Notes under the pieces: model-generated
What the model saw: the letters and a program-made list of their open reading frames with translations, nothing else
What the model was told of the DNA's origin: nothing
Database searches by the model: none
Assembly (NCBI GenBank): GCA_047495785.1
Contig: JBLDXI010000009.1
Span: 5,270,001 to 5,334,000, forward strand
From: Lepidodermella squamata
Lineage: Eukaryota > Animalia > Gastrotricha
Length of the DNA: 64,000 bases
Reading direction: 5' to 3'
Part shown: piece after piece, positions 1 through 64,000 of the stretch
Layout: the number at the start of each line of letters is the position of its first letter
Numbering within the stretch: the stretch's first letter is position 1
Program-made: the position numbers and the translations under genes

Positions 1-219
1 CCCTTGGAATTAAGGTTTTCTTGTTGATCATGAAGAAACGCATCTATCGCGAGTATCGCGCCTCCGGCAGAACCTTGTAAATAACCTGATTAACTTGTAT
101 ATTAACTTGTTCCAACAGATTTGCGGCAGCTCAAAATTAAACCAAATCTCTCCGGTCAGAGTCGTAGCAGTGGTGGCATGGAATCAAGAAACAGTTGAAA
201 CGCAAAGGAGAGCGCATTC

Positions 220-813
220 ATGATTCTGAAAAAGTCCATCTCAGACGACTTGTCCTTCATAATCGAAAATGAGCCTTCTCGAATGTGGGCGGCGAAACAG
301 CGTTATTTTCCATCCAAGAATCCTTCGGAGCAATATTTAGCCTGCCTTGGCCTGTTCAACCTGCGTACGCGGGAGAACGAGGCAGCCGAGAACTACGCAA
401 GTAGCTTCTCAACTCTCAACAGCCGTTGGCAGAGTGTCATCGTCGGGCGTACGCCTTGACAATACGCTTTTGAGCTTCGTATTTTTGAAGTCGCCAACAC
501 CCCTTTTTGATAACTTGGCCTTGCTTCCAGGACACCTTGAAACCCTTTCGTCTTGAAGTCTTGAAGTTGTCGGCTCCAGCAAGACAACAAGGACTGGCAA
601 TCAGGTGCCTTCAGCTGCTCTTGCTGTTTGCCCAGCCTGCCGCCATCAACCGCGCACCCAGCCCCGTCAACCTGGTTCTTATTTTTCCGTCCCGCGGCTG
701 GTCCTTCGTCGCCTGGCAAGCGTTCTGGTCACACCGAATGGCAGTGTTTCCAGAAGAAGAAAGCGGAATGTGGACGGTTGCCCGACTCAGTATCTACAAC
801 TGGTAACTGGTAG
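220..813 (+). mobile_element. Decayed Ty1/copia-like gag remnant (frameshifted)
   Basis: Successive frames give MWAAKQRYF..LFNLRTRENEAAENYASSFSTL, then LDNTLLSFVFLKSPTPLFDNL (copia gag UBN2-like LxSLPxxFD), then a degenerate zinc knuckle GHTEWQC. No LTR or pol seen. Confidence 0.4.
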
Positions 814-1089
814 CAAAGATCAAGACCTCTCAGCAGAGAACTCACTGGTTTAAGCCCGCTCTTAGCAATAGCTAGTCTCCATTCTCCATCTCACCATTAA
901 AATAATTCTAGAAACCAGCAGCCTCGAAGCCTCGAGTACCACAGATGACAAGGCCGTCCCAAAGCCAAAGTGAGGTAACTAACTGGCTGCTATTCTCATG
1001 TTTAGAGCGGAAGCGAATATACGCGAGGCCGAAAATAGGCTGCTGAAGGGGCGGAAGCAGATAGACACTGCTTAGAAGGACGCTGTCAG

Positions 1090-1400
1090 TCAGTCGTTGT
1101 AATTTTCAGAAGATAAAGCGCCACTCATATTCATAGACAATTTTACGGTGCAGTGATCAGTAAATTCTTCCGGAAAAGAGTTGTCGGTAACAATGTCAGC
1201 AATACACATAGGATTATTTGTGATAACAAGATCTATAATGTTATTACGATCTGGTCCGTGGCTCGAATCTAGTATTGTTGCCAAAACTTCTATTAATGGC
1301 TGGTGTGAAATTGCTATATGTGCTGTATTAATTAACAAAACAAAGCTTCGTTTAAGCTGTGTGTACAAATCCCCTGGCGCCGAAAGTACCGTAACTGTTT
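1090..1400. mobile_element. Two LINE apurinic-endonuclease fragments in opposite orientation
   Basis: Minus strand ~1090-1260: PDRNNIIDLVITNNP...FTDHCTV (PTR..LDLV..SDH motif). Plus strand ~1265-1395: WCEIAICAVLINKTKLRLSCVYKSPG (YRSP-like motif). Confidence 0.55.
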
Positions 1401-2446
1401 CACATTGACAGTACCGTAACAGAAATGTGCAAGTTCATAGAGAACTTGTACATTGGGAATGGCACGATCCTCACACGCTGCCAAACTGCCTGGCTGAGAG
1501 GCTGAGCGGCTTGAGGCTGCCGTTTTCGGAGCTGCGAGCTGCGGAGTCCAGAGTTCACCTCGAAAAGCTCCAGCACGAAAATCTCGACGTCAACACTGCG
1601 GAACTGTGCGGAAAATATATAGATGGACCAACTCGATTTAAAAACGGTTTTCCCGCGCAAAGCCTTCAACAATTTATAATATAATAATCTGCTGTTATTA
1701 TTTCAATAATTTGCATGATTTATTATTTTTTGCAAAAAGTATGCGTCCTTAGAGACGCAAATCATGTGCTAGTGCTAAGAAAGCCGATTCATCCAGAACC
1801 AAACCGTACGCTAAATGGCGATGAATTTACTCATCGATTGTCGTTCCGCCCCCCCAGTGAGCGATTTCCTGGTCGCAATGTCCGGTTTGACCAGGCCGCG
1901 CATGAGGCTGAGATAGGACGCTGCGGCTGGCAGAACAGCAGAAAGAGCGTGTTTTAAATGAGATCGGCCATAAGGCAGAAGCTATATAACTATGAATATT
2001 AGGAACTATCGTTAAATGTCAATCGAGCCTACGTACAGACGCATAAGATATTATCAAAATTATGTTAACTTAATTTTCATATTAAAAAATCATTTTCTGC
2101 GCCTCATGACACCACGTGTTGGTGATGAGCTAGAGCTTCTGATTCTCAGATCAGCCCTTATACCGGGGGTGGTGCAGGCTGCTGTACTTTGTAGGTTTGT
2201 ACTAAATTCGAAGCAGCGATTATGCAGGCAAGTTCAAGGGCATTACATCGTTGTTATTTATGTGTCACTTTCACCACGGAACTTTATCAATAAGTATCTA
2301 TATATGCCATGCTTACAAGCTAGCTTCTTCTGCGGCTGATGGAGTCAATTTAGAGTGATTTAATGAATCTCACTTAACATACTTGCAACGCCATCTTTAA
2401 AAATTGCATTTATAGATATATTTATCGGTTTTATCCGATATTAAAA

Positions 2447-3079
2447 ATGACTCTGGCTTTAACGAAGAGCATTGCGGCTAAAGTGAAGCCACGTACAGAT
2501 CGCGGTCCGGCTTACATCGTCGCTCCTGTCGATTTTTCATTCTGCGAGCTGAAATCAATAGCCGAGGCTCTGGACGAAGATCCGCGCCCTTCACCTAGAA
2601 TTTACGGTCTGAAGAGTTCCGATCGTCCGAAAGATGGTAAAAGCCCTAGCAAAGTCATAAAGTTCAACAACAACTCGCTTAAGGATTTCGCTGGTCTGAA
2701 CGCATTCGTCGAGACATTTTTAGAAAACAAAACAGCTCTAAGATGGCTGGATTTGAGTTTCAACGATATTAAAGCAATCGATCAAGAACTGTTAGGCTTC
2801 CCGAACCTCGAAATTTTATATTTACATAGTAATAAAATTGCTGATATGGCTGAAATTGAAAAGCTGCGAGGCTTGCCGCAGCTGAAAAAACTGGCGCTCT
2901 ATGGAAATCCGGTTGCAACTCGCGGCTATCGCATGGCTGTAATTGCCAAATTTCCGCAACTTACGGAGCTGGATTTCACTCCCATCGGCAAGAACGATCG
3001 TGCTACAGCGAACACGCTGAAGAGGCTCGGCGATGGCGCAGCGGCTAAGAAGAAAGTTATCGAAAAGGACGATGATTAA
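2447..3079 (+). CDS. LRRC51: Leucine-rich repeat protein 51-like, single exon, 210 aa
   Basis: PVDFSF N-terminal motif; LRRs LRWLDLSFNDI, LEILYLHSNKI, LKKLALYGNPV; LRRcap YRMAVIAKFPQLTELDF. Confidence 0.8.
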   Translation: MTLALTKSIAAKVKPRTDRGPAYIVAPVDFSFCELKSIAEALDEDPRPSPRIYGLKSSDRPKDGKSPSKVIKFNNNSLKDFAGLNAFVETFLENKTALRWLDLSFNDIKAIDQELLGFPNLEILYLHSNKIADMAEIEKLRGLPQLKKLALYGNPVATRGYRMAVIAKFPQLTELDFTPIGKNDRATANTLKRLGDGAAAKKKVIEKDDD

Positions 3080-5653
3080 TGATGATTAGCTTTATAGAAG
3101 ACATTTTCAAATTTTATCATTCTTGTGCCATTGTTGATTAAAGTTTACTGACCTGCTACTTTCTACATTAAAGTGATACAATGATTGATCTTTGTCTTTT
3201 TTTAATTTAGATGGTTTTATGCATTATTCAAGACTCATAATTTCAGCAAATTCGATGCGAAGCAACGCCGAGTTTCTGGAATTTTACCGCCCTCACATCA
3301 TTTTTGTTCGCTCGCGTTACTTTTCGTCCTGTTTTTTTTAGCTCCGATCGGGGACATGGCTGAGTCATTTTTTCCCTTATCACGCCACGTGTGACGTATA
3401 TCATCGATTTCTGCCGCACTCAATCGCTATAGATGAAAAAACTGAAATGCTGCGTGAATAAAACAAATTATCGATTTTTCCACATATTTTATGCGTAAGT
3501 ACGGCACTTATTTGCTGTCTGATACGCGCGTGTGACTAGAGCATATAGCTATGTGTCATTATGATATACACGCTGCTTATTCATCCAATACATGCGACTA
3601 ACGAGACCTTATATGAAAGTATGTATACACCTCTATAGCTACAAGCATGTATCTGTATTATAGTTATCGTGTGTGTTTTGTGTATTTTACCTTTTACGCC
3701 GCATACTTACACGCATTTTGACCAACTCTACTCAGCTTGGTAAAATGCCGCAGTGAATCACAGCAGCAGCAACCACCACACTCTCGGCTGATACACAGAG
3801 GCCGCCTTCGCCTTCCATGCCACCGCCGCTACTATTACGACTCGTCGCTCGCTCGCGTGCTTTCTTTCACGTCTAATATTTGTCATATACCTATGACGTT
3901 TAGAGATTGCGTGCCTCAGGCCTTTTCACTCTTTCCTTCTCATCGCTGGCTTCTCGGAGTTTCCCCTCTATTCAAACTTATTAGTCAATGCCAGTGCAGT
4001 TTTTTTCGTATAACATTCATCTTCGATGTCCGGGGTTTTCCTTAATTTTTTTCTAAATCAGGACAGGACCAAGTTTACATTTTGTAAATATTTCACTTGG
4101 TTTTCCCATTCTTTACTACGGGGTGAATTAATTAGCTTAACCTGTCTAGATTTTTTTACGTCGATAAGACGTCTTACCATAAGAATTGGTAATTTGCATT
4201 CTCCTTAGTTTTTATTGCACCAGCGCATGTCTTTACCTCAAGAATTTTCCTCACCTTCTTAGGGAGCTCTACTGTAACATTTTTATGAATAGTAGTGGTA
4301 AACATATTTTCGTATCACCACAGATTTCGCAATTTATCGAATGCTGGTCTATCTTGATATTGGCATTATTCAACCTTCAATTGTATTATGAGGAAATTCT
4401 TTAATGGAAAAATTCTCCTCTTCCACCCGACTTGAATCTTGGTATCATGGAAATAATTTCACAAATACAAAAACTGGAAATGCTAAATAATAATTTTCCC
4501 TGTTGTTAAATCGAACAAACAAATTTGCAGAAGAACGTCAAATTATTCCCCAGTTGTCACAACATTTGGAAAAATAGCGACATAATTTTCGAAGTAAAAA
4601 TTTAAATCCTCGCCTTATTTGAAAAAATTAGAATTAGAATTTTATGGGAAGCTGGCCGGTAAATCGTAAGTGGGAGTATTTATTGCAAGTCTAACGTAAC
4701 AGATAGTCTGATATTTGTAATATTTCCGAGGAAAGTGATTATCGGTTCAAAATATTCATATTGTTGGTTGAATAATGTCCCTAGCTGGCTTGACATTCAT
4801 ACATTTATTTGCGGCTGAATTATACTCTTTGACTACGTCCTATAAATGCCGCCTCAAAATTTTCAGTTCTGACTCGTTTCAGAAAACTTACTACGTAGCT
4901 TTTTCAAAACCAAAGTTGCCCAATGGTTTTGTTGTTGCTAATTTCTTTTTTCATCCAACAAGGAATTCGATCCTTTCAATAGCTCAGCTAATTGTCTATG
5001 CAGCTAATAATCCTAATTTTTCCTTAAAGCTGGAATTATTTCTCAAAAATATTGTCCGAATGTCCTGGGATATTCTTTTCATACAATAATTTTTGTAGGT
5101 TAAAATTGCTATGACGTGAGCGAAAAAAGGATGTTGAAATTCGGGTAAACTTGAGTCCAGTTCTACGCTTTTCAGATTTCGGGGTTCACAGTTTCGTGGG
5201 AAAATCTTACACCGGTACCAAATTTCATTTAATTCAATACTTGGCCATTTTATTCCAACAAGTTAGGGTTAGGGCTATGGTTATGGCTATGGCTATGCTT
5301 GCGTTGAAAGCTGGGTCTTAAAATTGGGGATTTGGAACTGATTGGAATAATTTGGTACGGAATTCAATGATGTTTGGTCTGAGTTTATTAATTTGGTAAC
5401 GATTTCACTATAACCCAATTTTCTTTGATTTCCAGAGAAGCATCGAAACTTTGCCGTCATCGAAAATTACGTCGTACACAGTACTTATTAGTACTCATTT
5501 AACATTTTTTCAACGAAAATATTTCCAAAATTTCGCCATTCGAAATAATTATTATCAAATTGAAAATGACTGATTTTTCAAGCGGATAACATTTTTGTGT
5601 GATTTAAAGTAATTTAGACTTTTAATTAATTAATTCGAACCGGCTTACCCCGC

Positions 5654-7318
5654 ATGGCCTCGGCTTCGGACGCGCCGCCGCCGCCGCCGGGCATTGTCTA
5701 CGCCGCCGTGGTCTACAACCGCCAGATTCTGTGCAGCTGCGCGGCCGGCGGCGGCAATGCCGTGCTCTACGAGTCCAGCCTCGAGTACATCCTGCCGCAG
5801 GTCGACCCGTCGCGCCAGGGCGATAAGGTTGTCTTCTCGACGCACGACGGCCTAACCGTGCACTTTCTGGTGGCGCCGCGCGGCGTGTTGTTCGCATGCA
5901 TGGCGCCGGCGTCGTTCAACAAACAGCGCGCCAACGCGTGTCTCGAGCAGTTGTTGCGCAACTTCGAGGCCGCCAACTTGTTCAGCCGCGTCGTTGAAGC
6001 TGGCCCTTACGGCCTCATGTCACAATTCGGACTCGCATTACAGGCAAGAAAAAACAAACACAATTTCAAAATATTAGGGCAAGATGATGTGAAAATTTTG
6101 AAATTTCAAATCTAATTTTAATTCAATATTTTAGAAAATTGGAAAATCGGAAATAATTATGAGTAAATGCGAAAATACCTATATACTTGGGTGATTATTT
6201 GAAATATTTGAAATCGAAAGTTCAATTTTAAAATTGCAAATATGAGAAATTTTCAAGTTCGAATTATTTCCAAGCACTAATCCAATCACGAAATCGAAAA
6301 AAATCACTGAATTCTCAAACCGATACTAGGAATCGATATCGGCTCTACAGGATGAAGTAAACGGACCGCTTATGGCGCGAAATACGCGTAAGATCTATTG
6401 GCTAGGGATCAGGCGGGAAAACAAAAAAAACTCGAAAAACCAAATTTTGAAAAAACCTGGTCCTGGATTCTGGGACCCTAATTTAGGTTGGGTATTTGGC
6501 ACACATTGAAAATTTGCTAATTTTACAAAAATTAAAAATTCCAAGCTCCTAATTTGAATTTAGAAATTGCATTTAGAATTAAAGATTTTCGCCGAAATAT
6601 TCAAGCTAAAAACTTGGAACTTTAAAATTTCAATATGAACTTGGAATTTTGAAGCATAATGAAGCTTGTTGCTCCAATTTATTGGGGAAAATTTATGAAT
6701 ATTATGAACATTTAACGAATTCAATGAGAATATTTAATTTTCAAAAATGAAATTTTTCAAATGAAATTTTGTCAATTTTAAATTTTTAAGGATTTAAAAT
6801 AATGTGAATTTTATGGTTAATTTTATGTCTTTTAGGTTCAAATGGAGAAATTTTCAAAGCCTGAGCCAGTTACAGGCGGCCAGGCCGTGTTGAACGACCT
6901 GCAGGCGAAAGTCGAAGAGGTCAAGGTTGTGATGACGCGGAATGTGCAGAAAATCATCGACCGCGGCGAGCGGCTCGAGGACCTGCAAGACCGCGCCGAA
7001 TCGCTCGAGATGCGCTCCGACCAATTTCGCATCACGGCGACGCACGTGCGCAAAAAGATGTGGTGGAAAAACCTGAAGATGAAACTCGCCATCGCCGGCA
7101 TTATCATCGTTGTTGTGTTTATCGTTATCATGGCGATTCTAGGATCAACAGGTGTCTTCAACTCATCCTCATCGTCGTCCCAGAAACAGCCGAGTTCCGT
7201 AACTGTCCAGCCTACTCAATCGACTGTATCGAAAATTATGACAACAATAGCTCCGACTTCAACAACTCGAGTTGTGACCGCGACGACGGCGAAACCAACC
7301 GCCGTCACGCTTGGCTGA
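5654..7318 (+). CDS. VAMP7: VAMP7-like longin R-SNARE; join(5654..6043,6836..7318)
   Basis: Exon 1 is a longin domain. Exon 2 has the R-SNARE coil (VMTRNVQKIIDRGERLEDL), KMWWKNLK, a TM helix and a Ser/Thr-rich tail. Phase-0 intron CAG|GCAAG ... TTTTAG|GTT joins the frames. Confidence 0.85.
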
Positions 7319-8937
7319 GCAACCAGTGAACGCGTTACCTGTGATTTTTTTCTATCAATAATCATCTCGTTTTTTTTCGGAAGAAAACATTCATCTATAT
7401 ATCACTTATTGGTTTCGAGGGAAATTAAATGAACAAATACGTGCTCTTATTGTGGATTTTATGAGACACCCTGTGACCTAGGAAAATTGCGATTTTTCAC
7501 GGGAAAAAAGACATTTTTTGTTGGCTGAATGATGAATAATGATTTTTTCTGTTTACAAAAATTGATATCTGCGAAATATTATAATATCTTCTGTTATTGT
7601 CATTTTTTCGTATCGGTTTGTTATAACAATGAATAATCTTCTGTAGGTTATATTGTGTTGTAATTATTTATAAAATCATTTTATGCGAAAACTATTGAAT
7701 TCCGGCTTGTCGATGATCTGCTTCGTATATAATAATGTACCATAATAATACAAAGGATCAGCGGCTTGTGTGCAACGAATTTTTAAAAAGTGACTAGCAA
7801 CTTTGAAAGGAACAAAAGATGCTTGGATTGATATAATACTGAGGAGAATAAAAGAAACGAGCCTGAAGATATTATCCTAGAAATGTGTGTTTTTGCTAAT
7901 TTTTCAGGCGGTTTATTGTCCAAATACTAAGAATCACATGTCATCAGATAGTTTTTGTAATGAGGAACATGGGATTTTTTCATATTTTCAAATCAGGGTT
8001 GTGATCGAAGAGAAAAGTGCATTTTTTTGGCTGGGCCCATGTTCTCCTTTGGTAATTCACTTCATTCGGCGCACTTTACGAACAAAAGTAGGATAGATCT
8101 CTCTGCAGCGATTCTTTGCGATTGAACGGATTAGCAATTCTTGATTGGAAGACTATAAATATCTGCATGAGTATTCCCGGCTTAGGGGGTGTCTAATTTC
8201 GGGGATTGCAAATTGCACCAGTTTTTTTATAAGTTAGCTCCCCAACTACCTAATTACCAAATTTCTAATTTTTACCGTCAATAAAGGTTTTTTCCGGTAA
8301 TACTTAATGCCTCAAAACTAAGGCTAACAAGTAATTTTGTCTGCGTCGCTTATACGAATAAGACGAATCATCCTGACATTAATAAACCAAACGATTGCCT
8401 TACCGTTAACAGCGGCTCAGTTCATGAAAAGCGCCCTTCGTGTGCTTGCTTTGGGTCAATTCATACTGAGACATGTGAAGTATCCAACTTCATGTGCGGA
8501 GTCGGATCCTTCTTTCAGGTTCTTTCAGGCATATTCTCAGATCGATGGGTCACCACTCTGGTTTTTTAGGGGATTCTCGCTGGGTTACGGTACCCGCCTC
8601 GCCCCCTGTACACTGCATTGAAATTTGAAGTAGATTAGATTCGACTACCCTTACTTCGGTAGTACTTCTGGCATCGTAGAGCTCTGCACGGACATCGCAT
8701 AACGTACAAAAACATACGGCTGACATAAAAGTAGTGAAAGGGACAGACCACATGGGAAAAACTAAAACGCTTAATAATTGAGAAGTTGATGATATAATAT
8801 ATTATGATAATGACAGCTGAAAATACTCATTTTGATCCCTGGTGGACCAGCTCAAAACGAAGGAGCGAGCTCATTCAAATCTTCATCATTTCAAATTCAC
8901 TTGTTCTTTACACATCAATTAACAACTTTTATTCGAA

Positions 8938-9301
8938 ATGGCAGCCAAGTTCGCTCTTCTCGCCCTCGTCGCTCTTTCTTGCGTCGCTTACACTGGTAAC
9001 ATGGATCATTTCGATATGATTATACTAGTCAACTGATTTCCCGTTTATACATGCAGTTTCACAGGCCAACGTCGCCGGCTGGACGAAAATGTTAGGTAAG
9101 ACCTGTCCGGACATGTATCGCACCACGTCAAGGCTCAAGTCAGTTGAACAATGTGCGCACGCGTGCAGCCTTCAGAGCAGCTGCAAATTTTTCGGCTGGG
9201 AATCATTCAGCAACAATGCATATTTCGAATGCTACCTGTTCGAAACGTGCGCAGCCAAAGCATCCAGCAAGCCGCGCTACACCTTGTACAAAAGAAACTG
9301 A
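8938..9301 (+). CDS. Small secreted PAN/apple-like Cys-rich protein, copy A; join(8938..8995,9057..9301), 100 aa
   Basis: Signal peptide MAAKFALLALVALSCVAYT; phase-1 GT-AG intron; mature domain C..SVEQCAHAC.....CKFFGW.........CYLF..C with 6 Cys. Confidence 0.8.
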
Positions 9302-9954
9302 ATGCCATGCAGCAGGCAGCGATGGCTCTTGCGGCTGTAATTCGACCATTTGATGAGAATTAGCGTTAACGCTAGGTGAAGAGAGGGTCGAGTATGACAA
9401 ATAAAAGACATAATGTGCGATGCAAAAGTGTTTTACTCAAGTTCAATCTTAAATCGAAGAAGCAATGACAAGGTTGTGATCCTGCTGTATTTCCGATGTG
9501 AGGGGCCAAAATCGCCAAATGGACCGGCGGTTTTATTAACATCGGAGAGGAACAAGGCCAAGTGAAAGTGGGCTATATGCCATGCAGCATTTTATGTTGG
9601 TTATTGTGGCCCGGTCGGGCAGCCAGTTCGGACGAGTTTGATATCAAGGATTCCCCGTGTTTCAATGTACTTTCGTCTAAATGACTGGAAACAGAGTTCA
9701 CAGTGGCATTTCACAAATTTAAAAAGTTGGCTACTATGGCTAAATTAGCCAGGGATGCCTAGACCTGCAATACTGATGCAACTCTATTCAAAGTTCTCAC
9801 GTCACAGTTAATTTTCGCATTCAGCGATTTAAGTGATTTAAGCGATTATAAATCCCGTGGAACACGGAGGTTTACAGTTCGGTATAGTGTAATCCCGCAG
9901 CGGTAGATTTTATGAGATATAAAATTATTGCAATTATTGCCTCAGTAAATCTTT

Positions 9955-10796
9955 GAGTAAAATGGCGAGCGTCGCAAAAATCTGAGTGAGCGTCGCAATT
10001 TTGAGTGACGTGCGGTGGACACGCAAAATCTGAGTGAATGTCGCGATAATCTGTGTTACGTCGCAATACTTGAGGACCGTAGCAATAAGCTGAGTGAATG
10101 TCGCAACTCAATTTGTTTATCGCTCTTTATTAACACTCCTCACTCGAGAGAATCACGTATTATCATTTTTTAGCGTTACGGACCGGCTGTTGCCGAATAG
10201 GTACTGAAATTTTGTCAGCTTTCTTAGCTTTCTCAACTTTCTTAACTTCGCCGCGCTTTTTCGGCGGCTCAGCTTCGGCCCCAGGTTCGGACAATTCAGG
10301 CGGTTGGCGAGCCAAAGCCGAGGCTGTATTTGCTGGCCGACCACGTTTTCGCTTTTTCTCTACCAGCTGTGTAAGGCGAGCTTTGTCCGGAGCTGTCTCC
10401 ACCTTGAGCCGCAGGGCCATGCCAAGTGAATGACAGCAGGTGTGTTCTTTCGCGTAGGTAGAACATGAACAGGAGAACGCATGATATTTCTTATAAGTTT
10501 CGCAATCAGCCGGGCATATGAAATCGATTTTCTTAGGGACGTGGAAAATTTTGCGGGTGAAATCGGTAAAATGATCGAAATCGATCCAATCTATTTGCTT
10601 GATTTCGCGGCGGTACACTAACCTTCGATTTTGCTACAGTCACGCCTCGTACTGCTACGATGCACGCGCTTTTGCGGCGTTACACGCGTTTACGCGACGT
10701 GTTACGTAACATTGCTACTTGACACGCGATTAAGCTACAACGCACTTGGCATTGCGACATTCGCTCACTTTTGTTGCGACGTTCACTCAGCCACCC
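9955..10796 (-). mobile_element. Non-autonomous Mutator (MULE) deletion derivative keeping the transposase C-terminus
   Basis: ORF 10163..10618 has a SWIM finger CSCSTYAKEHTCCH and KRKRGRP tail. Imperfect TIRs are built of CTGAGTGAAYGTCGC repeats. 9-bp TSD TAAATCTTT/TAAATCATT (one mismatch). Confidence 0.75.
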
Positions 10797-11350
10797 TAAA
10801 TCATTTCTGCATTTGAATTTTCATAATGTGCAAACCCAATTTCACAAGAAGATTATTCTTCCCATTTGAGCATTCATTTTTTTCGCTGACGAAATCGTAG
10901 CACGCAGGTGCGCGTGTAATGTGTCAAATTGTAGCGGGCTCATCTGGCTACTATAATATGGCTAAAAGCTGCCAGTGCTCGAATCGGATGAACCGCATTT
11001 ATTAGACTAACAGTAAGTAGAATTTTGTCCACATTTTTGCGAACTTACCCGCAGACGCAATGTACGGGCAATCTTGGGACAAGGTTGCACGGACAAGGTA
11101 TAACGTACAGCGACGGCAACGCATCAGCAAGCAAACAAACCACGGAGATATCGCGATTTCTAATACCAAGCCATAACACTAGCGCGGTCAATTACAAAAG
11201 AAATTATTCATGCACCTGGCATTTGCTGAACGACAGCTGGTATCTATTTCTGCCATCGAAGCCGATAAAAGGCGCTTGAGCTCACTTGAAAATTTATTAT
11301 TCACAATTTTCCTGTTTCTAACATACAGTTTCGTACAGTCTCGATTCGGC

Positions 11351-11744
11351 ATGGTATCCAAGGTTGCTCTCATCGCGCTTGTCGCCGCTGCTTGTTGCGT
11401 CGCTCACACAAGTTAGATAGACTATTTTTCATCTGTAATATCGTTACCAAACATGTTTTATGATTTCTTTTCAAGTCGCAGCTGATGGCGTCGCCGGCTA
11501 CCAGTTTCTACCGAACACACTTTGCCAGCGAAAGGCAAAGCAGGCCACAGAAACCTTCAGAGTGGCGTTGCTAATAGAGTGTGCTATGAAATGCACCGTC
11601 CTCAAGAGTGGTTGCAGTCATTTCACTTTTTATGTGATCAGTTCCCGTAAATCGATTAACGAATGCACAATCCTCCCGAAATGCGATATCGAGAATACTA
11701 ACCCGAATTATCAACCCCCTTCAATGGTGTACAAAAAACTCTGA
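11351..11744 (+). CDS. Small secreted PAN/apple-like protein, copy B; join(11351..11411,11476..11744)
   Basis: Signal peptide MVSKVALIALVAAACCVAHT; same phase-1 intron position as copy A; ECAMKC..CSHFTFY..ECTIL..C pattern. Confidence 0.8.
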
Positions 11745-12948
11745 AGCACATAGCTGAGGCAGAGAAATCAGCAGCGTCAAGGCGGGCCAGTTCTATTGAG
11801 AGAAGATGGCGTTTGTGAGATACATTTGAGTCGACAAAATAAAATGAGCGTTGAAGAAGAGTACGTGTTTTGCATATTTTAGGCAAGGCTGTTTCGATTG
11901 CTGTTCCAACTAGGTTGTAATAGTAAAAGGAGAATTAATGAAGGGAAAGGGGCGGACGGACTATTCGGAAGTAAGCAACTTTTCAAACCTAGCATTCAAG
12001 GCTCGAACCTGGTCGAAGATAATTGTGTTTGACCGAACCTAGTAGAATCACGTTTGGCCTGGTCGAACTTGGCCGAACTATTTCCTTATATCGGAGTCCT
12101 CAAAAATGTTCGGTCAACTTCGTCTAACGCATTTTTAGGATTTGTTTTACAACGTCGATATTTTCTAATGCTGGCCGAACTATGTCCTCGAAATTCCAAA
12201 AATCCCAATCCATTTACCTTGATTTAGGTATTCACTGATCATTTAGATCTTTTGTAACAAGTGATATCATATATCAAGTATCTATCCCATGCAAATCTAG
12301 TTTCCAAAATTATGCACAAAAAGGTAGCATAAGTGGGAGTTCGGCATTATATTTCATGAGCAGAGGTGGCGCAGTGGATAGAGACTTGGGACCAATAGTG
12401 GATGGACTCGAAGCTCACTATCTTCTCCATGCAAAATTATTTGGATAGCATAAAACTGCTTTTTGATCGCGCGATTTCGCAGTAACTGCAAAAATGGCCG
12501 ATTAACAATAATATCATATAAAAAAAGCAGCGTCTCGCCATTGCGCGTAGTAATTTCAGGCACGCTAGTACTTTGCTCCTCAGTTTCACGAAATCTATGA
12601 TGTGTTGAGAAATATTTTAAGCATATTTGGAAAGCTCGGTTAATAGCGATTAATAGTCATATAAAAATGTTGTTCAAAACTCGGCTTCTCTGTGTTTTAA
12701 ATGGCATTATGAAATATGAAATAATTCACCGGTTTATGATTCATCTGCTATGAGGCTTCGCACGCCGTCTTTATTATTAATTTCGCATTTATTTTCCCCA
12801 TGTCAATGAGATTACTCCTTGTTGAATGCGGTATTGGTTCATTTTACCAGCCATGCCTTATATTTTTATTCAGTATTACCAAATTGTTTTACTTGTTACG
12901 GTCAAATCAGTTGGAATATTTAATTATTTAAAATTTAAATTTAAAATA

Positions 12949-13441
12949 CGAAGTGCTCTTTCATACATAAATATGTATGAAATTTTAAACTTTCATACAT
13001 ATTTATGTATGACAAAATTAACTTTCATACATATTTTTTTTCATTAAATCGTGTTTTTTAGCCAAACTGTGATTAGGAATTGGGGTTAGGGGTTAGGGTT
13101 AGGTGCCAGGGTTCGGGTTCGGGTTAGGATTAGGTTTAGGGTTTGGTTAGGGTTCAGGGTTAAGGTTAGGGTTAAGGTAGTTCGAGTTTCGGGTTTTTCC
13201 GAAACTCAATTTTTGAGCCCTTGCGCTTCCCCAATAACCATTTTCATGCGGAAAAAATTGACTACGCTTTCGGAACCCCGTTTTTCTTATACATAAACCG
13301 AAAACTTGTCATCTGGCATTTCCCTGATGTTTTTAGCTTGAATTTAATGAAAAAAATATGTATAAAAGTTAATTTTGTCATACATAAATATGTATGAAAG
13401 TTTAAAATTTCATACATATTTATGTATGAAAGTTGGCACCC
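12949..13441 (+). mobile_element. MULE-type MITE with internal degenerate (TTAGGG)n, copy 1
   Basis: ~100-bp inverted arms of TTTCATACATA repeats; central telomere-like tract ~13083-13177; perfect 9-bp TSD TTTAAAATA. Confidence 0.8.
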
Positions 13442-13914
13442 TTTAAAATATTTACCATTATATTTTCTTCAGAATTTGTCATCATTATGGATTTTTCTCA
13501 GAATAGCTTGCAACATTTGGCTTAAGCTAAAAAATCGTAATTTACAAAAATTCTTGAAAACGCCATGATCTCGATTCACGCTGAACTCCTATGTTAATTC
13601 ATTCATATTTCTGATAATTAATTACGAAATTCTTAAAAGTTTAAAAATGCTTTTCCGGGCAAATCAATTATTCAACGGTTTATTTCGCTTCCAGTCAAAC
13701 TTGCAACATCCGCTGCTATTGCATGCCCTTGTATTGCCCTTGTATTGCCCTTGTATTGCAGGCCTAATGTAGGCCCTTGCAATTTTAGAAAGCCAAACCA
13801 GTGGCCAATATTGGCCATTGCTTCCGCAGTCGCCGCGTTGCGAACGCTTCAAAGTTGATCGAGGCGCTTAAGTTGAACAAAATTGCTATTATCTAAACTT
13901 TATTTTATTTTATT

Positions 13915-14409
13915 GGGTGCCAACTTTCATACATAAATATGTATGAAATTTTTACCTTTCATACATATTTATGTATGACAAAATTAACTTTCATACATAT
14001 TTGTTTTCATTAAATTCGAGCTGAAAACATTAGGGAAATGCCAGATGACTAGATTTCGGTTTATGTGAAAGAAAAACGGGGTTCCGAAAGAGTAGTCAAT
14101 TTTTTCCGCATGAAAATGGTTATTGGGGAAGCGCAAGGGCCCAAAAATCGAACTTTGTCGAAACCCGAAACTCGAACTACCCTGACCCTAAACCTTAACC
14201 GTGAACCCTAACCAAACCCTAAACCTAACCCTAACCCTAACCCGAACCCTGGCACCTAACCCTAACCCCCAACCCCAATTCCTAATCACAGTTTGGCTAA
14301 AAAACACGATTTTATGAAAAAAAATATGTATGAAAGTTAATTTTGTCATACATAAATATGTATGAAAGGGAAAAATTTCATACATAAATATGTATGAAAG
14401 CGCACTTCG
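13915..14409 (-). mobile_element. MULE-type MITE with internal (CCCTAA)n, copy 2 (inverted relative to copy 1)
   Basis: Near-identical reverse complement of 12949-13441, with its own 9-bp TSD TATTTTATT. Confidence 0.8.
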
Positions 14410-14522
14410 TATTTTATTTTGCATAGCATCGACATTCTGATTGAGTGTAAATGATAATTACGATCAGTACGATCAGTGCTCAAAAAACCGAACTTCTTCT
14501 TAAATAAGCTATCGTGATAACC

Positions 14523-14748
14523 TATTGAGGGTGATACTTGAGCCTCTGCCCCGAAATGACATAAATTCATGATGAAGCCATGGACTTCTTGCCTTTTATG
14601 TGTTCCTGAATTTCTGAAGCGATTCAATGTGCTTAATGTGTGCATCGGCTTGGGCATCAAATATATTTTCCAGATATATTTTGATTGGCTGAAAGCAATT
14701 TTTCGCAAGTTTTACTTTGTAGTTACGGTCTTCAATTTTGCATATAAC
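14523..14748 (-). repeat. Inverted diverged copy of the region downstream of PAN gene C (continues at 24314-24350)
   Basis: Reverse complement of 25681-25951, interrupted at ATATAAC by the 14749-24313 insertion. Confidence 0.75.
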
Positions 14749-15631
14749 CAGGGTTTTTTTTAAGATTTCGTTTGGTGTTTACAAAATCTTGTTTGGTATT
14801 TACACATAAAAACCTTAAAAACTTTGCGAATTAGCGAATGTACTGAACTTCCCGGCGGCTGATTTGGCATGCCCCGTACCCCGTTTTTTTGACAGAAAAA
14901 TTCGCGGAAAATTCCATGTCAAATGTTTTTAACCTTCAATATGCTGCATTACTTAGCATGGTCGAAATAAGAATACATATAGCATATCTACCTCCGCGAG
15001 CGAAGCGAGCTTTAGCTAACGGTTTTTTTTCTATAATTTTAGTTGAAAATAGTCTAAAATTGATTCGACATTACGAGTGAATGATTTCTTGCTGCAACTC
15101 TCGCGGCCCTGCAATTTTGAAAAATTTCCTTTCCCCATACTAAATCACCCTTATCAAACCTTAGGCGCCACACCGATTCTCGTGGTGTTACGCAGTGGTG
15201 CGCAGCGAGCGCGCGCGGGCGCACACAGCGGCGCTGTGGTGTTCCTAGTACTCACGCATTTGGCTATCTGAGCCCGCTTCAGAGCCAGATTTGGCCCACT
15301 CGCTCTACATGTTTAAACCCGAGCGCGCGCGGGAGGTTCGTGATAATTACACACCATCAACTCAGCGATGATCATTTAAGCACGAGAAGATCGTTTCATT
15401 TATTATTATTAATTATTGCAAAACACTATCATATAATTGCAGCTTTTCCCGCAGTTGTGTATCAAATTGAAAATATATTAACATTTTTTGTGTTCTACGA
15501 AAACACCAGTGCGAAAGAAACAGTAAAAACCGTGGTAGATTCTTCTTTTTTTTACGAAAACATCATGGTTAGAGAAACGGTAAAAAAGCGATGATGAAAT
15601 ATAGACGGCGACATATCAAGTGCGAAATTTA

Positions 15632-17842
15632 TTATTTCTTCGATTTCTTCCTGGCCAGCAGTTTCCTCGCTTTAGCAACAGATTTCGCAGCAGCATGGAC
15701 CTGGGTGTCACCGCGTCGCGACTCAGGGTGCAGCAGCGCGTTATGGCGATCGGCCTCGGCCTGCGACTTGAATGACCATTGGCATCCTTGGTAAGCGCAA
15801 CGGCGGACGGCCTTATTTGGGTAGTACTTATCAGGTAATGCGAAAAGGAAACGCTGTTGCTCGAATTCGAGGTAGTGCCCAACCCGCGTTGTTGAGGGGA
15901 CTGGGTCTGGGATTCCGTATTTATTGACGTAGTTAAAAAAACCGCTCTCAGCCTTTGGTTGCTTGCTGCAGACGGAGCACTTTTCCCGCTTTTTCTCGTC
16001 GCATCGTTTGAAAAAAAGAAAACCGATGCGCCGATCAGTGTGTGCACACATTAGCCGCAGTTCGGCTTTTAACGATTCTTGCGAACTGCTGAATCGCCCA
16101 GAAAGAATGCACTTCCGCTCCTCTTCTGACACGGCCTTAAACACAGGTTGTCGCAGCTCGGTAATACAGCGCATCGGTTTTTGAGCGTAAAGCTGACCGT
16201 TAATCGCAGCCCGGACACGTTCAAGGGCATTTGTCGCACACTCAGCACTTTGAGAAGGACCAGGCGGAAATTCGCTGGGTGGCGCGGTCGATTGTCCCAC
16301 GCACACCGTATTCGCGCGACTCCAGACTCGCTCGATCGGATTAAACGCGCTCGCCCCTGCCGCGTTCTGCGTCACCACCAAGGTTTCCAACTTCTGATCT
16401 AAAAAGAAGCGCCAATAAGCCAGCGCGTTGACAGCGCCGTCCGCAGTGTAGTCAGTTCCGCCATCGACGATTAAAATGACGTTGACATATCCGGGATGCT
16501 CGGGCATGACGTGCCACTTCATGTCCGAGATGTGGTCGAATACGCTGTTTTTCGAGCCAAATAGCGGGCAGCGATTGACAATCGTGATAGACTGATCACA
16601 TTTCCGCTTGTCATTTCCACCAACAAATTCGAGATTTTCTTGGCACAGATAGCCGGCCGGTATTATCTTCAGATCCTTATTGGGGTCAGGAAAATCGTGG
16701 TCAGAAAAATTCGGGGCGCTGCCAAGCATGTAGTAAAACCTGAGCGATGAAAAATATTAAATTATATTTCCGAGAAATTAATTTCAGAAAAATGCGCGAA
16801 TAATAATGCTAAATTTTAAGAGTTTTAAAATATAATAAAAAATGTTTACCTATTGCGGCAACGTCGACTAACAATAGGTCCACCGATGTTGATTTTGTTT
16901 TTCGTGTCAGCAGAGATGATCAGGACATTCGACTTGTTCTCACTCGCGATCTTGAAGAGTAGCTTATTGCGCCCTAGGTGCCAATGAACAAGGTCATCAT
17001 TCGCGCGACGGATGGTGCACACCAGTCGTTGAACTTTGAGCGAAATTAGCCCTTTGTAATCTTTTGCAGCTCTTCTGCCTCGATGAGGTGCAACGAGAAG
17101 GCGGCGTACGCTACTGTTTGAGCATTTGTATCCTTCCTAAAAATAATTATATAATTATAATTATATTAAAGCTATTTAAGCTATTTATAATTTTTTAGGG
17201 TGAGTACAAATGTGTCCCTTGAAATTAAATTAAAACGCCCCATTTTTGTAGCCGAAAATAAACGAGTGCACACTGGTTGCGTAATACGCACCAACAATCA
17301 CACAACGCCACGCTATATAAGTAATAATAAACCGCGCGCAGAATATACGTAAAATATGCCGTCTAAAATAAATCACGCCGCCGTATTTTCAAGTACATAT
17401 TACTTGGAAATACAATGCAAATTTGATTATCTTTTATGATATAATTTAGTCTGAAACTTATAACGAAAGATCGCGCGCTTAAAAGTTGACGCGCAAAATA
17501 TTGGAAAGAGGATAAAAACATGACAATAACAACAATAACAATAACAATAACAATAACAATAACACTAACCTTGAGCAAATGATCCCGCATATCGATAGTT
17601 CGCGTGGATATTGTTAAGTCAGGGCCGTGGCGGCGTGCAGCTGCCTGAATTCGGTCCGCTAAAAATCGGTTCAAGTTGTCGACGAGGCCGGTTTGCTCTT
17701 CGATGCCGGTTCTTCCGACGCGCGTGCGTTTCTTTGGCGGCGTGCCGTCATTTTCTGACGACGGTTTTGCTCGTTTTCGCGTACGAATAGGCATATTCGC
17801 AAGGTATGCAGTGATTTCTTTCGTGGCACGTGAGTTAATCAT
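15632..17842 (-). CDS. Zator/TP36-like DDE transposase; complement(join(15632..16739,16850..17136,17570..17842)), 555 aa
   Basis: In-frame GT-AG splices. Motifs SADTKNKINIG, FSDHDF...KIIPAGY, LIVDGG, NAAGASAFNPIERVWS; C-terminal C2H2 finger CAYQGCQWSFKSQAEADRHNALLH. Confidence 0.8.
17523..17563. repeat. (AACAAT)n microsatellite in transposase intron 1
   Basis: Direct reading of the hexamer array. Confidence 0.9.
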
Positions 17843-17973
17843 TTTTCAAATTTTCAAATGAAAGAACATAATGATGTCTAAAGGGACCTCCATTCTCGCG
17901 GACCAATGGCTATTCGGGTATTCATCCGGTTGAATGTGATTGGTCTGTTACGCATAAGACCGGCTTTTCTTAT

Positions 17974-20900
17974 GGATCTGGCTATTCGGACACAGAATTG
18001 TGTGTCACGCAATTGCTATTCGGACACAGTGTGTTTGCGTGACTGGCTACTCGAACACAAGTGGTGTTAAGTGGTGTGTGCGCGCTTTTGGCTATTTGAA
18101 CACACGCTTTAAAACCGATTAAGACACCATGTAACAAAGCGGAAACGGTTTATTAACCCATTTCTCTAGCCATTACTCAAAATACAAAAAAGAAACAAAA
18201 AACAGTAAGTTATTTTTTACGGTTGAAGGGCATTTGCGGCTTCCCTTTCATGCGACCAGAGTCCTTCCCTTGTTTAAAACTAAGGCCTTCACCTGGTAAG
18301 TAGTCAGTCGTTGTCGGGCGGAGAGGAACTAGTTCGACTTTGATTGCTGCACTTTTTCCTTTCTTCGGCTTGGACGGAAACCGGCTGAGCTGGCGATCGT
18401 TGAAACACTGCAAGAGGTGGTGACGCATGGCGGCCGGGTCGAAGACCACTCGAGTCGGGTCGTTACCCGTCAGAATTTCGACACAATACGCAATGGCGTA
18501 AACGCCGCAATCAAAGCCATTCGACTGCTGAGGCACCGGCAAGACGTGGACGCTGATGGCGCCGTCAACAGCATGCGCGGCGTATCGTTGGGTGATTTGA
18601 GCTTTCAGCGATTCGGATAACGGCCCGATCAGGCTGTTCATCAGTTTGACACCAGCCGGTAGCTTGCCGACGGTTATCGTCGTAGTGGCGACCCAGTGGT
18701 CCGACCCGCAATGATGTAGTTGAACGGTTTCTGCAGTGGTAGGCGGAAACTGCAGTTGTGACAACAGCGGCGTAGCAGCATCAACGCCCTCGGCCCGCAT
18801 CATGCTGAACAACTTGTTCGCCGCGTGCATGTGCTCGTCGCCCAGGTAGGTGTCGGTGCGCAGCACGAGGTAATCCTGCTCGCGCAAGCCGAGCTCGTCG
18901 GTGATTGGTCCCGGAAGTGACGAATGAGCGTCAGCGGGCGCACACGGCGCATCAAAGGCGGCGGGTTCCACCGGTGACTGTGTCGGCGTGTTGTTGATGT
19001 TGTTGTCACCCGGTGCCTGCTGCTGCTCGCCCGGCTGCTGCTGCGCGCCCGGCTGCTGCTGCTGATCCTGACGAGGCGTCGCTTCTTCATCACCCACCGG
19101 AAGGTCCTAAGAAACCGGAAGGTTTAGTACACTCGCAAACAAAGCAATAAAACAAGATGTAATTACCTTCACAACGATTTCGAAATTTTTCTGGGCTCGA
19201 ATCAAGTCAGCCAACTTTTCCAATTGCGAATAGTATCTGTCGAAGACACGATTTGGGTGTTGCGAGGCGAGGTCAGCAATAACCAGGGTCAGCTGTGACA
19301 TTTTTCGATAACGACCGGCGTTATCAGCCGGTCTGCGCCCTGCTCTCGGCTTGAAAGTTGTTTCGGTGAATCTGTAGGCCGCGAATTCTGCGTCGAAATC
19401 GGCCTCAACCGGTCGAAAGTTGGCAGCGACTGGCTCGCCCCCGGTGACCGGGCGAATAAAATCATTGAAATACTTGCTGTGGAACAGCATCTTGTCAAAC
19501 AACGGCTCTTCGTGCTTCGATCGTAAGAACAAGATGTGATGACACGGCATGGCCATGCTCATGTAAAACGTGCAGGAGCACTTGCTCGGCGTGGTATTAT
19601 AGTCTGCCTGATCGCCATTTTCGAACTTTTCGCGAACACCAACGCCGTGAACCAAAGCCATTGAACGAGTAACGGATCGCTTCAACGAGCCGTGAAATTC
19701 CGCCAGGGCATAGCTAAAAAACAGCAATTTTACAAATTTGTCCACAAATTCTGAAAATAACTTACGATGAAATTTCGTAAGACGCTTTATCGAGCAATTG
19801 TTCAAACTGGTCACCTCGGCGAACAGCGCGCTTCACAACGGTTTTCTCGGCCCGGCGGCGCTCGATAAACGAAATCAGAAACGGAATGAAAACTGGCATC
19901 GGTGGCTTGGTTGAGAAGCCGGCGCACATTTCTTCCTTCAAGGAGCCGAAAAATCGTTTAACGCGTCCAGTCGTGTTAGTGAGCATGATCGGGTAACTGC
20001 GGCGGGCGAAAAGGGCCCACATTTCGACGCAATTCAGCCAGTTGCGCTCGAAATAATCGGCCAACGGCTGCTCAGCCGTGCGCGCGATTTTCACGGTGAC
20101 GTGCGGTTGAACCAGCGCACGCCAACTGCCGACGGCCGTTTCGAAAAACTCCTCGCGCTTAGAACCGACCATCGCCTTGAAACCGTCGAACACTTCGCAC
20201 TTGAATTGCTGCAGGTCGTTGACTTCATTGTTTCGAATCGTAGCGATGACGTTTCTCATATACTTCAAGGCGTGGAAAATGCACAGCAAAATGATACAGT
20301 CCGGAAATATTTCGCGGAGTATGTCAATTTGATCAAAGTCTTTGTCAACGATAAAAAACCACGGCCCAGCGCCATACAAATTCTTGAACTCTTGCAGCAT
20401 GGACTTGACATTTTGCGAGCGTTCGTCAGCTAGGAGAGACACGCCTGCGACTCGAGTGCCGCCAGTGAGAGGACAGACGTAAACAAACGTACACAGCTTG
20501 TATTTTTCAACATTTGTCTTGAAAGTCGTATCAAGTAAGATGGTGTTCGGCTTGAGCTTGTTCATGTCGTTAATCATCGACGGTGTCGCAATGAAGAGCA
20601 CGTCGACGTTACCGTTCGCGTCACGGGTGGTGCGCACGATGCCGTCGCCCTCCTGCACAGCTGCCAGTGTCTCGTCCAGAACACGTCGGCTTTCGTCAGG
20701 GCTGATGCGGTGTTTCTGTAACAATAACGGCGTAATTAGCTAAATTCGGACAGGCATTAGGCTTATTTACCTGGGCTAAATTGTGAATTTGCTTGGCGGT
20801 GATGAGCTTGTTGGTTTCATTGCTCACATGATGGGCGATCGTCGACGCTTTCGCATTGTTCTTCAAATGGGACAGGATCTCAGCCTTCTTCGCCTCGTCG

Positions 20901-21556
20901 AGTTTTCGGTTGAAACAGTAGGTGGCGTACCGCTCCTCCGAGATGTCGTGGCTATGGCAGCGCACGACTTGGTTGATTTTCATCTGCCCGTCCTTCGTCG
21001 CAGTGCCGGTGATTTTTGCCGGACAAGCCAGGTAAGCCAAATTTTGATTCGGACGCTCGCCATTGGTGATTTGCGCCTTACGTTTATAGCCATGAGTACA
21101 AATGAGACGCAGAGCAGACTTGTCAGTGCCACGGCTGATAAACGGCTCCAAAGTTTGGTCCCGAAACCGGGGTAGCCAATTGTCCACGATGTAATCTCGA
21201 GACGGAAAAACGTCTCCTGGTTTTATACTAAGCTCACCTGATTCAGTAGACATTTCAGTAAACATTGTTTGAAAAGTTAAAAACCGGACTACCCAAGGCG
21301 CCCCCTTTTTATTCTGCGTTGTTACTCATCACTTCCGCTTTAATTACCGCTCAATAATCACCCAATCATTGCCTTATTAGCGGAATTACAGCGCGGCGCG
21401 GTGTGTGTTCAAATAGCCGTTTCCGCGCACACACCGCTGTGTTCAAGTAGCCAATCACGCATACACAGTGTGTTCAAGTAGCCAAAAGCGCGCACACATT
21501 GTGTTCGAATAGCCATTGCGTGACACACATTTCGGTGTGTCCGAATAGCCTCGTCC
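17974..21556 (-). mobile_element. Mutator (MULE) transposon nested in the Zator
   Basis: Termini GGATCTGGCTATTCGGACAC and GTGTCCGAATAGCCTCGTCC; subterminal GGCTAYTYGAACAC repeats; perfect 9-bp TSD TTTTCTTAT at 17965-73 and 21557-65. Confidence 0.9.
18210..21265 (-). CDS. MULE transposase-SWIM-Ulp1(C48)-like protease fusion; complement(join(18210..19106,19167..19713,19766..20715,20771..21265)), ~962 aa
   Basis: Three 52-60 nt GT-AG introns join four ORFs in frame. FAR1/WRKY-like CPAK..HSH domain; LLDTTFKTN, IVDKD, LLCIFH; SWIM CSC..PCHH; protease HW and QQSNGFDCGVYA. Confidence 0.85.
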
Positions 21557-22161
21557 TTTTCTTATTAATTATTAATTACCATCTCAGTCAACCATCATTC
21601 ATGTTCGCCTACGAGGCGCCTCATCATCGGCCTGAAATCGCGACGAGACGTCATAAAGTCCGATTGAGTCGTATTTTCCCGCGCCCAAAGTTAATAATAT
21701 TGGTTGACCGTCATCGCGGCGGCGGCCGTGAAATGAAACCGCGCTGTGTAAACTTGCAGCCGGAGTAGTAGCCGGCTGCATCAAAGATTGCTGCAGCCGC
21801 AACTTGTCGCTGCTATTAAACGTTAAAGTATCACACTTTTGATACCCGCGAGCGAGCGAGCGCGCGCACGCCCGGCTCGGGCGCGCAAAACCGCCCGCGC
21901 TCATGAAGCGGATGCGATGAGATATTATGTAGTAGTATATGTGATATAACATAACTGCGATCAAGTAGGCGATAAAATTTAGCGTACAAAGAGTTGCGTT
22001 TAGCGCCAATTTTTCGCGTTAACCTGGGCATTTTTGTTGTTTATGCTATACAGTATATTATCTGCTGCATTGTTGTTTGCGTTTATTTATGATTGTAATT
22101 CAAAAATTCTCAATTTATTATTCACGCTATTAGCCTTCTTCAATATTTCATTTGATCTCTC

Positions 22162-23391
22162 ATGGCGTCTTCAACCGCTTACGTCCCGAAATTCGAACAC
22201 TTCAAGTCTGCAAAATACGTGAATTTCCATGGCGATACCGACCAGAAAACGCTTTACGCGAGCCTCGTTTATAAGGCTAGCCACGTACCTGCAAACTACA
22301 AGCAACAAGCGAAAGCCGGCAAGTCGAAAGGCTTGCGTGTTTGCTACTGGCCTCACACTAACGAGGCGTTCGTGGCCAGCAAATTCTACAGCACGGTGCC
22401 GAGTGACTGCCAGCTATCTTCACGAGATCAGCCTCAGCCCAGTCAATTCTGGCTCGATTTTCTTGAAGATAAGAAACAACGCCGCGTTCCGAAAAAAGCC
22501 GGGCATGTTGACGAGTCACAAGTCAGCGAAATCGGAGATGAATCACTGTCTTCATCACGAATGTCAAGTCCTACCTCACGAATGTTCGACGGTGAGAAAT
22601 CATCATCGCCTGCGCCGAGGCCAAAACCTAATCTCGAGCTCCCGACATTTTTCCAGCCTGAGTCTAAATTAGCACCAGCAGAATTGAAAATGATGAAGGC
22701 CGACTTGCTCTTCAGCATTCGATCTCAATCTCAATTTACCAACGACGTAGTTAAGAAAGCCGTTGATGCTGTTGATGTCAAAATTCGAGCTGAAATTGCT
22801 GTTTCCAACGAGGCCATAATGGCAAAAATCACCGAATTACATAACATGATGGCTCAGTTAATTAAGGCGGCGCCGCCTCGCGAGGCGATTGACGCGCAAT
22901 CCGTGCCTTTATCCGATGACAATCAAGCCGAAGACGAACGTACTCTTGGCCAAAGCGTCATCAAAATTGATAAGAAAGGCGAATTGAACGGTTTTTTCGA
23001 TGTTGGTGGTGATGAACGTTTCCCGATGCGAAAGCGAGATTATCACAATATCCTGGCGTCCTACTCAGAACAGGTCGACATCCTGGAAGCGCTGCTCAAG
23101 TACTTCATTGCCGAATCAGATCGATTCGATAGCGACGGCCGTCCATCGCTAACACACAATCACGACCTTTTTACCGCATGCACGTCCGAGGTGTATAACA
23201 ACAACAAGCGCTATGCGGCTTACGTCTACCGCACACACATGAAGATGTTGATCGACAAGCGCGTGGCTACTCGTCAAGTGCGTTCGACGGCTAAAAGTCG
23301 CACTCCCGCTGCACGTTCGACGAGTTCGCGTCCTCAAGCAGGTGCATCATCCGGGCTGAGCAGCTATGACGACCTCTCATCCAGCAACTGA
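22162..23391 (+). CDS. Zator passenger/accessory protein, 409 aa, unknown function (possible PWWP-like + coiled coil + BEN-like)
   Basis: Long uninterrupted ORF wholly inside the Zator TIRs, divergent from the transposase. Heptad region aa ~195-236; helical C-terminal domain EALLKYF...LFTACTSEV...MLIDKRV. Confidence 0.75.
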   Translation: MASSTAYVPKFEHFKSAKYVNFHGDTDQKTLYASLVYKASHVPANYKQQAKAGKSKGLRVCYWPHTNEAFVASKFYSTVPSDCQLSSRDQPQPSQFWLDFLEDKKQRRVPKKAGHVDESQVSEIGDESLSSSRMSSPTSRMFDGEKSSSPAPRPKPNLELPTFFQPESKLAPAELKMMKADLLFSIRSQSQFTNDVVKKAVDAVDVKIRAEIAVSNEAIMAKITELHNMMAQLIKAAPPREAIDAQSVPLSDDNQAEDERTLGQSVIKIDKKGELNGFFDVGGDERFPMRKRDYHNILASYSEQVDILEALLKYFIAESDRFDSDGRPSLTHNHDLFTACTSEVYNNNKRYAAYVYRTHMKMLIDKRVATRQVRSTAKSRTPAARSTSSRPQAGASSGLSSYDDLSSSN

Positions 23392-24354
23392 GTTTGGCTA
23401 TCGCTATACCTTTTGTCATACGTACCTACTTATTGTACCTACTGGCTCTCGCGCGCTTTGATTTTATCTAATTTAAATATCACTTCCAATGCGCAGATGT
23501 TATTAATTTGAATAGTTTTTTTTATCTGGCAAAATATGGAAAACATCCGTGTTGTAAAGATATCGTGAATACTGTTTTGCTTTTTTGTTGTTTCCTCTTC
23601 GTTTTGTGTTTTTTGTTATTGATGATTGGGTGAAGCGACGGGTAAATACTTTGTTGCTATAGAAGGTTGTTGCTTTAGAAAAAGTTCATGGTTGATGATT
23701 TGCTTAACATTTTAATCTGGTTATGTCTTTTCAATTGAAAATGCCGGGCGAAATTTTGTGAAAATAAAAAGCGGTAATGCGATTTGTTGTACTCGTACAG
23801 TAAGGCGGATAAATTCACAATAACTTGCATAACACCACACGCACGAATTTCGCGCGAAAGCGCGCGCATCCGCGTTTGAAAACTCGCCAAGCGCAACCTC
23901 GCTCCGGAGAAGGCTCAGATAGCCAAATGCGTGAGTACTAGGAACACCACAGCGCCGCTGTGTGCGCCCGCGCGCGCTCGCTGCGCACCACTGCGTAACA
24001 CCACGAGAATCGGTGTGGCGCCTTATTCCTAAATGGACTTCATCGACTTCACCTTCAAGAATGACTATCACAGGAGCAGTATGTTATCATTTCATGATGT
24101 TTAATTCGAGAAATTACCCAACGGCGAGCGAAGCGAGCTTTAGCTGACGATTTTTTCCAAATTTCAGCTCTGAAAATGGTCTAACAAAGCTTAAAAATTA
24201 CCCGTAACTATCCCGTCAACTCCTCATTTAGGGGCGATCTAAGATTTTGGTGTTTACACTTCACCGTTTTGGTGTTTACTTTGTAAACCTGTAAACCCCT
24301 TAAAAAAACACTGATATAACTCCCCTTCTCTTCATGTTGGCCGAAGCGTGTTAT

Positions 24355-25099
24355 CAGTGTTGAGAGAATCATATGATCAAACGCAGTAGCGCCCACGAGC
24401 AACTTGGTTGTTTGCTATATATCTTACCGCTGCAAGGGGGGAAGAAAATTAATGTAAAAATTTGTGATCGTCACCCAAACACAAAATGCACTGAAACCTG
24501 AAACGTACAGCGGCAAGATAGAGTATGCGCAAACTTTTTTGCCTCGCTTTTTTGAACAACTTCATAACCATGAGGAATTTTTCAATGCGGTTTTCGTCAG
24601 TCGATAGATCTAGCCTGGGGTGAACTTTCCTCAAATGTTGGTTAGAATGGGGTTCGAGAAAAAATTGACGAAAATGCTGTCCGCGACTTTTATTAAAAAT
24701 TCTCATTTTCGAAAAATGGCATTTTACAGGCATCATCCCGTGAACAGATCCCGTGTTGTCGGAGTTTTTCTTACCGTGTAGTTAGGTCAATAATGCGCCG
24801 TCAACAGACAAATTTCAAATAGAGCCCACAGAGAAGTTATTCTCCACCAACCGCGATCGGAAAAGGTTTTGTGAAATTTTTGATTGATCGGTGCCAATTT
24901 TATGAAACCTTGAGTTTCGGATAGTCGTAGATGTTTTTTGAGGAATCGGTGACTTGAATCCTTCACGGACCATCTCACGAAAAAACTTGACGCCTCTACA
25001 TGAATTTTCTTCCCACTTGCAGCGGCAAGATATATAGCAAATAACCAAGCTGCTCGTGGGCACGACTGCGTTAGATCATATATGATTCCCTCAACTCTA
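24355..25099. mobile_element. Old fold-back/MITE with ~100-bp imperfect TIRs (hAT-like CAG/TAG ends)
   Basis: 24355-24460 is the diverged reverse complement of ~24998-25099. No clean TSD. Confidence 0.55.
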
Positions 25100-25251
25100 A
25101 TGCTAAGCTTAAGCGGTAATATTCCTACGAGGCGAATTTGTCAACCGGCAGCTGCAATTCCCAGCTACCTAGCCTAGCATCTAGCATGACTTCAGTTCAT
25201 TCTTTTCATTTCTTTCTTCATCTACGGAACATTTAAAACTCAACATTTGAC

Positions 25252-25627
25252 ATGGCAGCTAAAGTTGTACTCGCCGCGATCCTCGCGCTCTCTTGCGTCG
25301 CCTACACGGGTAACTTGCAATATTTCCACAATGATATCGGCATTTAAACATGTTGCGTTCTCAGTGGCACAGAATACTTACACTGCTAAAAGGAATGGTA
25401 TCTACTGTGGCGGTTCAAGCCAGCGTATATATAAGGGCTACAAAGCAGTTTCACAATGTGCTGATAAATGCACTGCGGAGAAGAACTTCTGCAGTTATTT
25501 CACCTGGGTAACACCCAGCATTGCCAATCAGCCTTTCCTATGCTGGACACATGAAAGCTGCGTCATTACGAGCCGAGCCCCTACGTCGGCGCCTGGCACG
25601 AAATTCGAGCTGTACGCGAAAAACTGA
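25252..25627 (+). CDS. Small secreted PAN/apple-like protein, copy C; join(25252..25309,25365..25627)
   Basis: Signal peptide MAAKVVLAAILALSCVAYT; same intron; VSQCADKC..FCSYFTW..LCWTHESC. Confidence 0.8.
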
Positions 25628-26312
25628 TGAAAGTCAAGGTATCAGTTATCAGAAGAGGAGGACAATATGTTGAATAGATCGCGCTACGGCCAACATGAAG
25701 AGAAGGGGAGTTATATTCAAAGTTATATTGAAGACCGTAACTACAAAATAAAACTGCATTGCGAAAAAGTGCTCTCACCCGATCAAAATATATACGGAAT
25801 TTGATGAACCAAGCCGATGCGCACATTTCAGGCACATTGGATCGCTTCAGAATTTCAGGAACGCGTTTGTGTGAGACAATGGGTATAAAAGGCAAGAAGT
25901 CCCTGACTTCATAATGACTTTATGGCAGAGGCTGAAGTATCACCCTCAATAATCCATTCATCATTCATCACGATATCACGCTGGCGCATGCCCATGGCGA
26001 AGTTGTATTCAAAATCGCCTGTTCCATTCGCTGAAATGCCAAGCTGATTCAAGGAACTAGCCGTGCCGTGGGCCTAATTCGGCATAGTATATTTCTCGTG
26101 AGGTAACTGCTATCCTAAAAATTTCAATTGGATTTATTCCCAAACAAATTCAAAAATTCCTATTAGCTTGAAACTTGATATTTTGCTCGATTTTAAAGTT
26201 CAAAATAACAAATCAAGCACAGCGTGAGGTTAGTTGAACGTCTCACCTGCGTCCGGAAGATAGTTAAAATCACGAGGATGCTGATGCAGCTGGCTCCAGG
26301 GCTTGGAGATTC

Positions 26313-27440
26313 TATTTATTTATTTATTTAAGAGCATTTATCTCACAGTTGAGAGCTCGGTTATAAAAAATTGTCAATGAGAAAAAAGGTAGCAACAAGT
26401 CATGATTATTCGGTCCTGTTCAGAATTTAAGAGTCAAGTAGATGTACAATTAACAATTAATTAACAATTATTAATCGACAGCAGCTTGCTATATACACGA
26501 TCATCCGTTATTGAAATCAGGTGTTCATAAACAATTTGACGACACGCGTTCGCGCTGTGGCACGCATTAAATCCACAAGTACAAGCCGGAGGTAATTCAG
26601 TATAAGCAAGAATATCAATAGCACGATTGTAAGGACAATGTATGTACAAAGGAAGTTTGTTAAAAAAAAGTAGGACCTCGATAAGCGAGGCTAATCTGAC
26701 CCGTTTTCAGCCGCATGTTGGGAATTTTGAATGTCAGTCGGGCACCACGTGTTTGTCGAATGGCCTGATTTGTTGAAATAAATAGATTGTACGGACTTGG
26801 GGGCTTGGTCGACCAAACAGCGATACATTAAGGTGGCTAAATGAACGCCTCGTTTGCCCTTTAGGTCTAGCCATCCCAATTCTTTTCGTAAGGCCTTAGC
26901 GTCGGCATGATCTCGTTCGTGGCGCGGAAGAACCCGCACTTCGATGATTTTTTGCCCTGACTGTACCCCGCGAGTACAGCATAACGCACAGTATTGCATA
27001 TAGTATCCAAGGCTGTACTCCGGCGGTACAGTCAGGGCAAAAAATCATCGAAGTGCGGGTTCTTCCACGCCACGAACGATCTGGGGCGTTCATGATTATA
27101 CGGACAGCCCTATCTTGAAGGCTTTGCATTCTTTGCAAAGACGTATCACATGCCTCACCGACAACTGTGTCGCAATAATGCAGATGCGAAAAGATTAGCC
27201 CATTAGCCATGGCTTTGAGACAATTTCGGTTTAAGCCATTTTGCGCTGCTAATTTCAGTGCGAAAAGCCCTTTTCTCGCCTTAGCACATGCCTTTTCGAC
27301 ATGGTCATTGAAAATTAGTTTGTTATCTAAAATAACGCCCAGCAATGTCATCGAGTTTGTCTGATCGATTTTCTTCCCATCGATTTTGATTTCAAGTTTT
27401 GGTTCTGATGAACTGTAAGAGATAATCATCAATTGGGATT
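26313..27440 (-). mobile_element. 5'-truncated CR1/L2-like LINE (RT C-terminus, 3' UTR, (TAAA)n tail)
   Basis: LLGVILDNKLIFNDHV..LIFSHLHYC..LQSLQDRAVRII..LRKELGWLDL; tail TATTTATTTATTTATTT at ~26313-26329. Confidence 0.8.
26914..27078. mobile_element. 165-bp palindromic MITE inserted in the LINE
   Basis: ~67-bp inverted arms; ATCT duplicated on both sides; removing it restores the LINE frame NAPD-HADA. Confidence 0.85.
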
Positions 27441-27606
27441 TCTCAATTTCTCACACTGCACCAAAGCAGCGATGTCTATAAGATCAGGTCAGATTATCAC
27501 GTAAGTAGAACTAAACCTTAGCGTCGAAGACAGCAAACAAGCCGGGGCGCTAAAAATGTACATCTCTGATACAGCTCTAATGTTTTTGTTTAAGAATTAA
27601 TAATTC

Positions 27607-29046
27607 AAGAAGGAACTCCACCTAGTCTTCATCGATCTCGAAAAAGCCTATGATCTGGTGGACAGGGAAAAAGTATGGGCCGCCCTCCAAAATATGGGTG
27701 TAGAACCCAGCTTAATTGAAGCTATTCAAAGTCTATATAAAGTAAATAAAGTTGCTGTTAGAGTCGATTCTGAGCTCTCAGATTTCTTCTATGTTACCAG
27801 GGGACTAAGACAGGGTTGCCCGTTGTCTCCTTTGCTATTCATAGCGACCTTCAACAAAATTTGCGAAAAAATATCTGCTGAAAAATTAGGCTTTCCTATT
27901 AGCGAGACCGCAAACAGCGAGACCGCTATGAGCGAGACTGATTTCCTAAATTTACTAGCGTTTGCTGACGACGGAACACTTTTAGGCATGAACCACGACG
28001 AAATTTCACGACTACTTCACATTTTCGATTTGGCTTGCACCGAATTGGGTCTGAAAATTAACGCGGCAAAAACTCAATATATGATTATTTCTAGGGACGA
28101 GTCAGCCACTCAAAATTACGAATTGGAATTGAACGGGAAAAAACTTGAAAAAGTGACCAAATTTAAATATTTAGGGAGCATTATTACCAGTGACGGCAAA
28201 ATCGATGAGGAACTAAACTACAGAATTTCTAAGGCAGGCAGTGTTTTCGGCGCCATGAATAAATTCATGTGCAACAAAAGTCAGGTTTCCATAGCTACAA
28301 AACTTAAGGTACTGACATGTGTTATAATACCTACCATCATTTACGCCTGCGAATCGTGGAACATATCGATAGCCCAAGAAAATAGACTAAACACTATAGA
28401 ATATCGTTGGCTTCGATCTATAGTAGGTGTCCACCTAATGGACTATATTCCAAATATAGACATTCGACTTGCGTTATGCGGAGGTCTCATTGAAGTGAGC
28501 CGCATTGTTGAAAAACAAAGGCTAAGATATCTAGGGCACATAATTAGGTCACGTGACTATGACGTAGAAGGACTAATACACAAAATATATATTTGGACGC
28601 CTCCGCTTGGGTGGTTTGCACCCAGAGGTAGACCTCGAACCAGATGGATCAACGGAGTGCATAGAAGCCTAATTAAAGTAGGTCTTACTAAGGAAATTCG
28701 CCGGAAAAAGAAAACCAATAAGAACAATAAGGTCAAAGATAAGAAAAATAAAGCCACTAAGAAACGAGAAAATAGAAAAAATCCCGGCGAAAAGGATTTT
28801 GAGATCAAAATTATTCCCGATGTCCAACTAGCGGAATCGGTTTCTTTTGAAAAAGATGAATGGCGCATGGTTGTTAACTCGATTGAAATTACGAATTCTA
28901 TACAAAAAGCAGAATCCTCGACTGTGGGGGTGGGTGAGGATCATTCTTCGCCTGCCTTCGCCCTCTTCAAAACCGGAAACGGTACACGACGCTCAGTCCC
29001 GAAGAGGATAAATAAAAACATTATTATTTATATTATAATTCAATGA
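27607..29046 (+). mobile_element. 5'-truncated RTE-like LINE reverse transcriptase ORF
   Basis: FIDLEKAYD, GLRQGCPLSPLLF, AFADD, FKYLGS, RLRYLGH and RGRPRTRW motifs. Confidence 0.9.
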
Positions 29047-29721
29047 GTCGAAATTTTTTGAGCGGCAGCTGAAAAGATGGCGGGAACTTCTGACTTGAAT
29101 GATCGTAGATGACGTTGATAGCACAAGTTTAATAACATAAGCCAATGCAATCATCGGGCAAAATACGGCATAATCTACGCAAGTGACAAGTGTTTTCGGG
29201 TGACTACTTCGCCTCGATTTATCTCAAATCTTTTTCATTCCAAATTCTCAAAATCCCTATATTAGAAGATGCGAAACGTGACGACAATAAAATAACGCTA
29301 AATTTCGACGAGAAATCCACCATTTTTCATAAAGAAATTCCTGCCTCCCAAGTAATTTAATGTAATTCTCTCGATTCGGCGTACTTGTCGATAATAATGG
29401 TAAATTGAAGCAGGACAGATCTCAGCCTCAGCTCAGTCCATACTTCAGCGGTATTTCCGGCAGGCATACCTACTAACAACGCAGAGCGATGCACGGACAA
29501 CGCATAACGTACAAAAACAGGCGGCTGCGGTAAACGTGGCGAATGGGAGTAACCAGGCTGGGGGAATAATGAGTAACTGAGAAGTTATGATGCCATAATA
29601 GCAGCTGACAATACTCTCATAGATCCCTGGCGGACCAGCTCGAAACGAAGGAGCTCATTCGTATCTTCATTAATTCAAATTTTCTTGTTCCTAACACATC
29701 AATTAACAACTTGTATTCAAA

Positions 29722-30084
29722 ATGGCAGTCAGGTTCGCTCTTCTCGCCCTCGTCGCTCTTTCTTGCGTCGCTTACACGGGTAACATTGACCATTTCAATA
29801 CGACTTGGTAATTTGTCAACTGATTTCCCCTTTGAACAGTTTCACAGGCAAACATCGCCGGCTGGACGAAATTGCAAGATCAGTTTTGTCCGGACGTGTA
29901 CCGCACCGCGTCAAACACCAAGTCAGTTGAGCAATGTGCGAACACGTGCAATCGCCAAAAGAAGTGCAAATTCATCGGCTGGGAATCATTCGGCAACAAC
30001 GCATATTTCGAATGCTACATGTTCGAAACGTGCGCAGCAAAAAAAACCAGCAAGCCGCGCTACGCCTTGTACAAAAGAAACTGA
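29722..30084 (+). CDS. Small secreted PAN/apple-like protein, copy D; join(29722..29779,29840..30084)
   Basis: Paralog of copy A with the same exon structure; signal peptide MAVRFALLALVALSCVAYT. Confidence 0.8.
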
Positions 30085-30282
30085 ATGCCATACAATAACG
30101 AGCAGAGACTGTTCTTGCGGCTGTAATTCGACCATTTGATGAGTATTAGCGTTAACGCTAGGTGAAGAGAGGGTCGAATATGAACAATAAAAGACATAAT
30201 GGGTGATGCAACAGTGTTTTATTGAAGTTAAAGAAATCTTACTTATTATAAGTACATGGCGATAGCTCAAACTTGAAAAATA

Positions 30283-30770
30283 CAGTGCAGAATCGTTAAA
30301 ACGAACGTATAATGCCAGAAAAAACGATCGCTGTAGAAAATAGTTCGCTACAACCGATGTTGCGGCTTTAGTTGGCTTTATTGGGATTTTCTTGATTCTC
30401 TTGAATTCTCCATTTTCGGCACTGTGATCCGATTCATCCCATTCTGATGACCCAGATCAGGCTGAAAATTCATGATACGATTCATTGGAAGAATTTTCTT
30501 CCTCAGGAGTTTGTGATTTGGCATTCTTAGCCCTGATTTCGGATAAAAATTCGAGAATAATTGCTATAATCTTCAGGTTCGTAATAACGATATTGACGCA
30601 CGAGCGGGCCACCTCGCGGCGTTCGCTACAGAAAAAGTTTGTTATAAAATGTTCGTTACAGCAAACGTTGTTCACATGCAAAATAGCCTAGTTCGGCACA
30701 ATCCAGCAATTTTGGTTCGTTACAACAAAAGTTCGTAATATACCTCGTTCCTTATAACGATTCTGCACTG
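30283..30770. mobile_element. Tc1/mariner (pogo/Tigger-like) MITE
   Basis: TIR CAGTGCAGAATCGTTA; TA TSD on both sides. Confidence 0.8.
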
Positions 30771-31436
30771 TACTGCAGGCTTAGTCAACGAGGTAACGGT
30801 AAATCGCCATGCAAAATTTTAATTTCGTTATTGTGGCCGTGTCGCGCAACTGATACGGACAAGCTTGATAACAAAGGATTCCCCGTGTATCAATATAATT
30901 TTTTCCAAGTTTCATCGAATTCAATTGAAAACTGGGCGCACAGTTGCATTTCGAAAAATTTGGCTTCTGTATGGCTAATTTAGCCAGAGTTGCCTAGACC
31001 TGCAATACCGATGCAACTCTATTCAAAGTTTTCACGTGTTCAAAGTCACGTCATGGTTAATTTTCACATCCAGCGATTTAAGCGATTCAAGTGATTTAAC
31101 CTGTAGAACGCGAATGTATGCTGTTCTGTATAGTCGTGTTTTTTATGGTTGTTCAGCGGTTGTTTTTTATGAGAAAAATCTCAGCCGATGGCGAGAGCAA
31201 AAGTCTGAAAATAAAAACTGTTCGTTCATGCGGCTAAACCGGCTCATTTTTCGCCTACTGTCCTCATTTATACCATATCATCTTAGAATACGAAAATTCA
31301 GCCAGTAAGACCTATTTCTGTAGGCTGCTCTAATGTTAGACTTAAACATGACACGCAATCAATTTTGGCGTCACTTTCAGAATGTGAAAAATGCAAAACA
31401 AATTTTACAAGAAGATTCTCCTACTCCTTTGTGTAT

Positions 31437-31670
31437 AGGTTGCACTGACGATTTGCACGGACAACGGTGGCAACGCATCAACAAGCAAGCAAACCACGGG
31501 GAAGAAATTATCGCGATAACTAATACTAAAGTTTGAAACTAGCGCTGTCTAATGTGAAGCAATTATTCACGTATTCACGTATTTGGCAATTCTTGAACGA
31601 CAGCTGAAAAACTGGATCTATTTATTCTGGCATCGAGGCCGATAAAATGCGCTTAAGCTCAATTTAATAC
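31437..31670 (+). pseudogene. Orphaned upstream/promoter region of a copy-B paralog
   Basis: Homologous to ~11082-11300 (GCACGGACAA..GCAACGCATCA..GCCGATAAAA..AGCTCA). No coding part follows; cut at the 31677 insertion. Confidence 0.55.
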
Positions 31671-31676
31671 TTATTA

Positions 31677-31900
31677 CCGTCATTCGGGGCTATCGCAGGA
31701 TACGGGCTATTCGGTGAAAAGTTTGTTCAATTAGTATTCCATAACAGCTGCAATTTTTCATGCAACTTAAAACTTCGGAACACTCAAGCAAAACTTCGGT
31801 TACGTGGCAATTTCCGCGCGCGCACACAGCGTGACGACCGCGAAGTTCCTGTTGTTGTTTGCGGGCGGAAGATTTCGACACGCCCAAACTACGAAAGGGG
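31677..31900. mobile_element. Truncated pogo-like element end related to 44131-45069
   Basis: TA|CCGTCATTCGGGGCTATC...GGGCTATTCGG resembles the 44131 TIR. Other end not found. Confidence 0.45.
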
Positions 31901-32239
31901 CCGCGGAATAGACACATATTTTTTCAAGGCCACTTGAATTCTCAAAGTTCCAAAATAAGGAGATGCGAAACGTGACGACGATAACGAAGCTAAAGTAACA
32001 TTTTTCAGAATAAAATTGATTGAATTGATTCATGGAATTGATCGGATTGAAATGATTTTTCATCGCGCACTAGAAACTATTTTTAATGGCGGTAATATCT
32101 ATTATTTCTATATTGGTTTTTTGTGAAAAATAAGAGTTTACTGCGTGCCCCAGGTTCCGTCACTACGACTTGAACCCCGTTCCGAGCGATAACCCTTCAG
32201 ATACAGTAGCTCAACGACCTAGCTGAACCTCCGTGCCTC

Positions 32240-32517
32240 CAGTGGCGGAGATACGAGGGTGATTAGAGGTGCACGTGCACCCCCGGTCTTCACCCCCCAA
32301 AATGGACCCTGATGGCGCCTTTACCGAGATACCCACAGGGGGACCCTTATGCGCGGCCAGCCTCGTTTCAATGATCGATTTTTTGCTATTGCCTATTGAT
32401 GTTGCGCGAGACCAGCACCACCTTATTTTTCGGTTTTCGGCGCCTTAGCAGAGGCTACCTAACTCGGACCTCATTGGCGCCTTGCACACCCGGCAAAATT
32501 TCATATCTCCGCCGCTG
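32240..32517. mobile_element. hAT-type MITE
   Basis: TIR CAGTGGCGGAGATA / TATCTCCGCCGCTG; perfect 8-bp TSD CGTGCCTC. Confidence 0.85.
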
Positions 32518-32884
32518 CGTGCCTCCCATGTAATTTAATGTAATTCTCTCCATTCGGCGTACTTGACGAAAATAATGGTAAATTGAAGCAGGACAGATCT
32601 CATTTTGTCCATACTTCAGCGGTATTTCCGGCAGGCATACCTACTAACAACGCAGAGCGATGCACGGACAACGCATAACGTACGAAAACATGCGATAAAC
32701 GTGGCGAATGGGAGTAACCAGGCTGGGGGAATTAAGTAACTGAGAAGTTATGATGCCAAAATAGCAGCTGAAAATACTCTCATGGATCCCTGGCGGACCA
32801 GCTCGAAACGAAGGAGCTCATTCGTATCTTTATTAACTCATTTTTTCTTGTTCCTAACACGTCAATTAACAACTTTTATTCGAA

Positions 32885-33247
32885 ATGGCAGTCAGGTTCG
32901 CTCTTCTCGCATTCGTCGCTCTTTCTTGCGTCGCTTACACGGGTAACATTGACCATTTCAATACGACTTGGTAATTAGTCAACTGATTTCCCCTCTGAAC
33001 AGTTTCACAGGCAAACATCGCCGGCTGGACGAAATTGCAAGATCAGTTTTGTCCGGACGTGTACCGCACCGCGTCAAACACCAAGTCAGTTGAGCAATGT
33101 GCGAACACGTGCAATCGCCAAAAGAAGTGCAAATTCATCGGCTGGGAATCATTCGGCAACAACGCATATTTCGAATGCTACATGTTCGAAACGTGCGCAG
33201 CAAAAAAAACCAGCAAGCCGCGCTACGCCTTGTACAAAAGAAACTGA
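32885..33247 (+). CDS. Small secreted PAN/apple-like protein, copy E; join(32885..32942,33003..33247)
   Basis: Mature domain identical to copy D; one signal-peptide change (L to F). Confidence 0.8.
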
Positions 33248-33854
33248 ATGCCATACAACAACGGGCAGCGATGGCTCTTGCGGCTGTAATTCGACCATTT
33301 GATGAGAGTTAGCGTTAACGCTAAGTGAAGAGAGGGTCGAACATGACAAATAAAAGACATAAATAAAATTTATCCAGAGCGTTAACAACTGTAGACCTCT
33401 GGGTTTATCAACTTCGGGGAGGAACAAGGCCAAGTGAAAGTGGGCTATATGCTCAGCTAGAGGTATCCCACACTTCTTTCTCTCTCTCTTCCCCAGTTCA
33501 AAGAGCCTCACTGTAATAAGACCTTGAAGGATTGCTGGGATTGCTGGCCTAATCAACGAGATCAATAAGCTACTTCGCCATGCAGCATTTTATGTTGCTT
33601 ATCGTGGACCGGTCGGGCAGTCAATTCGGACGAGTTCGATATCAAAGGATTCCCCGTGTTTCAGTGTACTCGTCATGGTTAATTTTCGCGATTTATAAGT
33701 AATTCAAGGGATTATTAATCCCCTGGAATACGGAGGCATACAAATGTGTATACATTGTGTAATCTCAGCGGTAGGTCTTTTGTGACACAAGTTAGATATG
33801 TAGACTGTATTTCATCTGCAATCCCATGCTAAAAAAATTTTTATGTTTTCAAGT

Positions 33855-34101
33855 TCTTTTCAAGTCGCTGCTGATGACGTCCCCGGCTACCTGTTTCTAC
33901 CGAACTCCTTTTGCCAGTCCTCAGCAATGGCCGCAGAAAGTGTTGACTGCTATGGAGTGTTGCCATTGTGGGCCTGTTCTATTGCGAGAAGAAGATGTTG
34001 GTGAGAAACTTTAGTCGGAAAAATAAAATGAGCGATGAAAAAGAGTACGTTATTCGCCTAACTTTGGCACAGGGATGCTTCCATTGCGGTACTAACTAGG
34101 T
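33855..34101 (+). pseudogene. Internally deleted exon-2/3'UTR remnant of a copy-B paralog
   Basis: TTTTCAAG|TCGCTGCTGATGACGTCCCCGGCTAC..TTTCTACCGAAC matches 11468-11528; 3' part matches 11785-11917. Confidence 0.7.
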
Positions 34102-37100
34102 TGAAGGCTGTCACGAGCTATTTGCTGCCGCAACCAGGTTTTATCCCAAATGCAATGACTTCTGCTAACTAATTATGCCGCTAAGACACCGAATCGATAA
34201 ACGATGAATTTTCGATTAGTATTCCTTTAGGCCATGAAGGTAAATGAAAGCAAGTGCGCACCCTAAATTTAGGGTGCCTGCGTTAAATTTGAGACTCCAG
34301 AACTAGATTTCCCTTAAATATACTTTTTCGAGTTTCATGTCTTCTCTGGAATCTCAATTTTTTTATCATGCCTAACCGATAGTTCTTCATATTACGCGAA
34401 TTTCAAAAATGAGAGTTTTCAAATTAGATCTTTTCAGCTGATATTGAGCTAATTCGTATCGCTTCGGTCTCTCTGAATGAGACAGATCGTTGGGTAAGGT
34501 CTTGCTGGCTGTAAATAATTAAACTGTAAAAAAAAGTGTAAATAACTGTGTTCCAATCTCGTCTCTTTGGCGTTGATCTAACTGTTGTTGGCCACGCACC
34601 ATGTATGAACGCCTGGCCTTTTCATGATACATCAGGAATCGCGAGTGTCATTTCCGATGCGTTGCACACTCACGGCATAAATTACGCTAAAATTACCACC
34701 ATGACAACAATAATACTATACACCTAATATAGACACGCAGTGGGCGTAATTCGTTATCAAATCAGTTAAACGTGGCCGTGTCCGGAAATGTAACCGAAGT
34801 AGGCATTTGAACTCAGAATGGCCACTTTGATTTCGATCACAAATGATTAACATAACAGAGCCAAAGCTTGACATCAACCTGGTTTACTACTCAGTTGCTC
34901 TTGTTTTCATTAAAATGGGCGGAGCTTAGTATTTTCAATCAAAGATACAATAGCTGCCAATCAACGACCTCAGTTTACTCAGAGCGGTTCCAAAGTCAAA
35001 GGCGAGATATGGTAGCGGCTTTTATCTGTCCGGAATCGAACCAAACACGGCTCGGATGATAACAACTCCGAGTCATCCAAAACTTTGCACCGCGCAGTGT
35101 ATAGTAATAAATTTTCGTACCTCGAGGCGCTTCGATTTTCATTAGATATTCATGAGCAAAATTTTCTTGATTGCAATTGTTAATCAAATTTCGCGCGTGC
35201 CTGCAAGCAAAGTTTTTTCAACAATAACCGGCATTTATTCCATTATGTAAATGTAACGTTTCGGCCGATGATTGACTGAACTCGCATCATCCATCACCAT
35301 ATGGGTGGCCTCGAAAATCGCGAAGAGATTAGTTACTACACACCACTCTGGAGGCGATGAAAGTGGCAATTTGTCATCAGATCGAATCATCATCCTGCGC
35401 GAGAACTAACTTCATTACTTGGCTGCCGTCGTCGTCGGCGCCACGGGCACCGCGCGTTAAATCGGCGCGCTCTGTGATAGATTAAGCGCGCTTATACACT
35501 TACTTATTGCTACTACAACTTGTTATTATTGCATTATCAAGTGTGTTTACTTGTATATTGCATTTACCACCACCATGTAAGTATTTGAGGTCGTCGTCGT
35601 GCAGTAATGTAATAAGCGCCGCCGATGATCCACCCTGGCGGCGGGCGACACCAGCGCAGCAGCAGCTGACGCGAGGCCGCGGGCGCCGCAATAACTGCGC
35701 GCGCAATAAAACTCGAGCGCGCGCACGTCGATTTTATTGCGCGCGCGGCCTCGACGCGCGCCACTTGATTTCGCGCTTCGCATGCGTTTCAAGCACTTGC
35801 CACGCACTTGCTTTAGCGGCAAATTACTTCATGCTCTAATCGCCGTTGGAGTGAAGCTTCGAGCTACCTAATTTGCAATATAGTATCACAATGCATTGAG
35901 GATACCAATATTTCCATATAAGTAACAAAATGCGTACAAAATCCTAGAAACTCCCCTAAATTTCTTGAATTTCGCACATTTTGGAACAGAAATCAGGATT
36001 AAATTTCAGTTTTTCAAGCTCCAAATTCAGTGAAGTTGGCGAATATTTCCTAGATTTCAATAGCAAATCAAAACTTTTTACCGAAATATTTTCTAGTGAC
36101 TTCTCATATTTTCAGACTTTCAAGCTTCAAGTTCGACAAAAATCGGATAAATTTCATATCATTACAAAAGTGATTACTTTGAAGTTTGAAATTTGCATAA
36201 AAAATATTCACTTATTTTGAAACAATTTAAATGACTTCAAAAAATTGAAATTTTTTATCATCTCCATAAGGATATTTTATATCAGAAATTAGTTTGAAAA
36301 TCACCTTAATATTTTCTTTTACATTTCGAAAAAATGATTCACAAGTTCAAAAATTTTCAAATAATTTGTATTCATTCTTCGAAAAATGCATAAAATAGTT
36401 TTCATCACTTTTGATGGGCTCCACTTTCGAGATGATTATCCTTACCCTTTAAAACCTATCCCGAAGTATGGTCTAAGTTTTTTGTTGTGAAATTGCCGTT
36501 AATTAATCAATATTGAGGTCTAGATAACGTGCGCGGCCTCAAATAGCCTTACCGGAAGTTCCACTTGATTTTATTCCGCTGCATTAAACGGCGATAAAAG
36601 TCCGCGATGTGTACCATGTACCACTCAATCTTCATTGTGCCACTTAATCTTTGCGCAAACGTGTCGCCAGTCCCCGGCAGTCGGCAGTGATGGTAGCACA
36701 TCTCAAGCTGTGGCCGGCGGCAATTACTTGCCAAGGAAGAAGCCGCGAAAAGAAGCCGCATTCTCGGCCGATTAGATTTGTCGCGAGCGCATGGCGCCAG
36801 CTTGGGCGCGCTCTATATAATATCACATGCGCCGCTAATGTTTGCGCGTTGATGATGTGCGCGCGCACACCTGCGCAAATCGCGCCGGCGCACGCAAAAG
36901 CAGCGCTGGCCCGAGATTGGCGCGCGCCATCTAGTAGCGCAATTAACCCATTAAAGCTCATCATCAAAGTCAAAATATTTAGCAGTAACACTTCATAGCT
37001 CTGATAATTGATCAGTATACCACTTCAGAGACAATCTTCTTCCATATTATCATCTTCAATTTCATTCCATCCAACTCATTTTTCAAAAGTTATTTGTAAT

Positions 37101-40100
37101 AAATAAGCATCTTCCTTATATTCGATAAAAACTCCGAAAAATCATGAAATAAGCGAAAGAATTACACGCGAAATTCTCTCAATTTTCAGGAGTGACTTGT
37201 GACTTATTTGAAAAAAATCAGATATAAAATCCAATAGGATTTACACATATTTTTCGGCAAAATGGCACTTTTAAAGAAAGTCGCCCTAAAATTATGGGAC
37301 GAATGTGCATTTCTATTAATTGCAGACATTTTTTTGCATAATCTTGTGACCTTGTAGCTTATCGTCTATTTTTCGCCTCGACTTTTGTTGACACTGATCG
37401 CTGTTCACTTTTCGCGTTAATAATAAATTAACAACAAGAATCGCGGTTGGTATTGCGCGCGCCCTAGCGACTTGAGCCGCAGCCAGGTTCCAGCTCGAAG
37501 CCGAGCTTGTTTGCTGTCGCATCAATAAGTCATAAACGCAAGTTGTATAGCTATGATAGAAGGCGATAGCGAGGCGGCTAATGAAACATAAACGAGATAC
37601 CGGTGTAAGCTGGTGGCAGGTATAGGTAGGCGGGTAGGTGTAGGTATATTATAAGTGGTGCCAGCAGCTAAATCAAGAGCGCACAACGGCACACGAAGCA
37701 AATATTTTGACTCGCAGGTGGCAAAAGCCACTCGCATATCGATAGGCAACGGCACGCCGGGCTTGGCAAAATCAATGCGGGCGATGATTGGCCGAGCGAG
37801 CGAGCGAGCCCGCGAGGTGTTGAAATAATGAACAAAAGCCACGGCTAGGCAAAATACTTAAGGAAGAAGAGCGAGCGAGCGAAAGATGACGACGGGGGCC
37901 GGGTGATAAATAAATAATTACAGGCGCTAAAACTCGACAGCGAGCATCAGCACAAGTTGCTGCGGCAATTATACGCTGGTACTCGAGTGGCGACTGCGAC
38001 TGCGGCTCGAGGTGTCGCGGCTAACGAGATGACTAACCATCATCTCATCCCAACTGCTACCACCACTGACCGGTTCGTAGCCAATCAGGTGTCACTTTTA
38101 TCCAAAGCACGTGCTCACGCTCCTGTTCCCAAACAACTTTTCACGGATAGAAACTTTTCATTATCAGCAACGCCATCCTATTTATCAGATATTTTTCTCA
38201 TTTAAGCGCATTCTCTTTTGGTTCAATCAAAGTTAAATCAAAGGAACGAATCTCCCAAACTTCTGCGACAATTTGATTCAAGTTAGACTCGGGTTCTTTC
38301 TCAAAACTTTTGCCCAATTGGTGGTCCCAATAATACGTGGAACAGCTAATTCCGCAACGTTCAGACCTATTTTAAACTGATTTTTTTGTAGAATATTCAA
38401 ATTCATGATTGGATCGAATTCGGATCAAAGTTGTTCATTTCCATCAATTTCAGCTAAAATCTGAATGATTCTGATCAAGCTCGGATCATCTTCGGGGATT
38501 TAGATCAAATCAGGATCAAATTTAGCTCAAACATGCCTGAATATCAAGGTAGCATATAATAGTGATCAAATTTTGATTTCATTCTCAAATTATTTGAAGC
38601 GAATTGCGATTGAAAATCAGAATTCACCTGCTTGGCAAATATTTCGGCCCTATGCTCTGAAATTATTCTTAAGGCAATTATTTTGCTAACCTTAGTTTAG
38701 CTGGCATTTTAAACTATATTTCAATTTTGATCAGAATTTGATCTTCAAATTTTTCCACGTTGTTAGGTTTCGTCTCTTGAATCGCCTAGTTGTAACTGAT
38801 AATATTTAAGCTGGCTTTACTGTTAAAAATTTGCCATTTTCAAGATAAGAAGGTGATGCGACGATGATGAGTTCCGGACGTGAGGCGGTGAAAGGCGGCG
38901 GATTTCTTGTTCAACACCAAATATTTAGAAATCGACGGCTTTGAAGCTGCGCGTGCGCCTGTTTGCGCTGCGTGCGCGCGTGCGGCGACTTGTCGACACA
39001 AGACTCGCACAAACATTTAGCCTAAGACACTACCTAGACCTAGGCATTAGCAGTAATAGTTGTAAAATAAGTAAGAAGCAAGAAAGATACGGCCACCTCG
39101 CGAGAAGATGAGCGAACTAGCGAGCGATCGGCGTCACCTGCGCCTGTTCAAACACGCGCATTAGCCGGCCTATTATGCCGCTGATTGTTGTGCTACGAGG
39201 GCTTTGTTCGCCCGAAACCCCGGTAGCAATAACAATGCATGAATGACACCGGCGGGCGTGATATCGCCGTCAAAACCGCCGGCTGTACTAATAACACGAG
39301 AGGCGCGATTTGTTTTGCGCGCGTGCCGCGGTGCCAACCCGGCTGCGATGTCGCTGTTCATTTTACTTACACACGATTATCATCATAAATTTACCCCTGT
39401 GTTATCACAACACCACTCATCGTTCGACGGCGACAGCGACACCTCACTCCCGGCTCTTCAGTCCCGAAAGTGCGGATGCGCACTTGATGGGTGAGGAGCA
39501 GGGTGCGCGCACCCTAGCGCCCAGCTGTGGGTCACCCTCTCGATGGGCGCCACACTGCGCGCGGTGTCATGAGTCGGAATCACAAGCGCCCATTAATGGG
39601 CGATAAGTACCGGGTCTGGCTTCCGGATCAGCAGCGTGACGCCCGCTCAGCTATAAAACGCATCAGTTTTACTGCAGAAATTAGTCACCAGTCACCCATC
39701 ACCGGGATCACCCATTCACTAAATACGAAATTCAACCCAGAATTGCGGAACCATTTTCATTATTCAGTGAGCTCAGAACGTCTCCTAGTTCAGTGATTAA
39801 TCACGTCTCGTTTCGCCGCGATACTTGGATCCACCCATTTGTCACCCTTGTCACCTATCGGAGAATCCTAAGATAGTCTCTAATTTTTTTTAATAAAAAT
39901 CAGTTGCATCAATATTATTTAACTTGATTTGCTGAGCTCGGGCACTTCTTTTCTATCTATTATTTTTTCAAACAGAACGAGTTTATTGAAGTAAATGTTG
40001 ACATCAGCTTCTTCCGCATTTTTCTTAGAAATCGTACCTTTTTATCGTTTTTATTTCTCAATGCATGGCGACCATTGTGTAATTTTCTTTGAAAACTCGC

Positions 40101-40717
40101 ATAAGAGCAAATGATAGCAGGGCAAAAAACCAGCCAATCCTAGCGGCGGCGTCGCTGATTGGCTGGGCGCAGTGTGGCGACGCCGTTTTTGCGCGCTATT
40201 ATTACTTGACATTTGACTGCGCGCGCGCTCATCGATATCGAACGCTGCTGCGCAAACATAGCGCTGCTTATTATTATTATACACAAACTCACTTACTACT
40301 ACCATCGCCACCACCCGAGCGTCATAAGAAGCATTTTCCCTTTTAACTGTTGAGATCAAGCTAGATTTCTCAGACAAAGAAATTGATCTTGCATGTCTAA
40401 GAGAAAAATGTAATTTTTCCCCGAATTTTTTAACGCATCTAGGCATGTGTACAATTTGAATAAGCGAGTTTAACCGAGTCGATTGATATATCACTTGAAT
40501 AAACCTTTTCTGAGTTGCCTCTGTCGATTTTTTAGCGTGAGCTTGCTTTGTTTTATTACTGCCGCAATCTGCGCGCGCAAGTGAGTGACCCACTTTATTT
40601 ATTAATAGGTGTGCGCGCTTCTTTTATCTTCGATGTATACGCTCACCTATTGTGTTTTTATTATAGGTATCAATCACATTTCTTTGTTATTTTTTCGACA
40701 CGAAAAATCACGCCCGA

Positions 40718-43700
40718 ATGTCGCTGCCAGCCGCTTCAACTGGCCACCAGCGCCAACGTTTGGGCTCGAAAACTTCGTCGACCTCGCCGCAAATCGGCAG
40801 CGCCAACATCACGCCATCGACCCTGCTCACCCCTCTGAGCCCGCCTCTGGGTGCTACACCAACCCTACCCGGCGCCAATCCTCTATTGGTCCTGCAACAA
40901 CTCGTCCTACTTCAGCAGCAGCAACAACAGCAACAGCAGCAATTAGCCAGCCTTGGCTTGTTGCCAAATGCTGGAAATACCGAACTGGCGTCGCTGCTGT
41001 TCGGTAATTTGATGAAGCCGCAACCAGCTCCAGTTGTGGCTCCGTCGCCGCTGTTGGGCAATCCGTGGTCGGATGGTGATACGGCGGGCGTTTTGTACCG
41101 AAAATCGCTCGAACAATTGCTGGCCCTGCAACAGCAACAACAGCAACAGGTTCCGGCTCATTCTGGGAAACAACATAACATCGCAGAAAATGGTGAGATT
41201 TTTTATCTTTTTTTTCAAAGTCAATAGCCTAGTTTTTTTATTTTTTTTAATTCTAAAGTCATGATGGTTTTTGAATTATCAATAATTATAAATTATAAAA
41301 TTCGGAATTTTGGTATAATTTAGAATTTATTTTGAATTCCAATTAAAATTTAAGTTTTCGTTTCACCTTGGTTCTGCGACTGGAATATAATAGGCTTATT
41401 AAATTTTCTAATATTTCTAAAAAATTATTCCTTTTAAAAATTATCCGTTGAAATAAAATTCTGATCCCTTTTCGAAATTTTAAGTTTTTTGGCACCTTGA
41501 TGGGCGCAATTTTTTTCGTTCGAGCCCAAGATTTTCGGTTATACTTATTGGCGCAAGAGATTTCGCGTTAGCGCCGACGCGCCGAAGCAAAGCGCGCGGC
41601 TGCGCATCAATTATTCAAAAATCATCGCCTGCCTAGCTCGTTTTGTCAACGGTTCGGATTTCAGTCGGCCTCAAAGGCGCTGTGGCGCGGCGCCATTTAG
41701 TCAACTTATTTTGCCGAAACCCGAACTGCTGTGATACAAATACGGCGCACAATCTCAATTTCCATAATTATTATTATTATTATTATTTCTGTGACCATAT
41801 ATAGCTATCTTGCTACTGATTGCTGATTTGTGGTCTGCGTGTGCGCGCGCAAAATCTGCCCGCAAACAAATTACGCGGCGCGCGCATGCAAATCCGCGAA
41901 ATCCGAGACGTGCGGCTGCGCGCGGCTTTTAATAAACCGCTGCTAATAAGTAACCATCCGAGCTATCACATCTCTAGTTCTGGTTATACACCGAAAACCA
42001 GCGCAAAAAAATGAACCGTTTTGCTTTGAACTCATCGCATCTCAAAATTGACAATATCAAGTTCGAAAAGGTTAGCAAACAAATTAGGCGAAATTACTGA
42101 AAGTCGCGATTGGGATGACACAGATCGAAAAAATTGGATTAATTTTACGAATATTATTCCAGTTCCTTTCATTAGATATTTTCCCGCTATTCCTTTATTA
42201 TTTGGTTGCGAATAATAGAAAGACGAGAAGAACTTGGGTATTTCTCAAACAAATGACTACAACGGCTGAATAAATATAATTTGAACATCGGAGAAGTAAC
42301 CGGAAATTTCTAGAAATTTTGACGAAAAAAAATTTCCAGTGCAAATTGGACGCAAAAATGCGATTCCAAAATTTTAAATTTGTTTTATAATGATCTCAAG
42401 TCGGGGAAAATTCCGAAAATTATTAGCTGGAATCGGCCTGGCTCAGCGTGATTCGGAAAAAACACTCGAAAAAATCCGGAAAAATATGAATAATTTATTT
42501 AGACTTAAATTGGGTCAAATCAAGTAATTTGCCTGTGAAAAATGATTCTCCGAAATTCTGAAATTCTGTGTTTAATTTTATGCTTCTAAATAATTCCTGA
42601 ATTTTGCTTTCATCCCTGTGATATATTTTTTCTAATATTTTAATTTTTTTTTTAGTTGATCCTGGAACTTCAAACAGTCGCGATGCCCTGCTACTGCCGT
42701 CACCCTCAACCACCGCCTCATCGACCTCGCCGCCGTTTGTCGCGCCCCGCCTGCCATCGCCGCAAAGCAGCAACAACCAAACCGCAACTACAACAACCAC
42801 AACCACCGCCTCAACCTCAGCCTTCCCAGACCTGTGGCGATTCGAAGCCCCGGCTACAACCGCCGTAAAAACCGAAGAAGCCCCCGCGAATTCGCCGCCC
42901 ATTCTCGCAAACGCCCTGCTACAACACATGCTAATGCAGGCTCTACAGCGCGATCTCGTCAACAACCTACTCGCGGCTAGATCACCCGAGCTGGCCCCGA
43001 CCCCAGTCTCAACCTCATCGCCACCCCTGTTAACACCATCCCCAATCAACAACAACAAGCGGCATTTGAAGAACTCGGATGAAAAAGCCGCGAAAAAGCC
43101 GAAACTCGAGAGTGAAGATCACGAAATCGATGAGACAAATGAAGGGCAATTCGAGTGCTCGCGTTGCAGCAAGTTCTTCGCGACGGCTCACGGGCTGGAA
43201 GTCCACGTGCGCCGCACCCACTCAGGGCGCCGGCCCTTTGCTTGCGAGGTGTGCAATAAAACGTTTGGCCACGCCGTGTCGCTGTCGCAGCACCGCGCCG
43301 TGCACACGCAGGAGCGGTCGTTCGTGTGCCCGCAGTGCAACAAATCGTTCAAGCGATCGTCGACGCTGACGACGCACCTACTGATCCACTCGGACACGCG
43401 GCCGTACCCGTGCCAGTACTGCGGCAAGCGGTTCCACCAGAAGTCTGACATGAAGAAACACACGTACATCCACACGGGCGAGAAGCCGCACAAGTGCCTG
43501 CAGTGCGGCAAATCGTTCTCGCAGTCGTCGAATTTGATCACGCACTCGCGGAAACACACCGGCTTCAAGCCGTTCGTGTGCCAGTTGTGTAATAAAGCGT
43601 TCCAGCGCAAGGTTGACCTGCGGCGGCACGCCGAGACGCAGCATGGCGCCAACTCGGCGGCGGCGATGCTGAACGCGAATCAAGTCCCGCTGCCGTTGTC

Positions 43701-43899
43701 GAACGCCTGCTTCTCGCCGTTGCCGCCGAATTTCGACGAGGACGAAGACGTGGAGGAGGGCGAAATTTTGGACATGTCGCGATCGTCGTCTGTCGCTGTT
43801 AACAATAATGACCTGGAAATCGACGACGACGACGACGAGTCGATGTCTCAACAACAACAACCACCTGTTGAGGAAGACGTGGTGGTGAAAGCTGATTGA
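40718..43899 (+). CDS. Gfi1: Gfi1/senseless family C2H2 transcription factor; join(40718..41192,42656..43899)
   Basis: Six diagnostic fingers ([62 protein letters not shown]). Phase-1 intron joins the Gln-rich exon 1 in frame. Confidence 0.92.
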
Positions 43900-44130
43900 T
43901 TGATTGATTGATTTACGATTATAAATAATTTATTTGTTTCGTTTTTCATCTTCATCATAATTTGTTTATTCATCATGATTTCGTGCGCGTCTGGTGTAAA
44001 TTTGCGATATAATTATACCTATTTCCGCGATATATAGGTCATGACCCCGCTTTAATATATTTATTACTATAATAGCCGCCGTAATAATGATTGTAAGAAT
44101 GATGATTTCTCAACCGCGCATCAATTATTA

Positions 44131-45069
44131 CCGTCAGTTGGGGCAATCTGGGTCATTGGGGCTATTCGGACGAATGTTCATGCAAACGGGAGAATGAGCA
44201 TGGCTCCAAAACTACCCGGCCGTTAGCAATGAAATTTTGCACGGAGTTTGGTGGAAAGACGACCCACATGCCATAAAAATTTCATGACCTGAGAGTAAGT
44301 GGTTGTGAAGATATGAGCTTACCTTTCAGGTGTGAGTTAAACTCAGTTTAAGCACTGTTCTGCGTTGAATTACCTGGACCAGATGAGAATTTTGCTGGAC
44401 CTGCGATCAATTTTTTCTGAACCTACAGATGATAGGGCACCCATGAAAATTTAAACCGCCCCGATCCGACTCATACTTTTGTCTAATTAATTGCGTCCTT
44501 TTAGCCCCACGGAAAAATGATGTTGTGGGGCTATTCGGTCTGCCATTTGAATATGCTAATGAACTGCGTTGTTCAAACGTTCCTGGCTGATTAAAGCGGA
44601 CTTTTACTTCATTTACAATTTAATTTTTGAATAAGCTGGAAAGACTGCAAAATACTAGTGTTACTGGCCTACGACATTGCCAATTAATTAATTACGACTA
44701 TAATTGACAAATAATTCAACTAAAAATCAGTGTTTTAGTTTGCTCAAATTCTTGGGCATACAAATAATAATAATAAAATTTTGCGGAAAAAAATTGCTCC
44801 GCGGCGTGGACTCGAACCCTGCTGTCGTACTTTGCTATGCTTTCTAGAAGCACATCCAAAGCCACTCGACCACTGAACACAGCATATTAGCAATATTTGA
44901 ATTGAATATTTATGTATAATTAATAGCCCCACACCTGTCCGAATAGCCCCATCCGTGGGGCTATTCGGAATCCTGGTTCCATTGGAATCAGGACCTTCTG
45001 AAACGTGTAAAAATGCAAAAAAATCAGGGGGTAATTTTTTTTCGCCGTCCGGATAGCCCCAACTGACGG
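44131..45069. mobile_element. pogo/Tc1-type non-autonomous element just 3' of the Gfi1 stop
   Basis: TIR CCGTCAGTTGGGGC; TA TSD; internal GGGGCTATTCGG repeats. Confidence 0.8.
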
Positions 45070-47567
45070 TATTGCTATCTCTTTTATTTATACCACAGCA
45101 TCATAGTAAATAATATTATATTATTATGAATACCTTTACCGATAAATTCGTGTGTTAATATTGTTATTATATACAAGATCTTGATTCGGTTTTGTTCAGA
45201 ACAAAAAATAATGGCAATCGCAGCAATAAAAATTTGTTTCTATTGAAATTTGATGCGACTTTTTTGCGCTGGCAATCAATTTACTTATTTGGTACATTAC
45301 AGGTGTAATACAAAAAAATTTTCGCGCGTGAATGAACGCAGACTTTCACGGGGGATGATCCTAGCATATTATTATAGCATGCCGCTATAAATGGTAAATT
45401 TTGCCGGTATTTATAAGGGGTTATTGAATGCAGAATTATGATTCAAGGGTCGTAATAGTTGCATCCCCGAAATTAAGGTTCCATCACTAAATTTGAGGGT
45501 TCCAGCACTATGAATTTTCCTATTTTCGTTGGATTTTCGTTAGTAACCTGTAAAAATTCGAATTCAAATATAGAGATCCGTCTAATTAAAAAAAATCCTC
45601 TTGAAATAACCTCTTATATACTCGAGGATATTTAGTGCCGGCCTCACATTTTGAAAAACTTCAGCGTAGTAAAATGTCCGGATTACCACATCATATTTAG
45701 CCTCTTCATATTGCCCACATTATTGTTAGTTTTTTTTACGGAACACCTATCGGGACCGATATTCCCTCAGGAACAAGTAAACAATGGAACAACGGCAAAT
45801 TATGTCGCTCTCTTCCTAATTTTAATAGTTTTACATTTTATCGATTCTTCCAGGTTTGCAGTTTTTTAATGTACAGCTTTGACCGCAACTAATCACCAAT
45901 TGCCATTTATTTTTGGTATCAAAACTCAACTTTTAAAGATTTGCAAATAATATCGGAATATTTAGACTTTCAAGTGCTTAACCATGAATTTCGCTCCAAT
46001 TATTTCCCTTGTTTATTTAACCTGAGGGCAAGTCTTGGAAATCACTAAGTTTACCTTCGCCCTCAACTAATTTACTGCAAAGCCTAAGGGCAACCCCGAG
46101 AAATTTACTCGGTATTGCTATTAAAAGCTTCGGTAAAATTATCTCCTTGATTTATCGCGAATATTTTCAATAAATTATTCATACGCTACGTCTCAAGAAG
46201 TTTCTTGGCATATTCGAAATTATTCCGAATTTTTTTCCATTATTTATTATTAAGCCAATTATCACGGCTATTTTTTTCCACTATTTTTTAGCAGTGCGCT
46301 TTTTTGATCACGTGCCATATTAGCTACTATGTATGATTAGCAAATATTTTCTTGTTTCCTAAGCCTCACGACTATAAGCAAAAAAATGCCCGCCTCATGG
46401 GATGCCTCGTTCTCCATTCCGTAATTATGCCGGAAAAACAGCCGACGTGAATGAAAAGAGGAAGCAGAAAAAAAAAACTACGACAAATCTCAAGGCAAAC
46501 ACGGCAATGCGCTCATTTACGACCGCACCACCGTTGGGACCGGAAAAATTTAGCAGAAAAATAGGAAAAATGTATAGACAGCGGCAGGAAATGCGGGAAC
46601 CATAAAAATCCACCCTAATATTGTAGTAAAAGGAAAGATCCACTGCCACTCGAATCCATTGCTACCTAAGGGATCACTTTTTTTGTTAATTTTTATTTAT
46701 TGTATAGTGCATATCCATTTTTTATTACTCTGACCTAATTGGCTGAGACTATAGGTATGCGCGTGCCTCGATAAAGAACCTCGGAAATGGACCGCTCAAA
46801 TAGCTGTCAGTTTTAATCGGAAGTATGTTTCCTTTCTAGATTCATTTTCGGCCCGTACATTCCATCTATACAAAATTTAGACTAGTTTTTCAATATTACT
46901 CTGTGCGGAATATTATAGGTGTGTTGATAATTCAATCTTTGCATGTCTGAAGTGTGGATATTGCTACATCGAATTTGCGAGGCGGTTGGGCGGAAAATGT
47001 CGCATCACCTGAGACTTGATTCTTTCTTAGGTGCACTAAAACAGGGAATTATTCGATTTTCGAAAGTCTTATATATTCAACGAATTCTCAATTTTTCAGA
47101 TGAATTTCGTCGTCGTATCGTCAGGTGTGATTTCCTATGATCAAAGAATACTGACCTATAGTTTCCCAATGGGAGTGGGCAACCTAAATTTAAGGTTCCG
47201 GCTCTATAGTTTGTCAATTGTTTTTGAATTTCAAGTCTTCCCTAAATTTTCGACGCGGATTATCGGCGGTCAGTTTACGCATTATAAATCCGCCTGCTAA
47301 TTCTTATTATCGATTTCAAAAATCAGTGATCTTCCAGCATTGAAAACGTTTCAGCTGTTGGTACCAGGTCAGTTACTTGGATTTGATTCGACCTCATTCG
47401 CTGATTTGCTTTACACACGATTGTTTTACGGCTATTTCGCAATGGCCTGTAATGATTTAGCCTTACTGATTTACAGCTTATTTGGAGTTTTTAAGCTATA
47501 GTCCACGGGGATCCCTTATTTTAGTTGCTGATCAATTATATCCCTCTGAAAAAATAGATCCGACATA

Positions 47568-47683
47568 CAGGGTGTTCGCGTAATAATACTCTTCTAAAAA
47601 TAGCTTTGCTACTTTTTGCATTCATTTGAGCTTTTTTGTAGCTATTTTTAGCTCACCCAGAGTATTATTACGCGAACGCCCTG
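47568..47683. mobile_element. 116-bp Tc1-like MITE
   Basis: TIR CAGGGYGTTCGCGTAATAATACTCT; TA TSD. Confidence 0.8.
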
Positions 47684-47849
47684 TACATGTAACTATAATA
47701 CATATTCTGATGTAGGAAGGACGCTCAAATTTCGAGCTGAAAATATTTAGGTCTTTTAGAATATGCAAAAATGTTCTTCCTTACATGCCCCGTGCTTTAA
47801 CGTACCTAGCTTTGAATGAATTGAATTGAGCGTTCAACGAGTATAAGAG

Positions 47850-48482
47850 TATGTTATCATACAAGCTCTCGGCGATAGCCGCTCGTGCTGAATTTTATCT
47901 GACGAGGCGTCAGCCGAGTCCCAAAAAGACGAGGCGTAGCCGAGTCGGGGCACGAGCGGCTATTGCAGGGAGCGAGGATGCATAACAATTCGTATACAAC
48001 ACCAGATGTTGATCGCTTGACGATTTAAAAATGTTTGCTGAGTATCAGGTGAATTTGCAATATTTACCAACAATTGTCGCCAAAATTCTGTTTGTAGGGA
48101 AACATCAGGTACAAAAACAACACCTGATGCTGCTCGCGAATTTCGAAACTTGTTTGTTTCCTCATTTCATTTTGCAAAATTTGTCGGTCGATGCAACATC
48201 AATTTCCAGGAATAAACACCACCTAAGCAAAAGGTACTGGCCAAGCGTTCCTGGAATAAGACAAATAGGCAAGGAGCTGACCTCCAAAAAAATTAAAAAA
48301 AATTCACCGAGATTTTGAGGCCAAAACTCCAAAACTCTCCAGATAAACTACACTAAAAAATTATTAACCTCGGCTGCGCCTCGGTCGTGATTTCGAAATT
48401 GTCCTCGGCTGAGCCTCGGAAAATGGCTCGGTTTCACCTCGCCGAATTCACTGGGCCTTGCGGCCCATGTTGGTACAACATC
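47850..48482. mobile_element. Hairpin-rich non-autonomous element (unclassified, Crypton-like appearance)
   Basis: Repeated GAGGCGNAGCCGAG / CTCGGCTGCGCCTC stem-loops at both ends; inverted ATAGCCGCTCGTG/CACGAGCGGCTAT; no ORF. Confidence 0.4.
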
Positions 48483-48544
48483 ATTTCCTTGTTTCAACCT
48501 AATTCCCGCTAAATTTGATAAATTTCAAAACCATTAATTTTACA

Positions 48545-48643
48545 ACTTATCAGGTTTACGACCCCATCTAAATTACTTATCAGGTTTACGACACCAGCGT
48601 CTAAATTACTTATCGGTTTTATGACCCCATCTAAATTACTTAT
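48545..48643. repeat. ~30-bp tandem repeat x3
   Basis: Unit ACTTATCAGGTTTACGACCCCATCTAAATT with variants. Confidence 0.85.
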
Positions 48644-51600
48644 TTATCTGCATCGAGCTCGAAATTTCAGTAACGATAAATTTTATCCAATTTAACGATC
48701 TCTATTTTTAGTAACAATCTGGTGCCTCAGCAAACACAGGTGTCACCAGCGTGTGAAATAACAAAATCCTAGCATTTTATCATTTTTGGGACGCTAATGC
48801 AAAGAGTCAGGCGATCAACAGGTGGTGTAGTATACGATCAGACAGGTTGAAAATCGTAAAATAAAGTTCAAAAAAAGCTGGTTCAAATGTGGGTATATGA
48901 CTCAACGCGCGCGTCGTTGAGTAAACAACTAGTCTAGGCCAAAAGTGCTTGCGATTAATACATGGCGAATTTCTGATATTCGCGTCATTCCAAAATGTTT
49001 TTAATTACTTGATTAAAAATTACCGCGTGTATTCGAAACAGTCGCTCGCTTTCTAATGAGCTCAATTGCGTGTAATAAATCTCTTCTTGTGGGGTAAGTT
49101 GGGTAAGCCATCATTGCCAATCGCTGGCAATTTTATTTTTATGTATCTATTCTGGGAAATTTCGGACACTTGTAACATTTGGCCTAGTTAAAGACTCGCT
49201 CATAACCGCTCATCCCCTGAGACACTCCAAGAACTTTAATCAAGGGATTATATCGATACGTATCCGTTTCTTTTACACTCTGATAAATGTAATGCGTCAT
49301 GCTTAACAATCGATCTGAGAGGGTTGAAAATTCGACTTATAGCTGTTGCCTTTGATTCAAGCTTTCTCGGAATGTCTTTAATTTTCAGTTCAATTCACAT
49401 TTAAACCTGATAAAATTTATTTATGTGTATCCCAATTTTCTACTTGCTAATCCATGTGTGTCAAGTACTAGTTTTCAGCAATCGATTGCTTCTCGTATAA
49501 CTGGAATTGTAAGAGTACGATTTTTGTCTGGTTGTCTCGGCCGCGCTGATTCTTACACCAGCAAATATTGACACTAATTAAGCTGTTCCAATTAACGATT
49601 TTTTGCAAAGGAAAGAACTTGTTCATGTCCTTATGAAGTGATAGCTTTTCCAAAACAAGCAAACATTTGCTGAGCCAATAGCCCTAATAGCAAGTTATAT
49701 TTTGTTGCCCTTGCGCACTTGTCTACATCACATTTCAACTACTCACACTCATTCCTGATTCGATAGAATTATTCAGATGTTATCCAGGGCAAATAGAATT
49801 TTTCAATGAAGAGCTGCTTCCAATCTGGTTACTTTTTTACTTCTTTCTTGTTATTCTTAATTGTAATCTCAAGGCTGGCATCTCAAGATTTCCATATTAT
49901 ACGCATGCGTTTCCAATCATCGAAAAAGCAATTTTAATTGGAAAAGTCCCAATTTCCCATTCCACTCTTGTCATTCATATCAGATATGACCGAAAATTTC
50001 CATAGTAAGCCGAAGGCTTTAAGTTGTTCATTCTATTAAAAATCAGAATAATTAATCAACTTGTTCTAGAATCGCTATATCAATGCATTATTTGCTACGC
50101 CTTCAGCTATCAGTCGGTTCATTTTCCAATTTCAACCTCTTCTCTGAACGATTATTATAGCGTTCGCCATCTAGACGTATGATTCAAACTTCCTAATATG
50201 ATAGCCCATTCGATCATTTGCAGAAAAGGAGAGTCGCAATTTTCCGCACTTATTCTCTTTTTTTACTACTTGACTGCAGGGGCTTCGACCTATAGAATGG
50301 TACTTGAAGGTTTGAAGTTTTGACTGTATCCGATAGTTCGTAAGGATCAATGCGAAAACTGATATCTCCCTAATCTTGAAGTTCTCTTTTTGATATTGGA
50401 GCGCCGATAAGTAATCAATAATCACTAATTGTTCGTTTCGATTGTTACCAAGTCATTGGATAGAGTTGATGATTCCTCTTTCCTGTTTCCTCCGTACTCT
50501 TTTCTTCTTAACTGAACTTCAGCTAGATGTTAATTATTAATCGGTTGAGCAGGCGAAACCCGCCTTAAGCCACCTCTTAATAGTTAATATAGGCCGCATC
50601 AATTCAGTATGGCACCTTCTAGTAAGAAGGCCCAATTAGAGCTGGATGGCCTTATAATATACAGTCGCTACAGCTGCACGTCACTCATCTGGCAATGTCC
50701 TGAAATGATGTCGTCGGATACGTACAACACACGGGTGCGTTCCGATTATTCTCCGGCGTTTTAGTGTCGTCCATGGGCGGCATCACGCGATCGTCGCCTG
50801 GCGACGCACCAGTTCATGATTAATCGCGCGCAATTACGCGCTGCCCGTCGGCGCACCAGTGGCAGCTCGTTAACTGGCAGGCCGAGCTGATAGCATATAG
50901 CGAGCCGCCAACATCACAGCTGATTATCAGCTACTACTACTACGGCCCTACAAGTATACTCTAGTAGCGCCATGTCCGCTCAGAAAACAAGCGCGCGTTT
51001 CACTTCTCTCTCGCGCCTGTCCATCACTCGCTGCATTAGCCGCATCATATAACGCCTGAGCAAATAGCTGTACGTAAATCGATCTAGATAGCCATACCTC
51101 AACTACGACTACTACTACGCCCATTCATACACCGCGCGGCCTGGCTACTTATACCGGCCTGCGATTTTCGCTAATTACTAATTATACAGGCCTAGATTGC
51201 ATATTACCGTAAATTGCACGCAACACGTGCTGCGAAATGCTTTTACCTTTTACGAGTGAATTTCCTGCTGTAATTATGCACTAATCAGTTTACCTGCCTC
51301 TCGCTATCTATGCCTCTCACTGATTGTTTCCGATTTGTCTCAGATTTTTCCGCCATGAAACTCATTCCTAAGATGTGGGTTATATCTCCCGAATTTCGGA
51401 AGCAACAAATTTTACCTTGATTCATCTACTGGTTGCGCCAACTCTTTGTTGGAACTCTTTTCCGGTAACATTGGTATTTTTCTCTTACAGCACTTCCTTG
51501 ATGGTACCCTTGAGCACGAGTCACTCCACAGTGCTTCTGCGCATGTCTTACTCCTTTCTTCGTTGTTGATCGCTCGGCGAGACGCCTGAGTAAACAAGCG

Positions 51601-54600
51601 CTTTATTTTGAAGTTTATTATTATTATTTGGTATTTCTTAATTATCCAATATATACTCTCGTATGGTATTTGAAAATTTCAGCATCGTATGATGAAGTCA
51701 GCAAATTTCAACTCAGCTTCGAAATTTGACTGGAAACCTGCTAGAACTGCTCCTAATTTCTTCTCCAATTACATTTTAGTGTTGTAAATTAAAGCTATGT
51801 ATTCGCCTCAGCTTTTTGATTACTTTGGAAGATGAATGCAGTTTTTGAATAGCCCTGACTTTGCTAGAACAAATGATGGCACTTCCAATGTTTTTGAAGG
51901 TATCTTATACCTTGGATCTATACCTCACCCTTGATGGCAACTTGGGTCACTACTCTAAAAGGATAGTCTTTACTCTTATTTTAGAGCTGCTATGCAGCAT
52001 ATATTGAACAATCCTTACTCAATGATCTCATCATTTTTGTATATTGCCCGAAGCTGAAAGCAATTCGTATTCTGTCAGGGTTTCTCCGAGAAAAAAGCCC
52101 GAAATATCGGTATCGATTGAATTTTTGAGAGTCTTCCTTGTTTTATCTGGGATTCATTGTTTATCTGCATGTTGGTGATGCTCACTGCTAGCTCACCTAA
52201 AGATGCTCACTGCTTTATGGACGGCTCCATCCGTGAATGAGTCGGACTCAATGATTGCTTGATTCCTGATAACGGGGCAGAGCGCAAGAATGCCAAAACA
52301 GATCAAGCTGGCTCCATCAGACAGTACGAGAATTACTCTCAGTAGTGAAGTCTTCTTACATCCAAATCCCAGCGGATTTCGGCGGCCATTCAGTAGTCCA
52401 TTATTTGTCTCAGAATAAAGGCAAAATAATCATCACCACTCAGCGATGATCTTTCACGTCAACCCTATACTTAATTCCTATCCTAGATAAAGACTCTACT
52501 ACGACAAATCGCGCTTTGAAAGATAAATAGCCGGGAAGTTTCTATTACACGATGTTCAATTCACACCAGTAACTCGCACTAGACATGGTGGTGCATTGAG
52601 CCAGCCGCGCGTCGACATGGCGCCCATTGACAGCGGCCGACCTCAGACAGGCTACGTCAACTTGACTCGCGCAAAAAATCACGCGTCCGCTGTAAAACAG
52701 GCCAACATCAAGCAATAAGCAAGCGAATCTGTATCGATCGATCGATTTCTAACGCGTCCCTACGAGCTGGGCCGGTTTAGTGTCCATATGCTTAATACCT
52801 GATGTATTGTTTACGCGCCTCATTGTTGTTCGTTACTTGTGTTGATGTAGTTTGCGAAAAAAGGCGCCGCGATGACGCGCCCGTCATGTCATTACGCCAA
52901 TCGATTGCCTGCGTTGTAGTCGCCGTTTTGTTGATTTTTCGCGTTAATTTATTGCGCGCCGCAATGGCGCGTGTCATCCGCGTGCTTAACCGCCGCCGCC
53001 GCATCATCAGCATGCCGATTTGTCCGCCGTCCCCACCCACACCGCCGTTGTTGTTGTTGTTATTGTTGTTTTTCAGCGGCGATTTTTCGCTTACGATATA
53101 TGTACATATATTTTTATTCGATGCAAATGGTCGTTGCTTTTCCACACGCCGTCGCCTCATTTTGATGCGAACGCCAATTGATTGGCCTATTTGCAAGTTA
53201 TTGAGATCAATTTGAATTTGATCTCTTGTTGATACGATGAGCTATCAAAATAGTGACAGCTCATAAATACTTGGCTTACGACGATAAGACTCGCCAAAAA
53301 TGTTACCTTCGAAATAATAGGCAATTTTTTCCATGGAACGAAAACCTATTGTAGGCACCTGATCAACAAATTGAATTCATTCTATTGAAAATTACAATTG
53401 AACTTAACGCTTCAGCTTTTTTAATAATTTGTTGATGAAAATCCGAACCCATGAAAAATTTAGCTAATTTTGCGAATTTTCAGATATGAGTTTTAGAACT
53501 GATTTCCAGAAATTTATATCCAAAATTGCATTAACTCTTAATTTGCGAATTCTTAACCTTTCTGAAACAGATAAAATATTGAAAATATCGAAAGTAGAAC
53601 ATTTTGAATCTCTGATCTTCCGATCTTTTTTTCATTTTTCTTAACTTTCGAAATTTCTGTCCAAACTTTCCAAATCCAAAATGGGCTATTAGCGATTGTT
53701 TTATGGAATTAATTGACAATTATTTTTATTTTGAGTGATTTTTGCCCTAGTTCTATTTTTTCTTTATATTTATGACCCCGAGAATATCTGCAGCATTTTG
53801 TTATAGGTCCGATCTGGCTGTAGGTCAAGCGAGACGTACGTTATTAGGATATAAGACGGCCTACGATCGCGGGGCGTTTTCTTATAATCAGCAATCAGCC
53901 CTAATTGCTGCTCAATCCGCGCACCTGAGACGATGAGCCAGAAAAACAATAAAACTAGCCTTGGGCATACATTTGCATACATGTCTAAATTCCTATAATG
54001 CACGACTCAAATTCGCATGTTTAAGGAACGGCCGTTTTGTTGTTCGTCCTTTTTATGTGCAAAAGTACAATATGCGAATAAGTATTATTAGATTAAGGGC
54101 CCGTTGTCTTTGCTGGGCGTGCGATAAATTGCGAGCCAATTGCATGCGTAAAGCGCGCCCCGCCCCGCTGATGAGCCGCGTCGCCGCGCCGCTGTTACTA
54201 CAACAAAATATTTCGCCTGTTTTATTTTGTTGTGCATTATTTACAACAAGTCGGCCCGACAAAATCGGCGGCCAAACACATGTGCTCGCGCGCGCGAACA
54301 AATACTCGCACAACATGTCGCGGGTGGACTATAATATATCGAATTACGCGACAAGCCGCGACTGGAATCACCCTTAAAGAAAAAAACGCGCATTACCTGC
54401 GCGAAATATTTAGCGCAAACACAACAATGGGCATTGTTTGCTTGCCGCTTGTCGCACGGTGAAATCAGCTTCTTCCGCCTCTTTCACTTTATTACATCGA
54501 TTCGAGCTGTTATTGCATTATTATATCAATTGTTGGCTTGGCTTTAATAAATTCGCTACGTGTAAGCTACCAGTTTCCGCGTTCGAATCGCGATCAGATT

Positions 54601-54749
54601 ATGATAACTCATGCACAAATTATAATTGGCATGAGAACGAATTTCAAACGAAATATTATAGCTCAAATTCAGCATCCTCCGAAATTTTACATAGTTTCGA
54701 AGCAGCTATATATTACCTCGGGTTCGCTTTATATATTTAAAAAAATATA

Positions 54750-55360
54750 CCGTATTTCTCGAAAATATACGACACACCTGTATATATCCCCGCTCCCTAA
54801 TACAACCCGACGAAAAAATCGTTTGTTCATATTTAACCCAGGCCTCGAAATTGTACCACAGCTATTTTAATTTGGGCGAAGCATGCGTTGGAACAAAAGA
54901 AAAGCCTTATTAATGACGCATTATCGTAATCAGTGATTAGCTATCGCGTAAGCAGCTTCGCAACGTCTGATCTTGGCACCATTCATAAGCCAGCAGAAAA
55001 TGCCCATTCAGCATTCACTAGCTGAGACACAGAGTTTTATTTTAACATTTTCATATCCTTCTTAATCGTTTTAACCTTCTGGAATCGATGATGGCTGGCT
55101 CTCCTGATCGTCTTCAAGATTCCGTCCAGGTGTCCGAAGAAGACAAGCGAAAGCGGCACCGCAAGTATTCCCTCGCATTTTCACTGAATCGACAAATAAA
55201 ACAATCTAAAAACGTCGTCTTAATACGAATTGCTCGCGGCTTTTTGTGATGATTCGCAATTAAACAGCACACCCGTATATATCCCCACTCCCTAATACAA
55301 CCCGAATCAAAAATCATTTGTTCATAAATATAGCCCGCGGTAAATTTTCGAGAAATACGG
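54750..55360. mobile_element. Tc2/pogo-like MITE
   Basis: TIR CCGTATTTCTCGAAAAT; TA TSD; internal direct repeat ATATATCCCCRCTCCCTAATACAACCCGA. Confidence 0.8.
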
Positions 55361-56359
55361 TATACAATTCTGAAAATAATTTACTGAGATCCAATGCAAT
55401 TTTTCGATTTGGAAAATATTTGTGTATCCTCAACTTGGTGCCTAAAAATTGGAAATTTGGTTCCTCTTTTCCTTGAATTTTTTTATGCTGTTTGTTTTTC
55501 TCTTTTTGAAGTCAGCAATCAGCATTCATTTAATATTCAACTAGATTTTTCTTATCTTAATATTGTTTTTTTACTAATTATTCCTCCTCTCGTATAGTGT
55601 TTTTAAAATTGTTGGAAAAAAACGCAGGGCCGATGGTATTTTAGGCCTGCCGATATCGCTGCCGCCTGCGAGCAAGAAACAAGCCGAGGCGACGGATGCC
55701 GCGCAGCAGCCGAGTGTGACCGAACCGTGACGCGCCCGAAACAGGACCTAACCAGCGCCGCGGCGCCCGGCCGCCAGTCAGGTATGCAATTCCTATTCTC
55801 AAAGTTTATCCGCATTAACGCCCTGGCGCCGACCTCATCTTATCATTTAATAACCTGTGTTAATTAATCTGGCGGAATAAGGAATAGGGTATTAACCATG
55901 CTTAACAGCCTCTTAACAGTTGCAACAACCAATCGTGTTATTGTTATGACTACTGTTCAGCGTTGCATGTCTGTAAATAAATCCTGCGCCCGCAGCTGAT
56001 GTTTACGCGAGAGATTATGGGGGTGCGCGCTGGGTCCCTAGGGTGCGCACTCGGGCAAAAATCTAGGCCGATGATGATGATGATGATTATGAGGAGGAGG
56101 AGCATGTTTTGGCACCGGACACCAGCTGCGGCAGCAGGTTTGTAGGCGTTAATAGCCCGACACGCTTTGACAGTTATCGCGGCGTGAATAGCTTGTTTTC
56201 CTAAACGCGCCTTTGACGCCACTTGTTGTTTACGATGGGCCAATTTAACGCGCTAGATTTAATAGACTGCGCGTTAAATCTGCCTTCTCTCTCGACTTTT
56301 ATTTACTCTTTTTATTAAAATCCGATGGTTGAATTTTGTGTTTGTGCATTGCAGCGAGG

Positions 56360-59292
56360 ATGCTGCTGCCGGGCGTGAGCGGCTGCCTGGCCGCTGTGCA
56401 GACGAGCAGTGGTGGTGACAAGCCGGAAGTCAGCAACCGGACATCGCGGCCGTATCTTCGAGCGACGAGGCCGAGACGCAGTTCGCCTTGGCTAGTGCTG
56501 GCTCGCGTCATGCTCTTCTCGAACGCCTCCATGCTATGCATGATGTTGGGTAAGTTCAATCCCATAAAATTCAATCCCTAAATCAACTCGCACTCATGAT
56601 CCGTTCAGTTCATCATTAATATTCCAATTATAATACTGATTCCGTAGATTGGTAAAAATTATGTTTTCAATTGCAATGGGACCCCACTTGGCACGGTACA
56701 GTTGTCCGACAGGGAAAAATTGGTGGCAAAATCTGAGGTATGGAAAGAACGGTGAAAAATCAGCATTTCAAACTTCGAGGAGGGATCCATTAGTCAATGC
56801 GGGATGATAATGTGATACAATCATGAAATCTTACGAGGGATGCCTTATGTGGTGGGGTTGTAGGTTGTGGGTCTGAAGATCCCGTGGTCGATGGAAAAAT
56901 CGTGAAAATTGTAGTTTATACTAGAGTAACAACATTCTATCCTAGGATCTTGATCCTTAACCACTCATTCCTCATTTCTCGTTTTTTAATTTCAGTGCAA
57001 GGGTTCAAGTCGACCCTATCGCCGACTGAAGAGCCTACGTCACTTATGAACAGCGACCGCGGTCGGCAGGTGTTCCTAGCAACCAACACCATGCCATCAG
57101 CGAATCGCTACCTGCAAGAGAAAAGCGACGACACTCTGACTACAGCACCTACAACCACAACAGAACGAGCCGCGACGTCACGCCCGTCGACGTCGGCCGA
57201 GCATAAGCTGTACGAAACGCTGTTCAAGCGCTCGCTGTACCAAAAAAACGTCCGCCCGGTGCAGAACCATCTGCGTTCAATCAAAGTCCGCCTCGGTGTT
57301 TGCGTCATGACCATTGACGAGATCATTGAGAAGGACCAGACTATGATTACTTCCGGATGTATTAAAATGAAATGGAGCGATGAATTCTTGCAATGGGCAC
57401 CCGAGGCTTACTCAAATCTAACATGGCTCGTCATGCCTTCGACGGAAATTTGGCTGCCGGATATCGCCCTGGTCAATTCGCCAGATCCATATACAATTAC
57501 GAGAAAACCTGCCTTTGCTGAGGTGACTAACACCGGGCAGGTTGGCTACTACCCTTCCGGCCGTTTTTCGACACGTTGCGCCATTTCGCTGCTCTTCTTC
57601 CCGTTCGACATTCAAAAGTGCGAACTCCGCTTCGAGTCTTGGGTGTACCCGACTCAGTGGCTGCACATCGAGCCGTGGGAGCAGAACCCGATAGATATGA
57701 AGGACTTCTATCGCAACCACCAGTGGGACCTGGAACGCGTGTCGGCGATCCCGGGCAACATCAGCTACGACGGCCTTGACTTTTCGACGATGCGTTTCAT
57801 TTTCTACTTCCGGCGCCGCAGTCTCTACTACTCGGTGCTGTCTATCTTCCCCGGCGTGCTCATGTCCATGTTGCAAATGTTTAGCCACACTCTGCCCGTT
57901 GAACATCCAGGTAAAACATATTTTTTGTTTAATTTTTAGGCTACTATAAGTAACATCGAGAAACACCTTATTCTTGATATCAAATTATGTTCAAGTTCAC
58001 ATTCATGATTATTCTACGAAAATTGTTTCAGTTCAGCTGCTCACTGACCCTCGCAGTTATTGGGAGCGTAGTCGTTATTAGTTTGCGTACATCCTATCAA
58101 GTTTCACAATGGGGATATATAGGGCAGGCGGAAATTGGACCTAGTGATCCCGTAGAGGTTTGGTTTTCTCATCGTCAGGGGAATAATCATGCAGTGCATT
58201 TGATCACGCCAAATGCAACTTACACTACGCCTCAAATGCGTTGAGGGCAGTTTTTCCCACTCTATTCGATAAAATCACGGAAAACCAGTTTGCTCTAGGT
58301 ATGACTGCAGACTGATTTAGGGACAAAAAATCAAAAGGGCCCAAAATACTTAAATAAACCTAGAGGTAGAAAAATCAAAGAAAGAAATTTAGGAATTTAG
58401 GAAAGACTAACTTGTTTCTTCTACTTTTTCAGCTCGTATGACCCTGCTAACTTCGTTGTTCGTGTCAGCTTCCGTGTTGCAGTCCTCACTCGCGTCACAG
58501 ATGCCCAAGTCCAGCGACGGCATATCCCTCATTCAGATGTACCTGATGATTTTCAGCTCGAACCTCATCATATCCATGGTTGTCACCTTCGTCAACATGC
58601 ACGTATGGTTCCGCGTACCACTGGCCGAGGTGCCAAATGCAATTCGCATGCTACGGTCTTACCTCCTCGATACAGGCGGAACAACAGGCCGGCCTGTTGA
58701 AAAACCGCCCGCCGCTGAGAAGCCAACTCCAGCCAGTGCGTTGAAGGGCAGTCGATTAGCGGCGTCAGGGGGCCCAGTTGGTCCCTCGATCTCAGCAGGG
58801 TCGATCGCAAACCAGGGTGATGAACCGTCGATGAGTCGAGTTAACGAAATGGGCGTGCCCCAGTTCGTTAATCGAGCCGATCAAACCGAGGACGATGAAG
58901 CTGCATCCTTAGTCGTGAGCTACTGCTGTGGGGTTGTCCGGCACCGGACTACAGTCAGCGGCCGGCGGCGAGGCAATCGCCGGTTCTCTTCAGACACAGG
59001 AGGCGGTTTGCTTCGAAAGCGGGTGACTTCTAGTTCAAAGCCGCCGAGCAAATCACCGCCACCTGTTTCAAAACCTGCTGATTCAACAGCGACCCCGGGT
59101 AAGAAGCCGCTCGCCTCCGTCGTTCAAACGGTGCAGAGCCAGCTGACAGATCGCAAGGAGCGGTGGCTGCGGTTTTCGATGAAAGTAGACAAAGCTTTCC
59201 TATACGCAATGGCCATTTTCAACACAATATGCCCGATCACAATTTTTCTCATTGTGCCACAATTTCAGACGTACAATGACGGCGAGATGTAG
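56360..59292 (+). CDS. Cys-loop ligand-gated ion channel, non-alpha nAChR-like subunit; join(56360..56549,56996..57910,58433..59292); start codon uncertain (alternative 56510)
   Basis: WLPDIALVN, Cys-loop CAISLLFFPFDIQKC, FESWVY, RRRSLYY pre-M1, four TM helices, M4 preceded by MKVDK. Two phase-1 GT-AG introns keep the frame. Confidence 0.88.
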
Positions 59293-59586
59293 CAGAAGAT
59301 GATACACCTATGGAAATTTGAAATCATGAGACACTGCGTTATCTCACAAAGTATTACATTTAAATCTATCTTATCATAACATTTATTGTTAGGTTTTTTA
59401 AAGCAATTTTGATTGTGCAAAAATAAAGATGCCTGACCACTGAAACCGGTCTCTTTTTATGCAGTGAATAAACGGGGTCAAGGTTTAGCTCATACCTCAT
59501 ACCAAAAGCCTTCCTATTCTGGATCCTGATAGCGGAAAAGCATGATTATAAAAACACTACTCCATTATCACTACAGCTTATCAACT

Positions 59587-59660
59587 GGCCGCTTAGCTCA
59601 GTTGGTTAGAGCGTCGTGCTAATAACGCGAAGGTCGTGAGTTCGATCCTCCCAGTGGCCA
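59587..59660 (+). tRNA. tRNA-Ile(AAT)
   Basis: Cloverleaf GGCCGCT/AGTGGCC; anticodon loop CTAATAA; GTTCGATC; downstream T-run. Confidence 0.9.
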
Positions 59661-59953
59661 CATGTTTTTCAACAGTGTTGACTTGGAATTTCGAATTTTG
59701 AAAGCTTTCATCGAGGATCAAATTTTTTTTTTGAATATTACTCATTATTTATTACCTCAATCTATGGACCGTGAATCTCTGTATGGTTATATTAACGCTT
59801 CATTTTTTTATTTGCGCATGTTTACTTTTACCTGAATGAGAGCCTACGTAGTGAGTGACCTGCGGTCAATGTTTTTTTGCATTCAAGTGCTAGCGGCGTC
59901 ATTGCTTTGTTACGCATGTACATATTGGCGTTTGCGCCGGTCTTCTCATCAAA

Positions 59954-60039
59954 CCCGCGATAGCTCAGCTGGTAGAGCGGAGGACTGTAGATGTAACGCA
60001 GATATCCTTAGGTCGGTGGTTCAAGTCCGCCTCGCGGGA
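59954..60039 (+). tRNA. tRNA-Tyr(GTA) with 13-nt intron, copy 1
   Basis: CCCGCGA/TCGCGGG stem; CTGTAG followed by intron ATGTAACGCAGAT; GTTCAAGTC. Confidence 0.92.
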
Positions 60040-61112
60040 AATTACATTTTTCGTTTTATTTTTTATTTTTTTTTTATTGCAAATAATTATCGATCCGATA
60101 CTTTGTAAGCCAGCCTAAAATGCTCGTTTTCGTATTCGCAGAGGCGTATTGCCAAGAAATCGGCTCGCTTCACTTGCATCTAATTCGTTTTTAATTGTTT
60201 TCTGGTTTTACAGAAATAAAAGTATGTACTCTCCCAGAACAGCCCCAAAGACTTGAGGTTTCAGGCTTTGGGAAACGACATCTGTGATTTTTTAATCGCT
60301 CATTAACTGATGCCAAGAATTCCGCTAGTTCGAGCCAATCGACCGAAAACAGCTAAGAGAAAAAATATCGAAAAATTCAAGATTTTTTTCTAATTCGCAT
60401 ACACTTTTTCGGTAATTTTTTCGAGTGGCAGAAACTTTCAAGTTAGGAAGAAAATCGGAGGACTGGCCCAGTGCCAGCACCATTCATTTCATCGATAATT
60501 TGACGATTTCATTTAATTTTATTATCTACTATTTTAATTGCCCAAGGCATGATTAGCGTCGCTTGTCCCGTCCCCTATCTTCAACCCCTACATTTTATTC
60601 GCTTACATTTTACTCGGTCTTACCGCCAAGATGTGATTGTGGCTTCAAAATTGGTTACGATGCCTTTTCTTGCCGCCAACTTGTTTATAACTATTTTTTA
60701 TCTAAACCTAAACTGAAAAAATTGTAACTGTTGAATCTTTTGTTGGGTATTGTTGCTGATGCTGAAACGGACCGAATTGACATGACTATCTGCCACTTGC
60801 CTTTTACTTCAAGAAAACTTCCTTTTCTTAGCTCTCAACTTTGGGATTTGTGCTCTTAAATAAATAAAAATGAATAAATTATGATGCGCCGTGGTGGTCA
60901 CCGTGATCGCTCGGGCTAAGTTAATGCCTCCAATCAGCGCCAGGTCGGCGAAAAGCAGGGCCTAAACAAGCTGATCTCGGCAAGTGGCTCTCAGTGAATG
61001 AGCCTACGTAGTGAGTGACCTGTGGTGTATGTTTTTTTCATACAAGTGCTAGCGGCGTCTTTGCTTTGATACGCATGTACATATTGGCGTTTGCGCCGGT
61101 CTTCTCATCAAA

Positions 61113-61198
61113 CCCGCGATAGCTCAGCTGGTAGAGCGGAGGACTGTAGATGTAACGCAGATATCCTTAGGTCGGTGGTTCAAGTCCGCCTCGCGGGA
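61113..61198 (+). tRNA. tRNA-Tyr(GTA) with 13-nt intron, copy 2
   Basis: Identical to copy 1, with duplicated flanks. Confidence 0.92.
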
Positions 61199-61633
61199 AA
61201 TGACATTTTTCGTTTTATTTTTTATTTATTATTTATTTTTTCATTGCAAATCGATCCGATAATTTTTTTACTTTGAAGCGCAGATAGAAATTGCAGCGTG
61301 CTTCATAAATTATGTTATGTCCCGTAGTTGAAGGCAGAAGTCTTTTATTTTGTTTTTATTAATAGTAGTATAGACTATAGAGGAGAAGTAAGGAGTAGAG
61401 AGTCATAAGTTTCGCATGCTATGGCAGATTGCTATGGGTAAGAAAGATCTTCTTCCCTAATTTTCCGATGAAATGGAAATGGCAAAATTTTTCGAAGTTA
61501 GTACGGTTGTAAAACAATTAATTAGCTAATTTTCAAACGGAGAGGAAAAAGTGCGCCTAAATCGTCAACCTAATTAAGCGGAGATCATCATAAAGCTAGT
61601 ACAAAAATTTTGTAAAATAAAATGAAAAAGAAT

Positions 61634-61706
61634 CGCCCGATGTGGGGCTCGAACCCACGACCCTGGGATTAAGAGTCCCATGCTCTACCGACTGAGCTAA
61701 CCGGGC
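61634..61706 (-). tRNA. tRNA-Lys(CTT)
   Basis: Reverse complement GCCCGGTTAGCTCAGTCGGTAGAGCATGGGACTCTTAATCCCAGGGTCGTGGGTTCGAGCCCCACATCGGGCG. Confidence 0.93.
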
Positions 61707-62183
61707 TTGCTTATCTATAAGCAATCATATGCCAGCCTTATACACACACATGCACGCCTGCAAAAAATAGTGCGCGCAGAAAAAAACTTGTGCGCGATGT
61801 CAAATAAAACGGGGGTTTTACGAACTCACGCAGCCGCAATTCGTCGTATAAAATTGAACATACACTCTCGTCGTTTATATGGATTTTGTTTAGAAAAAAG
61901 TATGTGATTTTATTGTCACATGACCTTAGTTACATACCTCGACTTTTTTTATTAAGAAATCACTCATAGTTATAGATTATTTATTTATACAACGTTTTTC
62001 GGAATTTTTACATCGTTTCTGAGCTAAAAGCTGCCGATATTCATATTTTCTACATCAAAAAAATAAAATTACCTTGCGCGAAATTTAGTTTTAGCGCTGC
62101 AGTTCCACCTTGCTCGTAGCAAGGTTATTTCATGTTTGTTTTTTTGCAAACACATACCTTGTTCTCAGTCCATGGTACTGTCT

Positions 62184-62200
62184 GCTTCTGTGGCGCAATT

Positions 62201-62240
<40 letters not shown>

Positions 62241-62257
62241 GAGCCCACCCAGGAGCG
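62184..62257 (+). tRNA. tRNA-Asn(GTT)
   Basis: GCTTCTG/CAGGAGC stem; TTCGGCTGTTAACCGAA anticodon arm; GGTTCGAGCCC; T-run terminator. Confidence 0.93.
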
Positions 62258-62361
62258 CATGTTTTTATTTATTTTTTATTTTTTTATTTTTTATCCTTTT
62301 TTCTCCCATTGACAATTTTTATTCGAATTTTTCGATTTCGAGTAGAAAATTAAACAATTTA

Positions 62362-63587
62362 TTAATAAGGACGTATGGTAATCAACGCAATCACAGTCAA
62401 TACAGCAATGAGGTAGAAAGGTCCGGGTAATTTGCAAGACGAGTCGCCCAAATGCCGATGCTCAGTCGTCGGCTTCCTCTTGCCGCGCCAGTTCGCCCGC
62501 CGATCCATCAACACGAATGCCGCATCAGAATAGCCGCGGTCTTCAGCCTCCAACAACGCCGTATTCTCCTGTTCATCCGTCGCCTCAATATTCGCGCCGC
62601 GATCGAGCAGCAGCTGCAAAATATCCGTCTGCCCGGTTGAAGCGGCCCAAATTAGCGGAGTCCGGCCGTAGATTTTGTCTTTCGCCTCAATATCAGCGCC
62701 GCGATCTAGTAACAACTTGACAACCGCATAACGGCCACTCGTGCAAGCGCTTATTAGAGCCGTGAACCCATCCTCGGGTGATACGTTGGGGTCGGCGCCA
62801 AAATCAAGTAAAATTTTGGTAACTTCGCGACTTCTTGATAGAGTCAACGCTGAGTAGCCTCCGCCAGCTTTCGCCTCGAAATCAGCCCCGCGTTGAAGGA
62901 GCAGTCTTACAACATCAGGGAAGCCTCTTTGAGCTGCAACTATCAACGGGGTGTAGTAACCACTATCCCTAGCGTTGATATTTCCACCTGCGTCGAGGAG
63001 AGCCCGAAGAATATCGACCCGGCCTGTGGAAGCTGCTAGATGCAATGGGGTCTCTTTATTCACCCCCTCTGGAGCATCAGGATCCGCCCCGGCTTTGAGC
63101 AGGGCCTGGACGTTCTTCAAAATCCCGAAATGGACGGCGAAACCCAAAGGACGTCGGCCTTCGTTGTATTCTTCGATATTAGGATCAGCCCCAAATTCGA
63201 GGAGTAGCTCCAACATTTCTAGGCTTTGGTTACATTGAGCAGCTCGGAGGAGGGCTGTAGCGCCCACAATCAGTTCGTAGCCTGAGTACTCGCCAGCGCA
63301 AGAATACGCATCTTGATCAGCTCGGGCATTGACTTCAACCTCCCGGTTATTCAGCATCGATCTAACAGTCGCCAGATCTCCGGAAACGGCTGCTTGGCCT
63401 AATTGTTGAATCTTGGCATAGTAAGCATCTTTTTGAGCAGACTTCATTGGCTGAAAAATGTAAATATTTCGGTTTTCAACAATAATTCAGTGGTAAGGAT
63501 TATTACGTCAGGCTCGTCGACACTGTTTCTAATTGCCGCCACGCCTGAGAGAACGTGAGCCGAAAGAAGCACGAGAAAAGTCAACAT
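62362..63587 (-). CDS. Signal-peptide ankyrin-repeat protein with C-terminal hydrophobic anchor; complement(join(62362..63450,63507..63587))
   Basis: Exon 1 MLTFLVLLSAHVLSGVAAIRNSVDEPD; 56-nt GT-AG phase-0 intron; ~9 ANK repeats (TPLHLAA, TPLIVAA, TALISAC, TPLIWAA); tail FYLIAVLTVIALITIRPY. Confidence 0.8.
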
Positions 63588-64000
63588 GGTATTGCCCGCT
63601 ATAGGGGTTCGAATGACGAGTTGCCTCTTTGCTGGTCTTGGCGCGGCGGAAAACAAGCGGTATTATTAATGATCGGTATTGATTATGGTGTTTTCCGTAG
63701 CGTGACACGTAATACTATTTCATAAGTGCAGAAAGAAATTCGTCGAGCTAACAAAGCGGTTGTCTCGATCGATCGGCTGATGCATAGTCAGCGCACTTTG
63801 TAATTATTCTCAACAGGTGTGGGCATGGAGCGCGCCTTCGCCCGCCCAGTGCGACAAACGTAGCGAGAAGATAATTTTTGCGTTAATTATTCATCGGCCC
63901 ATCGAGCAAGTGCCGGGTTAAGAGTGATCAGATGGGCGGATAGCTGCTGTTGATAAACATGCCGCACTCGCGGTAAACATATTTACTCCGAGATTGAGAA

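Follow-up and report, generated by a model that had tools for sequence, protein, structure and literature searches.

Organization of the element and its nested insertion

The analysed window is a stretch of 64,000 nucleotides from the gastrotrich Lepidodermella squamata. Its positions 15164-24022 comprise a DNA transposon bounded by terminal inverted repeats (TIRs), with two genes inside and a MULE nested between them. The features of the locus are the following:

15161-15163, no strand: left copy of the target site duplication (TSD), TTA; the flank ...AACCTTA lies directly 5' of GGCGCC
15164-15274, plus strand: left TIR, 111 bp, GGCGCC terminus, GTGGTGTT twice
15404 and 15633: AATAAA on the transposase side
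15632-16739, minus strand: transposase exon 3 with the second D (VDGGTD), the E (NPIERVW), a Cys-rich region, a C2H2-type finger and the stop
16850-17136, minus strand: transposase exon 2 with the first catalytic D in SADTKNK, GT..AG borders
17570-17842, minus strand: transposase exon 1 with a basic N-terminus and a putative helix-turn-helix region
17843-17973, no strand: left part of the intergenic region
17974-21555, minus strand: nested MULE, foreign to the Zator element, with a 10-bp TSD and 70-bp TIRs
21566-22161, no strand: right part of the intergenic region, upstream of ORF2
22162-23391, plus strand: ORF2, 409 aa
23763: AATAAA on the ORF2 side, inside the element
23912-24022, minus strand: right TIR, 111 bp, same sequence as the left one
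24023-24025, no strand: right copy of the TSD, TTA

The TIRs are exact reverse complements across 111 bp, and TTA stands immediately outside both ends (TTA-GGCGCC...GGCGCC-TTA), as originally predicted. A repeat search stretches the TIR pair to 129 nt at 95%. Each TIR arm contains GTGGTGTT twice, in the left TIR at positions 19 and 73. As the 2 x 111 bp are free of differences, all that follows for the age of the insertion is a bound of roughly ≤1% divergence. Recent mobility, as proposed in the original prediction, is plausible, although the data show no more than an insertion at this level of divergence, and the MULE has since landed inside. The element is structurally complete and recently inserted. 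Completeness here refers to the presence of all parts and not to an uninterrupted sequence, because the MULE interrupts it 131 bp ahead of the transposase start codon. The earlier description as intact therefore holds for the parts, but not for their continuity. Before insertion of the MULE the element had a length of 5,267 bp, and a divergent central region of 727 bp between the transposase gene and ORF2 was common to both genes. Neither further copies of the element or of the MULE nor a paralogous empty site of the insertion are present within the window.

The MULE (3.6 kb) is flanked by the 10-bp TSD CTTTTCTTAT at 17964-17973 and 21556-21565. A nested insertion had been recognized before as 17974-21565; the insertion is real, but this range adds one TSD copy to the MULE itself. 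Its 70-nt TIRs are repeat-rich, its ORFs are FAR1-like, MULE/ZSWIM RNaseH-like and Ulp1-protease, and Pfam matches were obtained for PF10551 (2.5e-10) and PF21056 (1.2e-16). A MULE transposase domain, long TIRs and a TSD in the 8-10-bp range place it in MULE/Mutator. In one sequencing run its word depth was about 7x that of the ORF2 stretch. Insertion near the transposase start may have silenced the present copy of the element. The window additionally contains a reverse-transcriptase ORF and MULE-like fragments.

The transposase and its relatives

The transposase is encoded on the minus strand by three exons (17842-17570, 17136-16850, 16739-15632), which are separated by GT..AG introns and add up to 1668 nt and a stop-free reading frame of 555 aa. 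Residues 12-524 are collinear with the 550-aa relative P0002, which is encoded without interruption (tblastn 5e-50). In an alignment of 20 sequences the three catalytic residues (D in SADTK, D in VDGGTD, E in NPIERVW) coincide with columns in which the family conserves D, D and E, and the C..C..H..H motif at the C-terminus is likewise kept. The intact three-exon transposase with D, D, E and a C2H2 finger, as read from the sequence originally, was thus confirmed. The second D and the E are spaced by 43 residues.

Exhaustive phmmer searches yielded 199 relatives of the transposase (best 9e-30). The family was reached by exhaustive search only, as exon 3 gave no match in a word-indexed homology search, and sequence searches with the window's own transposase pieces in Pfam, NCBIfam or PDB revealed nothing useful. 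Among 51 scanned relatives, 21 matched NF033519 (ISAzo13; best 6.9e-10) and 16 matched PF07592 (best 1e-6), all below the curated cut-offs; the ISAzo13/TP36 matches span the region between the second D and the E. IS630 was matched by two of the 51, and no transposase family other than ISAzo13/TP36 recurs. The window transposase itself showed no direct match to the ISAzo13 models, the link passing through its relatives, and the relative P0017 gave no match in a tblastn search of plasmids aimed at annotated ISAzo13 genes. The Harbinger model DDE_Tnp_4 was absent from the window exons and from the 51 relatives in Pfam searches. For an AF2 model of P0002 (pLDDT 90), the top PDB matches were Mos1, Sleeping Beauty and Metnase. 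By these profile matches the transposase family is related to bacterial ISAzo13/TP36, and judging from the model of this one relative it folds like Tc1/mariner transposases.

ORF2 and the second genes of related elements

ORF2 is an uninterrupted, intronless frame of 409 codons within DNA of 46% GC and is located head-to-head with the transposase gene, in agreement with the original prediction. Its predicted layout consists of a beta-rich N-terminal domain (residues ~10-85), a Ser/Pro-rich linker, a coiled coil (172-236) and a helical C-terminal domain (291-378). ESM gave DUF4806 and BEN as leads (both 0.86) at low recognition, and the structure model was poor (pLDDT 43), its fold search returning generic coiled coils only. 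ORF2 has no match in Pfam at E up to 10, neither to BEN (PF10523) nor to Myb/SANT, no match among 5.8 billion proteins in a word-indexed search and no relative on JGI metagenome contigs; PDB sequences contained nothing relevant and no BEN chain. In one sequencing run the ORF2 stretch forms a single unitig with a depth of 48.7, which is single-copy depth, and a second copy at ≥80% identity was not present in this run.

Three relatives of the element also carry a second gene, namely L002 of the acorn worm Ptychodera flava as well as L006 and L009, which are diverged and stem from a eukaryote in metagenome data. L002 has 85-nt TIRs (93% identity) with GGGAGG termini and TTA at both sides; they contain the transposase P0003 and a gene with a beta-rich (Tudor-like) N-terminal exon, a Ser/Pro-rich linker, a coiled coil and a terminal BEN domain (Pfam BEN, E 6e-4). 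The TIRs of L006 comprise at least 222 nt (99% identity), and its second gene, head-to-head with the transposase, encodes a coiled coil and a BEN-like domain (ESM lead BEN, 0.91). L009 is a diverged copy of the L006 type with identical layout. As indicated by a nonsynonymous difference of 0.29-0.34 vs. a saturated synonymous difference of 0.75, the second genes of this pair are under purifying selection. When the partner domains of all three elements were combined in a profile, BEND6 and BANP were its top PDB matches. Since second genes occur in relatives as well, the two-gene organization seems to mark a lineage that has persisted. Long TIRs, originally taken as a peculiarity of the element, are present here with 111 bp but not special to it, since related elements have TIRs of about 45, 50, 85 and at least 222 bp.

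The predicted layout of ORF2 equals the full layout of the Ptychodera partner, and the coiled coil, the C-terminal domain, the position and the orientation are shared with L006/L009; the genes are head-to-head in the window element and in L006/L009 and tail-to-tail in Ptychodera. Between ORF2 and the BEN partners in L006/L009, sequence similarity is not significant (BLASTP E 0.018 over 40 residues), hhalign comparison with the BEN partners resulted in E 0.026-0.12 at a probability ≤2% (E 0.12 for the partner-gene BEN profile), and the Ptychodera partner protein shows no similarity at all. By its predicted domain layout, ORF2 is a possible homologue of the BEN partners in these relatives. ORF2 was also considered as a free-standing form of the ~430-aa N-terminal extension that precedes the transposase in the fused proteins of L004, L005, L007 and L008, and this was rejected (hhalign probability 0.1%). 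A profile scan yielded two loci only, both of the fused type.

We consider it probable that the locus harbours a structurally complete member of Zator and that ORF2 belongs to the element as an accessory gene and is no stray piece of host DNA. It is rather unlikely that ORF2 represents a one-off passenger, i.e. a captured host or foreign gene or an orphan ORF that has no role in transposition and is no kin of the BEN partners. The lack of a detectable homologue in any search, the single-copy depth, the non-significant similarity to the BEN partners, the low ESM recognition and the intronless frame, compared to two introns in the transposase gene, would all fit such a passenger. Nevertheless, its domain order is that of the Ptychodera partner gene, the features in common with the L006/L009 partners extend to position and orientation, no parent copy at ≥80% identity was present in one sequencing run, and the frame is intact with a poly(A) signal internal to the element. 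The original proposal of a bipartite Zator lineage stands insofar as two-gene Zator elements with long TIRs exist (L002, L006, L009). ORF2 itself may belong to this lineage or to the present copy alone: no second copy at ≥80% identity was detected in one sequencing run, and neither a homologue nor a significant similarity to the BEN partners emerged.

A composite origin, with ORF2 derived from another mobile element that inserted within or next to a Zator element of one gene, or with the TIR pair bracketing two unrelated elements, is very unlikely. In its favour, the locus has already been hit once, by the nested MULE, and the window contains the reverse-transcriptase ORF and the MULE-like fragments mentioned above, but a repeat search revealed no inverted repeat or duplication bracketing ORF2 within 21566-23911. 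Furthermore, Pfam detected no hallmark of a mobile element in ORF2, be it of a transposase, a reverse transcriptase or another kind, and the stretch from the right terminal repeat of the MULE to the right TIR (21527-23941) forms one unitig of even depth in one sequencing run.

Superfamily placement and working model

In line with the GG termini named for Zator in the original prediction, the TIRs start with GG in the window element and L010 of Antedon (both GGCGCC), in L002 (GGGAGG) and in L004 (GGAGG/GGGGG). Zator was described as TP36-derived (PMC7386202), and Zator-1 of Branchiostoma (Bao et al. 2009, as cited in PMC7386202 and PMC12905397) shows TAA/TTA duplications and 33-bp TIRs (PMC12905397). 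The window element resembles Zator in its TP36/ISAzo13-related DDE transposase, assigned via relatives joined at E down to 9e-30, in the 3-bp TAA/TTA duplication (TTA here and in L002, TAA in L010) and as a TIR-bounded cut-and-paste element; it differs from Zator-1 in the length of its TIRs, 111 bp instead of 33 bp (PMC12905397). A Tc1/mariner-like fold is consistent with the place of Zator beside the IS630-Tc1-mariner group. The ISAzo13 matches of the relatives, this fold, the missing Harbinger signal and the 3-bp TWA duplication therefore support Zator. This agrees with the original assignment to a Zator/ISAzo13 type and not to Harbinger/ISL2EU, Harbinger models being matched by none of the 51 relatives and TTA corresponding to Zator-1 (PMC12905397).

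In contrast to bacterial ISAzo13/TP36, the sole transposase family matched repeatedly by the relatives, the eukaryotic genes contain introns, and their proteins possess, in addition, an HDFP motif, a Cys-rich region and a finger of the C2H2 type. Tc1/mariner transposases (Mos1, Sleeping Beauty) provide the closest solved folds to the P0002 model and share the NPIE..W motif at the catalytic E, but sequence identity is only ~12%, the spacing between the second D and the E differs, and the transposase of the window is larger and has extra C-terminal zinc modules; reading the TSD as a 2-bp TA duplication does not fit both ends of the element. With PIF/Harbinger the element shares the TWA duplication and a TIR-enclosed pair of genes, one of which is presumed to encode a DNA-binding partner, and therefore the working model proposed here is the same; the transposase, however, is unrelated and lacks a DDE_Tnp_4 signal, and the partner of PIF/Harbinger is Myb-like, whereas ORF2 contains no Myb/SANT and the partner in the relatives is a coiled-coil BEN-domain protein. 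It is highly improbable that the element belongs to another two-gene TWA superfamily (PIF/Harbinger or ISL2EU) or to Tc1/mariner proper, as might be suggested by a 3-bp TWA duplication with a second gene, typical of Harbinger, and by the Tc1/mariner-like fold and NPIE..W motif, since window proteins and 51 relatives are devoid of DDE_Tnp_4 and Myb/SANT matches, only ISAzo13/TP36 recurs (IS630 in two of 51) and TTA is duplicated instead of TA as in Tc1/mariner.

The partners in L002, L006 and L009 resemble BEN-domain proteins (BEND6, BANP, Insensitive) in ending with a BEN-type domain after a coiled coil. ORF2 is alike in predicted layout, but neither Pfam nor PDB sequences gave a BEN match for it, which leaves only the protein-language-model lead. 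No paper describing a second gene in Zator was found in the searchable literature. Accordingly, the element seems to be a variant of Zator that carries an accessory gene, a type that no paper found there describes.

In the working model for this Zator variant, the transposase would bind the long TIRs with their paired GTGGTGTT copies, excise the element and reinsert it at TWA with duplication of 3 bp. ORF2 is predicted to be transcribed divergently from the 727-bp central region and may act as a dimerising DNA- or chromatin-binding partner. A possible role would be recruitment of the transposase to the TIRs, which Harbinger elements achieve with a Myb-like protein; alternatively, ORF2 could regulate the element. 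More tentatively, a widespread and truly bipartite animal Zator lineage may exist, which keeps a dimerising chromatin-reader/BEN-type DNA-binding protein needed for or controlling transposition; ORF2 would then be a fast-evolving member, and such elements a possible source of scattered animal BEN-domain genes.

Among cut-and-paste transposons, Zator belongs to the least studied superfamilies, and the list of bipartite DNA transposons is short, comprising Harbinger and some CMC and Kolobok elements. If the second gene is conserved, Zator would join them and would represent a second, independent case of a transposase relying on a separate DNA-binding partner. BEN proteins are host transcriptional repressors and insulator factors, and a transposon reservoir of coiled-coil BEN proteins would bear on the origin of host BEN genes. 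With its intact genes and perfect 111-bp ends, the element could be tried in a transposition assay and might later become a genetic tool.

Structure of the Zator element and its nested MULE

The element at 15164-24022 was predicted to end in identical TIRs of 111 bp flanked by a TTA target-site duplication. Direct comparison of the termini confirmed both features: 111 consecutive bases from each end match exactly (15164-15274 vs. 23912-24022), and TTA adjoins both element ends directly outside. A duplication read as 2-bp TA cannot be reconciled with the two flanks together. A repeat search gave a wider inverted-repeat pairing with arms of 129 nt and 95% identity (15163-15291 and 23895-24023). 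The TIRs terminate in GGCGCC, and each arm carries GTGGTGTT twice, at positions 19 and 73. After subtraction of the MULE and one copy of the MULE duplication the host element comprises 5,267 bp. A 64-nt direct repeat of ~83% identity (14996-15057 and 24124-24184) with the core GCGAGCGAAGCGAGCTTTAGCT has its copies ~150 bp left and ~100 bp right of the Zator insertion; the target site may lie within a short dispersed or tandem repeat.

Features of the window
17842-17570, 17136-16850, 16739-15632, minus strand: transposase exons with GT..AG introns; 555 aa, stop-free
22162-23391, plus strand: ORF2, second open frame inside the element
17974-21555, ORFs on the minus strand: MULE inside the host element, recognised by its 10-bp duplication, TIRs and ORF matches
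27658-29046: reverse-transcriptase ORF (RVT_1)
42928-43899: multi-finger C2H2 gene
56884-59292: Cys-loop neurotransmitter-gated channel gene

The last three features show that the window belongs to the genome of an animal in which mobile elements are abundant. The MULE is bounded by the 10-bp duplication CTTTTCTTAT (17964-17973 and 21556-21565), has TIRs of 70 nt composed of ~31-nt repeats, and sits upstream of both genes, 131 bp from the transposase ATG and 596 bp from ORF2. Its ORFs match FAR1, MULE, the ZSWIM1-3 RNaseH-like domain and Peptidase_C48 (Ulp1-type protease).

The core of the MULE TIR repeats, GGCTATNYGRR, occurs 13 times in the window (0.65 expected), with sites including 15262-15272, 23914-23924, 17908-17918, 36538 and 44160-45058. 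Both Zator TIRs carry it at their inner end, and a further site lies to the left of the MULE insertion at a distance of 56 bp. This excess could reflect a shared host-factor site, a target preference or chance. A 23-nt inverted repeat of 91% identity (44129-45071) flanks ~940 bp containing four MULE-TIR-like motifs and may represent a non-autonomous MULE derivative.

The full sequence was found in only one public run, which is probably the source sample; no public run recorded as RNA contains it. Run depth was mapped for 18100-24099 (6,000 nt). In this run, 21527-23941 forms one unitig with a word depth of 48.7 and no second contig at ≥80% identity, and the TIR region is represented by additional contigs at ~91% identity with depths of 64-98. 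The exact window element therefore looks single-copy, with related TIRs elsewhere in the genome. The word depth of the MULE body in this run is ~339, ~7 times that of the ORF2 stretch; several near-identical MULE copies therefore exist. In addition, a sediment metagenome run contains two 151-bp contigs identical to the window within 23643-23973, between ORF2 and the right TIR, so DNA of the animal or of the element was present in an environmental sample.

Transposase family and superfamily placement

A word-indexed homology search with the transposase gave no match. An exhaustive phmmer search against 1.84 billion representatives yielded 199 relatives at E ≤1e-3 with ~30% identity (39 of them at E ≤1e-10); the named sources are Ptychodera flava, Diadema and Antedon, the remainder being metagenomes and run assemblies. 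The predicted intact three-exon model proved collinear with P0002, an uninterrupted relative of 550 aa (tblastn 5e-50, residues 12-524), which confirms the model. Within the family alignment the first D is conserved in S.D.KNK (SADTKNK in the window protein), the second D in DGGPD (DGGTD) and the catalytic E in S.FNPIE..W (SAFNPIERVW), with 43 residues separating the second D from the E in the window transposase. HDFP, a Cys-rich block (C...C.HC) and a terminal C..C..H..H are conserved as well, the last bearing out the C-terminal finger of the original prediction.

ISAzo13/TP36 is the sole transposase family recurring among the 51 relatives scanned. NF033519 (ISAzo13) is matched by 21 of them (best 6.9e-10), PF07592 by 16 (best 1e-6) and IS630 by two; Harbinger, hAT, piggyBac and all remaining models gave no match. 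The ISAzo13/TP36 matches displayed per member all fall on the segment bounded by the second D and the E. Zator has been reported to lack Pfam similarity (PMC5751038), in agreement with the sub-threshold scores of the relatives. Built on 51 aligned sequences, the AlphaFold model of P0002 reaches high confidence (pLDDT 90.3, pTM 0.82); among solved structures it best matches Mos1, Sleeping Beauty and Metnase. Zator has been described as TP36-derived and sister to the IS630-Tc1-mariner group (PMC7386202), and amphioxus Zator-1 has TIRs of 33 bp and TAA/TTA duplications (PMC12905397).

ORF2 and the second genes of related elements

ORF2, claimed as an uninterrupted second ORF, is indeed an open frame of 409 codons in DNA of 46% GC, by our estimate too long to have arisen by chance. 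A poly(A) signal follows 372 nt downstream, within the element bounds, and the repeat search detected no repeat or duplication bounding ORF2 as a separate insertion. Pfam gave no match, the word-indexed homologue search was empty, metagenome contigs contained no relative, and no relevant match was found among PDB sequences. The single-sequence structure model is poor (pLDDT 43) and predicts four parts.

Predicted parts of ORF2 (single-sequence model)
Residues 10-85: beta-rich N-terminal domain, pLDDT 60-76
Following part: Ser/Pro-rich linker
Residues 172-236: long coiled coil
Residues 291-378: helical C-terminal domain

A fold search with this model returned generic coiled coils only. The protein-language-model leads were DUF4806 and BEN (0.86-0.89, under the tool's reliability level).

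Second genes were also found beside related transposases. L006, a 5.7-kb JGI metagenome contig with 222-nt inverted repeats (99% identity) reaching the contig ends, carries the transposase P0011 and, head-to-head, a two-exon gene encoding a coiled coil followed by a domain whose top ESM matches are BEN families (0.91, 182 shared features). L009 is a diverged copy from the same sample with unchanged layout; its transposase DNA is ~70% identical to that of L006, and the BEN-like exon of the second gene is 52% identical in protein. Nonsynonymous difference in this gene (0.29-0.34) is lower than the saturated synonymous value (0.75); selection therefore maintains the second gene during element divergence. 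L002 on Ptychodera flava chromosome CM083789.1 is a Zator-type element of ~13.5 kb (8694-22245) with an 85-nt inverted repeat of 93% identity (8694-8778 and 22161-22245), GGGAGG termini and TTA on both sides.

Genes inside the TIRs of L002, both annotated as uncharacterised host genes
10001-12312, plus strand: transposase P0003
14509-17283, opposite strand to P0003: annotated 492-aa gene

An upstream exon of the 492-aa gene appears Tudor-like by eye, and its last exon encodes a Pro/Ser-rich region together with a coiled coil and a BEN domain. Pfam scores this BEN domain at E 6e-4 over 74 of 76 profile positions, slightly below the cut-off, and tblastn connects it to the L006 domain (2e-4). When the three partner domains were combined in one profile, BEND6 and BANP made up four of its five best PDB matches.

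Other relatives differ in gene content. L010 from Antedon mediterranea, a decayed 4.6-kb element with 45-bp TIRs and a TAA duplication, shares the GGCGCC terminus with the window element; no second gene is visible in its 4.6 kb. In four further loci, a subgroup of the same transposase family, the transposase is preceded on its own strand by a conserved ~430-aa extension that contains a coiled coil.

Loci with extension and transposase
L004, 8223-11449: extension as a separate ORF
L005, 479-3905: fused in frame
L007, 436-3384: fused in frame
L008, 739-3945: fused in frame

This extension has no Pfam match, and kinship of ORF2 with it was rejected, the two being unrelated on comparison.

In a maximum-likelihood tree the window transposase pairs with the related protein P0001 (support 99/98) and is grouped weakly (82/75) with Ptychodera and echinoderm sequences. 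The L006 and L009 transposases fall in a different clade; thus, two or more branches of the family show the two-gene state.

ORF2 agrees with the Ptychodera partner protein in domain order and with L006 and L009 in head-to-head orientation; direct comparison with the Ptychodera protein showed no similarity. ORF2 residues 277-319 (40-43 residues) align weakly to the beginning of that BEN-like domain of the L006/L009 partners, with a BLASTP E of 0.018 and hhalign E of 0.026-0.12 (probability ≤2%). We lean towards ORF2 being an accessory gene of the lineage and hold its BEN-like nature as a tentative possibility; that it is a one-off passenger seems less likely.

Implications for transposition

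The superfamily of the window element is already known, the variant lying in the second gene and the long TIRs. No paper in the literature searched pairs Zator with a BEN domain, and no title or abstract retrieved there deals with a Zator second gene. The window element has the parts of a cut-and-paste transposon with an intact catalytic triad. The transposase would bind the long TIRs with their two GTGGTGTT copies per arm, and insertion would occur at TWA with duplication of 3 bp. By analogy with the Myb-like protein of Harbinger, ORF2 might dimerise and bind DNA or chromatin, acting as a partner or regulator. The MULE insertion may have disabled a promoter shared by both genes.

Follow-up and report, generated by a model that had tools for sequence, protein, structure and literature searches.

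Zator is a superfamily of DNA transposons that was reportedly introduced by Bao, Jurka and Kapitonov in 2009. Few superfamilies of DNA transposons have been studied less, and its elements are regarded as having a single gene. In amphioxus, Zator-1 generates a TTA/TAA 3-bp duplication and ends in terminal inverted repeats (TIRs) of 33 nt (PMC12905397), and the Zator transposase has no Pfam family (PMC5751038). Two genes and a 3-bp TWA duplication are found in PIF/Harbinger, the closest functional analogue of the element described here, in which a Myb/SANT-like DNA-binding partner reportedly attaches to the ends and recruits the transposase. The BEN domain, which enters this analysis as a candidate fold, is defined as globular, with five alpha-helices and a loop in the middle, and DUF4806 is reported to be structurally equivalent to Insv-BEN (PMC10789644).

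Here we describe a Zator-type element in the window, i.e., the whole 64,000-nucleotide stretch of Lepidodermella squamata DNA that was analysed. Like Zator, it has a 3-bp TTA/TAA duplication and TIRs, and it encodes a DDE transposase with an IS630/Tc1-like “NPIE” glutamate motif that belongs to no Pfam family. Unlike the published elements, which are described with a transposase alone, the lineage to which it belongs has a conserved second gene, ORF2, and its TIRs are 128-145 nt long rather than the 33 nt of amphioxus Zator-1. No report of a second gene in Zator elements was found in the literature searched.

Architecture of the Zator-type element and its transposase

The element extends from 15164 to 24022 of the window (8,859 bp), and its TIR arms, each of 128 nt, are 95% complementary. 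ORF2 lies inside it and is divergent from the transposase, the two genes being placed on opposite strands and pointing away from each other. The ends and the transposase exons are as follows, with comparisons made to a diverged element on another contig (C16).

15164..15291, + strand: left TIR, with a TTA target-site duplication at 15161-15163
23895..24022, - strand: right TIR, with a TTA target-site duplication at 24023-24025
17570..17842, - strand: first transposase exon, 91 codons, ending in AAG at a GTTAGT donor
16846..17000 (approximate), - strand: middle exon of the transposase, where the candidate first D lies (ISADTKNK), 23 aa of which are 96% identical to the C16 copy
15632..about 16750 (upper limit approximate), - strand: last and largest transposase exon, with the remaining triad residues, D and E (VDGGTDY ... 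NPIERVW), DD43E

In the last exon, VDGGTDY and NPIERVW are spaced by 43 residues. Genome matches of this exon comprise the C16 copy, which is 58% identical, and about 24 weaker ones. The C-terminal 110 residues of the transposase (window 15632-16729, minus strand) are rich in Cys and His (C..C..C..C ... C..GC.W.F....A..H....H), a pattern conserved in the C16 copy that possibly forms a zinc-binding module. No match to the window transposase was found among Pfam, NCBIfam and PDB profiles; a word-index protein search with the exon gave no relatives, and a scan of metagenome contigs with a transposase profile gave nothing. The two features by which Zator is recognised, a 3-bp TAA/TTA duplication and TIRs, are both present, and it is by these and by the Tc1/IS630-like motif, not by a Zator profile, that the element is tentatively classed as Zator-type.

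The flanks of the element contain several other repeats. Inverted-repeat segments at 14523-14736 and 25727-25951, 85-97% complementary and about 11 kb apart, bracket the whole Zator, and immediately beyond its two ends, at 14996-15028 and 24124-24156, are the copies of a 33-nt direct repeat (94%). The window Zator probably sits within another repeat or element. A degenerate telomere-like CCCTAA/CCTAAC tract at 14177-14267 is followed by three 32-nt tandem units at 14322-14417, and the stretch from 26691 to 29046 holds reverse-transcriptase ORFs of a non-LTR retrotransposon, related fragments of which lie just right of the Zator.

The spacer between the two Zator genes houses a nested MULE, which is not part of the element to which ORF2 belongs.

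17974..21555, - strand: nested MULE, 3,582 bp, with FAR1-like, MULE/ZSWIM RNaseH-like, SWIM and Ulp1 (peptidase C48) ORFs

The MULE is flanked by a 10-bp duplication, CTTTTCTTAT, at 17964-17973 and 21556-21565. It carries 31-nt subterminal repeats, and its ends are common to dozens of shorter relatives. A full copy at C13:3490060-3493642 is 99-100% identical to the nested one, indicating that the insertion is young. The MULE is upstream of both genes, at a distance of 131 nt from the transposase ATG and about 600 nt from ORF2, and may therefore disturb a shared promoter; it may also have silenced the window copy of ORF2.

ORF2 is conserved in two diverged elements

According to the ORF listing, all of the strings quoted in the first-pass annotation are present in a single ATG-to-stop frame.

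22162..23391 (stop codon included), + strand: ORF2, accessory gene of 409 aa, intronless here; identified by the ORF listing, one paralog and codon-position conservation

The genome, a 121-Mb assembly of 151 contigs in which the window is located on contig C9, was searched in six frames. Only one other ORF2 is present, on contig C16, with an identity of about 32-35%. It matches ORF2 over residues 7-137 (32% identity, E 2e-9) and 171-384 (34%, E 2e-21). The C16 element is 5,050 bp long (L029:2415-7464) and has 145-nt TIRs that are 99% complementary and a TTA duplication; its two genes adopt the same divergent layout as in the window, without the MULE. Whereas the window copy is intronless, the C16 ORF2 is interrupted by a 249-nt GT..AG phase-0 intron (L029:5992-6240), and the exons of the C16 ORF2 and of both transposases were kept separate, being searched and aligned one at a time. 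The start (MA...) is kept in both ORF2 copies, and both reading frames are open, that of C16 given its intron. The C16 Zator is itself inserted in a non-LTR element, with reverse-transcriptase ORFs (L029 1546-2217 / 7386-7922) of the same family as those at 26691-29046 of the window.

At the DNA level, similarity between the window and C16 elements is confined to the transposase and is absent from ORF2. At codon positions 1/2/3, identity between the two elements is 0.50/0.71/0.38 in the C-terminal block of ORF2 and 0.46/0.52/0.33 in its N-terminal block, compared with 0.67/0.75/0.35 in the transposase. Given saturation at third positions and conservation at the first and second, ORF2 is under purifying selection and is not decaying; the evidence is qualitative, as two sequences with saturated synonymous sites give no dN/dS number. 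Neutral decay among copies, which would have counted against the first-pass proposal, is contradicted by the conserved first and second codon positions.

These data bear out the proposal of the first-pass annotation that ORF2 is a transposon accessory gene: it lies inside the TIRs, shows the same divergent layout in the diverged C16 element, and is conserved by codon position. ORF2 is a real and intact gene, inherited together with the transposase. An open frame that arose by chance in the transposon would be in keeping with the lack of database relatives, but it would have to stay open for 409 codons, match its paralog colinearly and in frame (E 2e-21 and 2e-9), concentrate its conservation at codon positions 1 and 2, and keep its MA... 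start in a paralog with a clean phase-0 intron. The paralog match and the codon-position conservation effectively refute this explanation, to which we assign a negligible probability.

ORF2 diverges much faster than the transposase, with 34% versus 58% identity between the window and C16. This difference, together with the lack of a recognisable domain or relatives, would agree with ORF2 being cargo without a role in transposition, a gene that was captured or arose de novo and benefits the host or the element in another way, for instance by countering host defence. Several observations argue otherwise. The position and orientation of ORF2 are kept in both diverged elements, and a distinct Zator family has an equivalent gene, the first exon of which is weakly similar. 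No free-standing host copy is present either: domain profiles detect no other ORF2 copies in the 121-Mb genome even at E<=10, which leaves no host gene as a recent source of ORF2. We regard cargo as a clearly unlikely role for ORF2.

Predicted layout of the ORF2 protein

Alignment of the two copies, combined with structure prediction, divides ORF2 into the following blocks.

22162..22467, + strand: N-terminal block, aa 1-102, from the alignment with the C16 paralog; predicted strands and one helix
22468..22509, + strand: basic patch, aa 103-116 (KKQRRVPKK), candidate NLS with a net charge of +5; RKKNERNK is its counterpart in the paralog
22510..22665, + strand: Ser/Pro/Thr-rich linker, aa 117-168, 42% S+P+T, predicted to be disordered
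22666..22875, + strand: long amphipathic helix region, aa 169-238, with predicted helices 172-188 and 194-236; possible coiled coil
22990..23325, + strand: C-terminal helical block, aa 277-388, BEN/DUF4806-like candidate, from the C16 alignment (41% identity) and predicted secondary structure

In the N-terminal block, which is 31% identical between the two copies, six aromatic residues (F14, Y32, Y37, Y62, F70 and W97) are invariant. AlphaFold predicts strands at residues 14-23, 29-37, 59-63 and 68-72 and a helix at 44-51, with pLDDT values of 50-66. This strand-strand-helix-strand-strand order is suggestive of a PB1/ubiquitin-like fold, but a genome scan for PB1 misses ORF2. The basic patch that follows may serve as a nuclear localisation signal; both this patch and the basic C-terminal helix are kept in the C16 paralog. 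The intron of the paralog falls in the stretch that corresponds to the Ser/Pro/Thr-rich linker.

In the best heptad register of the long helix, 50% of the a/d positions are strong hydrophobics, compared with a background of 36%. As this heptad signal is moderate, the coiled coil is only plausible. An acidic linker (aa 239-276) leads to the C-terminal block, in which DGxPSLTHNxDL and YRT..K....KR.A.R..RS..KSR are invariant in both copies. AlphaFold predicts for this block, at low confidence, a hairpin and then four helices, with a loop over “DGRPSLTHN”; the predicted order is two helices, a short turn, the DGxPSLTHNxDL loop and two further helices, of which the last is long and basic. The last helix and the tail carry a net charge of +8, with a pI of 11.4. 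The blocks described in the first-pass annotation are thus recovered with regard to the beta-rich N-terminal block, the Ser-rich linker and the C-terminal helices, while its coiled coil is plausible rather than shown.

A 65-nt GT..AG interval at 22592-22656 inside ORF2 was considered as an intron and rejected, given that 65 nt does not make up whole codons and that both of its flanks are conserved in one frame. Its ends are good intron-like ones (GTGAGA...TTTCCAG), and it could represent an alternative short isoform or a coincidence; as 65 nt is not a multiple of three, its removal by splicing would truncate ORF2.

Domain and fold searches

Neither whole ORF2 nor the isolated blocks of both paralogs match any Pfam or NCBIfam family. 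With the BEN model (PF10523), whole ORF2 and the C-terminal block of either paralog give no match even at E<=10, and a six-frame genome scan gives no match on ORF2. The DUF4806 model (PF16064) does not match ORF2 in Pfam, and a genome scan with the same model returned nothing, in a run that did not recover the controls either. PDB profile searches with the alignments of the N-terminal and C-terminal blocks were also blank.

Searches for relatives outside the genome gave the same picture. A word-index protein search with whole ORF2 and with residues 262-385 (E<=10) returned nothing, nor did scans of viral, bacterial/archaeal and metagenome contigs with a profile of the C-terminal block, and an exact-sequence look-up of ORF2 returned no record. 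A HMMER scan of 1.84 billion representative proteins with a two-paralog profile found no true relative; its sole match, a 9-fold tandem-repeat protein, was rejected as an artefact.

AlphaFold models, for which the input consisted of two sequences only, reach a pLDDT of 44 for full-length ORF2 and 52 for the C-terminal block alone. Foldseek comparisons against PDB (both models) and BFVD (the C-block model), and wide VIA-align searches with both models, yield generic long-helix matches only, and neither of these poor models shows a fold match to BEN 4IX7-type chains. As the models are poor (pLDDT 44-52), the blank fold searches are uninformative and amount to no refutation. In the ESM Atlas, the nearest clusters to whole ORF2 are DUF4806 (0.86, 170-171 shared features), and BEN appears at rank 22; a score under 0.9 is a lead only, and the recognition value for this query is low. 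The layout predicted for the C-terminal block by the low-confidence model is compatible with the definition of BEN (PMC10789644). The BEN/DUF4806-like C-terminus suggested at first pass thus retains a weak Atlas lead, a compatible layout and a basic tail, set against blank Pfam, PDB and fold searches, and we put the probability of a BEN-like fold near one half.

The first-pass annotation had gone further, proposing that ORF2 may join a PWWP/Tudor histone-mark reader to a BEN DNA binder and could thereby steer integration to marked chromatin or counter silencing. Readers of this type have a five-stranded SH3-like barrel and a conserved aromatic cage. The strand-rich N-terminal block with its six invariant aromatics would suit such a reader; the weak DUF4806/BEN lead for whole ORF2 and the succession of a helix and a C-terminal helical domain, which is seen in many BEN proteins (PMC10789644), would suit the BEN part. 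However, with the first 114 residues of either paralog as query, PWWP, Tudor, chromo and MBT models in Pfam give no match at E<=10, and no such match is found among PDB sequences. The tryptophan of “YWPH”, W63, is Asn in the C16 paralog, and in the low-confidence model a helix intervenes between strands 2 and 3 and no closed barrel is seen. In the Atlas, residues 1-112 have only unnamed clusters as neighbours. Moreover, seven insertion sites (two of autonomous elements, three of MITEs and two nested) show only the TTA/TAA target. A PWWP/Tudor reading of the N-terminal block is only disfavoured by these results, since the six aromatics are invariant and the model is poor; the combined proposal of a chromatin reader that directs integration or opposes silencing, roles that are conjectural, appears very unlikely to us. 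The domain claims that made ORF2 attractive are unproven, and the gene itself is real and constrained.

Mobilised copies and a second Zator family

Three MITEs of about 846 bp carry the TIRs of the window Zator (C2:1600780-1601625, C42:774600-775447 and C32:987804-988650), and two solo TIRs of the same type are present on C33 and C28. The MITE TIRs are 88-96% identical to those of the window element, and the similarity includes about 40 bp of left subterminal DNA; their interiors are unrelated to the window Zator, and their flanks are TTA or TAA. In detail, both autonomous elements and one MITE have TTA on their flanks, and the two further MITEs have TAA at the right end. The window Zator family has been mobile in this genome, and as the non-autonomous copies of about 846 bp bear its TIRs, it has been mobilised in trans.

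A second Zator family, with a transposase about 36% identical to that of the window, is present on C36, C10 and C4. It also contains an accessory gene, which lies inside the element, adjoins the transposase, and is 96-100% identical among the three copies.

L030 (C36:865500-875499) 849-2896, - strand: second-family accessory gene, divergent and multi-exon; also in L031 (C10) and L035 (C4)

No Pfam domain is detected in this gene. Like ORF2, it is placed divergently beside the transposase, and its exon 1 aligns with ORF2 residues 49-96 at 25% identity (pairwise BLASTP E 9e-5, shuffle p about 0.001). Aligned with the same stretch of exon 1, the N-terminal block of the C16 paralog gives a shuffle p of about 0.07, and hhalign of ORF2 with exon 1 gives an E of 0.012 and a probability of 3.5%, below significance. 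Unlike ORF2 in the window, the second-family gene has several exons, and its remaining exons show no detectable similarity to ORF2. The alignments suggest, without establishing it, that an N-terminal module is common to Zator accessory genes.

A possible partner of the transposase

The reading that we favour, with about an even chance of being correct, is that ORF2, as the second gene in a lineage of Zator-type cut-and-paste transposons, acts in the nucleus as an element-specific transposition cofactor or regulator. Under such a mechanism, ORF2 would be transcribed away from the transposase out of the shared spacer; selection has maintained it throughout the divergence of the two surviving elements. 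Its long central helix would pair two chains. The C-terminal block, with its basic last helix and tail, would bind DNA, most plausibly the 128-145-nt terminal repeats, through a fold that is perhaps BEN/DUF4806-like, and the N-terminal block would contact the transposase or another protein. The faster divergence of ORF2 would suit a partner that tracks diverging subterminal DNA, and it would also fit a role outside the core reaction.

The same features may be read in the opposite sense, with ORF2 acting as a self-regulator that represses the element by occupying its ends or the divergent promoter, or by titrating the transposase, so that copy number stays low. BEN proteins are commonly repressors. 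The copy number is indeed very low, with one autonomous copy per lineage and three MITEs; ORF2 is divergent on a shared promoter region, and a dimer-type helix followed by a basic, DNA-binding-like C-terminus would be in keeping with a repressor. However, these are the same data as those for a helper and do not discriminate between the two, and neither the spacer nor the TIRs yielded repeats that might be binding sites. We judge self-repression to be rather unlikely.

A second gene that is selected in two diverged elements and has a counterpart in a third family is suggestive of a requirement for a partner protein in part of the superfamily, a requirement that would change the annotation and classification of such elements and their reconstitution as tools. 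In a more general and tentative form, which we hold to be possible though doubtful, some Zators would be obligate two-component systems, in which a hitherto unrecognised, fast-evolving partner family recognises the long TIRs and recruits or restrains the transposase by means of a common N-terminal module, a dimerising helix and a BEN/DUF4806-like end that binds DNA.

Comparison with known systems

With PIF/Harbinger, the resemblance is limited to the two-gene organisation and the 3-bp duplication. In contrast to that superfamily, the window transposase has no DDE_Tnp_4 or Plant_tran match and its motif is Tc1/IS630-like, and ORF2 matches none of the Myb/SANT models in Pfam. Membership in PIF/Harbinger is excluded for both window genes, and the comparison would hold as an analogy only. 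With BEN (PF10523) and DUF4806 (PF16064) proteins, ORF2 appears to have in common a long helix that precedes a helical domain at the C-terminus, about 100 aa in size, in which a loop lies at the centre and the final helix is basic; it differs from them in having no HMM, PDB-profile or fold match, the last of these judged on a poor model. If the C-terminus of ORF2 is BEN-like, BEN-type domains would be linked to a further class of mobile elements. An obligate two-component Zator, if real, would be mechanistically parallel to PIF/Harbinger and would add a transposon origin for BEN-type DNA binders.
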